A stretch of 63,887 nucleotides of DNA, the filler included, from Hausera hauseri (taxonomy: Eukaryota), in NCBI GenBank assembly GCA_046269625.1. It is 12 parts of 12 records of this genome, joined end to end, with 100 filler letters (N's around TTAATTAATTAA, not from the genome) between each part and the next. Parts side by side here need not be neighbours in the genome. Positions count along the whole stretch, not along the records: positions 8,932 to 15,570 come from JBJURY010079436.1; 11 more parts are not named here. One strand, 5' to 3'. Under the pieces are notes generated by a model. The model was not told the DNA's origin and ran no database searches. It was given only the letters and a program-made list of their open reading frames with translations. Both the position numbers and the translations under genes were made by a program. This document shows, piece by piece, positions 1-63,887 of the stretch. Numbering within the stretch: position 1 is the first letter of the stretch; the number at the start of each line of letters is the position of its first letter.

Positions 1-952
1 AATATTTAACTGAACAAAACGGTTCCCATTTCACATGTGTTAACAATACGTTAAGTAATCGTTGTCGACTGGTATATTTTTGCTTCTACCATCCAACAAT
101 CATCCATGACACGATATCGAGAAGAACATAAATTCTTCACGAATATTGTCTCACAATGGGTAAGCCTTATTGAAAGGATGATACCGTTGTCAGCCGGTGA
201 CGGGAGTGAGACTTCTAACAGCTTCTTGGTGAATCATGTAAGAAAAATTATAGCATTGTCTAAGACCTATTCATCATTTAAGAATCTCATCTTTTACGCC
301 AAGAAATGTACTAGTGTTGTAAATACTGTTACTCAACCCATCAAACCGAAATCTGTAAATTTATTTGGAACATCTAACCAGACTCAACCAACTACGCAAG
401 TCGGTCTGTTTAGTTTAGTCAACAATATTATGTATACTTGCAGTCTATTTGTTACGACTCAGAATTCAATTGTCAATTCTTTTTCAAGTTCGTCAGCCGT
501 AAGAAATAATTCAATGTTCATCCTATCAAACCAATCCTCAAGTTCTAACATATTCAAGCTGAATCGAAGCAATCCATAATCTGACAAAGATGGTAAGGAC
601 TTCGTTATATCGGTTCATTTGACGCAAAATCCATAAGAACGATTATTGGAGTCGTTTTCATCAAAAGGTAATTATGAAATCTATTTACATGTCAATATTC
701 CATCATTTAAAATGCGGAACGATGTTAATAATTCAAATTAGTGTCATGTCATCTCAGAACTATGATAGTCCTAATCAGGAAAGAGCTATCTTCTCTTCAT
801 CAAGAAATGGCCCGGTTTTAATGATTTCGATAGAAATGTAAGCATCCACATATCACCACCAATACAACCACCCTTACAAAGGAATTATAATTCTGACGGT
901 AATGAAATGTTAGGACATTTTACGTATACTAAATGCGCAATCAAGGAATTGT

Positions 953-3900
953 CTGGCTGGGGACCGTGCGTGCTCGCCGCCGCTGCATCACATCCCCTTT
1001 CCTTTTTATTTTTTCCAACCATAAGCACATTTATACGTTCAGTGCGTGTATATACTGTCGCTTTTGATATACTTCAATCATTTTCGTCGCTGGATTCCAA
1101 TATCAAATCCTATATCACAAATTCTTGTTTCCGCACACTCAAAAAGGACGTCAACTTCAAGCCGCCTTCTACAACTTATCAATACAGTCACCGAACACTA
1201 AAGACCTATCAGACAAAAGGTCAGACCACTGTCAATTCGTAGACGAAAAGCCGTTAAATCAGAGTTCAATGAACTCAAAACGGCTGTCATCATTCGAAGA
1301 TCAAAATCACCATGCGCTTCACCATTGCATGTAGTAACAAAGAAAGATGACACTTACAGACCACGTGGAGACTATCGGCAGTAAAACAACCTAACAGCCT
1401 TGGATTCTTACCCTTTACCTCTCATAAAGGTATCCTGCATAGGCTAACCAATACTAATAGGTAATTTATAACTGATTTGCATAAAGCTTATTATCAAATT
1501 CCGGTTGCACCTAATGATATTCCAAAAACTGCTGTTATTACTCCATTTGGCCTCTATGAATATATCTTTATGCCGTTTGGTTTACGTAGTGCTTCCCAAA
1601 CTTTTAATCAACACATTGATACCGTCCTCTCAGGCTTTGACGTTGCTCATACATATATTGATGACAAATTAGTTGCCTTCACATTTGTTAAACAACATCA
1701 AGAACACCTCCGTATTATCTTTCACAGACTACATCACGGCAATTTGCAAGTTAATTTCTCCAAGTGTCATGTCTTTTGAAAACGTGTTAGTTTCCTAGGT
1801 TACATTATCAATCCTCAAGGCCACTCTCCACAACCGGATCGACTACAGCAATTGAAAAACATAATGCTACCAACGACTACTACGGATATGAGGAGTGTCT
1901 TAGGCACACTCCATTTCATCCACAAATACGTACCGCACTGTTTTGAGCTTACAGCACCTTTCGCACATCCATCATCCGAAAAAAAGAGGCAGTTGATCCA
2001 CTGGATTCCTGATTTAGCAACCAAATGTGATCACTTATGCGAAGGCCTAAAAACCGTTGAAATACTGGCCTATCCAAAACCCAGTGCATATCTCATACTT
2101 ACCACCGATGCCCCTACCACATTTACTGGTTCAATACTACACCAGATTTCTAACGGCGTCGATGAACCATTAGAATTTTACTCCAGGAAACTTACAGAAC
2201 CCGAAAGCCGTTACTCAACAATTGACCGTGAGTTACTTTCCATAGTTCTGGCAGTAAAACATTTCAAACACCTACTTTACTCTCGTCCATTTGTTATTCA
2301 AACTGACCACAAGTCTTTCCTGTATATCATGTCGTTAAAACAACCATCACCGAGGCAAGAACGATATATATCACACCTGTCTACCTTAGTTTTGTTTTAG
2401 AATACATTTTAGGTATAGACAATTTGGTAGCAGATTTTCTATGAGGTCGGTTGGCCCTATTACAGTTCAGCCAAATTTCTCATTCGAAGTCTTAAAGGCC
2501 AATCAACCGTCTGCTGACTTCCTTAGCTCTCAAATCATTTGAACTCATTGGTGGAACTGCTTTTCGTACGTCGAATTCCGGTAATAAAAAGATCATTCTA
2601 ACGAAAGATCATTCATACGAAAGCCAACCTTGCTTCATACGCATTCCATCATCCAGGTTCGAAAGCAACCTTCCGCCTGCTTCAACATCATATAGTTTTG
2701 CCATCAATGCGCAAAGATGTACGGGGCTGGGTTAAGAAATACGTAGCCTGTCAAAAATACAAAATCAGCAAACACCTTAAACCGCCCCATTACCATTTTC
2801 CCTGTACATCACGTTTTCATACGGTTCATCTTGATGTCGTTGGTCTTTTACCTTCTGACAACGGATATCCATATATTCTTACTATGATGGATCGTGCTTC
2901 TCTCTGTCCTAAAGCCGTTCCTCTTTGTTCAACAATTACTGATTCAGTAGCCGACGCCTTTATAAAAATCTGGATCAATTGTTTTGGTTCCCTACGTTAC
3001 ATAATAACGAATCAAGGCCCGCAATTTGAATCGGAATTCTTCAAATCATTTGCTAAACGCTTGTGGATATCCCATTTTCACACAACACCGTATCATCCTC
3101 AAGCAAATGGCCTCCTTGAAAGGTTCCATCGAACAATGAAAATTTCCTTAAAAATCTTGGCTGACAATCATCGTAATTGGACGTTCATTCTACCATTTGT
3201 TCTACTATCGTGGCTAAACACACCCTCAAACACTGCCGGTTATGCTCCAGCCCAGGCACTCTTTGGGACTCCAATTTGAGCTTTATTTGAACTCTCTGAT
3301 CTCGACGACAACCACACAGGAGAAAACATTCGTGCAGCACAATCTCACTTCATCGAGGTCCGCTCAGACTCCTTCTGCCTCCTCTTCAACAATAACAAAT
3401 TGTACATTCCGAAGGACTTGTACACCGTCAAGTTCGGCTGAAGGATCAATTGCCTTCGGATTTTAGACCTCAATATGTTGGCCCATACAAACTGCTGAAT
3501 TTCTCATCTCATACAGATACCACCTTACGCCAAGATAAACCTTACAACGTCCACATTATTAATCGGAAGCCTGCTTCTTCATTGATGACAATCTGGGTGC
3601 CAATTCTACCTGCAATTCAAACTCAACTCCTACTTCTTCCGATTTTCTAAATGACTTTGCGCCGTTGCAGCAATCACCTTTCTGCCTCTCCCTTTCATCA
3701 TCGCCATCACGTTCTTCACCTCCATTACTTCATCGACTGTTTCATCGCCTTCAATTGCATAGCCTCTTTTGCTTGATTTATTCTCCTCAACACCCTCATC
3801 AGTTTCATCACAAGCAATACCACACATTGAACCAGATAATCTCACAAAACTTCCATCACAAAATGTCACTCAACAGCCAAGGACAAATCAATCAAGTAAG

Positions 3901-4169
3901 GCACGCAGATTGACATTTAGCACCTACAGTAAAGAAAAGTTCTTTGATGGTACACAACGCCTGACATACCAAAACTGATTAGGCACTAAAAACTATTCTG
4001 TTACGATTAATTGTTTTATCTTTATTGTTTCTTTCATTCCTCCTTTTGCCTTTATATAGTTCTCTTCTGTCACGTGGGGTGATGTGGTACTGCGTTTGCG
4101 GGAATAACTTGTTTCTCCACCAGAGTGACAAAAATGAAGTCGGTCGGAAAAACTCGAACTAGAATGGAC
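953..4169 (+). mobile_element. Degenerate Ty3/Gypsy LTR retrotransposon (CsRN1-like), gag-protease deleted
   Basis: Domain order RT-RNaseH-integrase. Closely similar to the element at 41821-45910. Possible PPT/3'LTR start (GGGGTGA|TGTGG) near 4076-4087. Confidence 0.9.
1120..3600 (+). pseudogene. pol: Gypsy pol: RT, RNase H, integrase, with frameshifts and stops
   Basis: RT: AYYQIPVAPNDIPKTAVITPFGLYEY, MPFGL, YIDD. RNase H: LTTDA, FYSRKL, YSTIDRELL, TDHK. Integrase: HLDVVG, NQGPQF, TTPYHPQANGLLERFHRT, GPY. Confidence 0.93.
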
Positions 4170-4269
4170 NNNNNNNNNNNNNNNNNNNNNNNNNNNNNNN
4201 NNNNNNNNNNNNNTTAATTAATTAANNNNNNNNNNNNNNNNNNNNNNNNNNNNNNNNNNNNNNNNNNNN
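4170..4269. other. Artificial contig-joining spacer (44 N + TTAATTAATTAA + 44 N), first of 11
   Basis: Identical 100-bp spacer with stops in all six frames at 4170-4269, 8832-8931, 15571-15670, 20720-20819, 26254-26353, 31968-32067, 41721-41820, 46133-46232, 50663-50762, 55228-55327 and 59535-59634. Confidence 0.98.
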
Positions 4270-5304
4270 TAATTAAAATAGTGTCATTCAATATTAATTT
4301 TGAAAACGATGCTAACGAAAAATATCCACAATGTATAATCATGTATATTTTACAGAATATTTATTAAATAAGCTACAAAAAAAGGGATTTGATATTTAAT
4401 GTCAAACTTGAGCTTTCTAAACACATACATTCAAACAGGGGTGGAATTGAAAACTACGCTGGTGTGTCGCGCCAGTTCAGTACCGCCGAAGTGAACCTTG
4501 AACGAGAAACGTTAAGAACATCTACACTAAAGTGTCTAGAATGTTATGTATTTATAAATATCTAGAAAGAGCTGTTGGTGTCATGAAAAGGACTAGCTAA
4601 GGTGAATAGAGATTCTGTCCTTCAGTCCCGGGGGCCTGTCCTAAAGGGTCCCCCTGGCAGTGGCGTAAAAGGGTTTCTTAAAGATAGTCCCACAGTTAGC
4701 AGAGACAGTGGCGATCGTCTGATCGAATTCCGTTTCCTGATTTCATCACTGGGGGTAGCATGATGTATTGACCATGAATTATTGCTGGTCCTGGTTAAGA
4801 TAGCGAGGCGATCCCAATTACATGAATGTTTGCCCTTGTGCCCAGGTAACTTTTGCAGATTAGTTGCAAGTGAATTGCAATTTTATCTCTAACCTCTAAA
4901 AAATTATACTTACAACCTGTAAAGTATACCTTCTAGCCGCGATGCCAGAGTGACTTGTGCGCTGGCTTTCGATCGTGTGATCGCGTGTTAAATTTTTCAG
5001 ACCAAAACGGCTCCAGGTGGCCACCCAGCCTCAGTAAAGGTGGCGTGAAATTATGCTGACCAGATACCCAATTATGTGCCGTTAGTCAAAGAAAAATATG
5101 GACAGAAACTCCACACTCCCTTATAATGGGTAACTTCTCCATTGTTCTCCTCGACCACAGCAAATATTTCCTGCTTTTAATATTTTCTGTTAAGGTTCGG
5201 TATCATAAGGGCGCTGGGTTTGATTTAGGTCGTCTTTTTTATGCCTATACATGCTTTGTTCTTTGAATGTTAATTTTTTCATTTATTTGAAATTGGCAAC
5301 ATAG

Positions 5305-6378
5305 GCAAAAAAAGCTCTTCAAAACCGACTTCAGAACCTGGAGTCCTTAAGAACCGAGTTTTCAGTGACTGACAGTCAACTGGGTGACTGGGTCAGTGAT
5401 ATACAGGAGTGGGCAGAAGGTGATGAGCAAATACAGTTGTAAAATTTGATGAAATTGCAAATATACTTCTGGGTTAACTGCATTCCTCTTTTTTAACCTT
5501 AGCAGCCACAAGTAGCACAACTGCTGCTGAGTCCTTGGAGGGCAGAATTGAGGTTCTGGCAGCAAGCATCAAGAGGCGATCCCAGCGTCTTTATAAAGAC
5601 ACAGATGGAAACAAAGCTCGTGCCAAGATTCACCGCAAGATCAGAGAGGAAAAAAAGCACATTAACATTGGCTTTGGAAGATTACAACAGGACTGTTCCA
5701 GACACACACAGTCTGTGCTTGGAAGAGATTCTGTCTGGTAACACAGCTTGGCCATGGCAGCAACCACACAGTGGTACATACACATACACCAATAAGTTTT
5801 CTACTGACATCATATTTGACATATAATGTGACGATACTACAGGTGTTGACCTAAACTCACTTATAGATTACAAGTTTCTTGATTGATTTGTCTTGGTTAT
5901 AAATGCATTTCAGACTCTATCAGTCTTGCAACAAAGAGAAGGGCATTTGATGGCATCATGGCAGTAAGGAGACTGGAAGAGGAGAAGAGGATCCTTGTAA
6001 GAGAGATGGAACGTCATTGGAGATCTCTTTCATCCTATGAGGATACTCTCAAAGAGCTCTCCTGCCTGTTTTCGAGAGGAAAATTTAAACGTTTTTAAGT
6101 AATGTATAATACCAAGTAATAATGAAAGCATCTACATCTTATATTTATTTTTACTTTTTATGTTCAACTTTAAAGGTTCGTCGTGTGCCCTAACTGACGA
6201 GGGTTTAAAAGGTCTGCAGAGCATCATCCTCGGAAAGCTGCAACATTTTAAACAGCTCAAGCAGCAGGCAAGAGAGCATTATCTTCAGGCTTTGTCAGGA
6301 GCAGAGAATGTCAACTTTGATGATGCTTCTGATGATGAATTCTACAGTGACTCTGAATCCTCTGAAGATAGTTCGTAA
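5305..6378 (+). pseudogene. 3' exons of an intron-containing teleost-type KDZ (Kyakuja-Dileera-Zisupton)/CxC-associated transposon gene
   Basis: Four exons separated by introns at about 5420-5505, 5774-5913 and 6078-6175 (third donor degenerate). They encode WVSDIQEWAE/IKRRSQRLYKDTD..AWPWQ/TKRRAFD..RRLEEEKRILVREMERHW/EGLKGLQSII plus an acidic tail, with one frameshift near 5655. The family call is from recalled similarity only. Confidence 0.55.
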
Positions 6379-6589
6379 TCATGTGAATGTACTGCAGAGA
6401 AAGATCTATGTTGATGTGAGAAAGTGATTGACTACTATTTGCAAATCTTTAAATTGGCTTGATGTTATGAAATACATAAGTATGGGAGAAAAGGGAAAAA
6501 ATAAGAACATACAACACAAGCACACCTAAAATGCAGTTTTTAAATGAAGGTGTTCATTATTAATAACAAAACAGTCCAAAGCTCCATGG

Positions 6590-6680
6590 CCCAGTTTGTA
6601 AAAGTGATTGTTCCCCAAACAGAATAACTGGTTGGGCCACCCTTAGCTGCAACAACTGCAGTCCAGCGTTAGTGATAACT
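6590..6680. mobile_element. Tc1-like transposon terminal-region fragment (fish type)
   Basis: AAAAGTGATTG..AATAACTGGTTGGGCCACCCTTAGCTGCAACAACTGCA resembles teleost Tc1 subterminal sequence. Confidence 0.5.
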
Positions 6681-7816
6681 TAAGGCTCCCACACACTTCA
6701 TCTGAATGCAAACAGTTGACTTTCAGTCATGTGGTTGTGGAGTGTTTGTATTCTCAACCACCTTTCATAGAACGGCACAGTACAACCCGGAGGTGTCAGA
6801 TCTTAAATTTTAACATGGCAGGAGTAATTAATCTTATGTTGGTAATATTTTTTTCTTGTGGTACTTTACTGTCAAGTATAAGTTTGAGCTGCAAGCAAAT
6901 TAACATAACATTTCATCACTGTGCAAGTGCAAACACCTGTCTAATCCTGTTTGAAAACGAGTACTGTCGTACATTAGACAGGTGTTCATGTATGCTATGT
7001 CTTTTAAACATTAAAGAGCAATGTTTTTTTTTTTTACTTTGTCACGATTCTTTGGCCTCTTAATTGATTTGACATTTTTTTCTCAGATTTCAGAAAGAGG
7101 GACTACATTTTTTGGGGTGCGTTTATGTTTCCAACTTGGCAATGTTTCATCTTGACAGTTGGTTCGTATTTGAAATAGTTTGTAGGTTTGTGCTCTTTGT
7201 TCTTTGTAAAAGAGTTTCTTGGGGCTCATTACTTTTGCAGGCATGTCATAGATGTTATTTTTCTTTCCTGCATATGTTTGTATGTTTGTGCACATTAGAG
7301 TATTTTCCTGGTAATTTTAAAATCACTTTTGCTGAATTTACATTTTCATCATACTATTATCACAAATTACTTCTAGTGGGGTAATAACACTTGTGGTTAT
7401 GTTAAGCAGTTAAAAAAATGGCAACAACACTACATTGATTGTGGATTAACTAACATAACCAACATGTGCTTTTTTATGTTGTATTTTTATTTGATTTTTC
7501 ATAGAAATGTGTTGATCTGTGTATTTGTTATTAATCCAGACTATATCTAAAGTGTGTTTTTTTTTCTATTTTGTCACTTGAAATCAGATCAATTTGTCTG
7601 CAAAAATAAATCTGAACAATAAAATCATTGAATACATGTCAATGTGCTCTTTTCAAGTCATGGTTCTGATTTTGTTTAATGACATGCATTGCTACAAAAC
7701 AATTTGTACATGTATACAAACATGAATTTATAAACAAAGGCACCTACAGTTTTCTGGACACTTTGCAAAGCAGGATATAATCTGTATACATTAGGTGAGA
7801 CAAAGTCAGTACTAAT

Positions 7817-7905
7817 CAGTGGTGTAGTCTATGTGATACACGGGTATACAGAGTATACCCACTAGAAAAGCTTGGTAATTTCAGTATACCTACTTAAAAG
7901 TGCCC
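7817..7905. mobile_element. Non-autonomous DNA transposon end (CAGTGGTGTAGTC..., GTATAC repeats)
   Basis: hAT-like CAGTGG terminus followed by repeated GTATAC motifs. Confidence 0.35.
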
Positions 7906-8174
7906 AATTGGCAATGATACATGACATGGTCATTGCCAACACACACAATTGGAACATTTTATAGACATTGATTTGATTCATCCTGTTTTTTGTATATTTA
8001 ATACTTCTGTATTTAATACTTGATCATGTTTTGGTTTGATATTGTTTTATAACTTGTATAACTAAATGGTAAGTTTCGAGAAATGAGTTGTTCAGCTTTG
8101 ATGTACTTGAGACCATTATAAAATTATGTAGCATACATAGAAAAAACAAGATAAATTTCTGAAAAATAATTTTA

Positions 8175-8831
8175 GTTTTAAATAATCCCACTGGCACATA
8201 TTCCATGGAGGAAGCGGATTCCGTGGAGTTTGGGGTTGGCCTGCCCATTACCGTGGCTGAGGTCACTGAGGTAAAAAATCTCCACAGCAGCAGGGCTCTG
8301 TAAGTGGATGATGCCCAGCTTTCCTAAAGGCTCTAGTGTGGGGGCTGTCTTGGTTGACATGCCTTTGCAACATCGGGTGCAGTGCCACTGGGGTGGTGGA
8401 TCTCCTCATTAGCCTCCCTGGTAAGGCCTATTGGAGAAGTGAGTCTGATTGTTGGTCAAACCTCAACTCCAGAATGAACAATGTAGGTTCCGTCCAGGAC
8501 GTGGAATCTGCTCCATGAGTATGGAATTGGGTGCTTGTCATTGGTGGCCGTTAGTCCCTATGCAAGTGGTGCATTACTTTGATTTGCATTGTCGTTAGTA
8601 AGTCGGATCCCTGGGAGTTGGACTCCGCCAGGGCAGCCAGTTGAGGTGGTTCAGGCATCTGGTAAGGATGCTCCCTGGATGCCTCCCTCGGGAGGTGCTT
8701 ATAGGGCATGTCCAACTGGGAGGACACGCCGGGGAAGACCCAGGGCATGCTAGAGAGACTGTCTCTCGGTTGGACTGGAAACACCTTGGGGTCCCCCCAG
8801 AAGAGCTGGAAGAGGTGACTGTGGAATATGT
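8175..8831 (+). mobile_element. Deleted RTE-clade LINE (Rex3/Expander-like) fragment
   Basis: Residual peptides GLSWLTCLCNI and SQLRWFRHLVRMLPGCLPREVL...RLDWKHLGVPPEELEEV match the RT/C-terminal region of fish RTE elements. Confidence 0.8.
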
Positions 8832-9014
8832 NNNNNNNNNNNNNNNNNNNNNNNNNNNNNNNNNNNNNNNNNNNNTTAATTAATTAANNNNNNNNNNNNN
8901 NNNNNNNNNNNNNNNNNNNNNNNNNNNNNNNCATTTTCAAAATATCATCAAATCGTTGACTAAAATCTAAATGCAGAGCATCCAAGTGCTCACAATAGGA
9001 TAGAATGTTTTGTA

Positions 9015-9083
9015 TTCACCACCGCCCCCTGGATCCTTGCAGCGCCCACCAGGGGGCGGTAGCGCCCACTTTGGGAATCCCTG
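9015..9083 (-). mobile_element. hAT (Charlie-like) transposon terminus
   Basis: Minus strand begins CAGGGATTCCCAAAGTGGGCGCTACCGCCCCCTGG, with an internal inverted repeat ACCGCCCCCTGG..CCAGGGGGCGGT. Confidence 0.6.
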
Positions 9084-9233
9084 ATTTAGAATTACAAATA
9101 AATAAAACATGAAAACAATGAAAAAATTTTGTTATCAACAACAATCATGTGATGCATTGTAACTTGAATAAAAAGAAACCACTAGAACCAATTCGTTATT
9201 ATATTCAAATTTTATCAAATTAACCTTTCATTA

Positions 9234-11386
9234 ATGAATAGACAGTCAAAGATGGAATTTTTGAAGACGCGCTTCCAGATGTAGAAAGTGATGTTGAAGG
9301 TGGAAATGACATGTGATAATAGTGACAGTGGTGTTTTTTTTTCTATTGTCCGTAGAATGCAAAAACATACTTGTCATTTACCGAGCGATTCAGATTCCAG
9401 TGATAGTGCTAGAGATATTCCAATAACTAATGATACAAGTTTATGGTCTAAACATGACAAAATTCCTATCGTGGAGAATTTTATAGGAAACTCAGGAGTA
9501 AAGCAATTTTCTGCAAATCATTCAAGAATGAATGAAGTTTTGTTTTTTGTAAAGGATTTTTTTGAAATGCTTTCTCGTGAAACCAACTTATATCGACATC
9601 AAAATGAAAGTATGTGAAAAGAACACGTTAGAACTGCAAAATGGGTAGATGTAGGAAAAAAGGAAATCAAAGAAATTTGGCTATTGTTGTCCTTATGGTA
9701 CATGTAAGAAAAAAATCATATTAAAGATTACTGGTCTACTGATCCATTCTTAGAAACGTCGGTGTTTTAAAAACTTACGTGGTGCGTCCATTAAGTACCT
9801 GACCTGACTTAGAAGAAATGACGTTAGAGATCTGAATATTTTTGTGGAATTATATACATATATCTATGTTTTTATTGTTGTCTTTGTTTGACTCTTGCAT
9901 TTCTAGATTACAATATTATGCATGATTTGGAATTTTTGTTAAAGTGATGATTTCGGATGTCGAGTATCGCAGCGTTATCAAGTTATTCGTTCTGTAAATG
10001 AAAACGTGCAATGACATCTTTGCCCTTTTGCAGCCTACATAACTGCATGATGCCCCATCACTGACCACTGTAAAATATTGTATGAGAGAATTCAATGGAA
10101 GGCGCACCCCAGATTTTCATGAAGAGAGTGAAGGTCAACCAAAAGAAATTTCGAATTCTGTTGATGAAAAATTAAAGAAAACCATTCAAGAAGAGCGTTA
10201 AATTGCCACGAGATTGCTTCCATCCCATCTGAATATCTCTAAAGGTGCTGTCAATGTGAGATTCAAGGCGTTTGGCATCGGAAAACTGCTCCAAATTTGT
10301 CCCGCGCTTCGTGACTGGTGAAATGATGCAGAAGCGACTGCAGAGCTGCATGGTGAGACTTTCCTGGCCAATTTAATAACAGGACGAAACCTCACTCTGC
10401 ATTTATTTGCCTGAAACGAAACGTGAATCAGCATAGTGGAAGTTTCCGAGTGAAAAGCCAACCTTGAAGATGCGAAAAGGAACAAATCATGGACGGGACA
10501 ACAAAGGCATCATTATCAATAGCTTTGAGGATAAAGGCATCACAATTAACTCTATCTATTACAGCCAGCTCGTTGCAACTGTCAGAAAGAAAAGAAGGAA
10601 GCAGAAGAACACTCCGCTCTGATTTCTCCATGACAATGCGCCAGTGCACACAGCGGGCATTTCTCAGGAACTGACGCTTGTGGATCATCCACCATACAGT
10701 TCAGATTGGGCACCGAGTGATTTTTCCTTTTCAGACATCTCAAGAAGCATTTGCGATGAACATCATTCACCTCTGAAGAATAATTGAAGACCTCTGTGGA
10801 GAATTTCTTCGCCAAGTGCTACCTGAATTCTTCAGAAATGCTTTTTCTGAGTTGATTACTCGTTGGCAAAGTGTGTGGTGCGAAATGAACTTTATGTAGA
10901 AAAATAATGCCTATATATGTTGTTCAGCTTGTATCGAAAAGGAGCTCTTTCGGATATTGATTTCTGTTTCATGTTGGGTACTTAACGGGCGCACCACTTA
11001 TGAGCCGGAACAGATTTGAGCAAATATTACAATCGCTTAATTTCAATAATAATGCATTGCAAAATAATTTCGAAGATAATTACGAAAATTGTCAGCAAAG
11101 AAAAGCAAAAATACTGCAAACAATAAGAGCAGCGATACTCGATATATTTGCAAATTTTGTTTATTACCTCTCCATCATGGAACTTGTTTTCAAATATATC
11201 ATACCAGAAAAAATACTGGAAGTAGCATTATATATGCCCAGAAAATTTTATTAAAACATTAAATGTACTTTAATAAATGTTACAGTCTGTTATGAATATA
11301 TAATCACTTTTTTGTTGAATAATTACAAAAATATGCGAGAATTCAGGCTATATCCTTTTCCCTGCATACCGTCTTCAATGTGTTAA
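9234..11386 (+). mobile_element. Internally deleted piggyBac transposon, interrupted by a mariner
   Basis: ETNLY, KWVDV..EIK, DYWSTDPFLET..KL|MSRNRFEQIL motifs. C-terminal Cys-rich TRYICKFCLLPLHHGTCFQIYHT. Element end followed by TTAA at 11383-11386. The catalytic DDD core is missing. Confidence 0.85.
9778..10998 (+). mobile_element. Decayed mariner element, about 1.22 kb, with TIRs and TA duplication
   Basis: TIRs CGTGGTGCGTCCATTAAGTACC and GGTACTTAACGGGCGCACCACT, with TA at 9776-9777 and 10999-11000. Transposase remnants include FLHDNAPVH and HPPYSSDWAPSDFFLF. Confidence 0.92.
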
Positions 11387-12162
11387 AGGTAGAGGACTGT
11401 TCAATCTTCTTCTTTTAATTAGGTGTTGATTAAATACTTCCGTATTTTTCTTTACACAGTATTGAACAATTTAATCGTTGCTGCTCGGGGAAGAGTGGGT
11501 ATGATTCTGATCTTACATAGGTGTGAGTAGGTAATGTGTTGCAAGAGAAGTAAAAACTGTTTAATTATTTCTTTACTTACTTACTGGTTAGTATCCTACT
11601 TTTTACTTGGGATTTACTGAGGACTCCGTCAGGTCGCTTTTACCTGGTCGGAAACTTTCCAATGTTATTTAACTTTATTTACTTAAACTTGTTAGACAGA
11701 TAATAGACAAAAATGTAAACGAAATTATAACTCTAGTTTACGTACGAAATTACGATAATATTAGCAAACAAAAACACAATAAAATAAATGATCTTACGTG
11801 AAGTCATCATCAATGGTAAAAACTACTGTGTTCATGCACAAAGATCATACTTTATATAGTGTTCTGATTGTAATTACATTAAATAAATAAAGTAACATCC
11901 TGCGGAAAATTCCATTAAATCAGGTTCAGAAAATCATGTCACATATAAAAATTCACATGGTCATTATCAACTAATACAAATTATACATAGCAATCATGTA
12001 ATAATCAGTAATGGCACATAATGTACATAATGAAGTCCATAAATAATCATGCGTCTCTCAGATGATACATTAATTTTATCAAAGGTCAAGAACTGACCAC
12101 TACATGTCACTAAATGTTGCACAATATTCGACGGGGGTTCTGAGAAAATTGTCCCAAATTGA

Positions 12163-13596
12163 TCATTGGTCCAATATGATGGGCCTGTGGACATATTTGC
12201 CTGTGGATCTGGATTTGTACCGTATGGAATCTGGCTCGTATACTTCATCATCTAATACCAGTGTTTCATCCACCTGAATTTTACGTTTTCTTCCACTTTG
12301 TGATGCTGTAGGTGCTTTTCGCAGCGTATCAGAGGCCGCACTTTGGGTGATATATTCGTCGGACCATTTTATTTGTTTATATATTGATTGATAGCACTGC
12401 GCTAAGGCAGTGCTTCGGAGAGAGAAGCCCTTTGTATCATAAAATTTGCGGGCCAACTCTTTGTAGGTATTGGACGATAACTGATACCGACGGATAACAT
12501 CCTCGTGATATAAAATATCACGTACTCCCGCTATCCGTCGGATTGGACATTTGAAATGGTTCACAACCATTTCCACCACGTCGGCTCCAATAATTACTTT
12601 ATCCGTTATAACTTCTGTCACTTTCCTGTAAAAATCCACGGGATCAAGTTGATTGTTAATACTGGATTCTGTGAGGCCAGTTATATGCGTATCAAAATTA
12701 TTGATACGCTGTCTTGGTGTAATGATTCCATATAGTAGGGTGTCTCCGTTTATTGTTAGAATTGAAGCTTCAATAGGTTGAAGCTGATTCCACTGGTCAT
12801 AGGCCAAATTTACGGCTGCTATGACCATGTCTTTGTCTGAGACTTTTTCCAATCTTCTATAGGGGACTGTTCTGTATTTAACATAGTCAGGTTCTGGGAG
12901 GTTGAAGCATATTCCCTCTGGTAGGCCGGGATAAAATTTTTCTCGCTTGATTACTTCCATTGCCAGAATTACACGGTTTGTGCATGAACGGATTTTAAAA
13001 GTGTTATTCTGGAGAAAAGTATAATCGAACGCTAACGCATGTTCCGGGTCCACGTTAATTAAATCACCTTTAATAGCTGTCTTCTTATCTGTGGTCTTTA
13101 TCTGAATCTGACCTACCACGCCATACAAATTCATAGAATGAAATCGATCAGGCAGGATTATAATGTCATCGAGAAGAAATGACATAGCTTTAGTTAGTTG
13201 CATTATAGCAAATGATCGGTTGGCCATACTATACCCCTTGAGGTTGTTGGGGATTTGTTGGGTTTGAGGATAATTTAAACTGGTCACATTATTGTTGTGA
13301 GATACGAAATATTGATTTGAAGGGTTAGCGTTAATCATGTGACTTTTGACATTGCTATACCAATGTTTCGAACGGTTGATGGTCTGGATCTGATGGAACG
13401 TTGTAGCTGAGACTGCAAAAACAAGAGTCAATACATAATTTATCATGATACTTAGACACAATACAACGGTTATCAAACACACCAAATGGGTAATCGTTGT
13501 GGTTTGACTGTTACTATTTCTATTTAGTAAGATAAGTCGATGTTCGGCTATCTTTCTACTTAGGGTTGCGTATATTGCAATCCCTGTTACTAATTG
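12163..13596 (-). CDS. Retroelement extra ORF, in-frame after a single UGA: hydrophobic segment plus ISG20/REX4-like DEDDh-fold domain with degenerate catalytic residues
   Basis: The frame is open from 13596 to 12163. ASILTINGDTLLYGIITPRQRINNFDTHITGLT..KVIIGAD aligns by eye with the REX/ISG20 pattern SxVNxxGxxLYDxxxxPxxxIxDYRTxxSGxT..KxxVGHD. Confidence 0.7.
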   Translation of the reverse strand, partial: QLVTGIAIYATLSRKIAEHRLILLNRNSNSQTTTITHLVCLITVVLCLSIMINYVLTLVFAVSATTFHQIQTINRSKHWYSNVKSHMINANPSNQYFVSHNNNVTSLNYPQTQQIPNNLKGYSMANRSFAIMQLTKAMSFLLDDIIILPDRFHSMNLYGVVGQIQIKTTDKKTAIKGDLINVDPEHALAFDYTFLQNNTFKIRSCTNRVILAMEVIKREKFYPGLPEGICFNLPEPDYVKYRTVPYRRLEKVSDKDMVIAAVNLAYDQWNQLQPIEASILTINGDTLLYGIITPRQRINNFDTHITGLTESSINNQLDPVDFYRKVTEVITDKVIIGADVVEMVVNHFKCPIRRIAGVRDILYHEDVIRRYQLSSNTYKELARKFYDTKGFSLRSTALAQCYQSIYKQIKWSDEYITQSAASDTLRKAPTASQSGRKRKIQVDETLVLDDEVYEPDSIRYKSRSTGKYVHRPIILDQ

Positions 13597-13599
13597 TCA
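13591..13599 (-). promoter_or_regulatory. Candidate programmed stop-codon readthrough signal UGA-CAA-UUA
   Basis: It is the only stop in about 1135 in-frame codons, and its 3' context matches the CARYYA consensus. Confidence 0.7.
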
Positions 13600-15570
13600 G
13601 CTGGGGTTATCCGTATCTAACGGATTCGTTAGATTTCGCATATCTATTCTCACCCAGCTCCTTTTTCGCTTGTGTCGCCTGTATACAATTTTACTCACTA
13701 ATATCAATATTATTATGAAGACTACAGGGGTTATTAAACTTATGCATATTATTTCTAATTGGGAATGACTATATACTGCTCGTGTGGGTTTGGGTGTTAT
13801 CTTGTGGCTAATTGTGTTAGTTTTATGCGATACGTCTGTCTCATACATTACTCTCGTGATTGCTGTCATTATTTTAGTAGAAATTACCTTATTTTTATCA
13901 TCTAGCAATTGTAAAATTATTGTATATCGAGTATTAGGGTCTAATGCTGCGCATGGTACTACTAAATCATCTGGAGTTATGGTTCCCTTGGCTACCACTG
14001 TATCTTGTTTCTTACAACTAAACTTAATTTTTGCAAAATCTAAATCCGGTCTGACCGAAATGATTAATGCAGTTGGAGCTGCTACTACTGTGACATTTCC
14101 CCAGATTGATCGCTTTGTACAATAATAAGATGTGTAAGGTTTCACTAAAATGGTCATATCCGTTTTATTATTCAAGGACTGGGCAGGTGGTACCATAATC
14201 TTGTTCGGTATTTCATCATACTCCTTCTGGTTCTTGTATCGTATGAACATCGTCGGTCCTTTTCTCTGTATTTTATTTTTCAATTTTCCATGTTCTTTCC
14301 GTGACAGAGAATATTTTACCTCGTATATTTTTCCTCTTATTACGTTACAACAAACTTGTTGTTGTTCATCCGTTAATTCACATTTCACTAGTCTTTGTTT
14401 ACTTCCCAGTTCTTTTATGGATATTGTTATCCATCTAATGTATTCTAATTCTATCGTACTACTAATTTCTAGGCAACTTCGTCCACTTTTAAATCCCATC
14501 GGTCTTATTATTAGTTGAGCGAGTATTATTGCATCTAATAGGGTTTCATTCATTTCATGTCTATTAGGAACTCGTATATACCTGTGAAATTTGGTATATA
14601 GACTATAATAATAGTCTCCTTTCTTCTTTATGAGCGTAAGATGTACTTCATGTGTTCCTGAAGTGTCTATTAGACATAACGTTTCATTTGTCGACGAGCG
14701 TAGCATACAGTCATTATACCGCTCATTCGAGTTCTTTTCATAACCATAGATTGGGGTTGTTTGTATCCTTATAATATACTCGCCAGGCATTCGTCTGGTA
14801 GTATACCAGCGAATGCATTTTTGGCCTTTCATGGAGTACGTTATTTGGTATTTTAGGCTTTTTAACCATAGGTCTTCATTTATCGCCGTGGCATGTCGTA
14901 TCTTTGCTTGTTCAATTTCCTGTTCCGTCATCTGTCCTGCTATTTGGGGAATCATAAAGATAGTCGTTAATAATAGGCTCTTTATTAGCCAATGCAATCC
15001 GGGGATTGAACTTTCTTCTTTTACTTTTTCGGTAATACTTAATACAAGTTCCTTTTCGCCTTTTCTTAACTCGCTTCTTCGGGCTGCTGGCTTACATCTG
15101 TTAACATGGACCTTCACCGATGTATTGTTTTTCCTTAAAGATATGTTTGGCATATTTACCTTTTCTACTTCATATGGACCCTTATATGGTCTATCTAACT
15201 TAGATGTCTTACCTTTCTTAAGTGCCGGAGAATATAACATCACTTGATCGCCTATTTTGATTTTTGGTTGCTTAGTCTTTTTATCGTAATATTTCTTATA
15301 TTTGGATTTATAATCCTCTTGGTTCCCGCAAATCGTTTTGTAGGCCAATTGTAAACGTTCTTGCATTAATTGTTTGTAGTCTTCCATTTCCATCAAATGT
15401 GAGACAGGTCTCACATTAAAGTCTAAATCAATGGGTAATCTTGCATCCCGCAAATACATTAGATAAAAGGGGGTTTCTTTAGTGGCTTCATGCACTGACG
15501 TTCGATTTACGAATACACACGCATTGACATACTCATCCCAATCGTCTTGCCTAGTATTGACCACCGTTTG
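13597..15570 (-). CDS. Gypsy integrase C-terminus fused to a type I membrane protein (signal peptide, Cys/FN3-like ectodomain, TM); 5' truncated by contig end
   Basis: Integrase end DWDEYV..VHEATKETPFYLMYLRDARLPID and GDQV..SKLDRPYKGPYEV..VHVNRCKP. Then hydrophobic WLIKSLLLTTIFMIPQIAG, FN3-like ALDPNTRYTIILQ, TM LEIICISLITPVVFIIILILVSKIVY and basic RRHKRKR. Confidence 0.88.
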   Translation of the reverse strand, partial: QTVVNTRQDDWDEYVNACVFVNRTSVHEATKETPFYLMYLRDARLPIDLDFNVRPVSHLMEMEDYKQLMQERLQLAYKTICGNQEDYKSKYKKYYDKKTKQPKIKIGDQVMLYSPALKKGKTSKLDRPYKGPYEVEKVNMPNISLRKNNTSVKVHVNRCKPAARRSELRKGEKELVLSITEKVKEESSIPGLHWLIKSLLLTTIFMIPQIAGQMTEQEIEQAKIRHATAINEDLWLKSLKYQITYSMKGQKCIRWYTTRRMPGEYIIRIQTTPIYGYEKNSNERYNDCMLRSSTNETLCLIDTSGTHEVHLTLIKKKGDYYYSLYTKFHRYIRVPNRHEMNETLLDAIILAQLIIRPMGFKSGRSCLEISSTIELEYIRWITISIKELGSKQRLVKCELTDEQQQVCCNVIRGKIYEVKYSLSRKEHGKLKNKIQRKGPTMFIRYKNQKEYDEIPNKIMVPPAQSLNNKTDMTILVKPYTSYYCTKRSIWGNVTVVAAPTALIISVRPDLDFAKIKFSCKKQDTVVAKGTITPDDLVVPCAALDPNTRYTIILQLLDDKNKVISTKIMTAITRVMYETDVSHKTNTISHKITPKPTRAVYSHSQLEIICISLITPVVFIIILILVSKIVYRRHKRKRSWVRIDMRNLTNPLDTDNPS

Positions 15571-15670
15571 NNNNNNNNNNNNNNNNNNNNNNNNNNNNNN
15601 NNNNNNNNNNNNNNTTAATTAATTAANNNNNNNNNNNNNNNNNNNNNNNNNNNNNNNNNNNNNNNNNNNN

Positions 15671-15855
15671 AGAAGTATTCACTCTGCAGTTCATTTAGAA
15701 ACTGGACTCAGTCTATTTTCTCACTGCATATTTCATTTGTAAGCCGTTTAATTTCAGCTTCTAAATCTATTTTGTAATACTAAATATATAGATAATTTCG
15801 GAGAACAGATTTGAAATCATACCATTTGTCGTACTATTCCTTGAAACAACGCAAT
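15671..15855 (-). pseudogene. 5' end of a small-intron gene, decayed paralogue of 55328-55582
   Basis: (ATT)ALFQGIVRQM-[GT..AG]-YYKIDLEAEIKRLTNEICSEKID*VQFLNELQSEYF. Start codon mutated and one in-frame stop. Confidence 0.6.
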
Positions 15856-16038
15856 GCTTTTTTCAAGGCCCATATTTATAGCCAACCACCAAAATTAAAA
15901 CAAAAATTTTTTGACACAAACCGACCAATCCGATTACACCAATTTGGGGTGAGAATAGTAAAACCCAGTCTGCCGCAGAAATCTCACAACCAAAATTTTA
16001 ACAAATTTTACGCGCCAAATTCAAATTTTAAACTGCTG

Positions 16039-16505
16039 AGATCCAATAAGTCAGCAGATAAAAATTCTGAATAAGTCGTTGATATCCAATAAGTCAGCAG
16101 ATGAAGATTTAGAATAAGTCAGCAGATGAAGATTTTGATGAAGATTTTAATGAAGATTCTAAATGAACATTTTGTGAATTCTAAAATGAACATGGAACAA
16201 ATATTTTGTGATCCATTGAACAAACATTTTGTGATCCATTTTGTGACTATTTTGTGTCTTGAACAAACACTTATTAATTGGTTAACGTTGTAATAAATCT
16301 TATTCTCTTGTTACAGTTTATGTCGAGTCCCATCTGATGGACATTTCAATTTACTGTTACATGTAAGTGAATTGTTATCCAATTCAAAAATCAAAAAGCG
16401 GCTGAAATAATCAATTGAAAATTCACCAACATAGAATTGAAAAATTCACTAAAATAATCAATTTAAAATTCACCAACATAGAATTGAAAAATTCACTAAC
16501 ATAGA
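16039..16505. repeat. Cluster of short tandem/direct repeats
   Basis: AATAAGTCAGCAGAT x3, GAAGATTTT repeats, TTTTGTGATCCATT x2, AATTCACCAACATAGAATTGAAAAATTCACTAA x2. Confidence 0.8.
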
Positions 16506-17034
16506 AATCAGATACCATGATAATTTTAAAATCTGAAATGACGCATGATTTCTTAAAATAAAATATGATTAACCAGAGGTAAAATTTTAAAATTGAATAA
16601 ATAAACGATGTGGAATTGTAGTAAAGCAAACAAAAGCCTGACGAAGTTGATTTTAAAAATAGAATTTTACAATTAGAATGACGCAAACAAACAGTATATA
16701 AACTGATCATTCCAACATGATAGACACATTACTACAATTCACAATTTGAACTACAATTCATTTTAAACTTGATCCTTCAGTAGAAGTAAGTGAGGGTCAT
16801 TTCATAGGCAGTAGATTTTTACTAAAGTATTTAGAATTTGTTGTTTTGAGAATCGATCATTTCACGAGATTTGACCCGTATTAATCGTCGTGGTTATTAA
16901 ACGAAAAACAAAATTCGTCAGTCGGAACATAGTGAAAGCCCATCCATATCGATCAATATTAAGATATACGTGTCAAGAAATAAGAGTTGTTCCGAACATT
17001 TGAAATACATTCATTAGTTAAGTTAGAGTAGACT

Positions 17035-17080
17035 ATGGCAGAACAACATAATCAATATCAACAGACGGGAAGGAACGAGG
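17035..17080 (+). CDS. Candidate shared ATG leader exon (MAEQHNQYQQTGRNE + phase-1 G|GTAATG donor)
   Basis: A similar short exon with a phase-1 donor occurs at 62314-62356, in homologous flanking sequence. Confidence 0.4.
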
Positions 17081-18632
17081 GTAATGATTCAGTTAATTTT
17101 TGTTATAAGTTAATGGCCGCTAATATAATTTCTTGTATTTACTCTATTATTTTGTGATACAATAAATATTGTTTAAAATAAATTGTGCCAACATGACTGA
17201 TAATGCCGTTGAATGGATCTAGAGAGTTCATATGGCTTTATTGATGATTAGTAAATTCGCGACATGGAGATGGACAACAGACTATTAGATCCCTCGGCAT
17301 CCGATGTAAAGCGAATATTGATGAATATTGGAAGAATATGTAAAGGAAGATAATATTCCAGCCAAAAGTTATTCCTCAGCAGATCTACCAACTGTGACGA
17401 TAACTACCTTATTGATATATACGTGGAGGAATATAGATGAAGTCGTGTTGAATAGTCGGATAAGATGTCTTCTGCAGATTGACCTGATGACGATTTGATG
17501 GTGAGGTTTGTTTTGGGATTTTTTGTCTTGACTTTACTACAAAAATGGTTATAGTAAGTATATATGATATTACCAATGTTCTTGGACATTATTGTGAAAT
17601 TATCTATGATATACATGATTTCATAAATTACTCGTATAGAATTGATAACTTATTAGAATATCTGAATATCCTTGATGAAGTCGACAGGGTGATGATAGGT
17701 ATTTAACATGGCCAGCTCTGCGAGGTTTTGGTAATCAGGTGGAGACGAGATGTATTGAATAAATTGACGATAGAGTTGAATTTTAAGCGTATGAGTGGTA
17801 TGGAGTAAAGTTAATATTTTAGGTGAAACAGAAACTGTTCCTGATCGTTTATTGTTATAATATGTAGTGGATATTGTTATTGAGAATTCCCAAAAAATTT
17901 ATTTGTAAAGAAATAAAGGTTTACTTTGAGTGAAAGATGGACATGAAGACATGAAGAACAATGAAGAAACATTGTTAAGGATTTGTTCATTAAATATAAC
18001 TATATACTCTGTTTTAATAAAAATAGAAAAATACACGAGCTTTTACAATAATTTTCAGAAAATGGTAAGAATACAGTGTAAGAGATAAACATTAAGGACG
18101 TAATCATATAAGGATTTGTAAATTAAGCTTACCTTCAACGGAAACACTTTTATTGAGTAATATTCCCGTCGCACGCGTTTACTCTTAATAAAGTAGGATC
18201 CCAGTACTAACTTAACCATGATTTAGGTTTTATCATTATTCGAGAGAAGTAATCAGAAATAATAAAAGTAGGGAACAGAGCTTAAATGAACGGCAATGCT
18301 AGAACAAACGGAGTTTATATGACCCATTCCTTCAGATACGATATAGATAAAATTATTTTAGCAGTCCAAATTAAAGGTATAAACCCAAGCAGACAATCAT
18401 CATTAACACCATGTTCAATACAATTCAAGATTATCTGTGACTCCTACTCAATCAACAAATAAATTCAACGATAAACTCCGATGATTTTATATGTGGATAC
18501 TTATTTAAGGTTAACAAGAGACCCTTGTATCCAACATATAAACTGGTGCCCCGATTGAGGAACATTCACTCTATTATAAAATATGTTTAGAATAATAATG
18601 AACGAAGAATTTATTATCTTGGATAATTTTAG

Positions 18633-18922
18633 ATGACCAGTATGAACCAGCACAATGTGATATATGCTTTGGGGCACTAGGAAGAAAGTATGCAATATTC
18701 AGATGCACTCACATAATGTGCACCAACTGTGCAGGTAACTGGTTATCAAAAAACCAGTCGTGCCCGTTCTGCAGACGAAAAATTACGTCGTACCAGTGCT
18801 GGGGGACCACCGTAGTGGTGATTCCAGACGACGAAGAAAATGAAGAAGAAACTGAAATAGATAGAGATCCAAATGACTTATATGCGTTTGGACCCAATGG
18901 GCTAGTCTATACGCCCATATGA
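18633..18922 (+). CDS. C3HC4 RING-finger protein terminal exon with acidic tail
   Basis: After TTTTAG|: CDIC-x12-CTH-x2-CTNC..W..CPFCR. AATAAA at 18931. Confidence 0.85.
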
Positions 18923-19143
18923 TAGTTATCAATAAATATTATGAGTTGACTTAAGAAGGCTAATATTAGAATAGTAAAAAACGGGAAAAAGGAAAAAACT
19001 AATTGAACAATTTAAGTAAAACGGTAGAAAAGAATATGTATAATTGCTTAAGTATTAATTACTAGAGTAGTAAATAGTAACAAGAATTCAGAAAAACTAA
19101 ACAGAATTTGATAATTAATCGGATTTGATTATATTGCTTTCAG

Positions 19144-19388
19144 GATGTGTTATCTGCCAGAGATTCCTTGAAAATCGGGATAAAGAAAGTTCCTGCACAT
19201 TATGCAAATTCATTGAAGAAATGGAACAGAAGGATCACCAGCTCCAATGCAGTAGTTGCGGAGAGGCAGTCAAACTGGAGGTAACTACAATGAACGAAGA
19301 ATGTTTTCTTTTGTGCGCTATATGCACGTTAACTCCAGCGGATTTGGATGAATTAGATTTGTTATTAGCATTAAATGACATTGAGTGA
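19144..19388 (+). CDS. Small Cys-rich zinc-binding protein exon (4 x CxxC)
   Basis: After CTTTCAG|: CVIC, CTLC, CSSC, CAIC and an acidic C-terminus. AATAAA at 19391. Confidence 0.65.
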
Positions 19389-19458
19389 TGAATAAATGAA
19401 TAAATTATTAAATTAAATAAAATAATACTATTAGTTTCTGAATATTTGTAATTTCCAG

Positions 19459-19870
19459 GCGAATTGTGTCCTATTTGTATGGAGGAATTATCGGTAAACC
19501 GAACTACGTTACCATGTGATCATCAATATTGCCTACAGTGTATAACTACATGGCTAAGTGAAGAAAACACATGCCCATGCTGCAGAAGAATATGTGGGAA
19601 CTGCAGAATATGTTCAAAGCTAGTAACAAACACCCGAGCTATACTCCCTGTCGGCACACCCTTTGTCAGGAGTGTATAAATGATTATCTGCGAAGTAATC
19701 GGTTTTGCCCAGTATGCGAGGAGTATATAGATTTCTACTCTCTGGGACCGTTGATAGTATACTTGGATATAGACGACAGACCGTCAAATATATTCATAAT
19801 CGACGAAGACGACGAAGATTGGCCAGATGAGTGCAGAAATCCACGGTCATATACGACTACCGAATATTAG
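19459..19870 (+). pseudogene. Tandem double-RING protein exon with one frameshift near 19645
   Basis: After TTTCCAG|: CPIC..LPCDHQYCLQCITTWL..CPCCR, then CRIC..PCRHTLCQECI..CPVC. AATAAA at 19898. Confidence 0.85.
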
Positions 19871-19962
19871 AAATAGACTATTATAATATGAACTAATAAT
19901 AAAATTATTGAAGTGGTTTTACTTGTGAATGATTGATAATTCATTTAATAAGACCTTTCCAG

Positions 19963-20259
19963 TATGGTTTGTCGGGATTACAGTTTGAGAGACGGATTTC
20001 AAATGCAATGTCAACACACAGCAACTAATATATATTCAACCTATAATCCACAAGGAACTTTTACACCCCTGGGATCCACATGTGCCATCTGTTTGAGTGC
20101 CTATTCAATTCAGCCGGTAACATTGACGAACTGTCGTCATGAATTTTTCCAGAATTGCATAAAAGAGTGGTTAGAATATCCACGATGTGCCCATTATGTC
20201 GAGGGACTAACAGAATTTTTAAAAAGGAATATAGTTATTTTACTATAAAAAGATTGTGA
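19963..20259 (+). pseudogene. RING-finger protein with a frameshift near 20175
   Basis: CAICLS..TNCRHEFFQNCIKEWL, then MCPLCRG in the shifted frame. Acceptor CTTTCCAG at 19955-19962; AATAAA at 20259. Confidence 0.8.
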
Positions 20260-20322
20260 ATAAAATTTAGTTTAGTTGTTAATGTTAATATTTAAGAATG
20301 AATTTATTTAAGAATATTTCAG

Positions 20323-20719
20323 CTATTCACGAAACGGTAATAGTTAAAATGATAAGAGCCAGAACATCGGAACAACTCAAGTGTCAAGGATCATCTCAAT
20401 CCAAAATGGTACAATATTTATTACATTACCAGAATAGACAGTTCGGACCAGCGTCGTTTATCAAAAAACGGATAAGCTACTCCAAGGCTATAGTATTAGA
20501 CAACTCCATGAGAGACACGCAAAATCGAAAAATATCGTTTCTAAAATATCCAAATTCACCCGTTTCAGGAGAACTAGCGCAATTATATGCCAAAGCCGGA
20601 TTATTCCGAACTCCGACAGGACAGATCAAATGTTTATATTGCCAAGGAGAATTTCAATATGAACAGACAAAGGATCGACCAAAAGAGAAACATAAGAAAC
20701 CGTACCATACTTGTCCTTA
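20323..20719 (+). CDS. BIR-domain (IAP-like) protein, truncated by contig end
   Basis: RKISFLKYP..LYAKAGLF..IKCLYC-x16-H-x6-CP gives the exact BIR Cx2Cx16Hx6C spacing. Preceded by a TTTCAG acceptor. Confidence 0.85.
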
Positions 20720-20881
20720 NNNNNNNNNNNNNNNNNNNNNNNNNNNNNNNNNNNNNNNNNNNNTTAATTAATTAANNNNNNNNNNNNNNNNNNNNNNNNN
20801 NNNNNNNNNNNNNNNNNNNTAATAATAGTCAGTTGTTTTGCTTGTGTTATAAACAAAAAATGATTTTGTAGCAGATAAATA

Positions 20882-21100
20882 ATGGCGATATGATTTATAG
20901 ATATTCAAGCTTTCCAAAATGATAATGCCCGGTACACAATAAAGGAATTATACATTATGGAGGTCGGTAACATTTTCAAACCACTTGTATACATATTCAA
21001 GCCCGATATTGTGTAGAAAGGCCTGACGGAAAAAGCGAAAATTACAAATGGATTTCTCTTTAGACATTGCCACGGACTTCATTAGTATGAAGGCAATTAA
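20882..21100 (+). pseudogene. Small DEDD-exonuclease-like accessory gene of the kind found beside Maverick-type pPolB
   Basis: MAI*FIDIQAF..YTIKELYI..YIFKP..*..FLFRHCHGLH*YEG, with stops at likely Trp positions. The family call is recalled, not searched. Confidence 0.5.
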
Positions 21101-21131
21101 TAAATACGAGTAGGCAATAATTTTAATAATC

Positions 21132-21560
21132 ATGGAAATAGTTATTCAATTGAAGCAATGGCAAATTTTTAATAGATTATCAATTTCAGACTTGGTACAA
21201 TGGTGGAAAGTACTTGATACTAATCTGGTTGCGAGAGCAGCAGGTGATTTTGGATTTAAAGAAGATTTAGCGTCAATAGCATTGACAACAACAGATTACA
21301 GCTCTATAGAAAATATAATTATCGTGTTAAATCAAATGTACATTCACCGATTGTATGATACAAATTACTTTATTACTGTTGAAAAAGTACGCGGTGAATT
21401 AACGAACTTAAAAGAGAAAATAATGGAAAAAGTACGAGACTGTCAGTTTGTGTGTACTATGGAAACAAAGAATAGCGGATACGGTATTCTTAATGTGCGG
21501 CCATCTTGTTGTTTGTCAAATGTGTTTTACCAAAGTAACAACCCAATATCCAGAATATAG
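21132..21560 (+). CDS. Hypothetical protein, 142 aa
   Basis: ATG-initiated ORF with globular composition inside the pPolB-associated gene block. Confidence 0.45.
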   Translation: MEIVIQLKQWQIFNRLSISDLVQWWKVLDTNLVARAAGDFGFKEDLASIALTTTDYSSIENIIIVLNQMYIHRLYDTNYFITVEKVRGELTNLKEKIMEKVRDCQFVCTMETKNSGYGILNVRPSCCLSNVFYQSNNPISRI

Positions 21561-21765
21561 ATATGCTATAATGGAAATTGTACACATTTATTACGAACGA
21601 CACCTTCTCCAATAACTAAACGTGGGCTTCAATGACGTGGAGGTAATTTGTATCATTGTAATATGAAACAATACTCATAAAGTAAATGTCTATTGTTTAC
21701 AATGAAAACAAACCTTTTATATCAATAGAGATGCTATGTTAGTTCACGTTTGTCTTTTTTAAACA

Positions 21766-22209
21766 ATGTATTTGGAAAACAGTTCAGCAGGTGGTAACAG
21801 CAGTCTCTCAATAAAGCCACGGTACAGCGAATATTCGCTCAGAAATTCCCGGTTGTATTATGAATACATTTTACATTATCTGCGCAACGCTATTCAATTG
21901 CCCTTGACGCAAATGGTCAAAATCAAACCGGTGAAATATGGTCTATTGGTGAAAAAGATCAGCGACGATGATTTGGATACAATGGAATATATAATTAGAA
22001 AAGTTAACAAAGATTTGGCGTTGAGTAACGATATCCAAGATACATTGTCGATTTTTCTCAAAGGAAATATGGAGAAAATTGTCAGTTCATATGGTGGAGA
22101 ACCAGCAGTTGCAGCAAAAGCAGTTTTGCCACCGGAAGATGCTAAAGGCTGCTTGACATTGAAGCTCAAAGGATTCAAGGAAAGGAGCGGCGTCAAATCC
22201 CAAATATAG
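21766..22209 (+). CDS. Hypothetical protein (possible start at MVKIKPV, about 21913), convergent with pPolB
   Basis: Open frame with globular composition, followed by AATAAA near 22280. Confidence 0.45.
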   Translation: MYLENSSAGGNSSLSIKPRYSEYSLRNSRLYYEYILHYLRNAIQLPLTQMVKIKPVKYGLLVKKISDDDLDTMEYIIRKVNKDLALSNDIQDTLSIFLKGNMEKIVSSYGGEPAVAAKAVLPPEDAKGCLTLKLKGFKERSGVKSQI

Positions 22210-22521
22210 AAAATGGGGAATTTTAATGATTTAACTGACTTTGTGTGCTTTTGTGATTTTATTTTTTCTCCGATCAGTAAATAAATGTATTCGTGTTACA
22301 TATTTTGTTTTCTCGTGCAAGGTTATTGTTTTACTTTTACTTCTATCTTACTTAATAATAATAAGCTAAGTAAGTAACCGAAAACAAAACACTGAACAAA
22401 ATACGTTGTTGAAATATAAAAACGATACACATAGGATAATTGTCAATGATTGTCACAGTAACTGAACTGAACTGAACTGACTTGTGTGAACCGACAGAGC
22501 ACCGATTGTTTCGACGTGCGT

Positions 22522-25500
22522 TTATTTTAGCCGCCGATGTCCATACGCCCAACTCTTATTTCCCCCAACCCACTTTCACTTATCATCGTTACATGACAAA
22601 ACGACTTTTGCACTAGTTATTGTGTACAGCTGGTGCTCAATTTATCGGATGATCGTTTGAGACACAACAGCCACTGAGTGTCCTCCTCCTTCTGCTGCTG
22701 CTGCTTCTTCATATATACAGCGATAATCACCGTGGTTGATTTCCGTCTGTCTAAGTCCAACTCCTTTTCCCCGAATTTTCGGTCCACAATTCGTCAGAAG
22801 ACTGTAGCACTTTGGGCGTAGGAATATCCATTCCCGATGGAGAACCCTGCCTTCACTTTCATCCTTGAAGCAGCCGATTTTTTGTTTTTCTGTTGTACAA
22901 CGGATGATCCGGTGGATAGTTTGACGTGTTTAATAATCCATCTGACTGCATTTCCTGCAGTAGCTGTTCGCGATTGACTTTTTTCAGCCGCAGGAAAAAA
23001 CTGTCTGTGTCACCGGCAATTATACTAATGTAACAGCCGTTAAACATTTTCCAGTAATGTACCAAATCGCGATACTGTTGCTCATACATACGCAACTTTC
23101 TCAGGTCTAATACCACTTGTCCGATATAACTTGGCTGGTCCAGAACGACTGCTTCTCTGTTTAACAGCACCGCAACCAATCCATCGGCAATGTGTATTGA
23201 CCGCCTGAACTGTGCTTTGCTCGTGCACGTGACCAACCGCTTTTCGCTGTTGCATAGGTGTACACTGAGACGCTTTTTCAGATTCTTCACGGATTTCCAT
23301 AGAGGAAATTGTTTTTCAGCTTGCAGTAGTCCTTTTCGAACTTTGTACAGGCTGCGGCTCGTTTTCTCGAATTTCCATCTATGTACGCCTTGAATATGGG
23401 AGCCTGAGCAAATCGGACTGCATGATGCAGCTGTGTGACGCGAACACTGAGCTGCATGTAGAACTGTAGCAAACGCCAATGGACCACGTACTTCAGCTTC
23501 AGTTCATGCGTCATGGGCAGTTTTTTCACTTTGAGCCTGGCGGACATTGGTTAAATGGTGCGATCGGTAAATCGTCCAAAACGTCATGCAGCTCGTCTGG
23601 TACCACGAGTTCGACCTCCATCACGTATCCGACTGAGCCTGCCATGTCTTTTTGTGGTAGCTTGACCATCATGTCGTACAGATCTTGTCTGTCGACTACA
23701 CATTCGAATGAACCGTACGGCAAGAGTTGCGAAAGCTCCAGCCGTACATGTTATTAATACGGACCTGATGTTTGTTGACAAATACCATGCCACCGCGAAT
23801 ACCAATATCAAACAGCCGGTATATTTACGGGTCTTGCATCAGGTCAGTGTCTCGATCCAGTGATATTAGAGCTGACGCCCAACTCATTCCCAGTATGGAA
23901 TAAAAAATAAGTGGCTCCAGCCTATCTTCAGCCAAAGCTTTCGCTCAAAACGCTTTAAACACATCGGCTAATAAGTACACGTCCAGTTTAAGATACTGGA
24001 GCATGTAATCCAACATCTTTCTACAGCCGAGTTCTGCCAACATTTCTGTGCTTTTCGGTATTCATCTTTGCGATACCTGTCCATAGCGGTGTAATTCCTC
24101 TGCTGTCCGGAGTCGCTAATACGATGTTGCAAAATAATATGGAAATATGCCTCTGCTGCGTGAAATATGTGCGGGAAACTGAGTCAATGTTAGCGGCACA
24201 TCCGACAAGGCATTCACCACCTTTGCCAATGATTCATTAAGAAAGTGCAATGAATCAAGGAAGCGTACCTGGAACCGGTTTATACGAGCAGACAGTGACA
24301 GGTATTTCTCCATCGTAGTCTCCATCGTTTATTGTCCATTTCAAAATACGGTGACAATCATAACCCCTGAAGTTATAAAATACCACCGGTATGAATGGCC
24401 GCACACGCCTTGCCAAATTGTATGAATTACATGCTGCTCTTAGATATCGACCAGTAAAATGATCGTGATCCAGTACGAGTCGTTCCAGTGCGTCGAACGG
24501 TAATATTTTATTGCACAGGTATCATTCATCTGTGACTGAAAACATCCGGCGTTCATCTTCATCTGTTCACATCAAGGACTTGTTGCTATTTCTACTGTAC
24601 CATGGCGCGATTTCAGTTTCCACTGTGGTTTGCTACTTCTGCAAGAAATTGCGTACCCAATTCCATCCGTGGAAAACATAATATTGAGGTTGACCTGCGG
24701 CTTTTATTAAGACAACTAATATACCGACAGCGATCGGAACATGTTTTTGGTCATATATGTTGTGCCATGGTATGATATTTTCAATATCGGCATATACTAC
24801 ATATACCGGACTGTCGGTTTTTGACAAATCAGTGAACCTGAGTTCCTGTTTGACGGGCATAACATACATTAGTATTCCTGAAGAATTTCGTCTGCACAGA
24901 ATCACGTGTTTAGTCCATGTTGTTTCCAATTTGAATCCATGAAGACGTACAGGAAACCATTTACACTGTATCCATTTTTGGAGGAAATGGTCATGTTCTA
25001 TGTTTAGTAATCTGTCCAGATTTGTCACTACAACGTAATGGTACTTTTTTTTTGTTCCAGTAGCAACAAATTTACTGAGCGGCCATTTGGGTTCCGACTA
25101 CGATAGATGATATCAATATGAGGATTTTTGTAAATTTCTTCATCGGCTGGTATTTCCACGATTGCGTTGTACCGGAACACGTTGATTGTCAGTGTCGGAT
25201 TACGCAGTTCAAAAGCCAGAATGGATTTCAGTTTCACCGGCATCCAGATTTCATCGAAATCAAATTCGGAAAAATATTTCTTATACTGTTTTGGACGAGA
25301 TGCACTATGTCTGTCCACTTGGTCATATTTCAATACCGCCAGAATACTGTAAAGAAAATCGTATTTATCATTAGTATTTTTTACATTTACTACCACCAGA
25401 GACTGCTTCAGATCTGCAGATCTCGGTATGAATTATGTCACTTGACTTTATTATGATAAAGCCGAGGGTGACAATTCGTATAATTCGCCATCCACTATCC

Positions 25501-26253
25501 TTTGCTATGTAGTTAGTGATTTTCTCCTCGAGCTTTTCACCAATCTCAGAGATAAAATCCTCAGTATATGGTACAGCTCGATGTGACAGGTTCCTGTCGC
25601 CTTGCAGGTTTTCGAATCGTGCAAGTGCGTAATACTGCACTTTGCAGTGGTGGTGTTGGAATTTGTCCACTTCAGATTCCAACCGGTTTCACACAATGGA
25701 TTGAGCATGTCTCAATTGCGTTGTTGTTGTCGCCGACATGTTCACTTTTATATCCACGTACGATTTTTTCAGATGATACTTGATAGTAATGCGTAGTTCC
25801 TTCCCCTGTTGCTCTTGTTCCTGCTGCTGATGCTCCTTATGCTGTTTTTGATTTCTGTTGTTTTGCAAGTATCCGTCAAGGCTTGTTGATGCCTGATGTT
25901 TCCTACTTGTTGAGTGAATACTGCTGCTGATGCTTTTTGGTGCGGCCATTAATATTTGTTTTTTCGACCGCTTAAACTGGTTTAAGTGGTCATGGTTCTG
26001 ATTATAAAATTGTTCATAGTGGATATTATCTTACTATTGAACAACCGGGACAAATATATGCTCGTTTACCGTGCACTGTAGTGGTTCCATAGTACTGCTT
26101 TATTGTACTATGGCAGTCATCAACGTCGTGCACTGTCCTTGTACAGTACCGCGGGTACATGGGGCAATGCACTAGAATCATCTTCTTCGACCGTGTAAGC
26201 GGTCCGAGATGATGCTTGTGCATCTCATAAAAATAGGGGTACGGACATTGGGC
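22522..26253 (-). pseudogene. Protein-primed family-B DNA polymerase (Polinton/Maverick/adintovirus type), heavily frameshifted
   Basis: VVYADIE (ExoI), DHDHFTGRYLRAA (endonuclease VII-like), RFLDSLHFL, RGIFPY, KLKNNFLYG (motif B), AGDTDSFF (motif C), TSNYPPDHPLY, DDK..AYGH. N-terminal Cys/His repeat. Confidence 0.9.
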
Positions 26254-26353
26254 NNNNNNNNNNNNNNNNNNNNNNNNNNNNNNNNNNNNNNNNNNNNTTA
26301 ATTAATTAANNNNNNNNNNNNNNNNNNNNNNNNNNNNNNNNNNNNNNNNNNNN

Positions 26354-29300
26354 GCTACCATATGTAGAGTTGTTTCTTCACGTGGCTTCTGTGTTGTTAT
26401 ATCTGTGGCAAGTATATTTTCTATGTCTTCGCCTTTTTGTAATCCTGGATAAATACTTTCTGCTAAAGTGCATAAGGTAATTGTCTGATTTTGCTTTCCT
26501 GATGCATTAATTTGTATTATGTACTCTGTCTGACGTTTTAATGCGTTATATTCTACTTGTCGTGTAATTTGTATAAGTTTTACTTTTTATCTGTCATATA
26601 AGGTTCGACAGTTTATTTTTATATAGTAGTTTAATTCTTTGTCAACAATGAACACTATTCTCTACTGATGGACCGAAAATCTTATAGGTATATCTTTAAT
26701 TTCTGTTTTAGGTATATTGTTTGTTGTAGTAATTCGGGCGGTCGACATTTTAGTCGGGGTTTCCATAGAAATTTTCCAAATTCTATTTTCTGGATAGTAG
26801 GGTCGTAATTGTATACTTGATTGATTAGGCCGTATCGCGTATAAGTCAAATTTTACTTTGATTTCTTGGTTCACGGGTATTTTACAACACAGATGTTGCA
26901 CATCTGCATGAATGAAACAATATTTTATTTTCGGAGTTGGTCCTATTGCTGCCTTAAATACGATACAGATTTCCCGATTGACGGTTAGCTCCGTCCGAGT
27001 ATTTACTTGAATACATTGTCTTTCCTTATTCACGGAGATTCTATGGATATTTTAGTTTAGTAGTCTTATGGCTGGATTAGTAGATCGTAACATTTTGTTA
27101 ACTTTTATTCCATGCTGCCTATTCCCAGAGGGATGACTAGTTTGAATTGTGGTTTTGTTTCATTAATTTTAGATAAATTCGGTAGGTACAGAGGATAGGT
27201 CAGATTAAAAGTATGTCCGAAATCTATGTCGCAACATTGCGTACGTTCTCCGGGCTCAAAATCACAATTCTTTGCTTCTTTTGTTATTACATCGACTACG
27301 ACAATTTGGATCCTTCCAGAATTTTGGTGTGGTTTCCGTGTTTTAAATCCAACGCATGTGGAGTTAGGTGAATAATAATGGATCCTTATTGCTTGTAATA
27401 ATCTTGTATCTTCTTGTCTTTAATTTGCTTCGACTGTTGATTTCTTTCCGTTTTAATAACCTCCAATCTTGCTCCACTTTTCCAAATTCTGTAACTGTTG
27501 TACCACTCTTTAGCTTGTGTTCTCGGGATATAGGAGGCAATTAACGATAATGCTAAAACTATTTCAACGTACGATATTGGTCTATTGATTATGAAGGATA
27601 TTTTCCTTTCCCCTTTTCCTTGATTCGAGCTGGATCGCAAATTAGAGCGTTTTTCAGGTCTTATTTCTGTTTTAACAATTCTCTGTATGGATACTGTTTC
27701 TTCTTCACCATTTGTATTAATGTGTACAGTAGTTGGTGTGGTTTGAATAACTTCATAAGGTCCTCGTCCTGTACGAGTAAGTTTTAATGATGTACCTTTC
27801 TTTGCAACTAGATAGCGCACGTAGACCCAGTTCCCTTTTTCTAAATCGTGGGGTTTGGCCTTCTTATAGTATTGTTTCCTAAACTGTTTTTGATACTCAA
27901 GAGTGAGCGTTTTTGCTATATCCCAACATTTTGGTAATCGTATTTGCAAGTCTTTTGCGAAATTTGGTTCTAAATCTTCTGAATTTGCGTGATAAGGAGT
28001 CATCCCTAAGTCCGTAGGTAATATTGCTTCGTGTCCATACATCATAAAGAGTGACGTAAATCAGGTGGCCGGGTGTAAAGTAGTATTGATAGCAAATTGC
28101 GTTCCTTCTAAAAATTTGTCCCAGTACTTTTGATCCTTTGCTAGTACAGTCGATAAGATTCGTGTAACTGTTGCATTATACGTTTGACCATCCCACTACA
28201 CTGAGGGTGATATGCAGTAGTAGTTAGTCGTTTGATTTCGAAAATTTTAGAAATTTTGTCAAATAATTCTCTTGTAAAAATTCTTCCTCTATCGGTTAGT
28301 ATTTGATCGGATGGTCCGTATCTGCAGATGATTTTCCTTACTACTGCGTCGGCTAGAGTTTCCGCCTTTTGATCGATTAGTGCGATCAATTCCACAAAGT
28401 GTGTTAAACAATCTACGCACGTCAGAATATATTTGTTATTTTTATGTGTTGTATGTAAAGGTCCTACTATATTCATAGACATAGCTTGTATAGGCCTGTC
28501 TGGTACATCGATTGGTTTTAATTCTGCTATATAGTTTTCACTTTCTTTTGCTTTGTTGCACAGACTTCATAGGCGTCTACCCAGTTCTTTACGTCGATAT
28601 AAACGCTTGGCCAGTAATACTTATTTAATATTCTTTCTAATGTTTTCTTCCATGCCATATGTCCAGCTAAATGTGAATCGTGTTCGGCCATTAACACTTC
28701 CGTCCGTAATCCTTTTGGAATAACTACCAGTTTCCATCCCTTTCGTTCGTAATATAAAATATTATCCAGATTTGATGTATAATATTTGTGTACGTGTCTC
28801 TGTAAGTGTTTCTTTAGTTGACGTCCTCTTGGTATCTCATCTTGCTCGTCAAATTTGACTATTTGTTGGATAACTTTATCTTTAGCTTGTTCTGCAGAAA
28901 TTTCGATTGCTTTATTTAGTGTTAGGGTCTGCTGTTGCTCGACTAATTTTTCGAGCTGGGCTTTCTTCATGGTCGTAATTGTGCTTGTCTTTGTTTTAAG
29001 ACTTGATAAAGCGTCTGCGTCAATGTGTTTGTTTCCAGGTTTATATTGGAATTCAATGTTGTATCGGGAGATTTCCTCAATTCACCGATTTAATCTACAT
29101 GTTGGGTTATTTGCCCGTCCTTTAACGTTGTAACCGCCTTGGGATTGGTAACTATAATAATTTTCTGCCCATAAACGTAGACATTGAAATGCCTTAGGGC
29201 TTCTTTTACGGCTAGAGTCTCAAGTTCAGATACTGAATAATTTTTCCCAGCTTTTTTATGCGATCGTCCTCCATATGCAATTGGATGCTCCAATTCTTCG

Positions 29301-31967
29301 CCTTCTCGTTTCTGAGCGAATTCGTAACCAATTCCTTCTTTACTTGAATCTGTTTTAATTATAAATTGTAAATTAAAATCGGGTTATCTTAACACTGGTT
29401 CACTTGTTAAAAATTTCTTCATTTCGTCGAATGCTTTCTGTTCAACATCGGTCCATCTCCATTTGATACCTTTTTTAATAGCCGATATAGTGGCGCGTTT
29501 ATTCTCGAATTGTCTGGCACATATTTCGCATAATATCCACATAAGCCTAACCAATGTCTCAACTCTTTCTGGTTCTGGGGTTCCATACAATCCAATATTT
29601 TATTTATTAAAGATTTATCTGGTTTTAACCCTCCTTCAAAGACTATATGTCCTAGATAAGATGCAGCATTTTGTGCCCATTTAGATTTTTTTGGGTTCAA
29701 TTTCAATCCTGCCTGTTCCAACCGCATAAGTGTGTTTTGATATCATTTTGGTGTTCGTCTTCTCTTTTTGATGCTATCATTACATCGTTTAAATATGCGA
29801 ACGCGTGATCTAGTCCCATTAACATCTTATTCATCATTCTGGTGAAAATAGCTGGGCCGGTTACACCGAACGGCATGACGTTAGATTCGTAAACTCCGTC
29901 GTGTGTCTTGAACGCTGTTTTATAGTGGTCATCTTCTTCAATTTCCACTTGCCAGTATCCGGATTGTAAATCTAGTGTGGTAAACCATTNNNNNNNNNNG
30001 CTTCTTTCACTGATGGTAACGGAAATGAGCCTTTCATCATGAGCGTATTTAGGGCTCTGTAATCTATACAGAATTGGTGTTTAGTGTACCTTTTTTCTTA
30101 ACCATGAGTATTGGTGAGTACCAAGATCGATAGCTTGGTCGTATTCTGTCAGCTTTTAACATGCGTTCTACCTCTTTGGTTGTTTCAGGCCTTAATGAAT
30201 GCGGTGGTGGATACCATTTAGGCATCTTTTGCTCTTCCAAGTCAATTTCATCATTGGAGCCAGGTTTCTTTTTTAATGGAATCGTTAATCTTAAGGTTTT
30301 TGCTATGCCTATATCTTCTTCATTTTGTGCAATAATCGACTTATATCTAAATGGTAATTCGTAAAACTGACAATACGCTTCTGGTGAAAATTTTATTTCG
30401 ACGTGAGGTGGAAATTCAGCATATTTATATGGTTTTTCTTCGATTATTATTGTTGACACCTTATAAGTATGACCCAATGTAGTATTGGCGTACGACGTTA
30501 CGGGAGTTGATGCATTATTTACTAACCTGATTGGTACTCTTCCTGTCGTTAATCTTGTCAAAATATTACTAAGTATAATATTTGGATTAACGTCTTCTTG
30601 TGGCTCAAAATATACTGGTTGGTCGTCCTCTTCGCGGATTTGAGCATAAATTAGCATTTTGGTTCTAGGCGGTATATTTTCGTCGACGGGAATCCATACT
30701 TCTCCCTGTTTGCTTTCTTTCATTGTCTTGATACCTTTTACTGGTCCGAGTTCTATTAGTTTTCCGGTTTGTAAGTTTATTGCGATATTGTTAATTGCTT
30801 TAGTATATCGCAACCCAACACTACGTCATCGGTTAGTTGGTCCATTATGGCAAACTCGTGTCGGAGGTTTTGGCCCATTAATTGAACTAGGGGGCTCCAC
30901 TTAAATTTCGGTTTGGATTCTTGTCCGAAGACTCCGATGCTACCTGGATTTGATGACGATGCAGGCTGCAGTTGTTTCCGTAATATAGGCGGTATTGATT
31001 CTAATTTTATAAATGAGTCTCTGATCCTGTGTCGATTAAAGTATAGACTTCCCAATCTTCAATGGTAATCTTTGTGAAGGGTCCCTCTTCCATAACTGTT
31101 CCATAACAACTTGATATGTCTTTTGGTCTTTTAATTGAAGAATTTTGTGTCCGTTTATTGTTATTTCTGGTGATAAGATGATATTCTCGGTCAACTGTTT
31201 CAGTTCTTCGTTAGGGTATAAGTCGTTGATTGCTACACCAATTGCATTGTTTCTAATTAACGGTTCTTGTACTATAGAATTTTTGAACGATTTCACTCCT
31301 TGTGTTCCCCAGACTGTTGATCTGGTCTCTATATTGCGAGCTATTCTCGGTGAGTACAATACCCTATGGTCATCTTCCGCTCGTCTTTGACTAGTGATTT
31401 GCATTTTCTTTAATACTCCGTATTGTTTTGTTCCTTCATAAGGATCTTCACAGTTAAAAGGTTTCTGACAGAATGCCGATCTATATGACACCATAGATGT
31501 TTTGTCGCAATCCTCGTATATTGGAGTTGTTGGCGGTATGATGGGCAAAGGTGCCTTAATTACTGAATACATTTTGTGTCTATTTGGTCCGAGGATTACT
31601 TCTTCCTTAAGCTCATCATCATCTGAATTATTTCTTCGCGTCATATGTTTCTTAACCTTGCGTTTCAGCCGAAATATGGCTCTTGCTCGTCGTTTGTAAT
31701 TATAGTAGCCGACATGACGTTCAACGTCATATTTCCATCCATTTTCCTCATATGCTTTAAGCATTTTGCCGAATGGGATGATGATTGCGGTTAAGATTTT
31801 GCAGGAAAATCCTGTTAATGTAAATATTTCATACCCATTTTTAACTGCTTGGATTACCGCTTTTACTAGTTGTACTAAGAAATAGATTGATAAAATTTAG
31901 ATGCGGCTTGCCCAAAAATTAAAAATCTTCCCCATATCTTGTAGAGTATTTCGGTAGTTACCCAGAT
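26354..31967 (-). mobile_element. Decayed Ty3/Gypsy element with integrase-fused ectodomain
   Basis: Protease LIDTGS/VVLGCDIL, dUTPase-like insert, RT (LDLQSGYWQV, MPFG, YLND), RNase H (YSVSELETLAV), integrase (HDSHLAGHM, TDRG, TTAYHPQ), then signal-like IVLALSLIASYIPRTQA and Cys/FN3-like modules. Confidence 0.92.
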
Positions 31968-32067
31968 NNNNNNNNNNNNNNNNNNNNNNNNNNNNNNNNN
32001 NNNNNNNNNNNTTAATTAATTAANNNNNNNNNNNNNNNNNNNNNNNNNNNNNNNNNNNNNNNNNNNN

Positions 32068-32735
32068 TGCAAAAATCAATAATATCGGATTTCCGATATT
32101 TCCAATATTGATGATTAGGACATGTGACCGGGTGGAATCGATTGAAAACATGGTGCAGTATATGAAAGTGCAGTTAGAATTTAAATTTATCGAGCCAATT
32201 TTGAATAATATCGATGCAAAGTTCAACTGAGGGAGAACCCACATAGGTTTTTTAAATCCTAAGGAAGCAAAATTCGATATTATAATTAGCGGGGGCAGAG
32301 AGGAAATCGGCGATGGCAATCTCGAATCTTGAGTCAGATATTTGGAATTCAAATATTTTTTTACTCGAATATCGAATATCGAACTATTCGAAAAATCTAA
32401 CAGCGGCAATCGATTTCTCATATTCGAATACCCCCTTGTGTATAAAAATTATTCCATGAAAGTGTACTATATATGCACAAAATCAATATTTCGAATTAAG
32501 CAAAATGGCATTTAAAGCTCAGTGAAGCGGAAATCAATAAATATAAATGCGAAAAGGGATAGGAAGTCATGTATGCAGAATCGGATTGTGGCATCAGGTA
32601 TTCGAAATCAAGCTTACAAGTCGAATACTTAGCTATTTGAACTCGAAAACTCGGTCAAATATGTATTATTCGAAGAATCTAATGACATCATTCGATTCTC
32701 CATTGTCGAAAACCTTAAATTTGTCACCTGCATGT
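32068..32735. repeat. TCGAAT-rich non-autonomous DNA-transposon-like repeat
   Basis: Many TCGAAT/ATTCGA motifs. Possible terminus AAATTTGTCACCTGCATG near 32718-32734. Confidence 0.4.
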
Positions 32736-32958
32736 ATTTAGTTTAATTTATGCATTAAAACAAAAGCGCATTAATACCTTAAATTTCGCACTGCCTTCTA
32801 TTTAATTTAATTGATGCATTAAAACAAAAGCGCATTAAAACCGATCAATAAAGGGGGCAGTACATGTAGATATGGCAATATTTTTCATTATTTCCAAAAT
32901 CACTTCAATGAATGGTGAGTTTTTTAATTGTTCTCCTCAAATAATTAGTTGACTTTAG

Positions 32959-35900
32959 ATGTGCAAACTTTACAGTGACTGTTTGGCTCAATTGCACGAG
33001 CCGGAAAATTGCCACAATGTTATGAAGAAATACTTTGGCTATATATGCAACAGGGTTCAGTATTATATATGCCATACATGCGAGGTAGTGTGCCAAACCA
33101 ATTATGAAGACTTTTACAATGTCCATAAACAGCACTTGATTTCTATCACCAAGTCGCAAAAACAAATATTCAGTACCAATATGCCAATAACGACGTTTGT
33201 TCCAAAGGAAAATCGAGGATGTAGTTTATATGTGTATTGCACATGTGTAATACACTACCCTCAGAATTGCCACAATGCCATGAGAAGCTATTATGAATAC
33301 AAATTCAATAAAGTTCTCTATTATATTTGTCAAGGATGTGAGGCTGTATGTGATGGAGAATACACGAAGTTTTACAATCATTATATTGCCCATTTAACAG
33401 ACTTCAATTTAAAGCAAAAGAAGGTTATATATAATGAACAGCATCCTGCTGTGACAGCGCAGCCTGCTTTGGCAGCGCATCCTGCTTTGGGTGCACAGCC
33501 TGCTGTGACAGCTCAGCCAGCTTTGGTAGCGCAGCCTGCTTTGGCTGCAAGGCCTTATACAAAACGCCCATCAGAAGTAGCAGCAGATGATCCATCAAAA
33601 GGTCAAAGAGAGCGGCTAGTTAATGCAGCTACACTGAAGAGCAAAGTGCGGCGATACTTCATTGCAGCAGTGTGGCAGACATCGCTCTATGAATTCCTGG
33701 AATATTCAAAGGAAGAGACAGCAGGAATTCTGCAGGACAACTTGTTGGAGCTGCAGGCCCTTAAAGTGAACTTCAAATTGAAAGCCACCTTCACCAATGT
33801 TAAAGTAGAGCTGTCTAATACAGTCTACGAGAAAAAAACAGGCCACTATTGAAATCCTTTAACATTATTGATTTCATTACTGAGGACTATACAAGGCTCA
33901 TCTGCGAAGCCGAAGAAAGCCAAGACAAGAGCGGTTGGACTTTAGCAACAATGAAGGGGTTACTTGTGCATATGCCCAAGTATTTTCCCATGAGAGGCAA
34001 GTCCTACATACTGCTTCCTGAATGGATAGTTAAGAAAAAGGCATGTGTCAATGTTCATAACAATGACAACATTTCATGTATGCCATTTTATCAAAACTAG
34101 TCCAAGATCAACATAATGCCTCCCGAGTTTGGATGTATGACAAAGTGCAACACACATATAACTTTAGCTGTATTTTATTCCCGCCAAGCCTAGATGAAGC
34201 CGTGAAATTTGAAAGCGTGAACAACATCTCATTCAACATCTTCGGATTGGAGGAGGACAAATGTTATCCATTACATGTGTGCAAGGAGGAATTGGAGGAT
34301 CATATGGATCTTCTCCTGCAAGATGATGGAGAAAAGATGCATTTCATCTGGATCAAGAATTTTGAGCGCCTCGTAGGATTTCAAATATTCAAGCATAAAT
34401 CAAGGATGGAAATATGGAAGAGATGCTTTACCCACTTTAGTACGGACACAGCCGCAGAAATACTGGAGGAGAACAAAAATTACTGCAATACAAACTATTT
34501 TATCCGAGCAGAATTCCTCATGGAGTATTACCTGGAATTCAAAAAGTTCGAGAAGATGCAGAAGGTGCCCATTGTTGTCTATTGTAATTTTGAGGCCATC
34601 CTCAGCCCAGTTCATAGCTGCAGCCCTAATCCTCAACATAGCAGCACAACGGCATACCAATATCATGAACTCTCATCATATTGCATGTATGCCAAAGGAC
34701 TGGCAATGAACCCTTCCTATTCAGAGAGCCAGATGCAGCAGCACATTTTATGAAGATATTAGAAGACATGGCTCATAAGCTTGAAAACATGCTTCAGCAG
34801 TATAAGTATACAATGAGCATGTTGAAGCAGCAACAATATGAACGGCGCAAGGCATCAACATGTTATTTGTGTGACAAGTCCTTTACAAGGATAATCATAA
34901 AGTTAAGGATCATTGCCAATTTGCAGGTGCATATCGGGCGCAGCATGCAACAACTGCAATCTTCGCTAAAAAACATGCACATATGTGCCTGTAGTGTTTC
35001 ATAATCTTAGTGGCTATGATTCCCACTTCATTGTTCGGGAACTGGGCTACATTGAAGGAAACATTAATGTCATTCCAAACAGTGAGAAAAAATACATCAC
35101 CTTCACCAAGCATGTGGGTCGCATTAGGTTTCGATTCATTGATAGCTTCCGCTTCAGGAGCTCGTCACTGGGTAGTTTAGTGAAGAACGTCCGTATAGAA
35201 GAACTCTAGGAGACGAAGCGGTTCTTCCCCACTACCTTTGACCTCGTCAAGAGGAAAGGCGTGTTCCCCTATGACTACATAACCTCTTGGTAAACACTGA
35301 ATGAGACATCATTGCCGGACAAGGAGGACTTTTATAGTCAGTTGTCATCCTGCCATAGTAGCGATACTGACTATGAACATGCCCAAATAGTATGGCAAAC
35401 CTTCCTATGCAGGACAATAGGGGAATACAGTGATAGCTATCTCCTCGCAGATGTGCTGCTACTTACAGATGTCTTTCAAAGTTTCCGGGGTTTGACCCTA
35501 AGAGCCACAAGTTAGATTCAGCCCATTTCTTTACAGCTCCAGTAATAAACTTGGCGACGATGCTGCGCTATACTAGCATAAGGCTCCAGATATTGAAGGA
35601 TTACAATATGGTCCTCATGATTGAGAGAGGCATCGGGGGTGGAATATGTCAGGCCATTCACAAGTACAGTGAGGCCAACAACAAATACATGGCCGATTAT
35701 GATCCATAAAAGGAATCCTTATACATATCATATCTGGATGCCAACAACTTGTATAGATGGGCAATGAGCAACCAACTGCTTATGATAACTTCAAATGGGT
35801 CGAAAAGCCTAAAGACGTCCCAATATTGGACCTAGATGCCACTGGGGATACGGGCTATATATTGGAGGTGGATGTGGAATACCTACATAGCATCCACACA

Positions 35901-36960
35901 AGGCATGAGCACCCGCCATTTCTGCCGGAGAGCAAACCTTCGCCCCACGGAAAGCATAAAATGCTGCTCTGTCACCTCGAAAACAGAGAGAGGTATGTAG
36001 TCCACTAAATAAAAATCTCCAACAGACTACCCAAAATGGACTCAGAGTCATCAGGATTTATGGGGCCCTGCAGTTAAGCCAGTCCAAATGGCTGACTCCA
36101 TACATAGACTCAATACCCAGTTGAGGGCCAATGCCAAGAACAAGTTTAAAAAGGACCAATTCAAACTTTACAACAACTCGGTCTTTGGCAAAACTATGGA
36201 GAATATCCGGAACCAGATTAACATTGAGGTGGTATGTGACTGAAAGTGGGCAAGGAAACTCATCGCTAAGCCCAACTTCTACAGCAGCACAATCTACACA
36301 GAGAACCTGGTGCGTTTCCATGTGCTTAAGACATCACTTGAGTTCAACAAGTTTATATGTGGATATGTCCATATTGGATTTATCCAAGACCTTGATGTAT
36401 GACTTTCACTACAACATCATGGTTACTGCATTCAAGGAGCTCCAGCTAATGTACATGGATACGAACAATTTCATATACCAGATCCGCACAAATGATGTCT
36501 TTGAAAAGTATGCAAAATTGGCGCAAAATATGGATACCTCAGACTATCCGAAAGATCATCTAAATTATTTAATTACCAACAAGAAGGTTTTCGGGAAGTT
36601 TAAAGACTAGGTAAATGAGAAGATCATCACCCGTTTCGTGGCGTTGAGATGGAAAATGTACGCCATCGATGTAAGTGGAAGGGTAAAGAAGCGGGACAAG
36701 GGAGTTCAAAAGGCCACATTAGCTAAAGACATTGGCACTGGAGATTTTGAGAGAGTGTGGCGGAGCAAAGTCATATAGTTAATGAGATGAAAAGGATCCA
36801 GTCCCGGGAATATCAGATTGCCACAGTTGCGCTGCGGAAGAAAAATGTCGATTGGTTTGATGACAAAAGGCACATTCTTGAAGACGGAATTCAGGCACTA
36901 TTTCACGTGGCATGTGACATTATTGTAACTATATATATATTGTTATTCTTTGTTCAATAA
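32959..36960 (+). pseudogene. Protein-primed family-B DNA polymerase, copy 1, with tandem N-terminal Cys/His repeats and an AQPALA linker
   Basis: KKACVNVHNND, VVYCNFEA, ACNNCNL, VVFHNLSGYDSHFI, RFIDSFRF, KGVFPYDY, YLDANNLY, NNSVFGKTMEN, YMDTNNF, DTSDYPKDH, GKFKD, FDDKR. Confidence 0.93.
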
Positions 36961-37146
36961 ATGTTGTACAGAAATATCGTGTTGTCTTTCTTGATCAAGT
37001 AATGTGGGATATAGGATAAGGCCAAGTAAAACTAAGTAACTACTATATAGATTAAGACGAAGTAAAACTTAGATAAATAAAATCAATAAATTTGAATATT
37101 CAATACAGTGCGACATTTACTTGCATTCATCTGTCATTATTTCAAA

Positions 37147-37417
37147 ATGTTGAAAACTTGTCCGATTTGTTGGGGGCAGATGCATAACAATGCGTTTGGC
37201 TACATGGGGCACACATACTTTCTGCATAGTCCGTCTGCAGAAATGGCTAAGCAGTAAAATGTCTTGTCCGTTATGCAGAACAAAGTGTGAGTATGTGGTA
37301 GTCCAGAATGCTGAAGACCAGTGCTTGTATGTAACATGGGTAGGTTGTGTGATAAAAATATTACATGAATTCTTACCAGACAGCGACAGTGACAGTGATG
37401 ATACTATTATTATGTGA
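37147..37417 (+). pseudogene. RING-finger gene between the two pPolB genes (frameshifted)
   Basis: MLKTCPICWG / HTFCIVRLQKWL..SCPLCR plus an acidic DSDSDSDD tail. Confidence 0.75.
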
Positions 37418-37710
37418 TTGTAGTGTTCAATACATGTTGTTTTCAATATAGTTTAAGTTTTATAAAACCAACTAATTTCATAACACATTTATTTAGTAAC
37501 AATATAACTTTGACATAACGATAAACAATTTTATATGCACAATGTGAGCCATGTTTACGATAAATACATGTAATGTTCTTTGGTATAGTTGCCTATTTGG
37601 TACATTCATATTCACATATTCTCAATTCTGGAAATATGCTATTAAATATCTTCTTCTTTCTTAAATCAGCATGATCTTTGACATGGAACATACAGAAATG
37701 ATTAACAGAA

Positions 37711-40700
37711 ATGATTAATATGGCTAAACAATTTGTCAGTGATCAAAAAATTCAAACAACTTCCACCGATGAACAACGCCTACCAGTTAAAAGGAAAATT
37801 CAAAAAAATACAGATGAGATTGCAAATAAGAAACTTAGACAATCTGGAAAGCCTGTACAGAAAATAAGACACATGTACAATCTGTTGTTGGCAATAATTA
37901 TGTAAAGCTTTGTTTTGATGTTGCGTCTGACCAACTCATTTCTCCTACACCCCCTGAAGAAATTGTATCTATTTTACAGTATACTCGATTTCCATCTTGA
38001 AAAATTTAATACAATCTTGATATTTTGTTTTCTAATGCTAAGGGTAACTTTAAGGAGGCTTGTATTTCATATAGGGCTGTCCCTTATAAGCAATGTTATC
38101 TTGACTTAGTAACTGATGGTTTACGGAATAAAATAGAGAATTTTGCTGAAATGGGTAGTACGTGGAAGGTTGTTAAATTTTGAAATACTGTTTTCATACA
38201 GTTAAAACTAGCCCACTACCCTACGTGTCTGGTAAGTCCTATATTCAAACACCTGACGCTGTGAAAAATGCATCGGCTGTTATTAACGTACAAAAACGAG
38301 GACACTTTATGTTTCTTATATTCAATCCTGGAAGTTATCAAGTATTCTCTCTTTGATCGTCATAGGAATAGATTAAGCAATTACATTTTTTATTTAAGCA
38401 AGCTCAAATATTCTGTGCATGACATGCCAATGAAAATATGTAATATAGGCAAATTTGAGAGGCAGAATCCACAGTTGTCAATTAATGTTTTTCTGTTTCA
38501 TGAGGAGGATGAAGTGGATCTTGATGAGGACATAATAAAAAATCCATTCGTCGATATTTTGTATCGGAGCATTAATCCGAGTGGTTCCGTAGTTAACTTG
38601 CTCATTCTCGAGAATATTGATCATTTTCACTACTTTTCCGTACCCAATCTTAATAGACTGTTGAATATTAACAGTAAGAAAATCCGTATTCAATGTAAAC
38701 ATTGGTGTGAAAAATGTTTGCATGGCTTTAGGTATTATACGGGATATTTTAAGCATTTGCCTATATGCAATTCTTCTGCCAAGTGCATGACGTTGTACAA
38801 AATGCCTGAAAATAAGTTTTGTGAGTTTAAGGACTGGGTCAAATCTATAATTCCGCCTTTCGTTGTATATGCCGACTTTGAATCTGTTCTGTGTCCTAAC
38901 GATAAAGTCAAACATTCATTTGCCTGCTGCAGCGGGTCTCTTGTTAGTTTCAGCAACAGGTATTGAGTATAGGCAATTTATTGGTGAAAATTCTATAGTT
39001 GAGTTTCTGGCCTGTTTAGAGGAAATTGTTAAAACATTAGTTTTCCCCTGGTATGAAAGTGCCAAAAAGCCAATGATCCCGTTAACATCAGCTGAATGGT
39101 TTCAGTTTAAAAACGCCACAGCATGTTACCTTTGCCACGAACAGGGCACTACATTTGTAGTTACTGCCATGTTACAGGTAAATTCCTTGGCCCAGCATGT
39201 AATAAATGTAACTTAGCTAGGCAGATTAGGTATAAATTACCAGTCATGTTTTTTTTTAGGTATAATTTACCGGTCATCACAATTTAAGTGGATATGACCT
39301 GCATCATATATTGAAACACGCATAAAGTATTATTCCGCAAACAACAGAAGTTTCTAGCAATGAATGCAATGATCCGCTGTTCAGGTAAAAAGTCCGTTAC
39401 TGCTAAATTTCTGGGTATTACAGTTTTTACCGGCTTCATTGAAAACATTTCCCTCGAACTTAGATAACTACCCATTGACAGCAACGGCCTTTTCTTCGGA
39501 CATTAAAGGAAAATGTACATTTTCCTTACACTGCAGCCAAATCTTTCAGCGACTTGCAGTCTATTAAAAAGTTACCAATGAAATGGGATTGTGTGAGTGA
39601 TACAGATTATGACGAAGCACAACTGGTTTGGTCAAGATATAGTTGCAGCTCGCTTTTGGATTATGTTTATATGAAACTTCATGTGTTCCTGTTAGGCGAT
39701 GTTTTCGAACGGTTTAGAAAGAAAGTTAAGTTGCAGGATGGTTTAGAAGCCGTTAATTTTGTCTCAACTCCTGGTTTATCTTGGGCAACAGCACTTAAAC
39801 CAGTCCATGTCGAATAGAACTTATTCAGGATCCTGAGATGTACAATTTCTTTCAATCCGGTATTCGCGGTGGTATGACTTTTGTAAATAAGTATAGGGTT
39901 ATAACTGATGAAAACACAAGTCTCTTGTATATAGATGTAAATAATTTGTATGGCTGGGCCTTATCACAACCTCTGCCATTTGCGAATTTGTCTTGGATTT
40001 ACGATAAGGATAAATTGAATAGTCTTATTGAGTAATTGCCTTACGTTGACACTATTAGGGAAAAACGGGGCTTAGTATTTGAGGTTGATTTAAGCATTCC
40101 ATCTGACAAACAATAAATTAGACCAACTGTCTTTAGCTCCAATAAATCAATGTCCTCCTGATTCCAGAGTCAAGAAACTGTTGTTGATACATGACCGTAA
40201 GTCCAACTATGTTATTCACTATAGGCTCTTACAGTTGTACATCGAATTATGCGCTGTAGTTGAGAAGGTTCATCTGGCCGTTGAGTTTGACCAGGGTTAT
40301 GTCTTTAAGGATTACATCGATTTAAATACTGCTAAGAGGACTGCAACGAATAATCCTTTTGAGAAGTACTTTAATTTGGAGAACAATAGCTTGTATGGGA
40401 AACCGTTGAAAATCTATTGAAAGGGTCAAACTTGAGACTGTGTAATTTTTTTGAAAGACTTTTTAAGCTTATGAACAATAGCTTATGCGACAAAACAGTT
40501 GAAAATCGGCTGAAAAGTTTAAACCTGAGACTGTGTAATGACGCTAAAAAGCTAGTTACATATACTAGTAAGGCCCAGTTCAAAGAGAACATTATCATAG
40601 CCGATGATCTGGTTGCCGTTCTCATCGATAAAGACATGGTCACATTAGACAGGCCCTCATACATCGGCCAGGCCCTACTTGATCTATCCAAGTTACGGAA

Positions 40701-41272
40701 GTATGAGCTGAATTATATCGACTTGGAGACGTATAGACACCAGTTTCAATGTGAACTTAATATTGTTGTTGGTGACAAAGACAGCTTCTTCCCTGAATGC
40801 TGTGGTGTTGACTTAAAGTAGCAACTCTTACCGGCAATGATAGAAAACGAGCAGTTACATACGTCAAACTATGACAAGAGTGATCCGCTCTACTCGATTC
40901 GTTTCGCAGTTGTAATAGGCAAATTTAAAGACGAATATAGGCTGCATTCATTTTCAATAGGCGATTTTCATACGGCCCAAATCCTATGCCCTCAAAACCC
41001 AAACCAAACCATTACTCAAATGCAAGGGCGTAAATCTCAAACAGACAGACTTGCAGTTTGACAGCTACCTACAGGCTTATGAAGACGGTTGCAGCACCAT
41101 GGTGGATCAGGAGCGAATTGAAACTAAACACCACCAGCTTATGACAATCAGTTCAAAAAAGAAAGCATTGGATCCCTTCGACGACAAACGCCAGTGGATT
41201 GACAAAAACAAGTGTAGCATATGGACATTACTGTATAAGTATGTGAACATTTTCTTTGTACATATTTTTTGA
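37711..41272 (+). pseudogene. Protein-primed family-B DNA polymerase, copy 2
   Basis: CFLYSIL, FERQNPQLSINVF, VVYADFES, LLGDVFERFR, GIRGG, YIDVNNLYGWAL, NNSLYGK, GDKDSFF, GKFKDE, FDDKRQW. Confidence 0.93.
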
Positions 41273-41820
41273 TTTATTTGTATGTTATATCAATAAAAGT
41301 TTTTAATGTGTCTTATATTTTGTTACTTAGGCTTGTAATAAATATGTACACTTTTCATAATAGTGATTTATATCAACTTTGAGAACTTAAAACGAAGTTG
41401 AAGAAGTCATAATGAGGGCTAAAATGTTTTGTTCTTGGGATGGGAATGTGAAACCATAAGTATATCAGACAGCGTGCTTTGTTCTGAAGGTGGGAATAGA
41501 AAAACCACTGTCAGACACAGCGTGCTTTGTTCTGGAGATGGAAATAGTGATACCATGAGTAGATCAGACACATTTGCAAATTTTTGTGCTACAGCACAAC
41601 AAGGCAAAGTCCTGTGAAGTTGATTCATACATCATTGGACGCTGAATTAAATTTTGCGCAAGATAGACCTAACAAAAAATTTATATACGGAGGTCGAAAA
41701 TTTTTTCAATAACATTAACANNNNNNNNNNNNNNNNNNNNNNNNNNNNNNNNNNNNNNNNNNNNTTAATTAATTAANNNNNNNNNNNNNNNNNNNNNNNN
41801 NNNNNNNNNNNNNNNNNNNN

Positions 41821-44800
41821 TGATAAGGCGTAGTATGTATGTGATGGATCCCCAATTGGTTAACAAGGGATTTGAACATGTTGGATTCAAACTGTGGATC
41901 CTGGTCCGTGATGATAAAAAGAGGTGATCCAAACCTGCTTATCCATGTACAAATGAAAACGTCAGCTACTGTGTCATTATTTGCGCTCCGCAGAGGGATG
42001 GCTTTTGGCCATCGCGAGGAACGGTCCATCATAATGAGAATGAATTGATAACCGTTGTCCGGAGGAAGAGAGCCTACGATGTCAATATGCACGGATTCAA
42101 AACGCGATGTGCAGGGGAAGTGGAATAGTGGTGGCTTTAAGTGCTTATTTGTTTTGTATTTTTGACAGGCCACACACTTCTTAACCCATTCCTGCACATC
42201 AGAACGCATTGACGGCCAAACTACTTGTCGGTAGAGTAAACGAATAATGGCTTTAGGACCAGGGTGGTGTAGCGAATATACACTATTAAATGCTTGCCTT
42301 TGCAACGGTGGTGCAAGGATTATTAAGGAATGACCTGGTTTGGAAGAGTCTAAACCACGCCGTCAACGATTGTGCAAGACTTGAAAGAATTAAGCATGCC
42401 CTGAGGTGGCTGGTTCTGTTGAAGTTGAGCTTGCGTAAAAATCGGAGAAAAATTAATCGAACTAACCGACTTAGATAAAAAGTCGGAAACCAAATTATTA
42501 ACATCGTTAATATGTTTTCTGTCGAAGTTAAATGTCGACAAGCATGATATCTATCGTTCTTGTCGTGTAGAAGGATGTTTCATAGCCATGATGTTAAGTA
42601 AGGGCTTCTGATCGGTCTGTATAGTAAAATGGTGAGCGACAAGTAGGTGGGAGAAATGCTTTAAAGCAAGAATGATGGCCAATAATTCTCAATCGAACGT
42701 TGAATATCTAGTTTCAGGGGATGTTAGCTTACGAGAGAAAAATTCTAGCGGTGATTTTCTCCACTGTGGATTTGGTGGAGTACAGCAGCTACTTCAGTAG
42801 TTAAAGCGTCTGTAGTAAGAATGAGTTCGGCATCGGGCTTGGGGAAAATGAGAATGTTGACGGTTTTAATTCCTTTGCGTAGCTTATCAAACTTGTCAAC
42901 CAATTCAGGTGTCCACTGGATTGGCTCATGTTTTTTGCCGCCGCTTAAGTTTGCAAATGGTGTTGTCAATTCAGAGCAATATAGTACATATTTATGTACA
43001 AAGTGTAGTGTACCAAGGAAGCTGCGCAATTCGGTGGTATACGTGGTAACTGGATATTTTTAAGGGCTTCAACTCGGTCCGGTTGAGGACAGTGGCCGTC
43101 TGGTGAAATAACGTGCCCTAGAAAGTTGATGCGCTTTTTGAAGTAATGGCATTTGTCGAAATTGATTTGGAGATTATGGCGGTTAAGGCGTTACAATATT
43201 GCGCGAAGGTGTTCCTCGTGTTGTTTGGCTGAAGACGAAACGATCAGGATATCATCGACGTAAGGGTGCGCAAAAGGAAAATCTGACAGAATTGAGTCGA
43301 TATGTTGCTTAAAAGTCTGTGCATCATTTCGCAAACCGAATGGCATAAACAGGTACTCGTAGAGGCCAAAAGGAATGATGACAGCAGTTTTTTCTATGTC
43401 TTCTGGTGCAATTGGTATTTGGTAATATGCTTTGGCCAAATCAATGGTTGAATAAATTGCAGTTGAATTAAGGCGATGCAAGATATCCTTGATGAGTGGC
43501 AGGGGGTACGCATCCATGATAGTCAAGTTGTTTAACTGTCGGTAATCACCGCATGGTCGAAAAGTTCCGTCCGTTTTTGTACGACGTGTAGAGGTGACGA
43601 CCAAGGAGAATTTGAACGGTGTACAATGCCGGAGCGTTCTAGTTCAAGAAATTCGGCTTCTACGGCCTGTTTACGATGAGGTGACAGTGGTCTTACCTTT
43701 TGGCGTATTGGTCGTTGATGCTGTCTAATTATGTGATGTACAGTCCGGTTTGCAGGAGTAAACGTACGATCTTTTTTGAGTATTCGTGGACATGATGTGT
43801 TGACGAATTCCTGTGCAGTCAAGTGGTATTTGGTGTAAGATTGTCGAACTGAAAATGGTGTTTGATCAAGTGATTTCGTCAAGTGAATTAACGTTGGTAA
43901 CAGTACTACAATTAACGACATCGAACCTCGACTGAATGTCAAAACTATGATTTAAAAATTTACGAATTGAACTATTGTTATGGAAATTCAAATAATTTAT
44001 TGATTTTCTCAAAAATGGCCTCCGCGTCCCGATCGATTGCGCGGTAATCAAAATGTTATTTATATGCTCAGTAATGCTGTCAGTAATGCCGCTCTTCAGA
44101 CATCGTTGACTGCAGCCAACCAATAAATTATAATGCGATAGAAAATCGGACCCTAAAATTGCCCTCTGGATGTTAGCAAATGTGAAAGTCCAGTGGAAAG
44201 GTGAAGGAAATTTTATTAAGATAAAAGATAGTTTAACCATGCCAGAAATGTGCAGCGGTTGACCTGAATCGGTGTATAAGGGCTTAATTCTGAACGGTGA
44301 ATTTTGTACAGGAAAAGTTTGTGGTAATAAAGAAATCGCTGCACCTGCATCAATGAGGAAATCAACGGACTGCATTGTAGGAGCGGTGATTGCAGCCTTT
44401 AGAGTAAAAATAGCAAAAGAGGCGTATGGACATTTAGAAGGTAAAGTAGTGACTTTGCCAGAGTTTGCCGTGACTTCTGGCGGCAAATTTAGTTTTTTTG
44501 AAGAGGTGAACTAGGACGACTATTAGAAGAAAAGGTGGCACGTCCGTCGTTTGTATCTGGTTTGAAAGTGCGGCCTGGAATGCATTTACGAGCTTGGTTT
44601 TTAAACTTTGAGTTGTAGATGCAAACAACGGTGTCTGAAAAAAAAACTTTATTATAAAATTTGCATCCTACGCGGCATTTTTGGCACTTTTATTAAATCT
44701 GCTGTGATAATAGCAGATAAACTACCGCGCATGTGATGGTGATCGGTTTCTAGATTAAGAATGGGCGCTGTCAGAAACAAAATCCCTTCGTCGGGACAGG

Positions 44801-45910
44801 GAAAGTTCATTCAATTTGTTGTTTATATTGTAAATTTTTGCTTGTAGTGCTGTATTTTCGGCACGTGATTGATTTAGTTGTTGCTCTATTGATGTGTTGT
44901 TGTTTTGGATACCGTAGCGGCAAATGCCGCCAAAACGATTGGTGGGGAGTTTAAGTGTATAACGTCGTGTGTTTTATCGGATAATTCGGCCAATTCTTCA
45001 ACAGCCGTGGAGTCCTCCACCACGGTAAGTAAAGCCCGAATTTGTATGAGTAACGCGTTGAGGAAGTAGTGGCGCAGTAGTTCTGGATTGCGTTCTTTAG
45101 TGACACCGAGGGTTTGTAGATGTGCTAAAGAGATGCGTAAAAAGTCTGATGGTCGTTGTGTGCCTATAACATTGTCGTGGAAGAAGCGTTGTATGATAGT
45201 GTCCACTGAGGGTTCTGTGATCTTACGAACAGCGTTGGAGAGCTGTGAATGTGGATCAGGAAGTTGAAAGATTTCAATAATGTTGTGAATTCCTGTTTTA
45301 ATATTGTTAGGGAGTAAGAAGAGGAGGTTGTGTGCTTTTGTTAAGGGATCGGTAATATTATTTGCTTGTAGCCACAGTTGGTGGAATTTCAACCAAGTTT
45401 TGCTGGAGCCTTGGTTGTCAATAAAGAATTTGGTGCAGTGAGGGAAAGAAGCGGAAGAAGTAGTAGGTGAAGAATTATTAGCGGAAGCAGAGATGAGTTT
45501 TTGAAGCAGTATAACAGATTTTGGTTTCATGGTGGTTTTATTCGTGGTGTCTATGGTTGGCGATGAATTCATGACACCACAGATGCGGAAGTGCATATAG
45601 AGGTGGATATAAGTTGAGCAAGATTGTAGGGTTCCGGCGATAGGTACTGTGGATCCATTGTGTGTGATATAAAAGTCAGATGAATGAAAAAAAGTGGAGA
45701 TGGCATTGAAGAAGTCTGTGGTGTTTGCGTGTGTTTATGCAATTGTGTAAATGTGTTTGTTGATAAAAATAGAGAGGAAACGATGTGGGCGTATAGCAAG
45801 GGGCGTGTCGCGGGGCGTCAGCGAACGGTGCAGTCAGACCCAACGATGCAGGGTGGGCGGCTGGGACTTCAGCCACGCCACGGCGAATCACAAATTTCGG
45901 GGTGACCGAG
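41821..45910 (-). mobile_element. Ty3/Gypsy (CsRN1-like) retrotransposon: gag, protease, RT, RNase H, integrase; decayed
   Basis: gag 45596-44886 plus CYYH..C..C knuckle-like motifs; protease FLIDAGAAISLLP/ILGSDFL; RT RPCGDYRQLN, YVDDIL; integrase HHPG, HIDIVG, TDQDPQFES. Degenerate tRNA-Trp-like PBS GGTCACCCCG..GTGAT at about 45888-45908. Confidence 0.94.
44464..44498 (-). promoter_or_regulatory. Candidate -1 ribosomal frameshift site (A AAA AAC + stem-loop) at the gag-pol junction
   Basis: CAA AAA AAC TAA. A -1 shift gives KKLNLPPEVTAN, the protease frame. Downstream stem TTTGCCG-10nt-CGGCAAA. Confidence 0.7.
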
Positions 45911-46259
45911 TTCCCCGCATGCAATATTTCTTCATTAGTATTTTTATTTTGCACATATTTTGAAATATTGTTCATATTATAACTATTTCTCAGATTATCC
46001 AAAATTGGTTCTTCAAATGAGACTGAATCGGCCCTTGTACATTCACAGTGAATGTAAGAATATCCCTTATATTTCAAGTAATATTCCTCGATCTTGGTCT
46101 CATTGTTTTCTTTAGGATCGGGTAAATCAGATNNNNNNNNNNNNNNNNNNNNNNNNNNNNNNNNNNNNNNNNNNNNTTAATTAATTAANNNNNNNNNNNN
46201 NNNNNNNNNNNNNNNNNNNNNNNNNNNNNNNNTGTACAGACTCACATAAACATATATAT

Positions 46260-48530
46260 AGAGCTGTTGCACTGTAATAATAGTAGTACTAATAAGGCTA
46301 CAGTGTTCGATATGTTGTTTGCTAATGATGGTTGAATAATATATAAAGGTCCAATGAGCGAAGGCCAAAGAGACGAAGAAAAAGAAAAGATTATTATTAG
46401 CTTTACACTTTACAATATTGTAGTAATCATGAACTGATTTTATATAACATTCCTACGTGGACGTGCTGACAGCAGTAATATTGACTTTATTCAAACATTT
46501 CTTCACTGGAACCAAAAAGTTGTTGTTAACTGGGTTCATGAGCCCTTGGACTCTTCCAGCACAGTGGCCACACCAGCTCGTCAAGTGACGCTCAAGATGT
46601 AGATTATGATACATATTTTCCACAGGGTCGATATAACGTCATCAACGATACGTGTTATACTAAGCACAATCATCTCTTATTATTGGAGGTCCAAAAATGA
46701 GTATACTGTTGTAAGTGAACAACACCCAATTTCTCAACATTTTTTGGAGCATTGATTACTTTTCTTACTTTCGGCGAATATTATTGAGGGTAACGTCCTC
46801 CCTGTTCACATGTCGCTACTATCCTTAGGCCCGCTCCTTGAGTTCATATTTGAATTGATTGGGCTCTCCTTGGTCATTTGTAAGGGAAGCCAATAAGACG
46901 GCCCCACCAGATGAATTGCTGGCGTCGTAATGAGTGGTAATAATAATCAGCGTATACGCTGTGACGTGGATGAGACAATGGAGATTGTTTGGGCATTTAT
47001 CTCAGAACATCACAATATTAGCGACTCAAAGATTCCCCGAAGCAGTCATATGGATAGCAGCAACGGCTGTCATGAACATTTCTAATGGCTTCATCTGATG
47101 TGGCCAATCGCAAACGGGTGTAATTTCCGCAGTGCGGGCGATCATTGTGATAGCTACCGTCCGAGAAATAAGAATGATCATTCAGGATGTTGTTGTTGTT
47201 GTGCTGACATGTATTATTGCTGGGTATCCTGTGATGGTGAACTGAGGTGTTACAGACGTCGCAGCCGTCACTCATCCTCCGCTCGCATATTTGCGAGACG
47301 CGTGCTCGAAGCATTCAATGAAAGCCACAACGGCAGTAACCGCTCTTGTGGTCCCAAGATGTTGCGTTTTATACTGGTGACGGCATGCGACATCCTCATA
47401 GTAGTAAGTTGTAATAACAGCAGTGATAATACTCATTGTTACAACTATAGTAATAAATCCGAGAGCTGCCGCCTGTCTAATCGCACACCGTGTGTGGATT
47501 GTCGGTCGTTCATTGACAGCGGCGTGCCGGAGGCCCTGTAGTTCGTGGCCCCACTGTCTTTCAACAACACAATAGGGGTGAGAAGGCATCTCTCCATTCA
47601 CGAGAGCAGCAACACCAGCAGCGCAACCAGCAATGATAGTTTTCTGTTCCTGTGTCAGAATCATTTCCCTTCCTCTATGAGCTCGAAATTTTGGTACCGT
47701 TGACTTCTGCAACAACCCAGACGCTGGAGCATCTCGTCTTCTGTAAATTAGTTATCATAGACGAGTGTGTGTGTTTGTAGGCTTTCAGAGAGATCATTGT
47801 CTTATTTTCTATAGCAATAGCAGTATCAGTTCATTTAGGCATCGCATGAGGTCCATTTATCTGAATGTCTCGACGAAGTTGAGAAGTAGTCCTTCTAGTC
47901 ATTATCAATTAATATTATACATCCTCTGCTCCAACTGCTGTTCATCTATAGGCGACACGGAGAGTACGCCAGTTGAATGCAACAATATTGGCGAGACATT
48001 CCAGCACACATCAATTAGTACTAGCGTCAATAGCGATAGTAGATCCGTACAGGGCGTGACTGCAAACGAAGGTGGAATAGTCGGCAGCACCGTTCTTCAC
48101 TGTTATTAATGCCTGCATGGATAGTAGTGGTAGTGTGATGGACGACTGTTAGTGCAGCGGGCTCGATGGTCTTATTAGGCATTTTAATGGTAGGTTGCTT
48201 GATCATTGGTGAGGCAACCTTCATTATTCGCACACAGAGGAGCATCGTTTCGAGAGTGTAGACCGTGAATACGATTAGAATATTATTAGTAACGGCAATG
48301 GGCTCCATATTGTTCCCTCTTTCTCTCTTTCCCTCTCTCCAGGAAGTTGTCTTGTATTTGTGGACTGGCTGACGGCCGGCCGTGTGAATTTTGCTACAAC
48401 TGATACAAATGTCAGTAAAGATGATACTTTCTGCAGGGGGTCGCACACTTGCTACATATATGACGTGACGGAGCAGAATGAAGATAGTAACAGTTGCTAC
48501 AAAACAATTAAGAACAGCTTCTACCAATGT
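46260..48530 (-). pseudogene. Possible decayed multi-pass membrane protein (MFS-like?)
   Basis: Successive hydrophobic segments in largely one frame, interrupted by TGA. Only a weak by-eye resemblance to SLC49/FLVCR. Confidence 0.25.
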
Positions 48531-50762
48531 GATGGTTTACTCTGCCACCATGACCTGTTATTGCCATAGCCATTGTTCATTTGTACATGCTTGGCTGCAC
48601 AGAAGCTGCCCATTCAGCGACCCCTCTATGAGACCGCCGAAAGGCGCGACTCTGACATTCATTCTATCATACTATTCCAGCCCGCTAACTCGCTGATCGT
48701 GAGATAGTGCTCAGAATTAATCGTGGCTGCTCATAAAAATCCTGAACTATACAAGATCCCTGCACCTGCTCAATTAGCGTGGGGATTTGCGAATAGCTGT
48801 AGGAGTTGCGCTGATGAGACTGCTGGTTTCATGTGCTCTGGGTTGGTGTGATTGCTTTGGTGTTCTCCGAGTGTGCAAGGCACCAGCGGCCGCAACGGTT
48901 CCTCGGAACTGCCGCGGGGCTGCTGACCGGTGTCTTGCTTGAATTCGCCAACACGGCACGAAATTCAGATCTTTGATCCGCGCGGCTCTATTTTCCTTTC
49001 GTTTAGAAAGCGGCTAGAATGGTGGCTGTCCTTACATCCACTCGGCTGTCGCGTGTACGTTGAGAATTCTTCGATGCTACAATTGTGGCAATGATGTTGA
49101 CGCAGGGTGTGACAAATAATGTAAACGAGATGATTATGAGGTTATTTAATTAATTGTATCTTGCGGAGCGGTAGTGCCTTGCCCTGCGCATCGCGTTGCA
49201 CAACTTCATTCTGAGCAACACCCAATATAATTGGGATTGGAGTTTGAACAAACGACACAGATGATAATCACTTGTGAGGCTTACAAGGCCAATGTTATGA
49301 AGTGTCTCTGTCTGAGTATGTGATGGTGTGAACAAGCCATATTGTGTGAGTATGCTTTCTCATTTTGGAGTTACGCGCTGCACCGCAGGTATATGTGTGT
49401 CGGTTGTGGTATCCAACATGAAATTTCAGTTGCTGTAGGACTCACAATATAACACACAATAGCCATGGCCAAAGCATGTATCGTAAGCGTATTGCTATTA
49501 GTTGTGAAGTCCATTACTGATGGTATGCGCAGATTGAATGGCTTAGCGGTCTTCTTTGTTTGTGCCAGAATCGCTGCCAAAAGTCTTATTGTTTTATGCC
49601 ATTTTATGAGCTGCTGTGCATAGCGTTCGTGATGCTTCCACTATGCGCGCACACCGCCCAATTGCACAGCGACATGCGACTCAGTGAAACTGAGGATCAA
49701 TATGTAAGTAACGGATTCGTTGGTGTGGTTTGAGCCCGCGGATCCGCACATGTGCTCCAATTAGATTGCTTCCGTAGTTGTCACTAGCAATGCATAGACT
49801 GTTAAAAGTAATGGTCTGTTCCGCGGCTGTTCCGTCTGATTGTATCCGCTGTGCTTGACTTCACTCGCCCACAATCAGCTTTCTATTTTAAACACATATC
49901 CTCACTGATTGCTGGATCATCACGGACCGCTCTGTTCGCGTCCTCTTCACGTTTCTATGCGTACCACCGGGCACTGCAAAACATGCAGATCTTTCTCCCG
50001 TCCCTCACTAAAGGTCAACCGTGTGTTGGCAAGGCTGATAGTGAGCGGATGCTGTGGAAATGCATAGATGCTGAACCGCAGGATGCAGGACTTGCTGTCA
50101 ATATTTGTTGTAGTCACAGCCAGCTACGGCCACTCTAGCCGCACACAAACAGGCATAGAATTCCTGTAATATGACAAGGTCACTGACGTATGGCTTTGCT
50201 GTGTCTGATTGCGTTGCGTTGCGTATTGTGCTGACGTGGCCACTAATTAGAACCTGTTGAATGGCATCTTGACCTCACTTTTTTCTACGCACAAACGTCT
50301 CGGCGGTGTGTGTTATTCAGAGTTACCACCAGTTGAGATTGTTCACTTACACACTCTCCTTGCGTTTGGTTTACTTTCCATTGGAAATTTGAGCAAGGGC
50401 TTTGTGCAGTTTTACGTTTACTCCCACATGTTTCTATTCATACTCCGCATCAATGCAGATAAACGCACGAAGCCTTACAACTAATTAATATCTGCGATCT
50501 GTGACTATGCATATTTCTATGTATGTATCATTTTGATAAACACAAATGTTTATATCCGAATTCAAAGAAGCGTTTATTGCGGAAGTCAAGAATGCGTGGA
50601 TAACAATCATAGACAGCGGCCTATTTGCACACGATACCTGGAGTAGGGTATAATCTTCTTTTNNNNNNNNNNNNNNNNNNNNNNNNNNNNNNNNNNNNNN
50701 NNNNNNTTAATTAATTAANNNNNNNNNNNNNNNNNNNNNNNNNNNNNNNNNNNNNNNNNNNN

Positions 50763-51061
50763 TTTCTCTCTCTGTCCCTTTCTCTGTCTCTGAATCTGTC
50801 TCAGTCTCTCTGTCTCTCTGTCTCTTTGTCTCTGTCTCTCTGTCTCTTTATCTGTCTCTATCTCTGTCTCTGTCTCTGTCTCTGTCTCCGTCTCTCTCTC
50901 GGTCTGTGTCTGTGTCTCTCTTTGTGTCTGTGTCTCTGTCGCTCTGTCTCTCTGTATCTGTCTCCGTCGGCCAGTCTGTCTTATTTGTCTGTCTCTCCCT
51001 ATCTCACTATCTTTCTCCCTGCCTCATTCTCTCTTCATCTCCCTCTCTCTCGCTCGCTCTG

Positions 51062-51092
<31 letters not shown>

Positions 51093-52314
51093 GTCTCTCT
51101 GTCGTTGTCTCGGTCACTCTGTCTTTGTCTCTCTATCGCTGTGTCTCTCTCTCGCTATGTGACTGAATCTGTGTCTGTGTCACTGTATATGTGTTTCTGT
51201 GTCTCTCTCCCTGTCACTCTGTCTTTCATTCTCTCTGTCTGTCTGCCTCTCTGTGTCTCGGTCTCTCGCCATCTCTGTCTCTGTCCCTCTCTGTCTCTCT
51301 GTCTCTGTCTCTATGTCTCTGTCTCTGTCTCTTTGTCTGGGTCTGTGTCTGTGTCTGTGTCTCTGTCTCTGTCTNNNNNNNNNNNNNNNNNNNNNNNNNN
51401 NNNNNNNNNNNNNNNNNNNNNNNNNNNNNNNNNNNNNNNNNNNNNNNNNNNNNNNNNNNNNNNNNNNNNNNNNNNNNNNNNNNNNNNNNNNNNNNNNNNN
51501 NNNNNNNNNNNNNNNNNNNNNNNNNNNNNNNNNNNNNNNNNNNNNNNNNNNNNNNNNNNGTATGTCAGTCTGTCTGTCTCTCCCTCTCTCTCACTTGACC
51601 TCTGTTTCTCTCACTCACTCTCACTCACGCTCTCTGTCTCTCTCTGTCCCTCTGTTTCTGTCTCTCTGTCTCTGTGTCCCTGACTCGGTGTCTCTGTGTC
51701 TGTGTCTCTTTCTCTGTCTCTGTATATGCCTCTGTTTTTCTCTCTCTCTGTCTCTCTGTCTCTGTCACTGTCTCGGTTTCTCTCTTTCTCTGTATCTATC
51801 TATCTCTGTCTCTCTGTCTCTGTTTCTCTCTCTGTCCCTTTCTCTGTCTCTGAATCTGTCTCAGTCTCTCTGTCTCTCTGTCTCTTTGTCTCTGTCTCTT
51901 TGTATCTGTCTGTGTATGTGTCTGTGTCTCTGTATTTGACTCTCTCTGCTTCTGTCTGTCTCGGTCCCTCTGTCTCTCTGTCTCTCCCTGTCTCTGTCTC
52001 TGTGCCTCTCTCTCTCTGTTTCCCTGTCTGTCTCTCTGTCTCACTCTCTTTATCTGTCTCTCTGTCCCTNNNNNNNNNNNNNNNNNNNNNNNNNNNNNNN
52101 NNNNNNNNNNNNNNNNNNNNNNNNNNNNNNNNNNNNNNNNNNNNNNNNNNNNNNNNNNNNNNNNNNNNNNNNNNNNNNNNNNNNNNNNNNNNNNNNNNNN
52201 NNNNNNNNNNNNNNNNNNNNNNNNNNNNNNNNNNNNNNNNTCTGTGTCTCTGTCTTTGACTCTCTCTGCCTCTGTCTGTCTCTGTCTCTCTGTCTCTGCC
52301 TGTCTGTTTCTGTT

Positions 52315-52354
<40 letters not shown>

Positions 52355-52519
52355 GGTCTGTGTCTGTGTCTCTCTTTGTGTCTGTGTCTCTGTCGCTCTG
52401 TCTCTCTGTATCTGTCTCTATCGGCCAGTCTGTCTTATTTGTCTGTCTCTCCCTATCTCACTATCTCTCTCCCTGCCTCATTCTCTCTCCATCTCCCTCT
52501 CTTTCTTTCTCTCGCTCTG

Positions 52520-52550
<31 letters not shown>

Positions 52551-55150
52551 GTCTCTTTGTCGTTGTCTCGGTCACTCTGCCTCTGTCTCTCTATCTCTGT
52601 GTCTCTCTCTCGCTATGTGACTGAATCTGTGTCTGTGTCACTGTATCTGTGTTTCTGTGTCTCTCTCCCTGTTACTCTGTCTTTCACTCTCTCTGTCTGT
52701 TTGCCTCTCTGTGTCTCGGTTTCTCGCCATCTCTGTCTCTGTCCCTCTCTGTCTCTCTGTCTCTCTGTGTCTCTGTCTCTGTCTCTATGTCTATGTCTCT
52801 GTCTCTCTGTCTGTCTGACTCTGTCTCTCTGTTTGTCAGTCCGTCTGTCTGTCTGTCTGTTTGTCTGCTGTCTGTCTGTCTGTGTGTTTGTATCTGTCTT
52901 TGTATGCCAGTTTGTCTGTCTCTCCCTCTTTCTCACTTTCCCTCTGTTTCTCTCACTCACTCTCACTCACGTTCTCTGTCTCTCTGTGTCCCTCTGTTTC
53001 TGTCTCTCTGTCTCTGTGTCTCTGTCTCGGTGCCTCTTTGTCTGTGTCTTTTTCTCTGCCTCTGTATATGCCTCTGTTTTTCTCTCTCTCTGTCTGTCTC
53101 TGTCCCTCTGCCTCTGTCTCTGTCGCTCTGTCTCTCTCTATGTCTCTTTGTCTCTGTCTCTCTGTCTCTGTCTCTCTCTCGTCTCTCACTGTCTCTGTGT
53201 CTCCCTGTATATGTGTTTCTTTGTCTGTGTCTCTCTCTGTCTCTCTGTCCCACAGTCTCCCTGTCTGTCTGTCTCTCTGATTTTGTCTGTCTCTCTGTGT
53301 CTGTCTGTCTCTCTCTTTCCNNNNNNNNNNNNNNNNNNNNNNNNNNNNNNNNNNNNNNNNNNNNNNNNNNNNNNNNNNNNNNNNNNNNNNNNNNNNNNNN
53401 NNNNNNNNNNNNNNNNNNNNNNNNNNNNNNNNNNNNNNNNNNNNNNNNNNNNNNNNNNNNNNNNNNNNNNNNNNNNNTCTCTCTGTCTCGGTATTTCTGT
53501 CTCTGTCTCTCTGTCTGGGTATATGTCTGTCTCTCTCTCTATGTCTTTGTCTCTCTCTGCCTATGTCTCTGTCTCTGTGTCTGTCTCTCTTTCCCTGTCT
53601 CTGTGTCTGTCCCTCTGTCTCTGTATCTTTGTCTTTGTCTTTGTCTCTTTCTCTCTGTCTATCTCTTTGCCTCTGTCTCTGTCTATCTCGATCTGTGTCG
53701 CCGTGTGTCTTTGTGTCTGTGTCTGTGTTGTCTGCGTCTACATCTCTGTCTCTGTCTCTGTCTCGCTGTCTCCGTGTGTGTCTGTGTTTTTGTCTCTGTC
53801 TTTGAATCTCTCTTCCTCTGTCTGTGTTTCAGTCCCTATCTGTTTCTTTGTCTGTCTGCCTCTGTGTCTGTCTGTCTGTCTGTATCTCCCTGTATCTTTC
53901 TCCCTCTCTTTCTCTCTCTGCCTCTCCCACTCTCGGTCTGTCTCTCTCTGTCTCTCTGGTTTTGTGTCTCTGTCTCTCTGTCTCTGTCTCTCTGTCTCGG
54001 TCAGTGTCAGTATCTGTGTCTCCGTCCCTGTGACTTTGTCTCAGTCTCTCTGTCTCTCTATATCTGTCTCTCTGTCTCTGTCTCTAAATCTGTCTCTGTC
54101 TCTGTCTTTCTTTGTCTCTCTCTGCTCTCTCTCTGTCTCTCTGTCTCAGTCTCTGTTTCTCTGTCTCAGTCTTTGTTTCTCTGTGTCTGTCTTTCTCTCT
54201 CTCTCGATCTGTGTCTGCGTATGTGTCTGTGTCTCTGTCTCTCTGTCTCTCTGTCCATCTGTCTCACTCTTTCTCTCTGTGTCTCTGTGTCTGTCTCGTC
54301 TCTCTCAGTCTCTGTCGCTGAATATCTCTGTCTCTCTGTCTCTGTCTTTCGGTCTCTGTCTCTCTGTCTCTGTTTCTCTTTCTTTGTGTCTCTCGGTCCG
54401 TCTGTGTCTCTCTCTCTCTCTGTCCATCTGTCTAAACTTTCTCTCTGTGTCTCTGTCTCTGTCTCTGTCTCGTCTCTCTCTGTCTCTGTGTCTCTATCTG
54501 TCTCTCTGTCTTTTTCTCTTTTTGTGTCTCTGCCTCTCGGTCTCTCTGTCTGTCTCTCTCTCTCTGCCTTTGTCTCTCTCTCTATGTCGGTCTCTCTCTC
54601 TGTCTTTGTCTCTCTCTGTCTCTGTCTCTCTGTCTCTGTCTCTGTCGATCTGACTCTCTGTAGGTCTCTATCTATGTTTCTGTCTCTGTCTCTGTGTCTG
54701 TCGCTATATCTCTGTCTCTGTCTCTCTCTCTCTGTCTCCTTCTATGACTCTCTCTGTCTCTCTGTCTCTGTCTCTCTGTCTCTGTTGCTGCCTCTGTCTC
54801 TGTCTCTGTTTCGCTGTCTCGGTATGTATATGTGTCTGTGTCTCCGTCTTTGACTCTTTCTGCCTCTGTCTCTGTCTCAGTCCCTGTCTGTCTCTGTTTC
54901 TGTCTGTCTCTGCCTCTGTCTGTCTGTGTCTCTATGTTTCTGTCTCTCGGTCTTTGTCTCTGTCGCTCTCTCTCTGTCTCTTTGTCCCTGTTCTTCTGTC
55001 TCTGACTCCCTTTGTCTCTCTGTCTCTGTCTCTGTATCTCTTTCTCTCTGTCTCTCTGTCTCTCTGTATCAGTCTCTGCCTCTGTGTCTCTGTGTATCTG
55101 TGTCCCTGTGTCTCTGTCTCTGTCTCTATGTCACTCTGTCTCTGCCTCTG
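50763..55150. repeat. Compound (TC)n/(TCTG)n/(TCTCTG)n microsatellite array with higher-order duplication and internal N gaps
   Basis: Extremely pyrimidine-biased plus strand. The diagnostic block at about 50898-51300 recurs at about 52352-52760. Confidence 0.97.
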
Positions 55151-55327
55151 AGTAGGGGGATTGGAGCGCACTGGGCCACCCCCCCCCCCAGGATCGATAA
55201 TCAATATTGTATGGGAAATTTATATGGNNNNNNNNNNNNNNNNNNNNNNNNNNNNNNNNNNNNNNNNNNNNTTAATTAATTAANNNNNNNNNNNNNNNNN
55301 NNNNNNNNNNNNNNNNNNNNNNNNNNN

Positions 55328-55582
55328 CTAAATTCCTCTTTAATGTTTGTCATCAATATCGATCGAACAACAAGTTCTACATAGTCTTCCTTTGACAGAA
55401 AGTATTCATTCTCCAATTCATTAAGAAATTTGACATAATCGATTTTCCCACTGCATATTTCATTTGTGAGCCGTTTAATTTCAGCTTCTAAATCTATTTT
55501 GTAAATCTAAGTATATAAATTATTTCGGTTAACAGATTTAAAATCATACCATTTGTCGCACAAATTGTTGAAACAACGCCAT
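55328..55582 (-). CDS. 5' end of a hypothetical gene with a 43-nt intron
   Basis: Exon 1 55582-55550 (MALFQQFVRQM), GT..AG intron 55549-55507, exon 2 IYKIDLEAEIKRLTNEICSGKIDYVKFLNELENEYF.. open to the contig end. Paralogue at 15671-15855. Confidence 0.65.
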
Positions 55583-55649
55583 GCTATTTACACACCAATA
55601 TTTTTACCCAACCACCAAAATTAAAACAAAAATTTTTGGCACAAACCGA

Positions 55650-55752
55650 CCAATCAAATTACACAAAGTGGGGGTGAGAATAGTGAAACCACGACCAGAT
55701 CAGAAAATGCTTTGTTAAAACATTTTAAAAAAATTTTGGCGCGAAATTCAAA
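55650..55752. promoter_or_regulatory. CCAAT box and adjacent E2F-like/CHR-like motifs
   Basis: CCAATC at 55650 and TTTTGGCGCGAAATTCAAA at 55734-55752. Equivalent motifs are conserved at about 15925 and 16006-16025. Confidence 0.45.
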
Positions 55753-56220
55753 TTTTGACACGTAGCTAAAATCCATACAGTACGCCCGCCTGTGTGTATC
55801 CACTTTGTGACTGTGTGTTTCCTATCTCCACCCTATTAAGCGCGCGTGTGTGTATAGTTTTTTCTACCCCATGACTCATCCGTGAACTTAATCTTTTCAC
55901 TTTCCCTGAGGGGGGTCTGATCTCATGCACTCTCATCCTACTACTACTGTTCATGATAAGCAATGTAAACATATGAATAACATAAGAGGTTAGGTCAAAT
56001 ATTATTATAATATAAGGGGATCGTGTAGATTAATATTGACTATTTATTCCTTAATATTTACTTCACCAGTCATAATACATCAAAGGAAAACAAAATGTAG
56101 TATAGTATTAATTCCAATTGTAGTTAAGTCACTCATATAGGAAACAGAAACATTATTAATACATCCTTTATTCAGAATTTATATGTTGACATGAATCAAA
56201 GGTTCATTAAAACCCCTATG

Positions 56221-56800
56221 TTAACAACTTTTTCGACAATTTCCACCAATTTCGAATAGTGCAGCACACTTTCGAAGTGTTAAAATCGATGGTGCACTAT
56301 AGGGGGTTGGAAAAAAATTAAAATAAAAGAAATTGATTATTGAATATTGATTATCGATCATGGGGAGTTGGCTCAGTGTGCTCACATGCCTCATCACTGA
56401 AATAAAATACATCAAAAATGACGGATTGGTCAATCTTTCATTATTAAAAAATGAGCAGAATGATATTCTTGAAAAATAATCGTCCTCATACAGTTTTTGA
56501 TGGGTTTGAACTTTGTGTCGTTTCTGTTCAAGGATTTTTCAAGATTTTGTAAGCCATGCTGAGTGGAATCCGTAATTCGTTTGAAGCCTACCTGATGGAC
56601 ATGTGTGGACTTTTGTCAAAATATTCTTTTATCATCGAAATGGTCGTCTACTGCGGGGTTTAGCCAGAATCGAGCCTGTTTCTTTCAATTTATTCAGCTA
56701 ATTGATAACTGTTATTTACGTCTATGGAGTTCCTTAAAGTATTTAATGTAACAAAAATTCTTCAACATTTTTCCCGTTTGTTAAATTAGTGTATAATAAT
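56221..56800 (-). pseudogene. Deleted Tc1/mariner-superfamily transposase (DUF4817-type N-terminus)
   Basis: KLKETGSILAKPRSRRP, SPHMSIR*ASNELRIP, QKLYEDDYFSRISFC, LFSDEA. Confidence 0.65.
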
Positions 56801-58679
56801 CAAAATCGTACTACGTAATGTTAGTTATTAAGGCATTGGGTACAGATTTCAAGCATTTTTAAATATTTTCGACGAGACAAATTTGGTACTTTCTTGTTGT
56901 AGTTTGTTAATTTCATCTGTCATGTACCTAAGACCATAGTGTTAACTAGTCAGTAAAATTGATTTTTATTCATTAATTAGTATCTGTTGTATGTTTCAAA
57001 ATCCATCAATTTGAAGTAAAATGTCCATATATTTCCATAATACAAACAAATAAGAATCGCATGTAAAATACACTAATATACAGGCAGTTGTTAAGGACAA
57101 TTCTCTATATATTCCAACTCCATAGCAACAGCAAAATATTGTTTTCCTGATGACTTTCTAACATTGAAATTTCTATATTTAAAATTTCTGTATTGATTAA
57201 GTGAATTAGCTCTCATTAAAAATTTAATCATTGACGAAACATATTTTTAGATAGCAGATTAGAATTCGTCAAAATGACTAATTATATTCAATTAGTGTTG
57301 ACGGTACCATGGCAACTGTTGGTGAAACTAATGCTACCGTACGAGATAATATAATTCGTAAAAGTACATTACCAGCAAATTATGCACAAAGTGTGTGTGT
57401 ATGTGTGTTTGTATGCAAATCATGACCAGTTATATTGTCGCAGTGCTAGAAACATGCTTCACGTTACACGTGGAGCATTTCCTGTTTTGCTTCTTCCTAT
57501 TTAGCGCCTTTCCCTTACATTTTTCGTATACCGCGCCTATATTAACTCTTGCTCACCTCGTCACGGGCTATCGACATAACCTGGTCCAAAGTCCATTGCT
57601 CGACATCATTTCCTCGCGGGGGGGGGTCGTGAGAAAATTTTAGTAAAATGTTCAGAATAACCAATCAGATGGGGAAAACTGGTCGGCGGGACTATCAGAG
57701 GAGTGCGGCAGAACGCTCACTTCTACATACTATGTCGACGTTAAATCCGGCTTGTTTCACTTGTTATGAAGGTTTGTACACACCTCACATGACCTGACAC
57801 AGAATTTCCCATCTGTGATTGGCTAAACGTTCGTAGGATTGTGCATAGTTTACAGTTCATGTTATTTTTATTTCTATACCAAATAACTACAAGTCAATTA
57901 ATTACTTAGCTAAACCTATGAACATAAAAGATATTTTTAAGTTCAGTGTACGTTGATATTCATTAAATTAACATTTGAAACTGAAATGCTGAAGAATAAT
58001 GATCATCACCATCATCAACTAATAAACTAAATTTAGTAACAATATAATGAAATTATTTAAGTTCAAATTATTTTGATCCGTAAATTGCTTTTTTATTTAT
58101 TTTGCATCCGCATGTATTGATTGATAAGACTTATCAACTTTATGTGAATCTGGAATATTTAATCTGTACTGTAGATTGTATTAATAGCACCTGGACGTGT
58201 TACGTATTGGACTGCCTTGTCCTCCCCTAAACGGGGGTAAGGGGTGCAACTAATTGAGTTCTAGAGCATTTTTAACAGAAAGAAGTTAATATATTCGTAT
58301 ATGTTCCTCTTCCACCTTAATTATCTGTTACACATTCAATGTAGATGGACAAAATCAGCTATTTCAAACTACGTAAATCCATCGATAACAATTATTGATA
58401 GCAGATTATTGTTAGATATTATTCTTCTGTAAATGATGTTGGTATTGTGTAAAACTACTAGTTGTATTGGAAATATTTCACTGTGGGGTATCACAGATAC
58501 AGAAGACGACCTTGGAATTTATGCCAAATGTTTTGCGTCCGGAATTTCTATCTATATCAATTTATATTGCGTCGTTAGTATCCATAATGATATTATTTCA
58601 AATGTCTTAGTCATTTTGGTTATGTTTTTGTAATTTGACTTTATTTAAACAACTTATTTCATTACTTTTGAACTGTTCG

Positions 58680-59534
58680 TCATTTTTTCATTCTCTGATA
58701 ACATGAGTTCACGGTCATATCCATGCAGCTATATAGTACAATATTTTGTATTTTTATGCAAGTCATGAACAACAACATCGATACCTGAATTGGTGAACGC
58801 CAATCAGCACCAACTGTCACCAATTTCGATGAAATTCCTTCTAAATTAGCCAGCACTGCTCGTTGCAATGCGGTCAATTTCATCTATGTTAATTTAGTAT
58901 TGAGGAGATGTCAAATACAAATGACATACGCAACTCCATTGTTCCAATTTCTGACAATACTTATTAATCATCCAATCAGGCAGTTTGTCCATTTTCCCCT
59001 CAACTGCAGCATGGAAGATAGTCTCTCCATGATGAGTTGTTATGTCCGTATCATCGCCCATCTGGGTTCTATTTTCATTAATCTGATTTTTAAATGGAGG
59101 GAAACATTTTTCACGTCTGAATTTAACAGCCATGCACAATGCAGACTCCACAACCTTATCAATATTCAACACACAACCCAAAGAACGTTAATCACACCTC
59201 GTCATTGCATCCAATGGTACGTAATATGTATTCCACCATATCAGGATCATCATCAATGACTGCCATGTGCAGCCGTCCTTGACCAATCTAATTGGAATTA
59301 ATAATCTGCATCATTAAATAAACCTCCTCGTTTGCAATAAAATATCCTTGTCTCTCATTGATAATGTCTACAATTTCATAAAATCCTTTCTCTGTTGCCA
59401 ATTTAATAGCCTCATCGCATGACTGAAACAGGCAATAGTAAATGATGACAATTCAACTGATTACGTCATCCATTGCAAAGCATTTCCTCAAAATGTCCCT
59501 CACAGCCAATCCATGCCTACACATCACTGCTGTA
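58680..59534 (-). pseudogene. Highly decayed hAT (Buster/ZBED5-like) transposase fragment
   Basis: RHGLAV near the contig end, CFPPF and PDWMIN. Weak motif match only. Confidence 0.4.
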
Positions 59535-59808
59535 NNNNNNNNNNNNNNNNNNNNNNNNNNNNNNNNNNNNNNNNNNNNTTAATTAATTAANNNNNNNNNN
59601 NNNNNNNNNNNNNNNNNNNNNNNNNNNNNNNNNNGGTTGACCTAATGATGATTACTTTTAACTAACTTCCAGTAGCCACAGTCCATAGATGACGTCAGAT
59701 CAGGTATAATACAGTAATTTCTGTACTTGAAATAAGTTACCACAGCCACATAAAGATATATTTTTTATGCTGTAGATTACTGATTTTTGCTACGTTCTTT
59801 CAACTGAG

Positions 59809-61520
59809 ATGGCATCTACAAGTACCAGATCTGACAGGGATATTTATCTGCTAGGAAATTGAAACTCAGATGCACTTGATATATTGCATCAGTTGCCTAC
59901 AATTCAAACAGTGCTTCAGAGATTTCACTTACATCTCAGCGATATGGATCCTGTTAGAAATGCCAGTTATCATACAGTTGATAAACTGTTGCTAATGTGG
60001 TCTAAGGCAGCCATTCCAATGATACGAAAGGATCACGTGATAGAAAAACTAGAAACCTTTCACAAAGAGAACAAAAGACGTTCTTCAGAGTCGCAACAAA
60101 TGCAGAAAGTGTACTTCATAGAGAGATAGCACTACTGTTTGACATGGCGCACATAAATGTATTGCTGTCGATAAAAATTCTAGAGGACAAAGATTTCCTT
60201 ATTGAACAGCGTGGTGAAAGGAAGATGTATGTCAACAGTAGATAAAGATCTACAGAAAAAAAACAAAAGTCACATGAACGAAAATTAAAAGAGGAAAAGA
60301 GAATGTGTAGGGATTTATCAGCAACACTTTCGGTGAGCCAACAAAACCAGAGGTAATGTTGGAAAGTTCAAGTAATGACACCAGTGCAGATTCTAGCGAT
60401 CAATATACACCAGAAAAATTTTCCAAATTTTCGCAAGATAAATGCCGCACAAATGAATCGAAACATCTATTCCCTGATCTTGTTGTTAGTGCACTAGATC
60501 GAAATAAGATTTGCGATCGTAAAGCTGTTAGATTAATTGCTCAAGTTGCAGCAGCACTTGGTCATGATCCAGCGGCTTTCGCAATATCTGGAGCAACAGT
60601 ACGGAAAAAAAGACATACCACTCGATAAGCAATTAACAAATTAATCATTGAGTTTTAATCCAGCGTATCCTCTGATCGTACCCTGGGACAGCAAGTTACT
60701 GCCAGAAATAGTAGTGACTGGTGAGACTTACGTGCTTCCAGTGTTAGTATCTGGTGATGGCAACGAGAAGCTTCTGGGAATTCCAAAGTTGACAGCTGAA
60801 ACTGGTATGAATACTGCTAGTACTGTGTTCAGTTTAATACAGCAGTAGAATGTGTCTGAGAAGATTAAATGCATGAATTTTGACATGACTGCAGTGAACA
60901 CGGACCACACAAATAGAGCGTGTTCTATTAGAATCTAAAGGAGCGAAAGCTATTGTGGCTAGCCTGCAGTCATCATGTTACGGAAATAATTTTGTCCAAG
61001 GTCTTCATGTCCTGTTTTGTACCATCAAACTTGCCAGAAATTCAAATGTTTAAACGTTTCAAAAAATCGTGAAGGACGATTTCAAAGGTCCGATTGATAC
61101 ACCTACTGAAGATGAGTTCTGTAAAACTACAGCTTCTTCAAGCATCAGTGCAGAGATGATTACGTGGAATTGATAGAACACTTATTGTTCTTGATTCTCC
61201 AACAGACACTATACACTGGAGATGTCCAGGAGCTGTGCATTAAGCACACTGGATGGCAAGGCTGCTGTATTTTATGAATATATTTCTCTTCCAAGAACAG
61301 ACTGAAGTTTTCAGTGTCAGCAAGCAGCGCAAATTGAACGGTTTGTTCAGTTTGGACCCATCCTCTAAGCAGCTTTGGTTGGATCTTAACAGGTTTGCAG
61401 ATATTGAACCAGAGATTAGGAGATTGCAGTCTGCTATGAAAAATTATAACTGGTATCTTTCCGATGAACTGGTTGGATTGACATTATTTTGTGAGAATTA
61501 CGGCAGCTAAAAAGAGAGAA
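59809..61520 (+). pseudogene. Sola2-like transposase pseudogene
   Basis: WSKAAIP, LIVPWDSKLLP, EKLLGIPKL, FDMTAVNT, WLACSHHV.EIIL, RDDYVEL, PGAVH*AHWMARLLY, WYLSDELVGL. Confidence 0.8.
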
Positions 61521-62259
61521 ATAATTGAAGGATTCTTTCGTAAGAGCATAACACACAATGTGTTAGGACGGGAAAAACGGAATTTTAGGACAACTGTGGA
61601 ATCTTAGAACAATCTGAAATAATTTTTTTATACATTTTTGACATTTTGATTGGACTCGGAAATGAAATTTTGACTGATTATACTAACTTTTGACGGTAAT
61701 AAATTTTGTTTCTTTCGTTCTTTGACTCTGTGAAACCCATTGATGGGTGTCCTTTGTTTACTGTTATGTGTACGAGGTTGTGATCCATTTTGCGGCCATT
61801 ATCATGAATTTTATTGAGATCATGAATTTTGTTTTCCAGTCATAGTAAAAACCATAGATTATAATTACAAAATTGAATTAAAAATTCAAATATAAAAATT
61901 GGTCAGCCATTTATTTATATAAAATTAGTCAGTTAGCTAAGTATTTGACGTCAAACGAAAAATAAGAATTAAATTTAAATATTGGTCACCACAAAAATGA
62001 CGTCAAATCAAACGAATATACAAAATTAAATTTAGATATAAGCACTAGATCGAAGAGAATAAATACATACGAAAAGTATTAAACAACAATTTTTCAATTA
62101 CAATTTTATCGATATACAAATACGTCAATATATACATCCGTCATAAAGTCTGATACCGAAGTGATAGTGAATTATTACTAGCTGGTAAAGACTCGACATT
62201 GTTTCAAGAATTATTCTATTTATTGCTAGTTTAACCAGGATACTGAAATTACAACGATT

Positions 62260-62470
62260 TGGTACGAAAGCCTGTTTATATCGATTGTACACATCTAATA
62301 ACTACTCGACGACATGGCTGACCAAATATCAAACAACCAAATGGAAGAAATTAACGGTAAATCCAGTTTTTACTTTAAGATTTAAAACTATTTCCTTTAA
62401 ATTGCATTGCCGCATCTTTTATTGAATGTATTATTTGTGATACAATAAATGTTTTATACAATAAATGAAG
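62260..62470 (+). other. Homologue of the leader-exon region at 16930-17185
   Basis: GAAAGCC..TATCGAT upstream, ATG exon MADQISNNQMEEIN-G|GTAAAT (62314-62356), and shared TATTATTTGTGATACAATAAAT. Confidence 0.55.
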
Positions 62471-63887
62471 AGTTATATGGTTAAAGACAATATCAGGTCT
62501 TCTGCCCGAGTTTTGAGAAAGACCATGAACCTAAATGGGATAATCCAATCCTCAAAATGAATGACGAGTTGGAGGTAGATCGACGAAGATCAGAACAATA
62601 GTACTGCCGAGAGGATATTGGTGGACGATACTCACGTTTGATATTTATCTTTGAAAGCATTTTGTTTTTAACCAATTATAAATTCTAATGAAGGAGTTAA
62701 ATTGTACACTGATTAGCATCATGTTTTATTTGGTAGAATATACTTTACGAATATGTTCATTCGACATGATTTGTACTTTAATGCTATAGATTTGATTATC
62801 AGAATTTACATGAATAGCCGAACTTCCGATGACTAAACCGATAGATGACTGATGAAATTAATAGTCATGCTAATTATAATGAAGGAGCAGCAAGATTTTC
62901 TAATCTGGAGGCGGTACAGTATAATTGTCTCTGTTGAATGTAGTCCTCAGAATGGACGAATAATAGAATGCCTAAAACACCTTCAATTGGTAGACGAAGT
63001 GGAGATAAATTGGAAGGTTTTCATTTCGTAGTTCACAAGATTGAATTGATTACTTTACCAGAGATATTTAGCGTCGATGTAAAACAATATATTAGTAACT
63101 TAAAAATTTCGTTATTTTAGATGCTTCGAGAGTAGAATCATTTTTCTTAAAGTCTACTATAGATAGAGAATATGTTATTGATTCTTGCAAGGGTTGCTTG
63201 CTTTCGTCCGCTCATATTTTGCTGACATAATGATATTAATGGATCCTGAGAAAAGGAAACACGAAGGAAGTAATTGAAACGCCGTATTTAGCGTGAGTAG
63301 GTGGGGACAAGTTTAACCGATTGGTTTAATTTTGTATGGATGTGAATGAATGAGTAAGAATGGAAATTTTGATCATTACAGTAGGATAGAGGAAATATAA
63401 ACGGATAGTCCTAATTGAGTAAAAGAAAATGTCGCGTTATTTGGCCCATGTTTTTGGCTGTATGAATGATGTTGAAATAATACATTGTATAATACAAACC
63501 TGTGCATTAACAAAGTCTCATAAGGTTATGAACTACCGAAGATCAACTCACAAAGTAAACATACGTGAATTATTATAAATTAATGATACGGACATGATTT
63601 TATATGAAAGTATTCTGAAGGCGACCCTTTTTTCCAAAGTAATATAGAAACCAAGTTGAGTAAAGGAATTGAATGTTAGAGGAGCATTCATGTAATGGTG
63701 TAATTGATATACCAGACACTGTGGAGATCTATGTTATGTCAGTCTGAAAGAGTTCGCAAGAAATATAAAGTATTTTAATTCTTATTAACGTATTGAATTC
63801 ATTGTCATTTGAATTAAACTAATTAATTGGGTAACGTATACCAGGAGGGTATTATCTACAACATTAATATGCCCAACTAGAAAGAAT

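Follow-up and report, generated by a model that had tools for sequence, protein, structure and literature searches.

A UGA codon followed directly by the hexamer CAAUUA ends the Pol of a Ty3/gypsy element in Hausera hauseri (GCA_046269625.1), and a second ORF continues in the same frame behind it. The arrangement probably serves programmed readthrough of type I where Pol ends, in a position like that of SIRE1 and yielding an accessory pseudo-nuclease rather than an Env. The window, by which we mean the whole 63,887-nt stretch of DNA that was analyzed, consists of 12 short contigs joined by N44-12nt-N44 linkers in which the 12 nt form an all-frame stop (e.g., 8832-8931 and 15571-15670). Contig neighbors across linkers are unrelated, so ORF starts at contig edges are artifacts. 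Position 15564, listed in the preliminary description as the limit of the upstream ORF, is no true ORF start, and the ORF leaves its contig (8932-15570) inside the integrase.

The bases around the stop and the shared frame were borne out as previously described. CCC AGC TGA CAA TTA GTA stands at 13605-13588 on the minus strand, and the ORFs at 13597-15618 and 12163-13596 (stop to stop) abut, with one internal stop in the translation of 12163-15618. The 37 codons from this stop to the TTG at 13485, which is codon 38, are all open; the earliest ATG, at 13446, is codon 51. No break other than the TGA at 13597 interrupts 3.4 kb of frame. Feature coordinates are collected in Table 1.

Table 1. Coordinates of features on the contig at 8932-15570, numbered along the window
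Feature	Position	Strand	Basis
Ty3/gypsy integrase, C-terminal part (core end and SH3-like C-terminal domain)	15067..15570	-	phmmer; cut by contig end 15570
Signal-peptide-like hydrophobic segment, in frame behind integrase	14935..15006	-	hydropathy peak at residues 189-207, score 1.55; putative cleavage
Beta-rich ectodomain with cysteines and sequons	13771..14934	-	sequence; FN3-like evidence by Atlas
Membrane-proximal FN3-like domain	about 13831-14103	-	Atlas
Transmembrane helix and basic stop-transfer cluster	13696..13752	-	residues 607-625, hydropathy 3.27
Cytoplasmic tail, 32 aa; end of terminated product	13600..13695	-	read from sequence
TGA, candidate readthrough codon	13597..13599	-	sole stop of the 1,135-codon frame, 15570 to 12166
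CAATTA, exact TMV type I readthrough hexamer	13591..13596	-	chance rates; motif in PMC3159437, PMC13517186
Two predicted hairpins (13585-13562 and 13558-13525), possible stimulator	13525..13585	-	first begins 11 nt past the stop (+12)
Hydrophobic segment, internal signal or anchor	13405..13485	-	codons 38-64, hydropathy 2.63; includes first ATG 13446
Conserved beta-rich domain, no known family	12862..13404	-	conserved with P0001; low-confidence model with strands only
Probable DEDDh 3'-5' exonuclease fold, ISG20/REX type, first strand without D-x-E	12337..12849	-	Atlas, PDB profile
C-terminal tail of downstream ORF, basic cluster common to P0001	12163..12336	-	alignment with P0001
Candidate 3' LTR, 461 nt, TGT...ACA ends	11663..12123	-	begins 40 nt past downstream ORF
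Primer-binding-site-like stretch starting TGG	11643..11661	-	1 nt beyond candidate LTR; read from sequence

The type I readthrough motif is UAG-CAR-YYA (PMC3159437). At 13597 a stop is followed by CAR-YYA with the downstream ORF in frame, and UGA (13597-13599) takes the place of the classic UAG. A UGA site would be expected to work like type I because in plants and yeast the motif is reported to be active behind any of the three stops (PMC13517186). The same source describes it as functional in plants, mammals, and yeast with no structure required, UGA-C is reported as the leakiest tetranucleotide (PMC4615788), and CARYYA has been cited for stop readthrough in retroelements (PMC3441728). Some leak at this UGA is therefore expected whatever its origin. 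Across all frames of the window, 22 of 6,711 stop triplets (0.33%) were followed by CARYYA and 3 of 6,711 by exact CAATTA. Within the 1,135-codon frame, CAR-YYA codon pairs occurred in frame at 8/1,135 positions (0.7%), and any known short context (CARNBA, CTA, CGG) at 45/1,135 (4%). Among the 428 sense codons of that frame lying one change from a stop, 4 had CARYYA next and 22 had any known context. The strict CARYYA motif after a stop is thus a 0.3-0.9% event by chance and the loose context class a 4% event. The observation of stop and context is correct, and it probably exceeds what chance would give.

The contig at 8932-15570 is best explained as the intact 3' end of an envelope-type Ty3/gypsy element. 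The candidate LTR contains a TATA-like box at 11858 and an AATAAA at 11679, both read from the sequence. The window contained no second copy of this LTR and no clear purine tract, and Rfam and tRNA scans of the window returned 0 hits. The order of candidate LTR, primer-binding-site-like stretch, and short leader-like sequence would fit an element that is tandem or circularly permuted.

Residues about 1-190 of the upstream ORF were covered by 149 of the best 150 phmmer matches listed (from 1.84 billion representatives), at up to 49% identity. The best matches were Pol polyproteins with RT, RNase H, and rve in the order RT-RH-IN. The end of pol carries a gypsy-type integrase, identified from its C-terminal part only. 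Behind it the frame continues into a predicted membrane protein, for which 0 homologs were found among 3,997 candidates. On the ectodomain, Atlas returned an fn3 cluster at 0.90 with 10/10 best family matches in one clan, at a recognition of 1878, under the 2300 mark; Pfam and PDB gave no FN3 match in the membrane protein. A Cys/Tyr motif similar to that of the ectodomain occurs in 5 of 6 relatives and was weak by HMM. With an HMM of the FN3-like pieces of 5 relatives, the upstream ORF had the top domain score, 6.7 bits versus 6.2 for the best of 200 shuffles. This result is weak because the pieces were chosen by a pattern written after viewing them and because the upstream ORF did not have the top whole-sequence score. 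These comparisons weakly suggest an FN3 fold for the ectodomain.

Neither ORF had a Pfam, PDB, or Atlas match to a fusogen family (F-type or gB-type). We rejected the membrane protein as an Env: it lacks a fusogen match, it looks FN3-like, and the gB-type Env of its relatives lies upstream of pol. Judged from these features, the protein before the stop is probably accessory. Because the relatives carry their Env upstream of pol, the fusogen of this element is probably also upstream, past the contig end.

The relatives come from integrase trees, both built on 172 columns. A careful tree of 35 rows chosen from the 149 placed the integrase sister to a 13-protein clade (support 84/87, unstarred), and the integrase fell outside that clade in a quick tree, left unfinished, of all 149 rows (support 91). 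Placement with this clade, whose members are planarian-type gag-env-pol elements, is weakly supported. In six of the 13 members (P0003 and P0006-P0010), integrase is followed by a signal-like segment, an ectodomain, and a transmembrane helix, and the protein ends 24-131 aa later, compared with 32 aa here; the helix of P0010 scores only 1.76. The remaining seven end sooner, without a transmembrane helix. Five of the six (P0003, P0006-P0009) have V or L as their C-terminal residue, and three have Thr two places before the end. These ends presumably resemble PDZ ligands, or PDZ-binding motifs, and suggest true C-termini in the relatives. The end of the upstream ORF is not equivalent to them, since its C-terminal residue is Ser.

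In two clade rows, P0007 and P0010 (2/13), a single ORF holds a gB/chuvirus-type fusogen (PF24664) ahead of protease-RT-IN, and the neighbor P0021 has a gB-type Env upstream of pol as well. Elements of Nematoda, Bryozoa, and Platyhelminthes are reported to follow a GAG-ENV-POL order (PMC13524379); Burro elements, too, have an in-frame env that lies after gag and before pol (PMC6431247). Compared by eye, P0007 and P0010 have an Env like that of the Schmidtea rows in the PMC13524379 supplement and unlike that of its bryozoan or nematode rows. Six of 10 bryozoan rows, counted by hand in that supplement, have a gap of 1.1-2.2 kb between pol stop and LTR. We had considered this gap as room for a similar ORF and dropped the idea, the bryozoan Env being unlike that of P0007 and P0010. 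Extra aspartyl protease domains lie behind the integrase in P0002, P0003, P0005, and P0010, and P0003 has ankyrin repeats and apparently several FN3-like repeats after the integrase.

The downstream ORF encodes 477 aa and ends at the stop 12165-12163. Its only match among the best 150 phmmer matches listed was P0001, with 222/407 identities (55%), and because of this homolog we regard the ORF as a real gene. P0001 also has a hydrophobic N-terminus, and both proteins have a sequon directly behind the hydrophobic segment. The beta-rich domain had no Pfam match at E<=10. For the following domain, Atlas returned RNase_T at 0.88 with 10/10 matches in one clan and 142 shared features, below the 170 mark, which is a lead only; Pfam gave no RNase_T match in the ORF, and NCBIfam no meaningful match. 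A PDB profile search gave ISG20L2 (7yw5, E=0.013) as its sole match, with an alignment spanning chain residues 41-107. Single-sequence PDB searches with both ORFs gave 0 matches, and with the nuclease part alone E=1.2. AlphaFold models built on 2-row alignments reached pLDDT 31 and 39. Foldseek searches with these models against PDB and BFVD returned DEDDh-rich lists with none at E<=0.001, and we do not count them as evidence because the underlying models failed. The Atlas and profile matches point weakly to a DEDDh nuclease fold.

DEDDh nucleases carry the motifs ExoI (D-x-E), ExoII (D), and ExoIII (H...D). Around the first strand, a 30-residue stretch contains no D-x-E in either the downstream ORF or P0001, and neither protein has His or Asp in the putative ExoIII-equivalent stretch. 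Because these residues are missing in both homologs, the domain is likely a pseudo-nuclease. A fused pol-downstream form was found neither among the best 150 matches listed nor among 5,404 longer candidates, the latter being weak evidence. Residues about 115-290 of P0021, upstream of its Env, show a DEDDh-like motif set by eye with no Pfam match; as a relative of the downstream ORF it was rejected (no alignment, probability 0.2%).

From this single copy, we infer programmed readthrough on four grounds: the hexamer, the shared frame, the 50 stop-free codons before the first ATG, and the position of the stop between membrane segments. At off-frame stop rates, 50 such codons are expected in 0.4-1.2% of cases. 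Codons 20-44 of the downstream ORF align gap-free to the N-terminus of P0001, with 86 of 2,000 shuffles doing as well, which is weak support for programmed readthrough. The stop lies in a 57-codon loop between two membrane segments, which is where 6 of the 13 clade members end. The predicted hairpins may add to the signal, and 3' stimulators of other readthrough sites are likewise positioned at about +12 (PMC3159437). The fold z of the hairpin region was -2.2 to -3.3. Values of z <= -3 occurred in 5 of 34 100-nt windows of the frame, one of which spans the stop, so the fold signal is not unique. The strongest RNA fold of the frame (z -5.6) lies at 14771-14870 (-), just past the signal-like segment and away from the stop.

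Against readthrough stands a separate message for the downstream ORF, spliced or internally started, which we consider unlikely when both forms are taken jointly. A spliced ORF3 would use a CAG/G acceptor at 13584/13583, a branch point over the stop, and a start in an upstream exon, and the hexamer would be there by chance. ORF3s of LTR elements are typically spliced (PMC5408684), and splicing would also account for the open frame upstream of the first ATG. CTGAC does overlap the stop with CAG/G 14 nt later, a combination that the 3,408 nt contain only twice, but 4 of the 5 branch-point letters come with any UGA-C, and an AG is present between branch point and acceptor. The acceptor also has no pyrimidine tract: with 9-10 pyrimidines in 20 nt, it does not stand out from the frame's 105 YAG sites. 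Splicing would further have to treat two things as coincidence, the sharing of one frame (1 in 3) and the exact hexamer, and we hold it to be quite improbable. Slightly less probable still is a start of its own for the downstream ORF, at ATG 13446 or at TTG/GTG 13485/13482, through an internal promoter or reinitiation, with residues 51-64 as a short signal peptide. ATG 13446 is preceded by A at -3, and the 13 mostly hydrophobic residues behind it close with a small-x-small site, which makes a plausible short signal peptide. P0001 as predicted also begins with a Met of its own, near codon 18 of the downstream ORF. However, the position in P0001 that is equivalent to ATG 13446 comes after the hydrophobic stretch of that protein, and an own start offers no account of the 50 open codons, the shared frame, or the hexamer.

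The stop could also be an accident of this copy, a private nonsense change or a base-call or assembly error in an active family that otherwise makes one continuous polyprotein. Related flatworm elements do put accessory domains in one giant ORF (PMC6431247; P0007, P0010), the upstream ORF lacks the V/L end found in 5 of 6 relatives, and the other elements in the window are full of stops and frameshifts. Yet a random nonsense change would have met CARYYA at only 4 of the 428 stop-neighbor codons, and this stop falls within the 57-codon loop. The frame has no second break in 3.4 kb, the candidates searched include no fused homolog, and a CpG observed/expected ratio of 0.95 gives no sign of methylation-driven decay. 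We give this explanation as small a chance as splicing. These weightings, including the one for programmed readthrough, are rough judgments and were not computed.

Under programmed readthrough, Pol would be translated via the integrase into the signal segment, the FN3-like ectodomain, the transmembrane helix, and the short tail, and most ribosomes would end at the UGA. The CAAUUA context, perhaps aided by the hairpin 11 nt on, would let a near-cognate tRNA read the UGA occasionally, and the downstream ORF would then be made at a fixed low ratio to Pol. With alternating topology, the tail would remain in the cytosol and the next hydrophobic segment would most likely serve as an internal signal, at which the nuclease-like protein would be cleaved off into the lumen. 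Cleavage would release a protein of roughly 410 aa, composed of the beta-rich domain and a DEDDh fold without catalytic acids. Such a protein may be a nucleic-acid-binding pseudo-nuclease, probably an accessory acting against host RNA defense. The C-terminal basic cluster, which P0001 has as well, would instead favor a role in the cytosol or nucleus.

The preliminary description had placed readthrough after the membrane protein and set this apart from a pol/env-like position. Readthrough stands as the best explanation, and the stop does follow a membrane protein. This membrane protein, however, is fused to the integrase as the C-terminal part of Pol, which puts the site at the end of pol, the SIRE1 position, with a different product behind it. 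The preliminary description also proposed a short membrane isoform and a rarer extended one. The extension may instead be cut off as its own protein if the hydrophobic segment at codons 38-64 past the stop works as an internal signal.

A more specific function is doubtful, though somewhat less so than splicing or a nonsense change taken singly. In a lineage of animal gag-env-pol retroelements, the polyprotein would end in an FN3 membrane protein, a tobamovirus-type leaky UGA would dose a dead ISG20/REX-like nuclease, and this nuclease would serve as an Erns-like decoy against systemic RNAi or piRNA defense. On the same doubtful reading, the FN3 membrane protein would be cytokine-receptor-like, and the nuclease would be freed into the secretory pathway or the particle and bind host defense RNA.

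Several known systems share parts of this arrangement. The TMV replicase site, of the type I Beier-Grimm class (PMC3159437, PMC13517186), likewise has CAAUUA directly after an in-frame stop. Unlike TMV, the present site has a UGA stop, an animal retroelement host, and a predicted 3' hairpin, while TMV is described in these sources as needing no hairpin. In SIRE1, a Ty1/copia Sirevirus of soybean, pol and an env-like ORF are reported to be parted by a stop alone, with stop suppression (PMC2829016). Both elements have a single stop ending pol and an in-frame 3' ORF with a hydrophobic segment. The present element differs from SIRE1 as described there in being an animal Ty3/gypsy element whose Pol ends in an FN3-like membrane protein and whose downstream ORF is nuclease-like, not env-like. 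The GAG-ENV-POL errantiviruses with gB-type Env in Platyhelminthes (PMC13524379) and Burro (PMC6431247) resemble P0007 and P0010 in layout. Here the gag-env part would lie beyond the contig end at 15570, and the layout was seen in P0007, P0010, and P0021 only. The terms readthrough, fibronectin, and exonuclease have 0 occurrences in the PMC13524379 main text. In the gypsy-like bdelloid elements Juno and Vesta, the last ORF likewise encodes a nuclease fold of the DEDD superfamily (PMC5408684). Their ORF3 is described there as DEDDy/RNase D-like, with the acidic residues kept (DEED) and no transmembrane segment, and taken as separate spliced units. The downstream ORF here differs in its ISG20/REX-like type, the absence of the first motif, its hydrophobic leader, and its connection to pol across the stop.

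Readthrough in retroelements is known at the gag-pol junction and, in SIRE1, at pol-env. If our reading is true, the making of an accessory protein through a type I site that ends an animal gypsy Pol would add to the known uses of recoding, and annotation that stops at the pol stop would miss a gene in such elements. Two accessory modules of flatworm-type errantiviruses appear to be undescribed: the integrase-fused FN3-like membrane protein (6 relatives) and the probable pseudo-nuclease (2 sequences). The arrangement was not found in the literature searched, where most subscription papers and Repbase entries fell outside coverage.

Other contigs of the window carry further mobile-element remains. 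A second, degenerate element of similar layout lies at 26354-31967 (-), with the order gB-type Env (PF24664, E=0.0022, weak), RT, integrase, signal-like segment, and FN3-like pieces; its contig ends before a transmembrane helix and stop. Degenerate gypsy pol fragments at 1200-3279 (+) and 41769-43716 (-) are about 65-69% alike in DNA. Broken ORFs at 22859-25456 and 32959-40821 have no Pfam match; by eye they resemble Polinton/Maverick-type DNA polymerase B and neighboring genes. A BIR domain (E=1e-7) lies at 20289-20771 (+), and 50763-55227 is taken up by a long array of CT-rich, short-period repeats that is strongly strand-skewed. A 360-nt repeat, 82% identical between 15673-16029 and 55400-55756, is located at the starts of two contigs.

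Follow-up and report, generated by a model that had tools for sequence, protein, structure and literature searches.

The reading frame and its surroundings

The DNA analyzed here, called the window below, is a stretch of 63,887 nt in which 12 unlinked contigs of Hausera hauseri (GCA_046269625.1) were joined by linkers of the form N44-TTAATTAATTAA-N44. Because the window was built in this way, its other elements are not genomic neighbors of the frame at 12163-15570, the subject of this study. All features given below are on the minus strand. Translation from 15570 to 12163 gave 657 codons, a TGA (13599-13597), 477 further codons and a final TGA, which bears out the claim of an earlier note on this DNA that a frame of about 1135 codons contains a single stop. 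Residues ahead of the first TGA are numbered A1-657 and those past it are numbered as B residues. With the exception of a TC microsatellite contig, the longest open run on the other 11 contigs was at most 297 codons. The same note had called the polyprotein intact. This was too strong: the contig end cuts the frame, and the integrase core is absent, as are gag, RT and the 5′ LTR, because the contig ends at 15570.

The frame opens with the C-terminal part of an integrase (A1-165; 15076..15570), whose 5′ end is lost at the contig end. It is of the Gypsy type with a GPY/F module, the GPY lying at 15180. It aligned with the integrase tail of a second element in the window (E = 4.9e-16), which itself has rve and H2C2 matches. 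Thus, the earlier identification of an integrase C-terminus with its GPY module was confirmed, and Pfam gave no match for A1-165.

Downstream of the frame, an LTR-like unit was found at 11663..11897. It has TGTTA...TAACA ends with 20-nt inverted arms, a TATA at 11856 and an AATAAA at 11679. The true 5′ boundary may be farther up, near 12120. The window holds no second copy of this unit, and no clear polypurine tract (no purine run of at least 9 nt) precedes it. Past the unit there are decayed DNA-transposon fragments, and lesions are frequent among the elements of the window. A tandem element copy 3′ of the unit was considered and is not supported, because no gag-like frame was found there. 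Rfam gave one chance match only, and no tRNA was found.

The surface protein and a second Gypsy element

Past the integrase C-terminus, the frame encodes a signal-like stretch, an ectodomain of about 390 aa (A213-604), a TM helix and a tail of 32 aa. The internal signal-like segment noticed earlier is present in frame with the integrase (A189-212; 14935..15006), but it is only moderately hydrophobic (19-mer KD 1.55). The TM helix (A605-625; 13696..13758) has a KD of 3.27, and the next 15 residues have a net charge of +7. The basic cytoplasmic tail (13600..13695) has nine K+R and three D+E. The ectodomain, the helix with its basic stop-transfer motif and the short tail therefore agree with the earlier description.

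The ectodomain has eight cysteines and a tandem-repeat build, and it is beta-rich by prediction. Its two cysteine repeats of about 110 aa each, A231-345 (14536..14880) and A346-460 (14191..14535), were similar to each other with a score of 54, which was reached in 0 of 1000 shuffles. They are followed by a putative FN3-like domain (A491-572; 13855..14100), weakly suggested by PDB sequence matches: the best was fibronectin 1fnf (E = 0.087), and five of the 13 matches were named fibronectin. Pfam gave no fn3 match for this segment. A profile of the four repeat units of both elements had an SGT1 domain as its sole match (E = 0.087), which we did not accept.

The second element (26354..31967) is a decayed Gypsy element with RT and integrase. 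The order RT-RNaseH-IN is visible in this related element alone, as the cargo contig ends at 15570 without RT. The integrase tail of the second element and, in frame with it, a hydrophobic stretch at the position equivalent to A189-212 together occupy 27386-28060, and a broken homologous ectodomain comes next (27105-27419, 26662-27051 and 26443-26586), with the contig ending ahead of any TM. The integrases of the two elements are about 27% identical. Cysteine repeat 2 matched 26662-27051 with a score of 69 (0 of 1000 shuffles), the top among 250 control pieces, of which the next scored 47. The similarity between the first repeats of the two elements was marginal (38 of 1000 shuffles), and none was detected between repeat 1 and the second element's repeat 2 (915 of 1000). 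The signal stretches (625 of 1000) and the FN3-like pieces (675 of 1000) of the two elements also showed no significant pairwise similarity. Three cysteines are invariant over the four repeat units. Since a homologous ectodomain lies at the same place in a second, RT-bearing Gypsy element, the cargo is element-borne. This, together with the LTR-like unit 3′ of the cargo, upholds its earlier assignment to a Gypsy lineage. The recent activity proposed with it was not borne out: there is one copy of this cargo family in the window and no LTR pair.

We found no relative of A195-657, either among 1.84 billion protein representatives or in the PDB sequences. The AlphaFold models of the surface protein and of the protein past the stop had pLDDT values of 35.5 and 34.7, and no match in the Foldseek and VIA searches had an E below 0.001 or a Z above 5.0. 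As both models are of low confidence, these blanks are uninformative on the novelty of the folds.

The in-frame UGA and the protein behind it

The first TGA is followed by CAATTA, which is a CARYYA readthrough context (13591..13599). In the window, CARYYA came after 22 of the 6645 stop triplets (0.33%); for in-frame codon pairs the count was 8 of 1134. A role of this motif in readthrough has been described (PMC4132726, PMC2194720); a mammalian reporter showed about 15% readthrough at UGA-CARYYA (PMC4132726), and PMC2194720 describes a yeast test in which the in-frame stop of Tca2 was not read through. Here, as in the TMV type, the motif stands immediately 3′ of the stop and the frame past it is open, with 50 codons ahead of the first Met, M51 (13446; P about 0.015). 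The hydrophobic stretch that had been noticed past the UGA is present (B38-64; 13405..13485; KD 2.63), but it has 27 aa instead of 28 and begins 37 codons past the stop. Thirteen of its residues precede M51, and a hydrophobic 13-mer of this kind was matched in 0 of 4000 shuffles. The gap that separates the two membrane segments, in which the TGA lies, is 70 codons long and makes up about 6% of the frame. RNA structure at the junction was not significant (z = -1.55).

The content past the UGA had been listed as this stretch and a nuclease-like domain, which overlooked a beta-rich domain of about 180 aa between them (B66-245; 12862..13401). Its low-confidence model had a best Z of 4.7, to cupin/jelly-roll-like folds, which is not significant. 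The next domain (B254-415; 12352..12837) resembles the DEDDh fold of ISG20/REX4 and lacks most catalytic residues. The likeness reported earlier was found again, but it is weak: the best sequence match was ISG20L2 7yw5 (E = 0.012, and 1.5 with a single-sequence query), phrog_192 gave an E of 0.07, and DEDDh enzymes made up 16 of 44 Foldseek rows, all of them weak and non-significant. Pfam gave no RNase_T match, and indeed nothing above noise for either half of the frame; NCBIfam gave nothing useful. The frame ends with a C-terminal tail (12163..12351), a basic RKRK cluster (12291) and the final stop.

The second protein is conserved at the protein level in one relative, P0001 (55% identity), the only match among 5356 candidates. 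The identity is 54% in the beta-rich domain, about 60% in the nuclease-like domain and 71% over B254-335, and P0001 retains the non-catalytic motifs as well. The catalytic D-x-E of motif I and the His/Asp of motif III are absent from both proteins, with motifs I and III placed by spacing, beyond the printed alignment, and the residues taken from PMC10899777. In motif II one acid is left, one position off. The basic cluster of the tail is present in P0001 too. P0001 opens at its own Met and shows no similarity to B1-65, only from B66 on. No relative was found among shorter proteins or among longer ones, the latter being a weak test for a fused form, and none of 33 pattern matches in prokaryotic genomes was confirmed.

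On sequence grounds, programmed readthrough is the best reading of TGA-CAATTA. The context, the open spacer and the hydrophobic residues ahead of M51 favor this proposal of the earlier note, but the own Met of P0001 fits a separate ORF as well. The TGA may instead be a true terminator, with the second protein made from M51 as a separate gene (by a subgenomic or spliced RNA or by reinitiation), with a short signal peptide of its own and the shared frame due to chance. M51 has an A at -3, a usable start context, and its own signal-like stretch of 14 aa; in LTR elements, a third ORF is typically a spliced unit of its own (PMC5408684); and no fused relative turned up among the longer proteins, weak as that test is. 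We regard this as unlikely, as it leaves the CARYYA, the 50 open codons and the pre-M51 hydrophobic residues unexplained, and the start of P0001 was assigned by a gene caller, on a contig of 1561 bases. A nonsense lesion in a single copy of an element that otherwise makes one continuous integrase-surface-nuclease polyprotein would account as well as readthrough does for the open spacer and for the hydrophobic stretch that begins ahead of M51, and elements in the window often carry lesions. However, CARYYA would be expected after only about 0.3-0.7% of random lesions, and chance would put about 6% of lesions into the gap that separates the membrane segments, so that this explanation appears less likely still.

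Origin and possible role of the element

Turning from the stop to the nature of the locus, the ectodomain might be a highly diverged viral fusogen or the partner subunit of one, beta-rich and class II-like. The element would then be a retrovirus of errantivirus-like character whose Env is of an undescribed type. The Env position, the signal-ectodomain-TM layout, the conserved cysteines and the predicted beta-richness agree with this, and Gypsy elements with Env are widespread (PMC13524379). Nevertheless, we consider it improbable: no F-like, gB-like or class II family matched in Pfam, the PDB sequences or the 1.84 billion proteins. The ectodomain has about 390 aa, eight cysteines and a tandem-repeat build, and it contains no canonical furin site (R-x-K/R-R), with one minimal RxxR at A330; the sole canonical site is in the cytoplasmic tail. 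Fold searches with the ectodomain model (pLDDT 35.5) were uninformative as to a fusogen. Of the receptor- or adhesin-like and non-fusogen character claimed earlier, the first part is weakly favored by the fibronectin match and the second is not borne out. In our judgment it is very improbable that the locus, instead of being a mobile LTR element, is a domesticated host gene or else a Ginger-like DNA transposon that has a Gypsy-type integrase and no RT. RT is absent from the contig, which carries one end of the element, the frame is unusually clean, and Ginger transposons reportedly have Gypsy-like integrases. Against this, the second element, the closest relative present in the window, combines RT and integrase in Gypsy order with the same cargo, the LTR-like unit with TATA and AATAAA lies 3′ of the cargo, and the frame is uninterrupted.

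The explanation that we prefer, tentatively and as a whole at barely short of an even chance, joins a Gypsy 3′ end, a surface protein, a leaky UGA and a pseudo-nuclease. The frame would belong to a Ty3/Gypsy LTR retrotransposon, young or well preserved, of which it forms the 3′ end. The pol frame of this element would run past the integrase to include a type I membrane protein, presumably cleaved free at the ER via the internal signal. The ectodomain may be built of three modules of the beta-sandwich type, namely the two repeats, each with disulfide bonds, and the FN3-like domain; we infer that it is most likely an attachment or adhesion protein and not a known fusogen. The majority of ribosomes would halt at the UGA and yield a surface protein with a short cytoplasmic tail, and a minority would pass UGA-CAAUUA and add the second membrane segment, the beta-rich domain and a catalytically dead domain of the DEDDh fold, probably a nucleic-acid binder. 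If the membrane is crossed once, the readthrough part would be lumenal or extracellular. Passage of the element between touching cells is its likely purpose; the minor product would be an accessory factor that binds nucleic acid. Some observations count against this explanation: an unusually basic ectodomain (pI 9.5), even charges (+3/+3) on the two sides of the second hydrophobic stretch, and the awkward pairing of a lumenal nuclease fold with an NLS-like basic cluster. It is possible, though doubtful, that these elements form an old, diversified animal Gypsy lineage with a third kind of surface protein, in which a receptor-like adhesin of tandem beta-sandwiches (FN3-type), fused to the integrase, replaces the fusogen. 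A leaky stop would then add a small share of a dead, nucleic-acid-binding exonuclease, either membrane-linked or secreted, allowing the element to travel via cell contacts and to shield or steer its RNA.

To our knowledge, the Gypsy surface proteins described so far are viral fusogens (F-like or gB-like) or short FAST-like proteins. The present architecture hints at cell-to-cell movement without a known viral fusion protein. If so, a modular, receptor-like ectodomain in two distant families of one genome would be a further route from retrotransposon to cell-to-cell agent, and surveys using known Env as bait would overlook such ectodomains. A dead DEDDh domain that is conserved downstream of a membrane segment would add a new type to the accessory proteins of retroelements.

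Each feature has partial counterparts in known systems. Env-carrying Gypsy elements likewise place a protein of signal-ectodomain-TM layout behind a Gypsy pol, whereas in the present element integrase and surface protein share one frame, and the surface protein has tandem cysteine repeats and an FN3-like build and shows no detectable F or gB similarity; readthrough, exonuclease and fibronectin are absent from the main text of the comparison paper on Env-type Gypsy elements. The giant Gypsy element Burro of planarians also has an env in frame inside its polyprotein, but that env is F-like and lies between gag and pol (PMC6431247), not past the integrase. According to PMC11952523, Env-less LTR elements of the MDG1 group might spread from cell to cell via a non-Env membrane protein, sORF2 (FAST-like), which is a short TM protein, in contrast to the ectodomain of about 390 aa here. 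According to PMC2194720, SIRE1, a soybean Ty1/copia Sirevirus, uses an in-frame stop for access to a downstream cargo ORF; the stop of this plant Copia element lies between the pol and env-like ORFs, whereas here the surface protein is fused to pol and only past the TM tail does the stop occur. The bdelloid elements Juno and Vesta carry a DEDD-fold cargo 3′ of pol, but their ORF3 is a separate, DEDDy/RNase D-like ORF that keeps the invariant DEED and has no TM or coiled coil (PMC5408684). This combination of separate ORF, DEDDy type, intact catalytic residues and lack of a TM does not recur here; the domain is ISG20/REX4-like and stands past a membrane segment, behind a surface protein. Among cellular DEDDh exonucleases, ISG20, ISG20L2 and REX4 are the closest to B254-415 by sequence, and they differ from it and from P0001 in having the acidic D-x-E of motif I and the His/Asp of motif III.

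A frame with one internal stop

Read on the minus strand, positions 15570-12163 encode 657 residues (A, the integrase tail and surface protein), a TGA at 13599-13597, a further 477 residues (B, the second protein) and a final TGA. This frame lies on contig 8932-15570, whose end truncates it on the 5′ side and leaves no gag, protease, RT, RNase H, integrase core or 5′ LTR. In the window (1-63887), a fixed linker, N44-TTAATTAATTAA-N44, connects 12 contigs of 4-10 kb; adjacency across linkers therefore carries no meaning, and the window is not one locus. The earlier note had described an intact Gypsy polyprotein consisting of integrase, surface protein, UGA readthrough and pseudo-exonuclease. The single-stop frame is confirmed, but "intact" is too strong for a truncated frame. 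The interpretation is partly supported, and it was strengthened by a second element and by the stop context. In 10 of the 11 remaining contigs the longest open run is at most 297 codons, so the clean frame is exceptional. The eleventh contig (50763-55227) is nearly all degenerate TC microsatellite, which yields spurious long open frames. With one copy (n = 1), the cleanness of the frame gives no age for the element.

Residues A1-165 carry a GPY module. They align (E 4.9e-16, ~27% identity) to the integrase tail of a second, decayed element (contig 26354-31967, minus strand), where Pfam matches to RVT_1, Integrase_H2C2 and rve are arranged in Gypsy order; the integrase tail itself had no Pfam match. 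Further along the same minus-strand frame lie a moderately hydrophobic internal stretch (A189-212, hydrophobicity score KD 1.55), an ectodomain of about 390 residues, a TM helix (A605-625, KD 3.27) and a basic tail of 32 residues. The ectodomain has eight cysteines, four sequons, a pI of 9.5 and no canonical furin site. Its two cysteine repeats (repeat 1, A231-345; repeat 2, A346-460) align to each other with a score of 54, matched by 0 of 1000 shuffles. A profile built from two sequences of the third domain (A491-572) had fibronectin as its best match among PDB sequences (E 0.087); the 13 matches comprised five named fibronectin, six PDZ constructs and two others. Judging from the strand pattern, we read repeats 1 and 2 as probably FN3/Ig-like too. 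The surface protein had no matches among 1,835,955,588 representative proteins or among PDB sequences. As its single-sequence structure model had a pLDDT of 35.5, fold searches with it speak neither for nor against a fusogen.

An LTR-like unit of 235 bases (minus strand) lies 265 bases past the final stop, starting with TGTTA and ending with TAACA. Its 20-nt arms are 85% complementary, and it contains both a TATA box (11856) and AATAAA (11679). We infer that it is the 3′ LTR, with a start perhaps further up. Within the window we found no further copy of the unit, no purine run of at least 9 upstream of it and no gag frame beyond it. Just past it (11662-11630, minus strand), TTGG and the adjoining stretch are, to our eye, reminiscent of a tRNA primer-binding site. 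Right after the final stop (12156-12122, minus strand) there is a motif that we take to resemble the end of a Gypsy internal region and that might be the sign of a longer LTR, with its start near 12120. This motif has a C run in place of the expected purine run. The decayed fragments flanking the element's 3′ end (8932-10900) presumably resemble mariner and piggyBac transposases.

Matching cargo in a second element

The second element shares the layout of the first: its integrase tail and hydrophobic stretch lie in a single frame and are followed by broken pieces. These pieces contain a repeat pair as well (0 of 1000 shuffles), and one piece aligned to repeat 2 with a score of 69 (0 of 1000 shuffles). 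It ranked first of 250 control pieces, the next best reaching 47; the controls were stop-free pieces of at least 60 aa from outside both the microsatellite contig and the frame of the query. Three cysteines are invariant across all four repeat units (two units per element). Repeat 1 was more weakly alike across elements (38 of 1000 shuffles), and there was no significant likeness between repeat 1 and the other element's repeat 2 (915 of 1000), between the hydrophobic signal stretches (625 of 1000) or between the third-domain pieces (675 of 1000). The cargo is very probably element-borne. The second element is uninformative on the stop junction, because its contig ends before any TM. Its frame 31036-31896 had a sub-threshold Monjiviricetes_fusion match (E 0.0022, residues 1-41), probably a mere hydrophobic stretch. 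No cargo like this surface protein was detectable in the decayed Gypsy elements at 1-4169 (plus) and 41821-46132 (minus), which form a related pair (65-69% DNA identity).

Probable translation across the TGA

The TGA is followed by CAATTA, which matches CARYYA, the TMV-type readthrough signal according to excerpts of PMC2194720 and PMC4132726. The latter excerpts give about 15% readthrough for an OPRL1 reporter and similar efficiencies for UGA and UAG. CARYYA lies 3′ of 22 of the 6645 stop triplets in the window (microsatellite contig left out) and makes up 8 of the 1134 in-frame codon pairs of this frame. The 50 codons between the TGA and the first Met of B (M51) contain no stop (P about 0.015 from 5000 shuffles). 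The hydrophobicity of the 13 residues before M51 was beaten at that position by 0 of 4000 shuffles, and anywhere by 2 of 4000. RNA structure at the junction was not notable (z -1.55).

The second protein might instead be a separate ORF starting at M51: the start context there is fair, and a short stretch resembles a signal. The one relative found, P0001, starts at its own Met and has no similarity to B1-65, and a weak test found no longer, fused relative. However, the motif, the open spacer and the hydrophobic residues before M51 fit translation across the stop better than a separate ORF. If the TGA were a nonsense lesion in this copy, the open spacer would be accounted for as well as by readthrough, but CARYYA and the place of the stop would not; the stop lies between two membrane segments, in a gap of 70 codons that makes up about 6% of the frame. 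According to the excerpts of PMC2194720, the in-frame stop of Tca2 was not read through in a yeast test, so such a stop is no guarantee of readthrough. This and the unremarkable RNA structure of the junction speak against readthrough. On balance, programmed readthrough at the TGA seems rather likely.

The second protein and known systems

P0001 (ENA, 447 aa, from a 1561-base contig) was the sole relative found, with 55% identity over B66-472 (beta-rich domain 54%, nuclease-like domain 60%, B254-335 71%). This identity points to purifying selection at the protein level. A profile of B and P0001 matched ISG20L2 (7yw5) with E 0.012 over 67 positions, and Phrog_192 (DNA polymerase exonuclease subunit) matched the second protein with E 0.07. 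Among 44 listed Foldseek rows, 16 were DEDDh enzymes, but none of these was significant and many were redundant; the VIA fold search did not confirm the DEDDh likeness. Compared with the catalytic residues given in an excerpt of PMC10899777, neither homologue has D-x-E in the region of motif I or His/Asp in that of motif III, these two regions being placed by spacing; motif II keeps one acid, displaced by one position. Since the motif I and III residues are missing from both, a pseudo-nuclease is a fair reading of the C-terminal domain, conditional on the marginal fold call. Both proteins have a sequon right after the second hydrophobic stretch, which would fit a lumenal position. They also have a basic C-terminal cluster, presumably NLS-like, which would fit the cytosol or nucleus. 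The charges on the two sides of the stretch are even.

We propose a mechanism tentatively, with its chances as a whole close to balanced. Ribosomes would translate pol on through integrase, and an internal signal would send the ectodomain into the ER. Stopping at the TGA would give a type I adhesin-like membrane protein, and minority readthrough would add a second membrane segment, the beta domain and the dead-nuclease module. The surface protein might aid the element's passage between touching cells, and the minor product might bind nucleic acid. The latter could be likened, by analogy, to pestivirus Erns, an RNase on the viral envelope.

Every ingredient of the element has a precedent. The precedents are Gypsy elements with F-type and gB-type Env (PMC13524379), pol/env readthrough in SIRE1 (PMC2194720), an in-frame env in Burro (PMC6431247), sORF2 (PMC11952523), Ginger transposons (PMC2836005) and the bdelloid DEDDy ORF3s, which keep their invariant residues and lack a TM (PMC5408684). 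We file the element among cargo-carrying Gypsy elements, apart from the errantivirus class and from bdelloid-type DEDDy ORF3. Among the matches listed from the open-access literature (titles and abstract starts), there was no FN3-like surface protein fused to integrase and no ISG20/REX4-like cargo in a Gypsy element; a family entry in subscription papers, Repbase or supplements, outside that literature, could lower the novelty.

Elsewhere in the window, broken frames at 20820-26253 (minus) and 32068-36700 (plus), which we take to resemble Polinton-type DNA polymerase B genes, gave no Pfam match for the pieces tested. Frame 32959-33852 contains two Cys/His-rich units upstream of a tandem repeat (33441-33549, 18 bp x 5.8 copies) that encodes an Ala/Gln/Pro-rich stretch. 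A BIR (inhibitor of apoptosis) domain lies at a contig end (20289-20771, plus, E 1.1e-07). Finally, a 360-base interspersed repeat occurs as 82% identical copies at 15673-16029 and 55400-55756, at or near two contig starts.

What the first reader, a model, noticed from the sequence alone, without database searches (positions are those of the whole stretch)
13680..15000. Env-position protein looks like an FN3/cytokine-receptor-type ectodomain, not a fusogen
Seen: there are two related Cys-containing beta-rich modules (GQKCIRW..DCMLR..TLCLIDTSGTHEVHLTL and GRSCLEI..KCELT..VCCNVIRGKIYEVKYSL). An FN3-like module (ALDPNTRYTIILQ), a Thr-rich stalk and a TM helix follow. N-glycosylation sequons include NET x2, NKT and NVT. 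No obvious furin site plus fusion peptide is visible. Inference: a captured cell-surface receptor or adhesion fold, possibly for particle attachment, cell-to-cell transfer or decoy function, released from Pol by signal peptidase at IAG|Q.
Basis: partly seen in the sequence, partly recalled or inferred. Interest (0 to 1): 0.75.

Follow-up and report, generated by a model that had tools for sequence, protein, structure and literature searches.

The report
Giant retroelement's second, FN3-fold surface protein
Behind its integrase, this animal retrotransposon encodes in the same reading frame a membrane protein predicted to be built of fibronectin-type-III domains, likely an accessory attachment protein, because full-length relatives carry their virus-like fusion protein elsewhere, between gag and pol.

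Summary
Observation confirmed. The integrase ORF (13597-15570, minus strand, cut by a contig end) runs on in frame into a signal-like stretch, three beta modules, a short stalk, a TM helix and a 28-residue tail.

Modules 2-3 fold as FN3 (pLDDT 62; top hits fibronectin, DCC, ROBO; no fusogen among hits shown). Module 1 is FN3 only by likeness to module 2. Cytokine-receptor hallmarks (WSxWS, Box1) are absent.

The layout marks one Ty3/gypsy clade, and all 3 near-full-length relatives are single ~3,200-residue ORFs with a PF24664 fusion glycoprotein between gag and pol. A decayed sister element in this window keeps that gene's end. So this is likely a second surface protein, not an env replacement; the target's own env is cut off and inferred.

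Its stop is TGA-CAA-TTA, a known readthrough context, followed in frame by a catalytically dead DEDDh domain. The layout resembles planarian Burro and GAG-ENV-POL errantiviruses; I found no FN3 cargo described for them. Function is untested: attachment partner of the fusogen is likeliest, host-modulating decoy next. No donor gene was found.

The parts
14992..15570 (-). Ty3/gypsy integrase C-terminal half with GPY motif and linker; ORF cut at the contig end (N spacer from 15571)
   Evidence: 40-44% identity to pol tails of P0003-P0006; 37-46% to L001-L012
14935..14991 (-). Internal signal-peptide-like segment ending IAG; predicted signal-peptidase site before Q at 14934
   Evidence: hydropathy; equivalent segments in relatives; cleavage inferred
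14563..14859 (-). Module 1, likely FN3 (3 Cys, NET sequon)
   Evidence: related to module 2, p 0.003; not folded confidently; not matched by the family profile (205 of 500 shuffles score as high)
14227..14523 (-). Module 2, predicted FN3 fold (4 Cys)
   Evidence: VIA Z 8.1, rmsd 2.6 over 83 residues to ROBO1 FN3; pLDDT 44-77; weak sandwich hits (Z up to 5.0) also from the alignment-free model; family profile not significant (74 of 500 shuffles)
13843..14109 (-). Module 3, predicted FN3 fold with one Cys pair
   Evidence: VIA Z 9.5, rmsd 2.3 over 80 residues to fibronectin; pLDDT 66-90; family profile 15.7 bits, 0 of 500 shuffles as high
13753..13842 (-). Short S/T/P-containing stalk
   Evidence: sequence
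13684..13752 (-). Transmembrane helix
   Evidence: 19-residue hydropathy 3.27
13600..13683 (-). Basic 28-residue cytoplasmic tail, no Box1 motif
13576..13599 (-). Stop codon TGA followed by CAA TTA (CARYYA readthrough context) and the start of a 3' hairpin
   Evidence: 150-nt fold z -2.2, 3 of 200 shuffles as stable; motif described in PMC7026636 (passage)
12163..13596 (-). In-frame downstream ORF (477 aa): hydrophobic segment (about 13405-13485), then a DEDDh/RNase T-like domain (about 12367-12831) lacking the catalytic acids and His
   Evidence: ESM Atlas RNase_T clusters 0.91-0.92; tblastn from 6 of 7 relatives' exonuclease ORFs and from L001's second downstream ORF, E 8e-14 to 4e-6; alignment
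26354..31967 (-). Decayed sister element on another contig: end of a PF24664 fusion glycoprotein, pol pieces, integrase, signal-like segment and pieces of the same three modules; many stops and frameshifts
   Evidence: E 3e-4 to module 2; E 0.003; PF24664, E 0.0022

Best explanation
This is an accessory type I membrane glycoprotein, predicted to hold three FN3 domains, at the end of the long ORF of a giant Ty3/gypsy element whose fusogen is inferred to lie between gag and pol; it is likely cut from Pol by signal peptidase and likely serves as the attachment or entry partner of that fusogen. Shown: reading frame, layout, family-wide conservation of the layout, and the upstream fusion glycoprotein in relatives. 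Predicted: FN3 fold of modules 2-3; module 1 by similarity to module 2. Inferred: ER entry at the internal signal, cleavage at IAG|Q, glycosylation, and that the target element has its own env. After cleavage integrase would keep the hydrophobic signal unless a protease trims it. A minority of ribosomes would read through the leaky UGA into the dead DEDDh domain. Identity of the protein about 0.85; attachment role about 0.45.
For: Fold: a 12-module family profile hits fibronectin first (E 1.8e-5, summed over repeats), and most of the 32 PDB sequences listed contain FN3. Foldseek top hits are FN3 pairs (E 7e-7); VIA Z 9.5 and 8.1; ESM Atlas neighbours are FN3 proteins (0.86-0.90). Family: 8 of the 12 best loci continue in frame for 561-1316 residues, each with a signal-like segment and a C-terminal TM. 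Among 122 proteins, 9 of the 15 top-scoring ones have a hydrophobic segment after integrase at the cut-off used, against 0 of the other 107. All 22 cargo-bearing rows fall in one 29-row branch (95/85 support, 57 rows). Fusogen elsewhere: PF24664 at E 1e-84 to 4e-94 between gag and protease in 3 of 3 loci long enough (L005, L008, L010), and its end in the window's sister element. Constraint: 21 of the 40 listed variant sites (of 139) among related copies are synonymous, against 11.5 expected (p 0.002), none creating a stop. The ectodomain is exchangeable (1-3 FN3 modules, another beta repeat, or a small Cys-rich domain) on a kept signal-TM frame, as expected for a host-facing protein.
Against: The target contig ends inside integrase, so its own env is not seen. 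The model is of moderate quality (pTM 0.41, linker below 50), rests on an 8-row alignment chosen from five trial alignments for its strand register, and omits module 1. Per-domain E-values to fibronectin are not significant alone (1-6), and Z 8-9.5 is only slightly above the tool's background of 7-8. With the wider 27-module profile an unrelated window segment outscored the target. The 40 sites were the tool's best-supported rows, not a random sample. In the tree the target sits at the base of the clade beside a long-branch row without cargo. Nothing here bears directly on function: no RGD motif, no ligand, no expression data.
Confidence: 0.5

Rival explanations
1. The FN3 protein acts on the producing cell rather than in entry: a decoy or blocker of a host receptor or immune ligand, or a superinfection-exclusion factor, like viral receptor mimics.
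For: Tail too short to signal, no Box1; fast divergence and swappable ectodomains; the clade carries other host-directed cargo (ankyrin, ubiquitin-like, DEDDh); Atlas neighbours include cytokine receptors.
Against: No close likeness to any one host receptor; made from the same ORF as the structural and fusion proteins in relatives.
Confidence: 0.3
2. What matters is the internal signal and TM, which tether Pol/integrase to the membrane where Gag and Env assemble; the luminal domain is largely a folding spacer.
For: Signal plus TM is kept while the luminal part changes type. The single-ORF design has no frameshift, so Pol needs another way to be co-packaged (inference). Extra protease-like domains flank the membrane segments in several relatives.
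Against: A spacer need not be 1-3 disulfide-bearing, glycosylated FN3 domains under purifying selection; a second FN3-TM protein sits before the protease in L008 and P0004.
Confidence: 0.13
3. It is a divergent fusogen, or a recently captured host cytokine receptor that replaced env in this element.
For: It sits where env usually sits; a minimal RYIR precedes a mildly hydrophobic patch; the target's upstream half is unseen.
Against: FN3 fold; no fusogen among the 50 BFVD hits or the PDB hits shown; no WSxWS; no homologue at E up to 0.001 among 1.84 billion representatives; relatives and the sister element have a separate fusogen.
Confidence: 0.05

Closest known systems
Planarian Burro/GYPSM1 giant gypsy elements (PMC6431247, section 7 read)
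   Same: Single very long ORF with env in frame between gag and pol, env similar to mononegavirus fusion glycoproteins, and ubiquitin-like and ankyrin cargo. Relatives here show weak UBX/ubiquitin hits and ankyrin hits.
   Different: That section names no FN3 or post-integrase membrane protein and no DEDDh ORF. Burro ORFs are about 4,900-5,100 aa against 3,200-3,300 aa seen here (two of three are open at the contig start). No Burro sequence was available for comparison.
GAG-ENV-POL errantiviruses with HSV/gB-type env in Nematoda, Bryozoa and Platyhelminthes (PMC13524379; abstract, first parts of sections 5-6, term searches and rows of supplement 1 seen)
   Same: Gene order and a chuvirus/gB-like class III env in Ty3/gypsy elements.
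   Different: The main text has 0 occurrences of fibronectin, immunoglobulin, exonuclease, accessory or Burro. It reports chromodomains, not membrane proteins, after integrase. Its GitHub data were not seen.
Bdelloid rotifer Juno/Vesta LTR elements with non-env ORF3 (PMC5408684, parts 1-2 of 5 read)
   Same: Extra cargo behind pol, including 3'-5' exonucleases and small TM proteins once mistaken for env.
   Different: There the cargo is a separate ORF3 with an intact DEDDy enzyme. Here it is fused in frame, has an FN3 fold, and the DEDDh domain is catalytically dead in the target.
Cellular FN3 surface proteins (fibronectin, DCC/neogenin, ROBO, CD45) and class I cytokine receptors
   Same: Seven-stranded FN3 sandwich, type I topology, sequons.
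   Different: 7-22% identity in structural alignments, no WSxWS, no signalling tail; no particular donor identifiable.

Membership tests
FN3 fold | Seven-stranded beta sandwich matching solved FN3 domains | tested here: met
   Modules 2 and 3: (Z 8.1 and 9.5); predicted model of moderate confidence
FN3 fold | Same fold for module 1 | tested here: inconclusive
   Similar to module 2 (p 0.003); single-sequence model pLDDT about 30 there
FN3 fold | Pfam fn3 sequence match | tested here: not met
   No fn3 hit for the target or relatives; only the family profile reaches fibronectin
Class I cytokine receptor | WSxWS motif (recalled) | tested here: not met
Class I cytokine receptor | Proline-rich Box1 in the cytoplasmic tail (recalled) | tested here: not met
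   28-residue tail without it
Class I cytokine receptor | Two conserved disulfides with C-x-W in the first domain (recalled) | tested here: inconclusive
   Module 1 has 3 Cys and C-x-x-W, module 2 has 4 Cys and no such Trp; pairing not determined
Viral fusion protein (class I or III) | Sequence or fold match to a fusogen | tested here: inconclusive
   None listed in Pfam, PDB or BFVD; the positive FN3 match argues against
Viral fusion protein (class I) | R-X-K/R-R site followed by a fusion peptide | tested here: not met
   No such site in the ectodomain; only a minimal RYIR
Ty3/gypsy LTR retrotransposon | PR-RT-RH-IN order with GPY-type integrase tail | tested here: met
   Integrase tail in the target; full order in relatives
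Ty3/gypsy LTR retrotransposon | LTRs, PBS and PPT | tested here: inconclusive
   Contig holds only the 3' part; no repeat found in the window
GAG-ENV-POL gB-type errantivirus | Class III env between gag and pol | tested here: inconclusive
   Met in L005, L008, L010 and the sister element; the target itself is truncated
Burro/GYPSM1 | Phylogenetic grouping with Burro RT/IN | not testable with these tools
   No Burro sequence obtainable
Active DEDDh exonuclease (downstream ORF) | D-x-E, D, H, D catalytic residues | tested here: not met
   Lost in the target, L001 ORF2, L005 and L006, mostly lost in L003; kept in L001 ORF3, L004, L008, L010

The most novel reading that the evidence does not exclude
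A clade of giant invertebrate retroelements encodes a multi-component envelope: a gB-like class III fusogen between gag and pol plus one or two separate FN3 attachment glycoproteins cut from the same polyprotein by signal peptidase, and a readthrough-controlled pseudo-exonuclease. That is a division of labour between binding and fusion like that of herpes- and paramyxoviruses, with a swappable receptor-binding module, in an LTR retroelement.
Probability: 0.4. Interest if true: 0.85.

Novelty: new variant of a known kind. Interest (0 to 1): 0.68.

Why it matters
Retroviruses and errantiviruses are usually described with one envelope gene that both binds and fuses. If this clade has a second, modular surface protein, it offers an answer to how gB-type fusogens in retroelements find target cells, since herpesvirus gB needs partners (recalled). 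It also shows a retroelement threading its polyprotein across the ER membrane several times. In practice it warns that a signal-plus-TM ORF behind integrase is not necessarily env, and gives a profile-detectable marker for the clade.

Tried and rejected
Searches with the target ectodomain alone found nothing: word-seeded search, 0 of 3377 candidates; phmmer over 1.84 billion representatives, 0; PDB sequences, 0; Pfam, only sub-threshold noise.

The single-sequence AlphaFold model was poor (pLDDT 36); its fold search gave only Z up to 5.0.

Viral contigs held no relatives. No host genome is held, so the donor-gene search could not be done. No RNA holder was listed, which says nothing about expression.

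A complex prediction of the L008 fusogen ectodomain with the L008 FN3 pair, both without alignments, returned no answer (score 0.00).

HHalign of modules 1 and 2 against the family alignment gave probabilities near 1%. Alignments A4-A6 and A8 were not used for folding because strands were out of register or scattered. No LTR was found.

Earlier scan notes: none.

Ten literature searches listed no paper that, by title or abstract, describes FN3 cargo in an LTR element; the five-term search returned 0 papers. Grohme 2018 was not held, and Sacco 2022, Repbase entries and the GitHub data of PMC13524379 were not seen. Any of these could already annotate the feature.

Full report
Setting. The window is a chain of short contigs joined by N spacers, about 36% GC and rich in transposon debris, apparently from an animal; no genome is held. 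The finding lies on contig 8932-15570. A minus-strand frame is open from the contig end at 15570 to a stop at 13597 (657 residues). Its first 165 residues are the C-terminal half of a Ty3/gypsy integrase (40-44% identity to pol tails). The contig is cut inside integrase, so gag, any env and most of pol are not visible.

Observation. Modules 1 and 2 are related (p 0.003); neither aligns significantly with module 3 pairwise. There is no R-X-K/R-R site in the ectodomain, only a minimal RYIR before a mildly hydrophobic patch.

Finding relatives. The ectodomain alone found nothing, so I searched with the integrase tail and read what follows it. Of the 12 best metagenomic loci (of 74), 8 continue in frame for 561-1316 residues, each through a signal-like segment and a luminal region to a TM helix. 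Two (L009, L011) carry similar material in a shifted frame, and two stop within 50 residues. Among 122 proteins from two searches, 9 of the 15 top scorers have a hydrophobic segment after integrase at the cut-off used; most of the other six are short or carry an extra protease there. None of the remaining 107 has one. In a 57-row integrase tree all 22 cargo-bearing rows fall in one 29-row branch (95/85). The target sits at its base with weak local support beside a long-branch row. A decayed sister element in this window (26354-31967) has pieces of all three modules.

Fold. A profile from 13 relatives' modules, without the target, picked target module 3 as the best of 1516 window segments (E 3e-4) and the sister element second. 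With 27 modules it scored 15.7 bits (0 of 500 shuffles as high), although one unrelated window segment then ranked higher, and modules 1 and 2 were not significant. A 12-module profile hits fibronectin first in the PDB (E 1.8e-5 summed over repeats; single domains not significant), and most of the 32 sequences listed contain FN3. AlphaFold on modules 2-3 with an 8-row alignment gave two beta sandwiches (mean pLDDT 62, pTM 0.41). Foldseek's top PDB hits are FN3 pairs of fibronectin, DCC, neogenin and NCAM. VIA-align gives Z 9.5 (rmsd 2.3, 80 residues) for module 3 to fibronectin and Z 8.1 (rmsd 2.6, 83 residues) for module 2 to ROBO1 FN3, against a stated background of 7-8. Named viral hits are mostly phage FN3 tail proteins, and no fusogen is among the 50 shown. 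The alignment-free model gave only weak sandwich hits for module 2 (Z up to 5.0). The ESM Atlas independently listed FN3 proteins at 0.86-0.90, with low recognition. WSxWS and Box1 are absent. So the fold is FN3, but the protein is not specifically a cytokine receptor.

The fusogen is elsewhere. The three loci that reach far upstream (L005, L008, L010) are single ORFs of 3184-3284 residues in which a PF24664 'Monjiviricetes fusion' glycoprotein (E 1e-84 to 4e-94) precedes protease, RT, RNase H, integrase and then the signal-ectodomain-TM unit; L005 shows Gag with zinc knuckles at its start. The sister element keeps the C-terminal end of that glycoprotein upstream of its pol (tblastn E 1.5e-4; Pfam E 0.0022). 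L008 and P0004 have a second signal-FN3-TM protein before the protease. The target's own env is therefore inferred, not seen.

Downstream. The stop after the tail is TGA CAA TTA. CARYYA, UGA-C and UGA-CGG are described readthrough contexts (PMC7026636, one passage seen). Four of ten elements have a long in-frame continuation and all four end UGA-C; the six without end in UAA or UGA-A. A modest hairpin follows (z -2.2). The continuation is a DEDDh/RNase T-like protein whose catalytic residues are lost in the target and kept in four of the eight relatives' ORFs aligned. Readthrough is inferred; initiation at an internal Met on a separate RNA is not excluded.

Selection. Many related contigs cover the region in two public runs (one may be the window's own source). 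Of the 40 listed variant sites (of 139), 21 are synonymous against 11.5 expected, and none makes a stop, consistent with purifying selection. The listed sites are the best supported, not a random sample.

Mechanism. Most likely the polyprotein is threaded into the ER at internal signals. Signal peptidase releases the fusogen and the FN3 protein, and the viral protease frees the enzymes; these steps are inferred from layout and general knowledge of viral polyproteins. The FN3 protein would be displayed with the class III fusogen and serve for attachment (about 0.45-0.5). Acting as a decoy or blocker on the host cell is the main rival (0.3), then a membrane-tether role (0.13). Nothing here tests function.

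Comparison. In-frame env between gag and pol is described for planarian Burro/GYPSM1 (PMC6431247, section 7 read). GAG-ENV-POL gB-type errantiviruses are described in nematodes, bryozoans and flatworms (PMC13524379; parts of sections 5-6, term searches and supplement rows seen). Exonuclease and small TM cargo behind pol is described in bdelloid elements (PMC5408684, parts 1-2 of 5 read). In what I read none mentions an FN3 membrane protein fused behind integrase, and ten searches listed no such paper. Grohme 2018, Sacco 2022, Repbase and the authors' GitHub data were not seen. Membership in Burro could not be tested, and the host phylum is unknown.

Verdict. New variant of a known kind, interest 0.68.

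Noticed in passing
window 13597-13599; L005:9684-9692, L006:3305-3313, L009:3047-3055: Of 10 elements checked, the 4 whose ORF continues in frame after the TM tail (477, 607, 709 and 87 residues) all end in UGA followed by CAA or CGG and then a hydrophobic stretch. The other 6 end in UAA (5) or UGA-A (1) and have 1-17 in-frame residues. CARYYA follows 88 of 39,901 stop triplets overall.
   Followed up: partly
L008:4392-4676; P0004 residues 45-231: A second signal-FN3-TM protein sits between the fusogen and the protease, homologous to the post-integrase modules.
   Followed up: partly
L005, L006, L009, L011; L004 and P0018: Other ectodomains on the same signal-TM frame: a different beta-rich repeat not matched by the FN3 profile, and a small Cys-rich domain. 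Not folded.
   Followed up: no
L001, L004, L008, L010, P0003, P0011: Extra aspartic-protease-like domains after integrase or between env and the main protease; ankyrin repeats after integrase in L001 and P0005; weak ubiquitin/UBX-like hits before env in L005 and L010.
   Followed up: no
L001:7268-8743 and 9043-10374: Two tandem DEDDh-family ORFs, the first catalytically dead and closest to the target's, the second intact.
   Followed up: partly
window, spacers at 4170, 8832, 15571, 20720, 26254, 31968, 41721, 46133, 50663, 55228, 59535: The window is a concatenation of short contigs joined by N44-TTAATTAATTAA-N44 spacers, so neighbours across spacers are not genomic neighbours.
   Followed up: yes
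window 20289-20771 (+): ORF with a BIR (inhibitor of apoptosis) domain, E 1.4e-7; BIR is known cargo of Burro elements (PMC6431247), but no link was tested.
   Followed up: no
window 22859-25097, 32959-38966: Fragments that look like Polinton-type DNA polymerase B genes (recalled likeness; no informative Pfam hit).
   Followed up: no
window 1124-3291 (+) and 41823-45734 (-): Two further decayed Ty3/gypsy elements of another lineage.
   Followed up: no
window about 9230-10980: Decayed DNA-transposon-like sequence (piggyBac- and mariner-like by eye, recalled, untested) next to the element's 3' side.
   Followed up: no
P0015: A clade member is labelled by its source as a Turicibacter MAG protein, probably a mis-binned animal contig.
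   Followed up: no
window 50763-55228; 15673-15965 and 55400-55690: A long C/T-rich low-complexity stretch, and a dispersed repeat of about 290 bases at about 85% identity.
   Followed up: no

Follow-up and report, generated by a model that had tools for sequence, protein, structure and literature searches.

The Hausera hauseri contig JBJURY010351822.1 (assembly GCA_046269625.1) probably holds the front part of a large LTR retrotransposon: its 5' LTR, its tRNA primer-binding site (PBS) and its first internal genes. The RING, Zn-finger and BIR units would be alternative last exons joined to an ATG exon that the LTR carries. Judged from sequence, the leader most likely lies in the LTR and the cassette between the PBS and a gag gene beyond the contig end. 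Since a PBS with CCA stands between leader and cassette, an LTR retrotransposon is the most likely carrier rather than a DNA virus.

The window, i.e. the whole stretch of 63,887 nucleotides that was analysed, is made up of contigs separated by artificial 100-nt spacers of fixed length (N44-TTAATTAATTAA-N44). The cassette contig measures 5049 nt and ends within unit 5, 2.2 kb past the PBS. Relatives come from X1, one sequencing run set in the form of Logan contigs; it is probably DNA, possibly the window's own source, and as its depth does not equal copy number it was used solely to show that relatives exist. The features are:

16200..18543, + strand: likely 5' LTR of ~2.3-2.5 kb with an approximate 5' end, identity inferred; collinear likeness to 61607-63561; ends at hairpin and PBS
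17035..17080, + strand: ATG mini-exon, predicted shared start exon; 46 nt (15 codons + 1 nt), phase-1 donor G/GTAATG; homologue at 62314-62356
17145..17183, + strand: conserved motif with two AATAAA (17161, 17177), predicted R-region LTR poly(A) signal just 3' of the donor; 83% over 53 nt to 62415-62466
18486..18542, + strand: hairpin ending at the PBS, predicted U5-end stem; -16.0 kcal/mol, z -3.6 vs 200 shuffles
18544..18561, + strand: tRNA PBS, TGG plus tRNA 3'-end complement, CCA included; between leader and unit 1, in sense
18633..18922, + strand: unit 1, phase-1 acceptor, C3HC4 RING plus acidic tail, stop, AATAAA 18931; Pfam RING, best E 2e-10
19144..19388, + strand: unit 2, phase-1 acceptor, 4xCxxC protein of no known family, AATAAA 19391/19399; no Pfam match
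19459..19870, + strand: unit 3, phase-1 acceptor, two RINGs plus acidic tail, AATAAA 19898; Pfam RING 3a E 6e-11, 3b E 9e-8
19963..20259, + strand: unit 4, phase-2 acceptor, own ATG 19964, RING, AATAAA 20259; Pfam RING E 3e-8
20323..20719, + strand: unit 5, phase-1 acceptor, BIR with CxxC-x16-H-x6-C, cut at contig end; Pfam BIR E 1.2e-7
62314..62466, + strand: diverged second leader copy on another contig, ATG exon of 14 codons + 1 nt, G/GTAAAT, same AATAAA motif

The five acceptors lie where the first-pass annotation had placed them, and all read TTYYAG; by a simple pyrimidine-tract score, devised after the sites had been seen, they rank 2, 3, 4, 6 and 7 among the 307 AGs of the contig. An in-phase, stop-free TTYYAG arose by chance in 1.0%, 2.1% and 0.6% (units 1-3) and 2.7% (unit 5) of 3000 dinucleotide shuffles of the 90 nt 5' of the first CxxC (units 1-3) or of ATG 20349 (unit 5). 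The spacers between successive units measure 221, 70, 92 and 74 nt, in keeping with the ca. 65-220 bp reported earlier. The AATAAA noted near the stop of the four complete units is likewise present, no more than 39 nt from the first base of the stop in units 1-4, a distance which shuffles reach in 24%, 21%, 11% and 14%. It also holds that units 1-3 have no in-frame ATG ahead of the first CxxC, and that the unit at 19963 is the exception, with its phase-2 acceptor and its own ATG.

When the exon 17035-17080, in phase 1 as originally described, is joined to units 1, 2, 3 and 5, open frames of 111, 96, 88 and 164 codons result, that of unit 5 running into the gap; joined to unit 4 it gives 23 open codons only. 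Unit 5 was proposed to share the leader, and its phase-1 fit stands, but it has in-frame ATGs of its own at 20298 and 20349. Because unit 4 is in phase 2 and unit 5 possesses these ATGs, only units 1-3 need the leader. On the contig a single donor faces several acceptors of matching phase, and the units carry a poly(A) signal each; three units need the leader, a fourth fits it, and unit 4 does not.

The five ORFs of the first-pass annotation are supported by Pfam as to their RING and BIR domains, but two of them are not intact: the frame of unit 3 is broken near 19645 in this copy, which is therefore not one open double-RING ORF, and that of unit 4 near 20170, the last CxxC of its RING being in another frame. 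Given these two breaks, this copy of the cassette is partly decayed or mis-assembled. The breaks would also suit a reading of the units as exons of one continuous protein, or as decayed pieces of a Burro-type polyprotein, in which the signals are chance occurrences in AT-rich DNA. AATAAA is indeed common (18 in the cassette contig), a G/GTAA site occurs inside every unit, and in Burro the RING and BIR motifs are placed within one polyprotein (PMC6431247). Yet each unit has a stop, then AATAAA, then AT-rich spacer DNA; shuffles fall far short of the acceptor pattern; and the internal GT sites would cut the domains, the one at 18735 being lost in 20 X1 contigs. We hold this reading to be very improbable.

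The units have many relatives in X1, 80-95% alike. One X1 contig, 81% alike, spans 18568-18927 with a single gap 5' of the acceptor and an AATAAA past the stop. One abundant relative of unit 1 has unlike sequence before 18568, so that unit 1 is not always beside this PBS region. Among the matches listed (40 of 262 and 40 of 278), 18 of the 39 variants within ORFs are synonymous as against 29% expected (p 0.015), the excess being weak in unit 2 (2 of 7 among the matches listed). Also among the matches listed, 6 of 11 length variants fall in the cassette spacers (counting 19388, at the stop of unit 2) and 3 in ORFs. Protein searches with unit 5 (longer and near searches) and unit 1 (near) revealed no relatives, nor did a comparison of unit 2 with 1.84 billion representative proteins. 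The ESM Atlas returned generic BIR clusters for unit 5 and, for unit 2, unnamed small proteins with low recognition; a single weak PDB match of unit 5 was to NAIP [E 0.001], and the single-sequence fold of unit 2 was unusable [pLDDT 49.9].

The second leader copy is 66% alike over 160 nt [E 5e-9], and the alignment begins at the ATG in both copies. Its exon, 62314-62356, retains the ATG and the phase-1 GT, with AATAAA at 62444 and 62460; in copy 1 the poly(A)-signal motif sits 80 nt past the 17080 donor. The read-through frames of the leader (40 and 23 codons) are not conserved between the copies, and at the protein level the two show no likeness above noise. The retention of ATG, phase-1 donor and AATAAA motif argues for the claim of a shared leader with alternative last exons, the splicing of which we infer. 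Since the window stops before the would-be PBS of copy 2, the linkage of leader to cassette is known from one copy. Four leader-motif matches in metagenome contigs were confined to the motif and judged to be chance. For a hairpin masking the LTR AATAAA, z was +0.5 in copy 1, which does not support it, and -2.1 in copy 2, a weak signal. Neither the leader copy at 62314 nor the PBS had appeared in the first-pass annotation.

Other donor-like sites occur upstream, namely GTAAGT at 16363 and 16786 and GTAAG at 17554 and 18065, and the acceptors might instead serve a different first exon, more than one, or an operon-like trans-spliced leader, with 17035-17080 as no more than a short ORF of the LTR. 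ATG 16337 reaches the 16363 donor in phase 2, matching unit 4, and one X1 contig skips 16254-16316 with GT..AG borders. Copy 2, however, keeps only the 17035 exon with its donor and not the donor at 16363, and a leader devoid of AUG would leave units 1-3 startless. Flatworm spliced leaders can end in AUG, but such a leader enters in phase 0, where units 1-5 open for 15, 46, 12, 21 and 5 codons and the domains are missed. A first exon other than 17035-17080 is in our opinion unlikely. None of the 13 joints examined in X1, which is probably DNA, connects 17080 to an acceptor.

Six 300-nt pieces of the likely LTR resemble 61607-63561 weakly and in collinear order, with offsets of 45.2-45.4 kb; five of the six beat the best of 8 shuffles. 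Short tandem repeats lie at 16032-16506, and resemblance to a distinct high-copy repeat tails off near 16057; position 16033 was weighed as the LTR start but not retained. A candidate terminal CA is found at 18535-18536, 7 nt 5' of the PBS. The PBS itself, positioned just inside the likely 5' LTR as in LTR retrotransposons of the Ty3/Gypsy or BEL type, is complementary at 15 of 18 positions (15 of the first 16) to two tRNA-Leu 3' ends with CCA, these being tRNAs of viral contigs and not the host's own; we take the host primer to be elongator Met. CCA is not encoded in nuclear tRNA genes. X1 contigs pile up at this site, with 22-27 nt in common and joints that break at 18561/18562, and 29 X1 contigs carry one variant inside the hairpin. 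Unit 1 starts 71 nt 3' of the PBS with no Gag in between.

It was proposed originally that the cassette belongs to an endogenous DNA virus or giant transposon. Shared-leader splicing could operate in a Polinton/Maverick or other endogenous DNA virus, the PBS being the remnant of a nested retroelement or a chance match; the layout resembles the adenovirus late unit, and RING genes do occur near pPolB-like pieces on two other, Polinton-like contigs of the window (21424-21612 and 37154-37414). The pPolB-like pieces are, however, found solely on such unlinked contigs, behind the fixed 100-nt spacers, and the RING at 37147 starts from its own ATG. Viral contigs, searched with units 1 and 5, encode no relative of either and gave 0 matches to the PBS pattern. 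In the cassette contig the PBS has the sense orientation, follows a hairpin and separates the leader from unit 1; it is common to many X1 contigs. Among frames of ≥35 aa on the cassette contig, pPolB, integrase, capsid and ATPase genes are all absent; no long inverted repeat was found within this contig, which covers one end region, and an Rfam search of it gave no match. Burro-type giant Gypsy elements have a length near 30 kb and a fusion glycoprotein between gag and protease; on a further contig with no link to the cassette (26354-31967), PF24664 is matched weakly [E 0.0022, short of the cut-off] ahead of the protease motif. With the pPolB-like pieces unlinked and a CCA-containing PBS indicating an LTR retroelement, the DNA virus is not upheld, and we regard such a carrier as quite unlikely; "giant transposon" was the closer guess.

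On the 5-kb cassette contig, which stops in unit 5, neither gag nor pol occurs, nor does a second LTR, a polypurine tract or a target-site duplication. This absence, together with the many diverged unit relatives in X1, could point to a non-autonomous LTR element without gag-pol, or to a host-kept locus with only LTR, PBS and cargo cassette. The contig, however, covers only the first 2.2 kb past the PBS, and the two frame breaks speak against a host-kept gene; this is the least probable of the readings.

Under the LTR-retrotransposon model, transcription would start in the LTR, and its poly(A) site would be restrained, in the manner of foamy viruses, by U1 bound at the 17080 donor. Once 17080 is joined to an acceptor, the chosen unit would become the last exon and its private poly(A) site would be licensed, so that each protein would have a short mRNA to itself. 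Such spliced mRNAs, being without a PBS, would not be reverse-transcribed; RNA left unspliced would serve as the genomic form, running on past the cassette into gag-pol. The predicted products are small RING E3 ligases and an IAP-like protein, which may dampen apoptosis or defence of the host in cells with an active element. Some points weigh against the model: genomic RNA would need to pass at least five AATAAA sites, RING genes occur on the Polinton-like contigs too, and gag, pol and a second LTR are not on the contig.

The usual picture of an LTR retrotransposon is gag-pol(-env) plus, at most, one or two extras. A constant 5' part with alternative 3' exons, each with a poly(A) site, is a property of the adenovirus major late unit and of Drosophila mod(mdg4) and lola; unlike the present locus, these belong to a DNA virus and to host genes, where LTR and PBS are absent. 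The giant Ty3/Gypsy element Burro/GYPSM1 of planarians carries RING and BIR motifs inside a Gag-first polyprotein of ~5000 aa, and an upstream accessory ORF is noted for an element of this type in D. tigrina (PMC6431247, PMC13465017). Like the probable element described here, it is an LTR retroelement with RING/BIR cargo tied to ubiquitination and apoptosis, but here the motifs are not within one Gag-first polyprotein; they form separate units of 80-130 aa right after the PBS, with their own acceptors, stops and poly(A) signals. Elements of the MDG1 group of Drosophila (412, mdg1, Stalker) have sORF1 and sORF2 after the 5' LTR and ahead of gag; an internal poly(A) site yields a short transcript, long reads show no splicing, and sORF2 is fusogen-like (10.1101/2025.03.14.642691). 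The place of the units after the PBS and their AATAAA sites would suit this layout, gag lying beyond the contig here; unlike the two MDG1 ORFs, there are at least five units of RING/BIR type, and units 1-3, lacking start codons, could not be read unspliced from starts of their own. In Arabidopsis EVD and plant Ty1/Copia elements, splicing and early termination produce a subgenomic short gag mRNA (PMC5580714); in EVD this is a single product, Gag, where the present cassette would offer several alternative last exons. Foamy virus resembles the predicted arrangement in having its major donor 5' of the LTR poly(A) signal, with U1 binding suppressing the 5' site (PMC3694450); that description includes neither a start-codon exon within the LTR nor private poly(A) sites inside the element, both of which are proposed here. 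The separate parts each have precedent in Burro cargo, MDG1 short ORFs, EVD and foamy virus; the full combination was not found in the literature searched, outside which the main Burro accounts (Grohme et al. 2018, Lee et al. 2026) lie and may describe spliced accessory units.

Burro1 is reported to benefit the planarian that carries it through a RING-BIR region (PMC13465017, citing Lee et al. 2026), so such cargo can matter for host stem cells. Annotation based on ORFs would miss units of this kind, since most lack a start codon. As a tentative extension, which we think possible though short of an even chance, there may be a clade of animal LTR retroelements with a built-in exon trap: with an ATG exon and phase-1 donor in the LTR, phase-1 last exons arriving behind the PBS would become accessory genes at once, so that E3 ligases and IAPs would accumulate in the element and be expressed as a modular set, much as in adenovirus. 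Host exons downstream of any 3' or solo LTR could likewise receive a start exon from it. A start exon supplied by the LTR to several private last exons would give retroelements a new means of making many accessory proteins, and would explain the capture of such cargo.

Fixed N44-TTAATTAATTAA-N44 spacers separate the small unrelated contigs that make up the stretch (any gap of another length lies within a contig), and the contig order carries no information on linkage. The adjoining contigs contain fragments of Gypsy, pPolB-like and DNA-transposon type, a mixture typical of binned repeats from an AT-rich animal assembly. The cassette of units 1 to 5, the leader exon and a tRNA primer-binding site (PBS) all lie on one 5049-nt contig, with these features:

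15671–20719: the contig itself
16254–16362: possible upstream leader exon, GTAAGT donor at 16363
16696–16786: possible upstream leader exon, TATA at 16696, GTAAGT donor at 16786
17035–17080: leader, an ATG exon of 46 nt, phase 1
18336–18462: inside the presumed LTR, a strong acceptor-like site (rank 5) opening a short frame in phase 2, its stop at the AATAAA at 18458; this frame has no Pfam match
18544–18561: PBS

Pfam assigns RING families to units 1, 3a, 3b and 4 and a BIR to unit 5, and has no family match for unit 2 with its four CxxC pairs. The first-pass annotation had described five ORFs; its domains stand, while the frames of units 3 and 4 are broken near 19645 and near 20170 (four contigs of X1, a sequencing run, differ in length at the latter), which may reflect either decay or assembly error. 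All five acceptors are where that annotation placed them and read TTYYAG, which occurs 13 times on the plus strand of the contig; they rank 2, 3, 4, 6 and 7 among 307 AGs by a simple acceptor score devised after the sites had been seen. In 3000 shuffles per unit, an in-phase open TTYYAG arose in 1.0% (unit 1), 2.1% (unit 2), 0.6% (unit 3) and 2.7% (unit 5); the corresponding figures for a nearby AATAAA in units 1 to 4 were 24%, 21%, 11% and 14%. As claimed, units 1–3 have no in-frame ATG ahead of the first CxxC. Two are present in unit 4 and four in unit 5, which would be able to start alone. The leader, said to join four units, is indeed in frame with units 1, 2, 3 and 5, and out of frame with unit 4.

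The PBS starts with TGG and is complementary to tRNA 3' ends. Two tRNAs, taken from viral contigs and not from the host, match it at 15 of 18 positions, or at 15 of 16 when the first 16 are counted, with CCA part of the match. Among host tRNAs, elongator tRNA-Met is presumably the best primer. Since nuclear tRNA genes do not encode CCA, the site points to copying from a mature tRNA, a mark of LTR retroelements. The site is preceded by a hairpin (z -3.6) that stops two bases short of it, and by a CA 7 nt away. X1 contigs pile up over 18469–18614, three X1 joints sharing 22–27 letters break at 18561 or 18562, and one variant inside the hairpin is common to 29 X1 contigs, all as expected of many LTR-PBS junctions, but tRNA genes would give the same. 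Unit 1 starts 71 nt downstream, and the position of the PBS puts the leader, its donor and the conserved AATAAA inside a presumed long LTR. No gag-pol, second LTR or LTR 5' end was found on the 5049-nt contig. The element is likely an LTR retroelement. The carrier first proposed, an endogenous DNA virus, is a less probable alternative: frame-broken RING genes also occur on two other contigs near pPolB-like pieces, at 21424–21612 (+), of IAP type (PF13920, E 2.6e-8), and at 37147–37416 (+), where the gene has an ATG of its own and ends in an acidic tail. Those contigs are unlinked to the cassette, and a PBS between leader and unit 1 speaks for the LTR retroelement instead.

X1, probably DNA and perhaps the window's own source, yielded 4319 contigs aligned to the 5049-nt contig at 85% and 451 to 18250–20420 at 80%, most less than 95% alike. 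One, about 81% identical, covers unit 1; it has AATAAA after the stop and a single gap, which falls upstream of the acceptor. Ahead of 18568 this X1 contig does not resemble the window, and unit 1 is hence present in another setting too. Synonymous changes make up 18 of the 39 listed ORF variants against 29% expected (p 0.015), an excess that is weak because it draws on 40 of 262 and 40 of 278 rows. None of the 13 joints of the 85% alignment, from what is probably DNA, links leader to acceptor. One X1 joint omits 16254–16316 (63 nt, GT..AG), and its 3' end coincides with the acceptor that scores highest on the contig (16316).

Self-comparison revealed that 17131–17183 recurs at 62415–62466, and under permissive settings the match extends to 160 columns (66% identity, E 5e-9), beginning at the ATG in both copies. 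The second exon has 14 codons and one base before GTAAAT, likewise phase 1, and two AATAAA at matching places. The frames reading through the donor run 40 and 23 codons and are unlike each other; what has been kept is therefore the donor and not a long ORF. Weak collinear likeness covers roughly 16210–18150. The window stops some 1530 nt past the second donor, slightly short of the expected cassette start, and linkage of leader to cassette is seen in one copy only. The 16363 donor, which follows the ATG at 16337 in phase 2 and together with it would fit unit 4, is absent at the matching place. Other repeated or neighbouring sequences in the window are:

16290–16380 and about 61700–61790: another block conserved in both LTR-like copies; it contains a short palindrome, and motifs on its flanks are shared
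15671–16057 and 55400–55756: very abundant dispersed repeat with the highest X1 depth (15673–16029 recurs at 55400–55756, the two copies being 82% alike), probably not part of the element
26354–31967 (−): broken Gypsy in the order fusion-glycoprotein-like match (weak, PF24664, E 0.0022, below cut-off), protease motif, RT, integrase (PF00665), further ORF; Burro-like in gene order, on a contig unlinked to the cassette
12163–15618 (−): C-terminal part of an integrase continuing into a long transmembrane ORF, then a 477-codon ORF, then an LTR-like stretch that has TATA, AATAAA and donor-like sites
50763–55227: 4.4-kb degenerate (CT)n/(GTCT)n tract, a source of long spurious ORFs

The 477-codon ORF has what we take to be exonuclease-like motifs and no convincing Pfam match. 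Rotifer LTR elements with DEDDy ORFs offer a precedent (PMC5408684).

On balance we favour an LTR-borne start exon that would be spliced to alternative last-exon units, giving one short mRNA each. We infer the splicing steps from the observed signals, their order, the domains and conservation in one other copy. An LTR promoter would produce RNA with 17035–17080 as the first coding exon, and U1 bound at its donor would keep the LTR poly(A) site silent. A splice to one acceptor would make that unit the last exon and switch on its poly(A) site, the U-rich stretch downstream of which may double as the 3' splice region of the next unit. Every spliced mRNA would lack the PBS, and unspliced RNA would continue into gag-pol. 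Against this count the lack of gag-pol, a second LTR or an LTR 5' end on the contig, the phase of unit 4, the possible independent start of unit 5, the single linked copy and the RING genes near pPolB-like pieces elsewhere. The adenovirus late unit works in a comparable way. The predicted products comprise acidic-tailed small RING ligases, one unassigned protein that would bind Zn, and an IAP-like protein; activities are assumed on the basis of family membership.

In Burro, RING and BIR lie within a Gag-first polyprotein, which the cassette is not, and one Burro element has an upstream accessory ORF (PMC6431247). The Burro1 RING-BIR region is reported to protect planarian stem cells (PMC13465017); in MDG1 elements the interval from LTR to gag holds two short ORFs plus a poly(A) site, and no splicing is involved (10.1101/2025.03.14.642691); EVD couples splicing to early termination (PMC5580714); the foamy virus order of donor then poly(A) signal (PMC3694450) matches that of leader donor and AATAAA in the presumed LTR; and rotifer LTR elements as a rule express captured extra ORFs from spliced messages (PMC5408684). 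Literature searches, several of them noisy and without two key papers in their reach, returned no LTR element whose LTR-borne ATG exon serves several private last exons.

Follow-up and report, generated by a model that had tools for sequence, protein, structure and literature searches.

The window analysed here, a stretch of 63,887 nt including filler, consists of 12 contigs of Hausera hauseri (GCA_046269625.1), each 4-10 kb long and joined by the fixed linker N44-TTAATTAATTAA-N44. Since the contigs are separate, neighbours across a linker are not genomic neighbours. The contig at 26354-31967 is filled by a minus-strand Gypsy element, termed element 2, and element 1 lies on another contig, at 8932-15570. 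Translation, Pfam profiles and tblastn gave the domain order PR-RT-RH-IN-GPY for element 2, which fits Ty3/Gypsy (Metaviridae), and the element is a decayed retroelement copy of this type. Its best reverse transcriptase piece matched three elements from outside the window, P0004-P0006, at 54-55% over 84 amino acids (tblastn). The integrase was recognised by PF17921 (E=1e-16), PF00665 (E=1.5e-11) and PF18697 (E=0.003), the last for a GPY/F module at its C-terminus. No CCHC knuckle was found by translation within this contig, which is cut at both ends and on the 3' side of the element stops at 26354, ahead of any transmembrane (TM) segment. The features of both elements are listed in Table 1.

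Table 1. Features of element 2 and element 1, in positions of the window
Feature	Position	Strand	Remark
Element 2: probable C-terminal end of a gB/chuvirus-type Env (pre-TM, TM, start of tail), in two frames	31774..31967	-	contig starts inside
Element 2: aspartic protease and PR-RT linker, interrupted by frameshifts and stops	30091..31090	-	DTGS at 31033
Element 2: decayed reverse transcriptase and RNase H, containing a gap of 10 N	29102..30094	-	tblastn to P0004-P0006
Element 2: integrase (H2C2 finger, core, C-terminal half, GPY at 27763)	27600..28720	-	Pfam
Element 2: hydrophobic internal signal-peptide-like segment	27512..27583	-	integrase frame; 60 residues past GPY
Element 2: Cys-rich module 1 (4 Cys; 4 sequons in its frame)	27153..27383	-	leave-one-out profile
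Element 2: Cys-rich module 2, colinear with module B of element 1	26806..27042	-	tblastn, shuffles
Element 2: Thr-rich linker between modules 2 and 3	26692..26763	-	7 Thr in 25 residues
Element 2: FN3-like module 3, with two in-frame stops	26470..26691	-	profile from outside relatives only
Element 2: presumed stalk, start only	26354..26469	-	contig end comes before any TM
Element 1: open frame (integrase C-half, GPY, signal, modules A, B and C, stalk, TM, tail, TGA)	13597..15570	-	
Element 1: downstream ORF, 477 codons, in frame after TGA-CAA-TTA	12163..13596	-	hydrophobic segment, then exonuclease fold

The first-pass annotation had described an ectodomain fused to the integrase of element 2, read through stops and frameshifts. 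The peptides it had quoted were recovered on the minus strand (GPY at 27763, IVLALSLI at 27562, NSTCVGF at 27365, RQCIQVN at 27021 and NALKRQ at 26547). The region past the GPY motif is distributed over three frames. The integrase frame, which holds the signal-like segment (maximum hydropathy 1.98, averaged over 15 residues), stops at 27388; module 1 is read in a second frame and modules 2 and 3 in a third, which has stops at 27054, 26664 and 26589. Because of these stops and frameshifts, this copy is unable to make the predicted fibronectin type III (FN3) protein. An FN3-like module followed by a Thr-rich stalk had been proposed for the end of the region. The FN3-like module was retained as module 3, whereas the strongest Thr stretch precedes it, and the final 25 codons of the element contain 5 Thr. 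The many NxS/T sequons that had been noted amount to a moderate enrichment, 8 compared to about 3.3 expected from composition, one of them at an uncertain frame edge.

The ectodomains of the two window elements were compared module by module. Module 2 had been described as colinear with module B of element 1, and tblastn aligned the two at E=0.005 with 26% over 77 amino acids, the best non-self ectodomain match in the window (next, E=2.0). Against the whole ectodomain of element 1, module 2 reached a local score of 73, with shuffled sequences at 38.7±5.6 and 1 of 2000 shuffles attaining 73; the other two frames of element 2 were not significant in this comparison (347 and 1979 of 2000 shuffles). 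When modules B and 2 were trimmed, none of 2000 shuffles reached the score. Six modules were then delimited by hand around their cysteines, which favours real sequences over shuffles, and 4 of the 15 pairs were significant (B-2 with 0, 1-2 with 1, B-1 with 4 and A-B with 5 of 2000). Modules in equal position, A-1 (721/2000) and C-3 (304/2000), did not align significantly, so that an ectodomain alignment better than shuffling was confirmed for module 2 but not in these position-by-position tests for modules 1 and 3. For the Cys-rich modules, leave-one-out profiles were matched by 0, 0, 0 and 1 of 1000 shuffles, module 1 scoring 12.2 bits with 0 of 1000. From the pair tests and these profiles, we take modules A, B, 1 and 2 to be one repeat type and both ectodomains to have the order Cys-rich, Cys-rich, FN3-like.

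A profile built from the six modules of P0004-P0006 was run over 426 six-frame chunks of the window. Module C ranked first (E=4.7e-4) and module 3 of element 2 came second or third (E=0.014, falling to 0.0027 when bias was not corrected for; 1/1000 shuffles). A further match, near 57129-57370, was put down to chance, having 8 stops in 81 codons on a contig without Pol. It scores like module 3 and marks the noise level for it; since a stop-riddled noncoding stretch scores alike, the assignment of module 3 rests on its score together with its position. The homology of modules 1 and 3 to those of element 1 is thus probable through the profiles rather than the pairwise alignments. The earlier statement that both elements carry the same ectodomain holds in the sense of homologous modules in an identical order, but not of near-identity. 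The Cys-rich pair was seen in the two co-resident window elements and in none of P0004-P0006, and modules may therefore have been swapped within one host.

The outside relatives came from a search of long proteins with the integrase C-half of element 1, which gave 4 matches among 371 candidates. P0004-P0007 were thus chosen by likeness to this integrase half, and P0004, P0005 and P0006 are single records on contigs of 20-30 kb. Each of these three has one ORF in the order integrase, GPY, signal, module(s), stalk, TM and tail. Their ectodomains contain one or two modules showing the pattern Cys..Cys..Leu....Tyr and a Thr/Pro-rich stalk, and their TM segments have a hydropathy of 2.5-2.9, compared to 3.27 in element 1, whose contig starts within the integrase. 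The fourth match, P0007, is a chromodomain element without a TM. The signal-like segment follows GPY after 58, 71, 72 and 251 residues in element 1 and P0004-P0006, respectively. The segments after GPY terminate in small residues, which would fit a cleavage by signal peptidase.

The integrase C-half of element 1 shares 44-47% identity with P0004-P0006 and 28% with element 2. Element 2 shares 26-29% with P0004-P0006 and 30% with P0007, so its identity to P0007 is no lower; the alignment scores, on the other hand, were 158-201 to P0004-P0006 and 78 to P0007. In the integrase core, element 2 was 39-47% identical to P0004-P0006 and 26-31% to three other elements, and a tree of this core (7 rows, element 1 left out) grouped it with P0004-P0006 at a support of 95/92. 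An integrase followed by a predicted FN3-type protein is found in the same position and order in five divergent elements, namely both window elements and P0004-P0006, and the open frames of the trait-bearing elements measure 657-3108 codons. We consider it highly probable that integrase-GPY-signal-modules-stalk-TM is the architecture of this lineage. Two more Gypsy-like elements are present in the window, at 1-4169 on the plus strand and at 41821-46132 on the minus strand. They are 64% alike in the integrase core and do not group with element 2 and P0004-P0006, and the module profile gave no match on either contig.

The fold of the ectodomain was predicted by AlphaFold from a four-row alignment led by the two modules of P0005 (pLDDT 79.6, pTM 0.55). 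The model shows two beta domains linked by a helix. Foldseek returned 211 PDB matches at E<=0.001, the best at 8.8e-7, with the tandem FN3 domains of fibronectin, DCC, LAR, neogenin and Tie2 at the top. VIA-align gave a Z of 10.1 for the whole model (rmsd 7.7, 170 aligned) and of 9.0 for a single domain (rmsd 3.1, 83 aligned). By this prediction, the P0005 model matches the seven-strand beta-sandwich of solved FN3 domains, and the predicted FN3 fold may be extended to module 3 of element 2 by the weak profile match. Pfam fn3 was not matched in either window element or in P0004-P0006. PDB sequence matches were weak (contactin-1, E=0.48; a fibronectin FN3, E=1.7), and the atlas likeness to fn3 clusters of 0.91 is taken as a lead only. 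Matches in a viral structure library were mostly FN3 proteins of phages and giant viruses; no named retroelement occurred among the 50 matches listed, many of which are unnamed. The Cys-rich modules A, B, 1 and 2 had no profile-profile match to the FN3-like modules (hhalign probability 0.2%). The single-sequence model of the element 1 ectodomain, at pLDDT 36, was unusable and without a Foldseek match. Searched alone, this ectodomain had no relative among 3724 candidates of 819-2335 amino acids and none among 1.84 billion representatives or PDB sequences. Viral contigs scanned for relatives of the locus, and metagenome contigs scanned with the exonuclease alignment and the integrase-end ORF of element 2, yielded no confirmed relative.

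The first-pass annotation had regarded the fusion as an old, selected feature of a lineage and not a one-off chimera. This view is supported, because three of the four outside integrase matches share the one-ORF architecture and one of their ectodomains was modelled as tandem FN3.

Contigs matching either element were counted in two runs. In run X1, 15,772 of 15.5 million contigs matched element 2 and 4,687 matched element 1 at a likeness of at least 80%; this run is possibly the window's own source or species, and its summed depth is not a copy number. The matching contigs, 80-99% alike, covered 30 of 30 bins of each element, ectodomains included, and one divergent contig matches element 1 to either side of its integrase/ectodomain junction. 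None of the run contigs listed spans a whole element. In run X2, 204 contigs fell on element 2 (27 bins) and 19 on element 1 (17 bins); the depth over the element 2 ectodomain was 0-1.2 and weighs neither way. The many divergent contigs indicate repeat families rather than single chimeras. Among the variants listed for the ORFs of element 1, codon positions 1, 2 and 3 were affected 11, 4 and 12 times (27 places among the 40 rows listed of 335), a hint of purifying selection from too few places to rely on.

A probable gB-type Env tail upstream of pol had been missed in the first-pass annotation. The contig of element 2 very likely begins in the tail of a gB/chuvirus-type Env, of which about 65 codons are left. 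Its first piece was aligned by tblastn to residues 953-972 of the P0006 Env (55% over 20 amino acids, E=0.015), and its second, TM-containing piece was matched by PF24664 at E=0.0022 with 16.5 bits, below the cut-off of 27, over profile positions 554-594 of 653. The two colinear pieces, scoring 68 and 62, were each matched by none of 1000 shuffles; the second piece alone was not significant by BLASTP. P0006 has a full gB/chuvirus-type Env in frame before the protease (PF24664, E=1.5e-83). An Env together with the FN3 protein was found in P0006 and, as a remnant below the cut-off, in element 2 only. The overlooked tail changes the likely purpose of the ectodomain: since the lineage would already have a gB-type Env before pol, the integrase-fused protein is probably a second glycoprotein and not the fusogen. 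After the integrase, no fusion-protein Pfam family was matched in element 1, element 2 or P0004-P0006. We rejected a canonical F or gB fusogen at this place, given the lack of a Pfam match and the tandem FN3 of the modelled relative.

The region before the protease differs between the outside relatives. The 3108-residue ORF of P0006 encodes, besides Env, three aspartic-protease-like stretches, one of them after the integrase, and two C2H2 fingers; gag was not found in it by Pfam. In P0004, an extra signal-module-TM unit (residues ~47-231) stands in the same ORF where P0006 has Env. The ORF of P0005 starts in the protease. By eye, the N-terminal stretch of P0006 looked ubiquitin-like, recalling Burro.

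In element 1, the ORF downstream of the TGA contains an exonuclease fold like that of ISG20L2 (E=0.014) without the first acidic motif. It has 4 sequons, a relative, P0001, at 55%, and an ATG at codon 51 that opens a signal-like stretch. By topology, its product may be lumenal. The motif of a stop followed by CARYYA occurs 22 times in the whole window.

Stalk-borne FN3 domains are characteristic of adhesion molecules and receptors. We tentatively propose that the FN3 protein might well be a cell-attachment protein, freed by signal peptidase, that acts beside a gB-type fusogen. In P0006 the order is signal, Env, TM, Pol, signal, module, stalk and TM. Since the hydrophobic segments alternate in this way between signal and TM, one polyprotein would cross the ER membrane back and forth, which would place Env and the FN3 ectodomain outside and PR-RT-RH-IN inside. 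From the alternating topology and the small residues at the ends of the post-GPY segments, we propose that signal peptidase would release an FN3 glycoprotein of type I, produced in a ratio of one to one with Pol, and that Pol would be held at the membrane until the element's own protease cuts. The FN3 glycoprotein, present on particles or producer cells, would bind a host surface ligand, and fusion would be done by the gB-type Env. Rhabdovirus G and baculovirus GP64, which are other class III fusogens, bind cells unaided, so an attachment partner is not required in principle. Herpes gB needs partner glycoproteins, and for gB-carrying Gypsy elements the mechanism of cell entry is stated as unexplained (Chary and Hayashi, PMC13524379, in excerpts). 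The proposed division of labour would be analogous to that of herpes gD and gB.

It is rather unlikely that the FN3 glycoprotein is instead a host-modulating accessory that is not needed for entry, acting as a host-receptor decoy or mimic or as a superinfection-exclusion factor on the surface of cells in which the element is expressed. The atlas look-alikes of the element 1 ectodomain include FNDC4/5 and cytokine-receptor chains (0.86-0.90, below the threshold of recognition), the modules vary in number (1 to 3) and type between elements, as in an arms race, and related giant elements bear host-manipulating domains, according to excerpts of PMC6431247. However, the fold matches are to generic FN3 with no preferred host family, and no host donor was found among the 1.84 billion representatives. 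The WSxWS box, the class I cytokine receptor motif of the membrane-proximal domain, was also not found in the translation of either window ectodomain. Even as a decoy, the protein would be an undescribed captured gene, kept where integrase C-halves share 26-47% identity.

We regard it as improbable that the main job of the region is topological, with signal and TM tethering Pol at the assembly membrane and the FN3 modules serving as a folding spacer or trafficking handle. A glycosylated ectodomain of several modules would be superfluous for tethering, and Cys, Leu and Tyr columns are conserved invariantly between elements, although the signal-like segment does lie 58-72 residues past GPY in four of the five elements and Pol is placed between two membrane segments in both P0004 and P0006. 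The module-TM unit in place of Env in the P0004 ORF would fit a fusogen-independent transfer from cell to cell by adhesion and uptake, the FN3 protein replacing Env in part of the lineage. This appears very improbable in view of the full Env in P0006 and the probable Env tail in element 2, and P0004 and P0005 possibly have their Env in another ORF upstream of the DNA covered. A chance resemblance, or independent and unselected host captures behind unrelated integrases, is hardly credible and already largely refuted by the B-2 match (0-1 of 2000 shuffles), the position and order common to five elements, the long open frames and the multi-copy families, even though FN3 is a very common fold and 11 of the 15 module pairs, A-1 and C-3 among them, were not significant.

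If the FN3 protein serves attachment, a wider reading is possible, albeit somewhat doubtful: an animal Gypsy lineage would carry a two-component entry apparatus in one polyprotein, consisting of a class III fusogen ahead of Pol, Pol between two membrane anchors and, following the integrase, a captured and module-shuffling FN3 attachment protein, to which some members would add a readthrough-controlled, catalytically dead exonuclease fold. Such an apparatus would provide gB-type invertebrate retroviruses with the receptor-binding partner that is missing, and the probable second surface glycoprotein, fused to the integrase and with host-like FN3 domains, is a concrete candidate for receptor binding in gB-carrying elements. 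The retroelement would produce both enzymes and membrane proteins from a single ORF by means of internal signal peptides. Internal signal peptides of this kind are flavivirus-like. An annotation that ends at the integrase would miss the FN3 protein.

Gypsy elements with Env before pol are already known. HSV/gB-type env genes in the order GAG-ENV-POL occur in Ty3/gypsy elements of Nematoda, Bryozoa and Platyhelminthes, and this survey of env-bearing elements recognises F-type and gB-type envelope proteins only (Chary and Hayashi, PMC13524379, in excerpts). The present lineage is like these elements in its multiple copies and in the gB/chuvirus-type Env ahead of the protease, full in P0006 and a probable remnant in element 2, but adds a second, FN3-type membrane protein fused after the integrase. 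The main text of PMC13524379 mentions neither fibronectin, FN3, readthrough nor exonuclease, and the elements deposited with it may carry the trait unremarked. Burro/GYPSM1 of planarians, of more than 30 kb, likewise has Env in frame before the protease and captured accessory domains (BIR, BCL2 and MATH) in one polyprotein of about 5,000 residues; in contrast to the lineage here, excerpts of PMC6431247 describe no FN3 or post-integrase membrane protein for it. The BIR, BCL2 and MATH Pfam families were not found in P0004-P0006.

Other elements have non-fusogen products after pol. The ORF3s of Juno and Vesta from bdelloid rotifers encode a TM or an exonuclease, comparable to the downstream ORF of element 1 (excerpts of PMC5408684). 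They are, however, separate ORFs with intact DEDDy or GDSL catalytic residues, whereas here the ectodomain is fused to the integrase and the exonuclease of element 1 resembles ISG20L2 and is devoid of the first acidic motif. Cer1 of C. elegans likewise has a long post-integrase region, CERV, that was once called env and later shown to be no fusogen (excerpts of PMC10309623). We rejected an identity with CERV, which is a nuclear RNA-export factor made from a spliced mRNA and is described in these excerpts without mention of transmembrane or fibronectin. Troyka was rejected as well, since it has neither a GPY/F motif nor env according to excerpts of PMC12440569, whereas GPY is present in element 2. 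With the FN3 adhesion proteins and receptors fibronectin, DCC/neogenin, LAR, Tie2 and Dscam, the lineage shares the predicted tandem FN3, the stalk and the single TM, but its modules are 9-17% identical to theirs, have no Pfam fn3 match and no identified host donor. In the top-ranked results of full-text literature searches, no paper was listed that describes a Gypsy integrase with an FN3 membrane protein fused to it; the integrase-fused FN3-type glycoprotein is apparently undescribed.

Beside element 1, DNA-transposon remnants lie at 9285-11262 and include a zf-Tnp_2 finger at 11080-11259 (E=3.5e-5); mariner-like frames were seen by eye at about 10200-10700, with no Pfam match. Judged by eye, the decayed frames at 20820-26253 and 32068-41720 have the look of a Polinton-type protein-primed DNA polymerase, with no relevant Pfam match. 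The contig at 50763-55227 consists nearly entirely of a degenerate TC/TG-rich microsatellite, and its long ORFs are artefacts.
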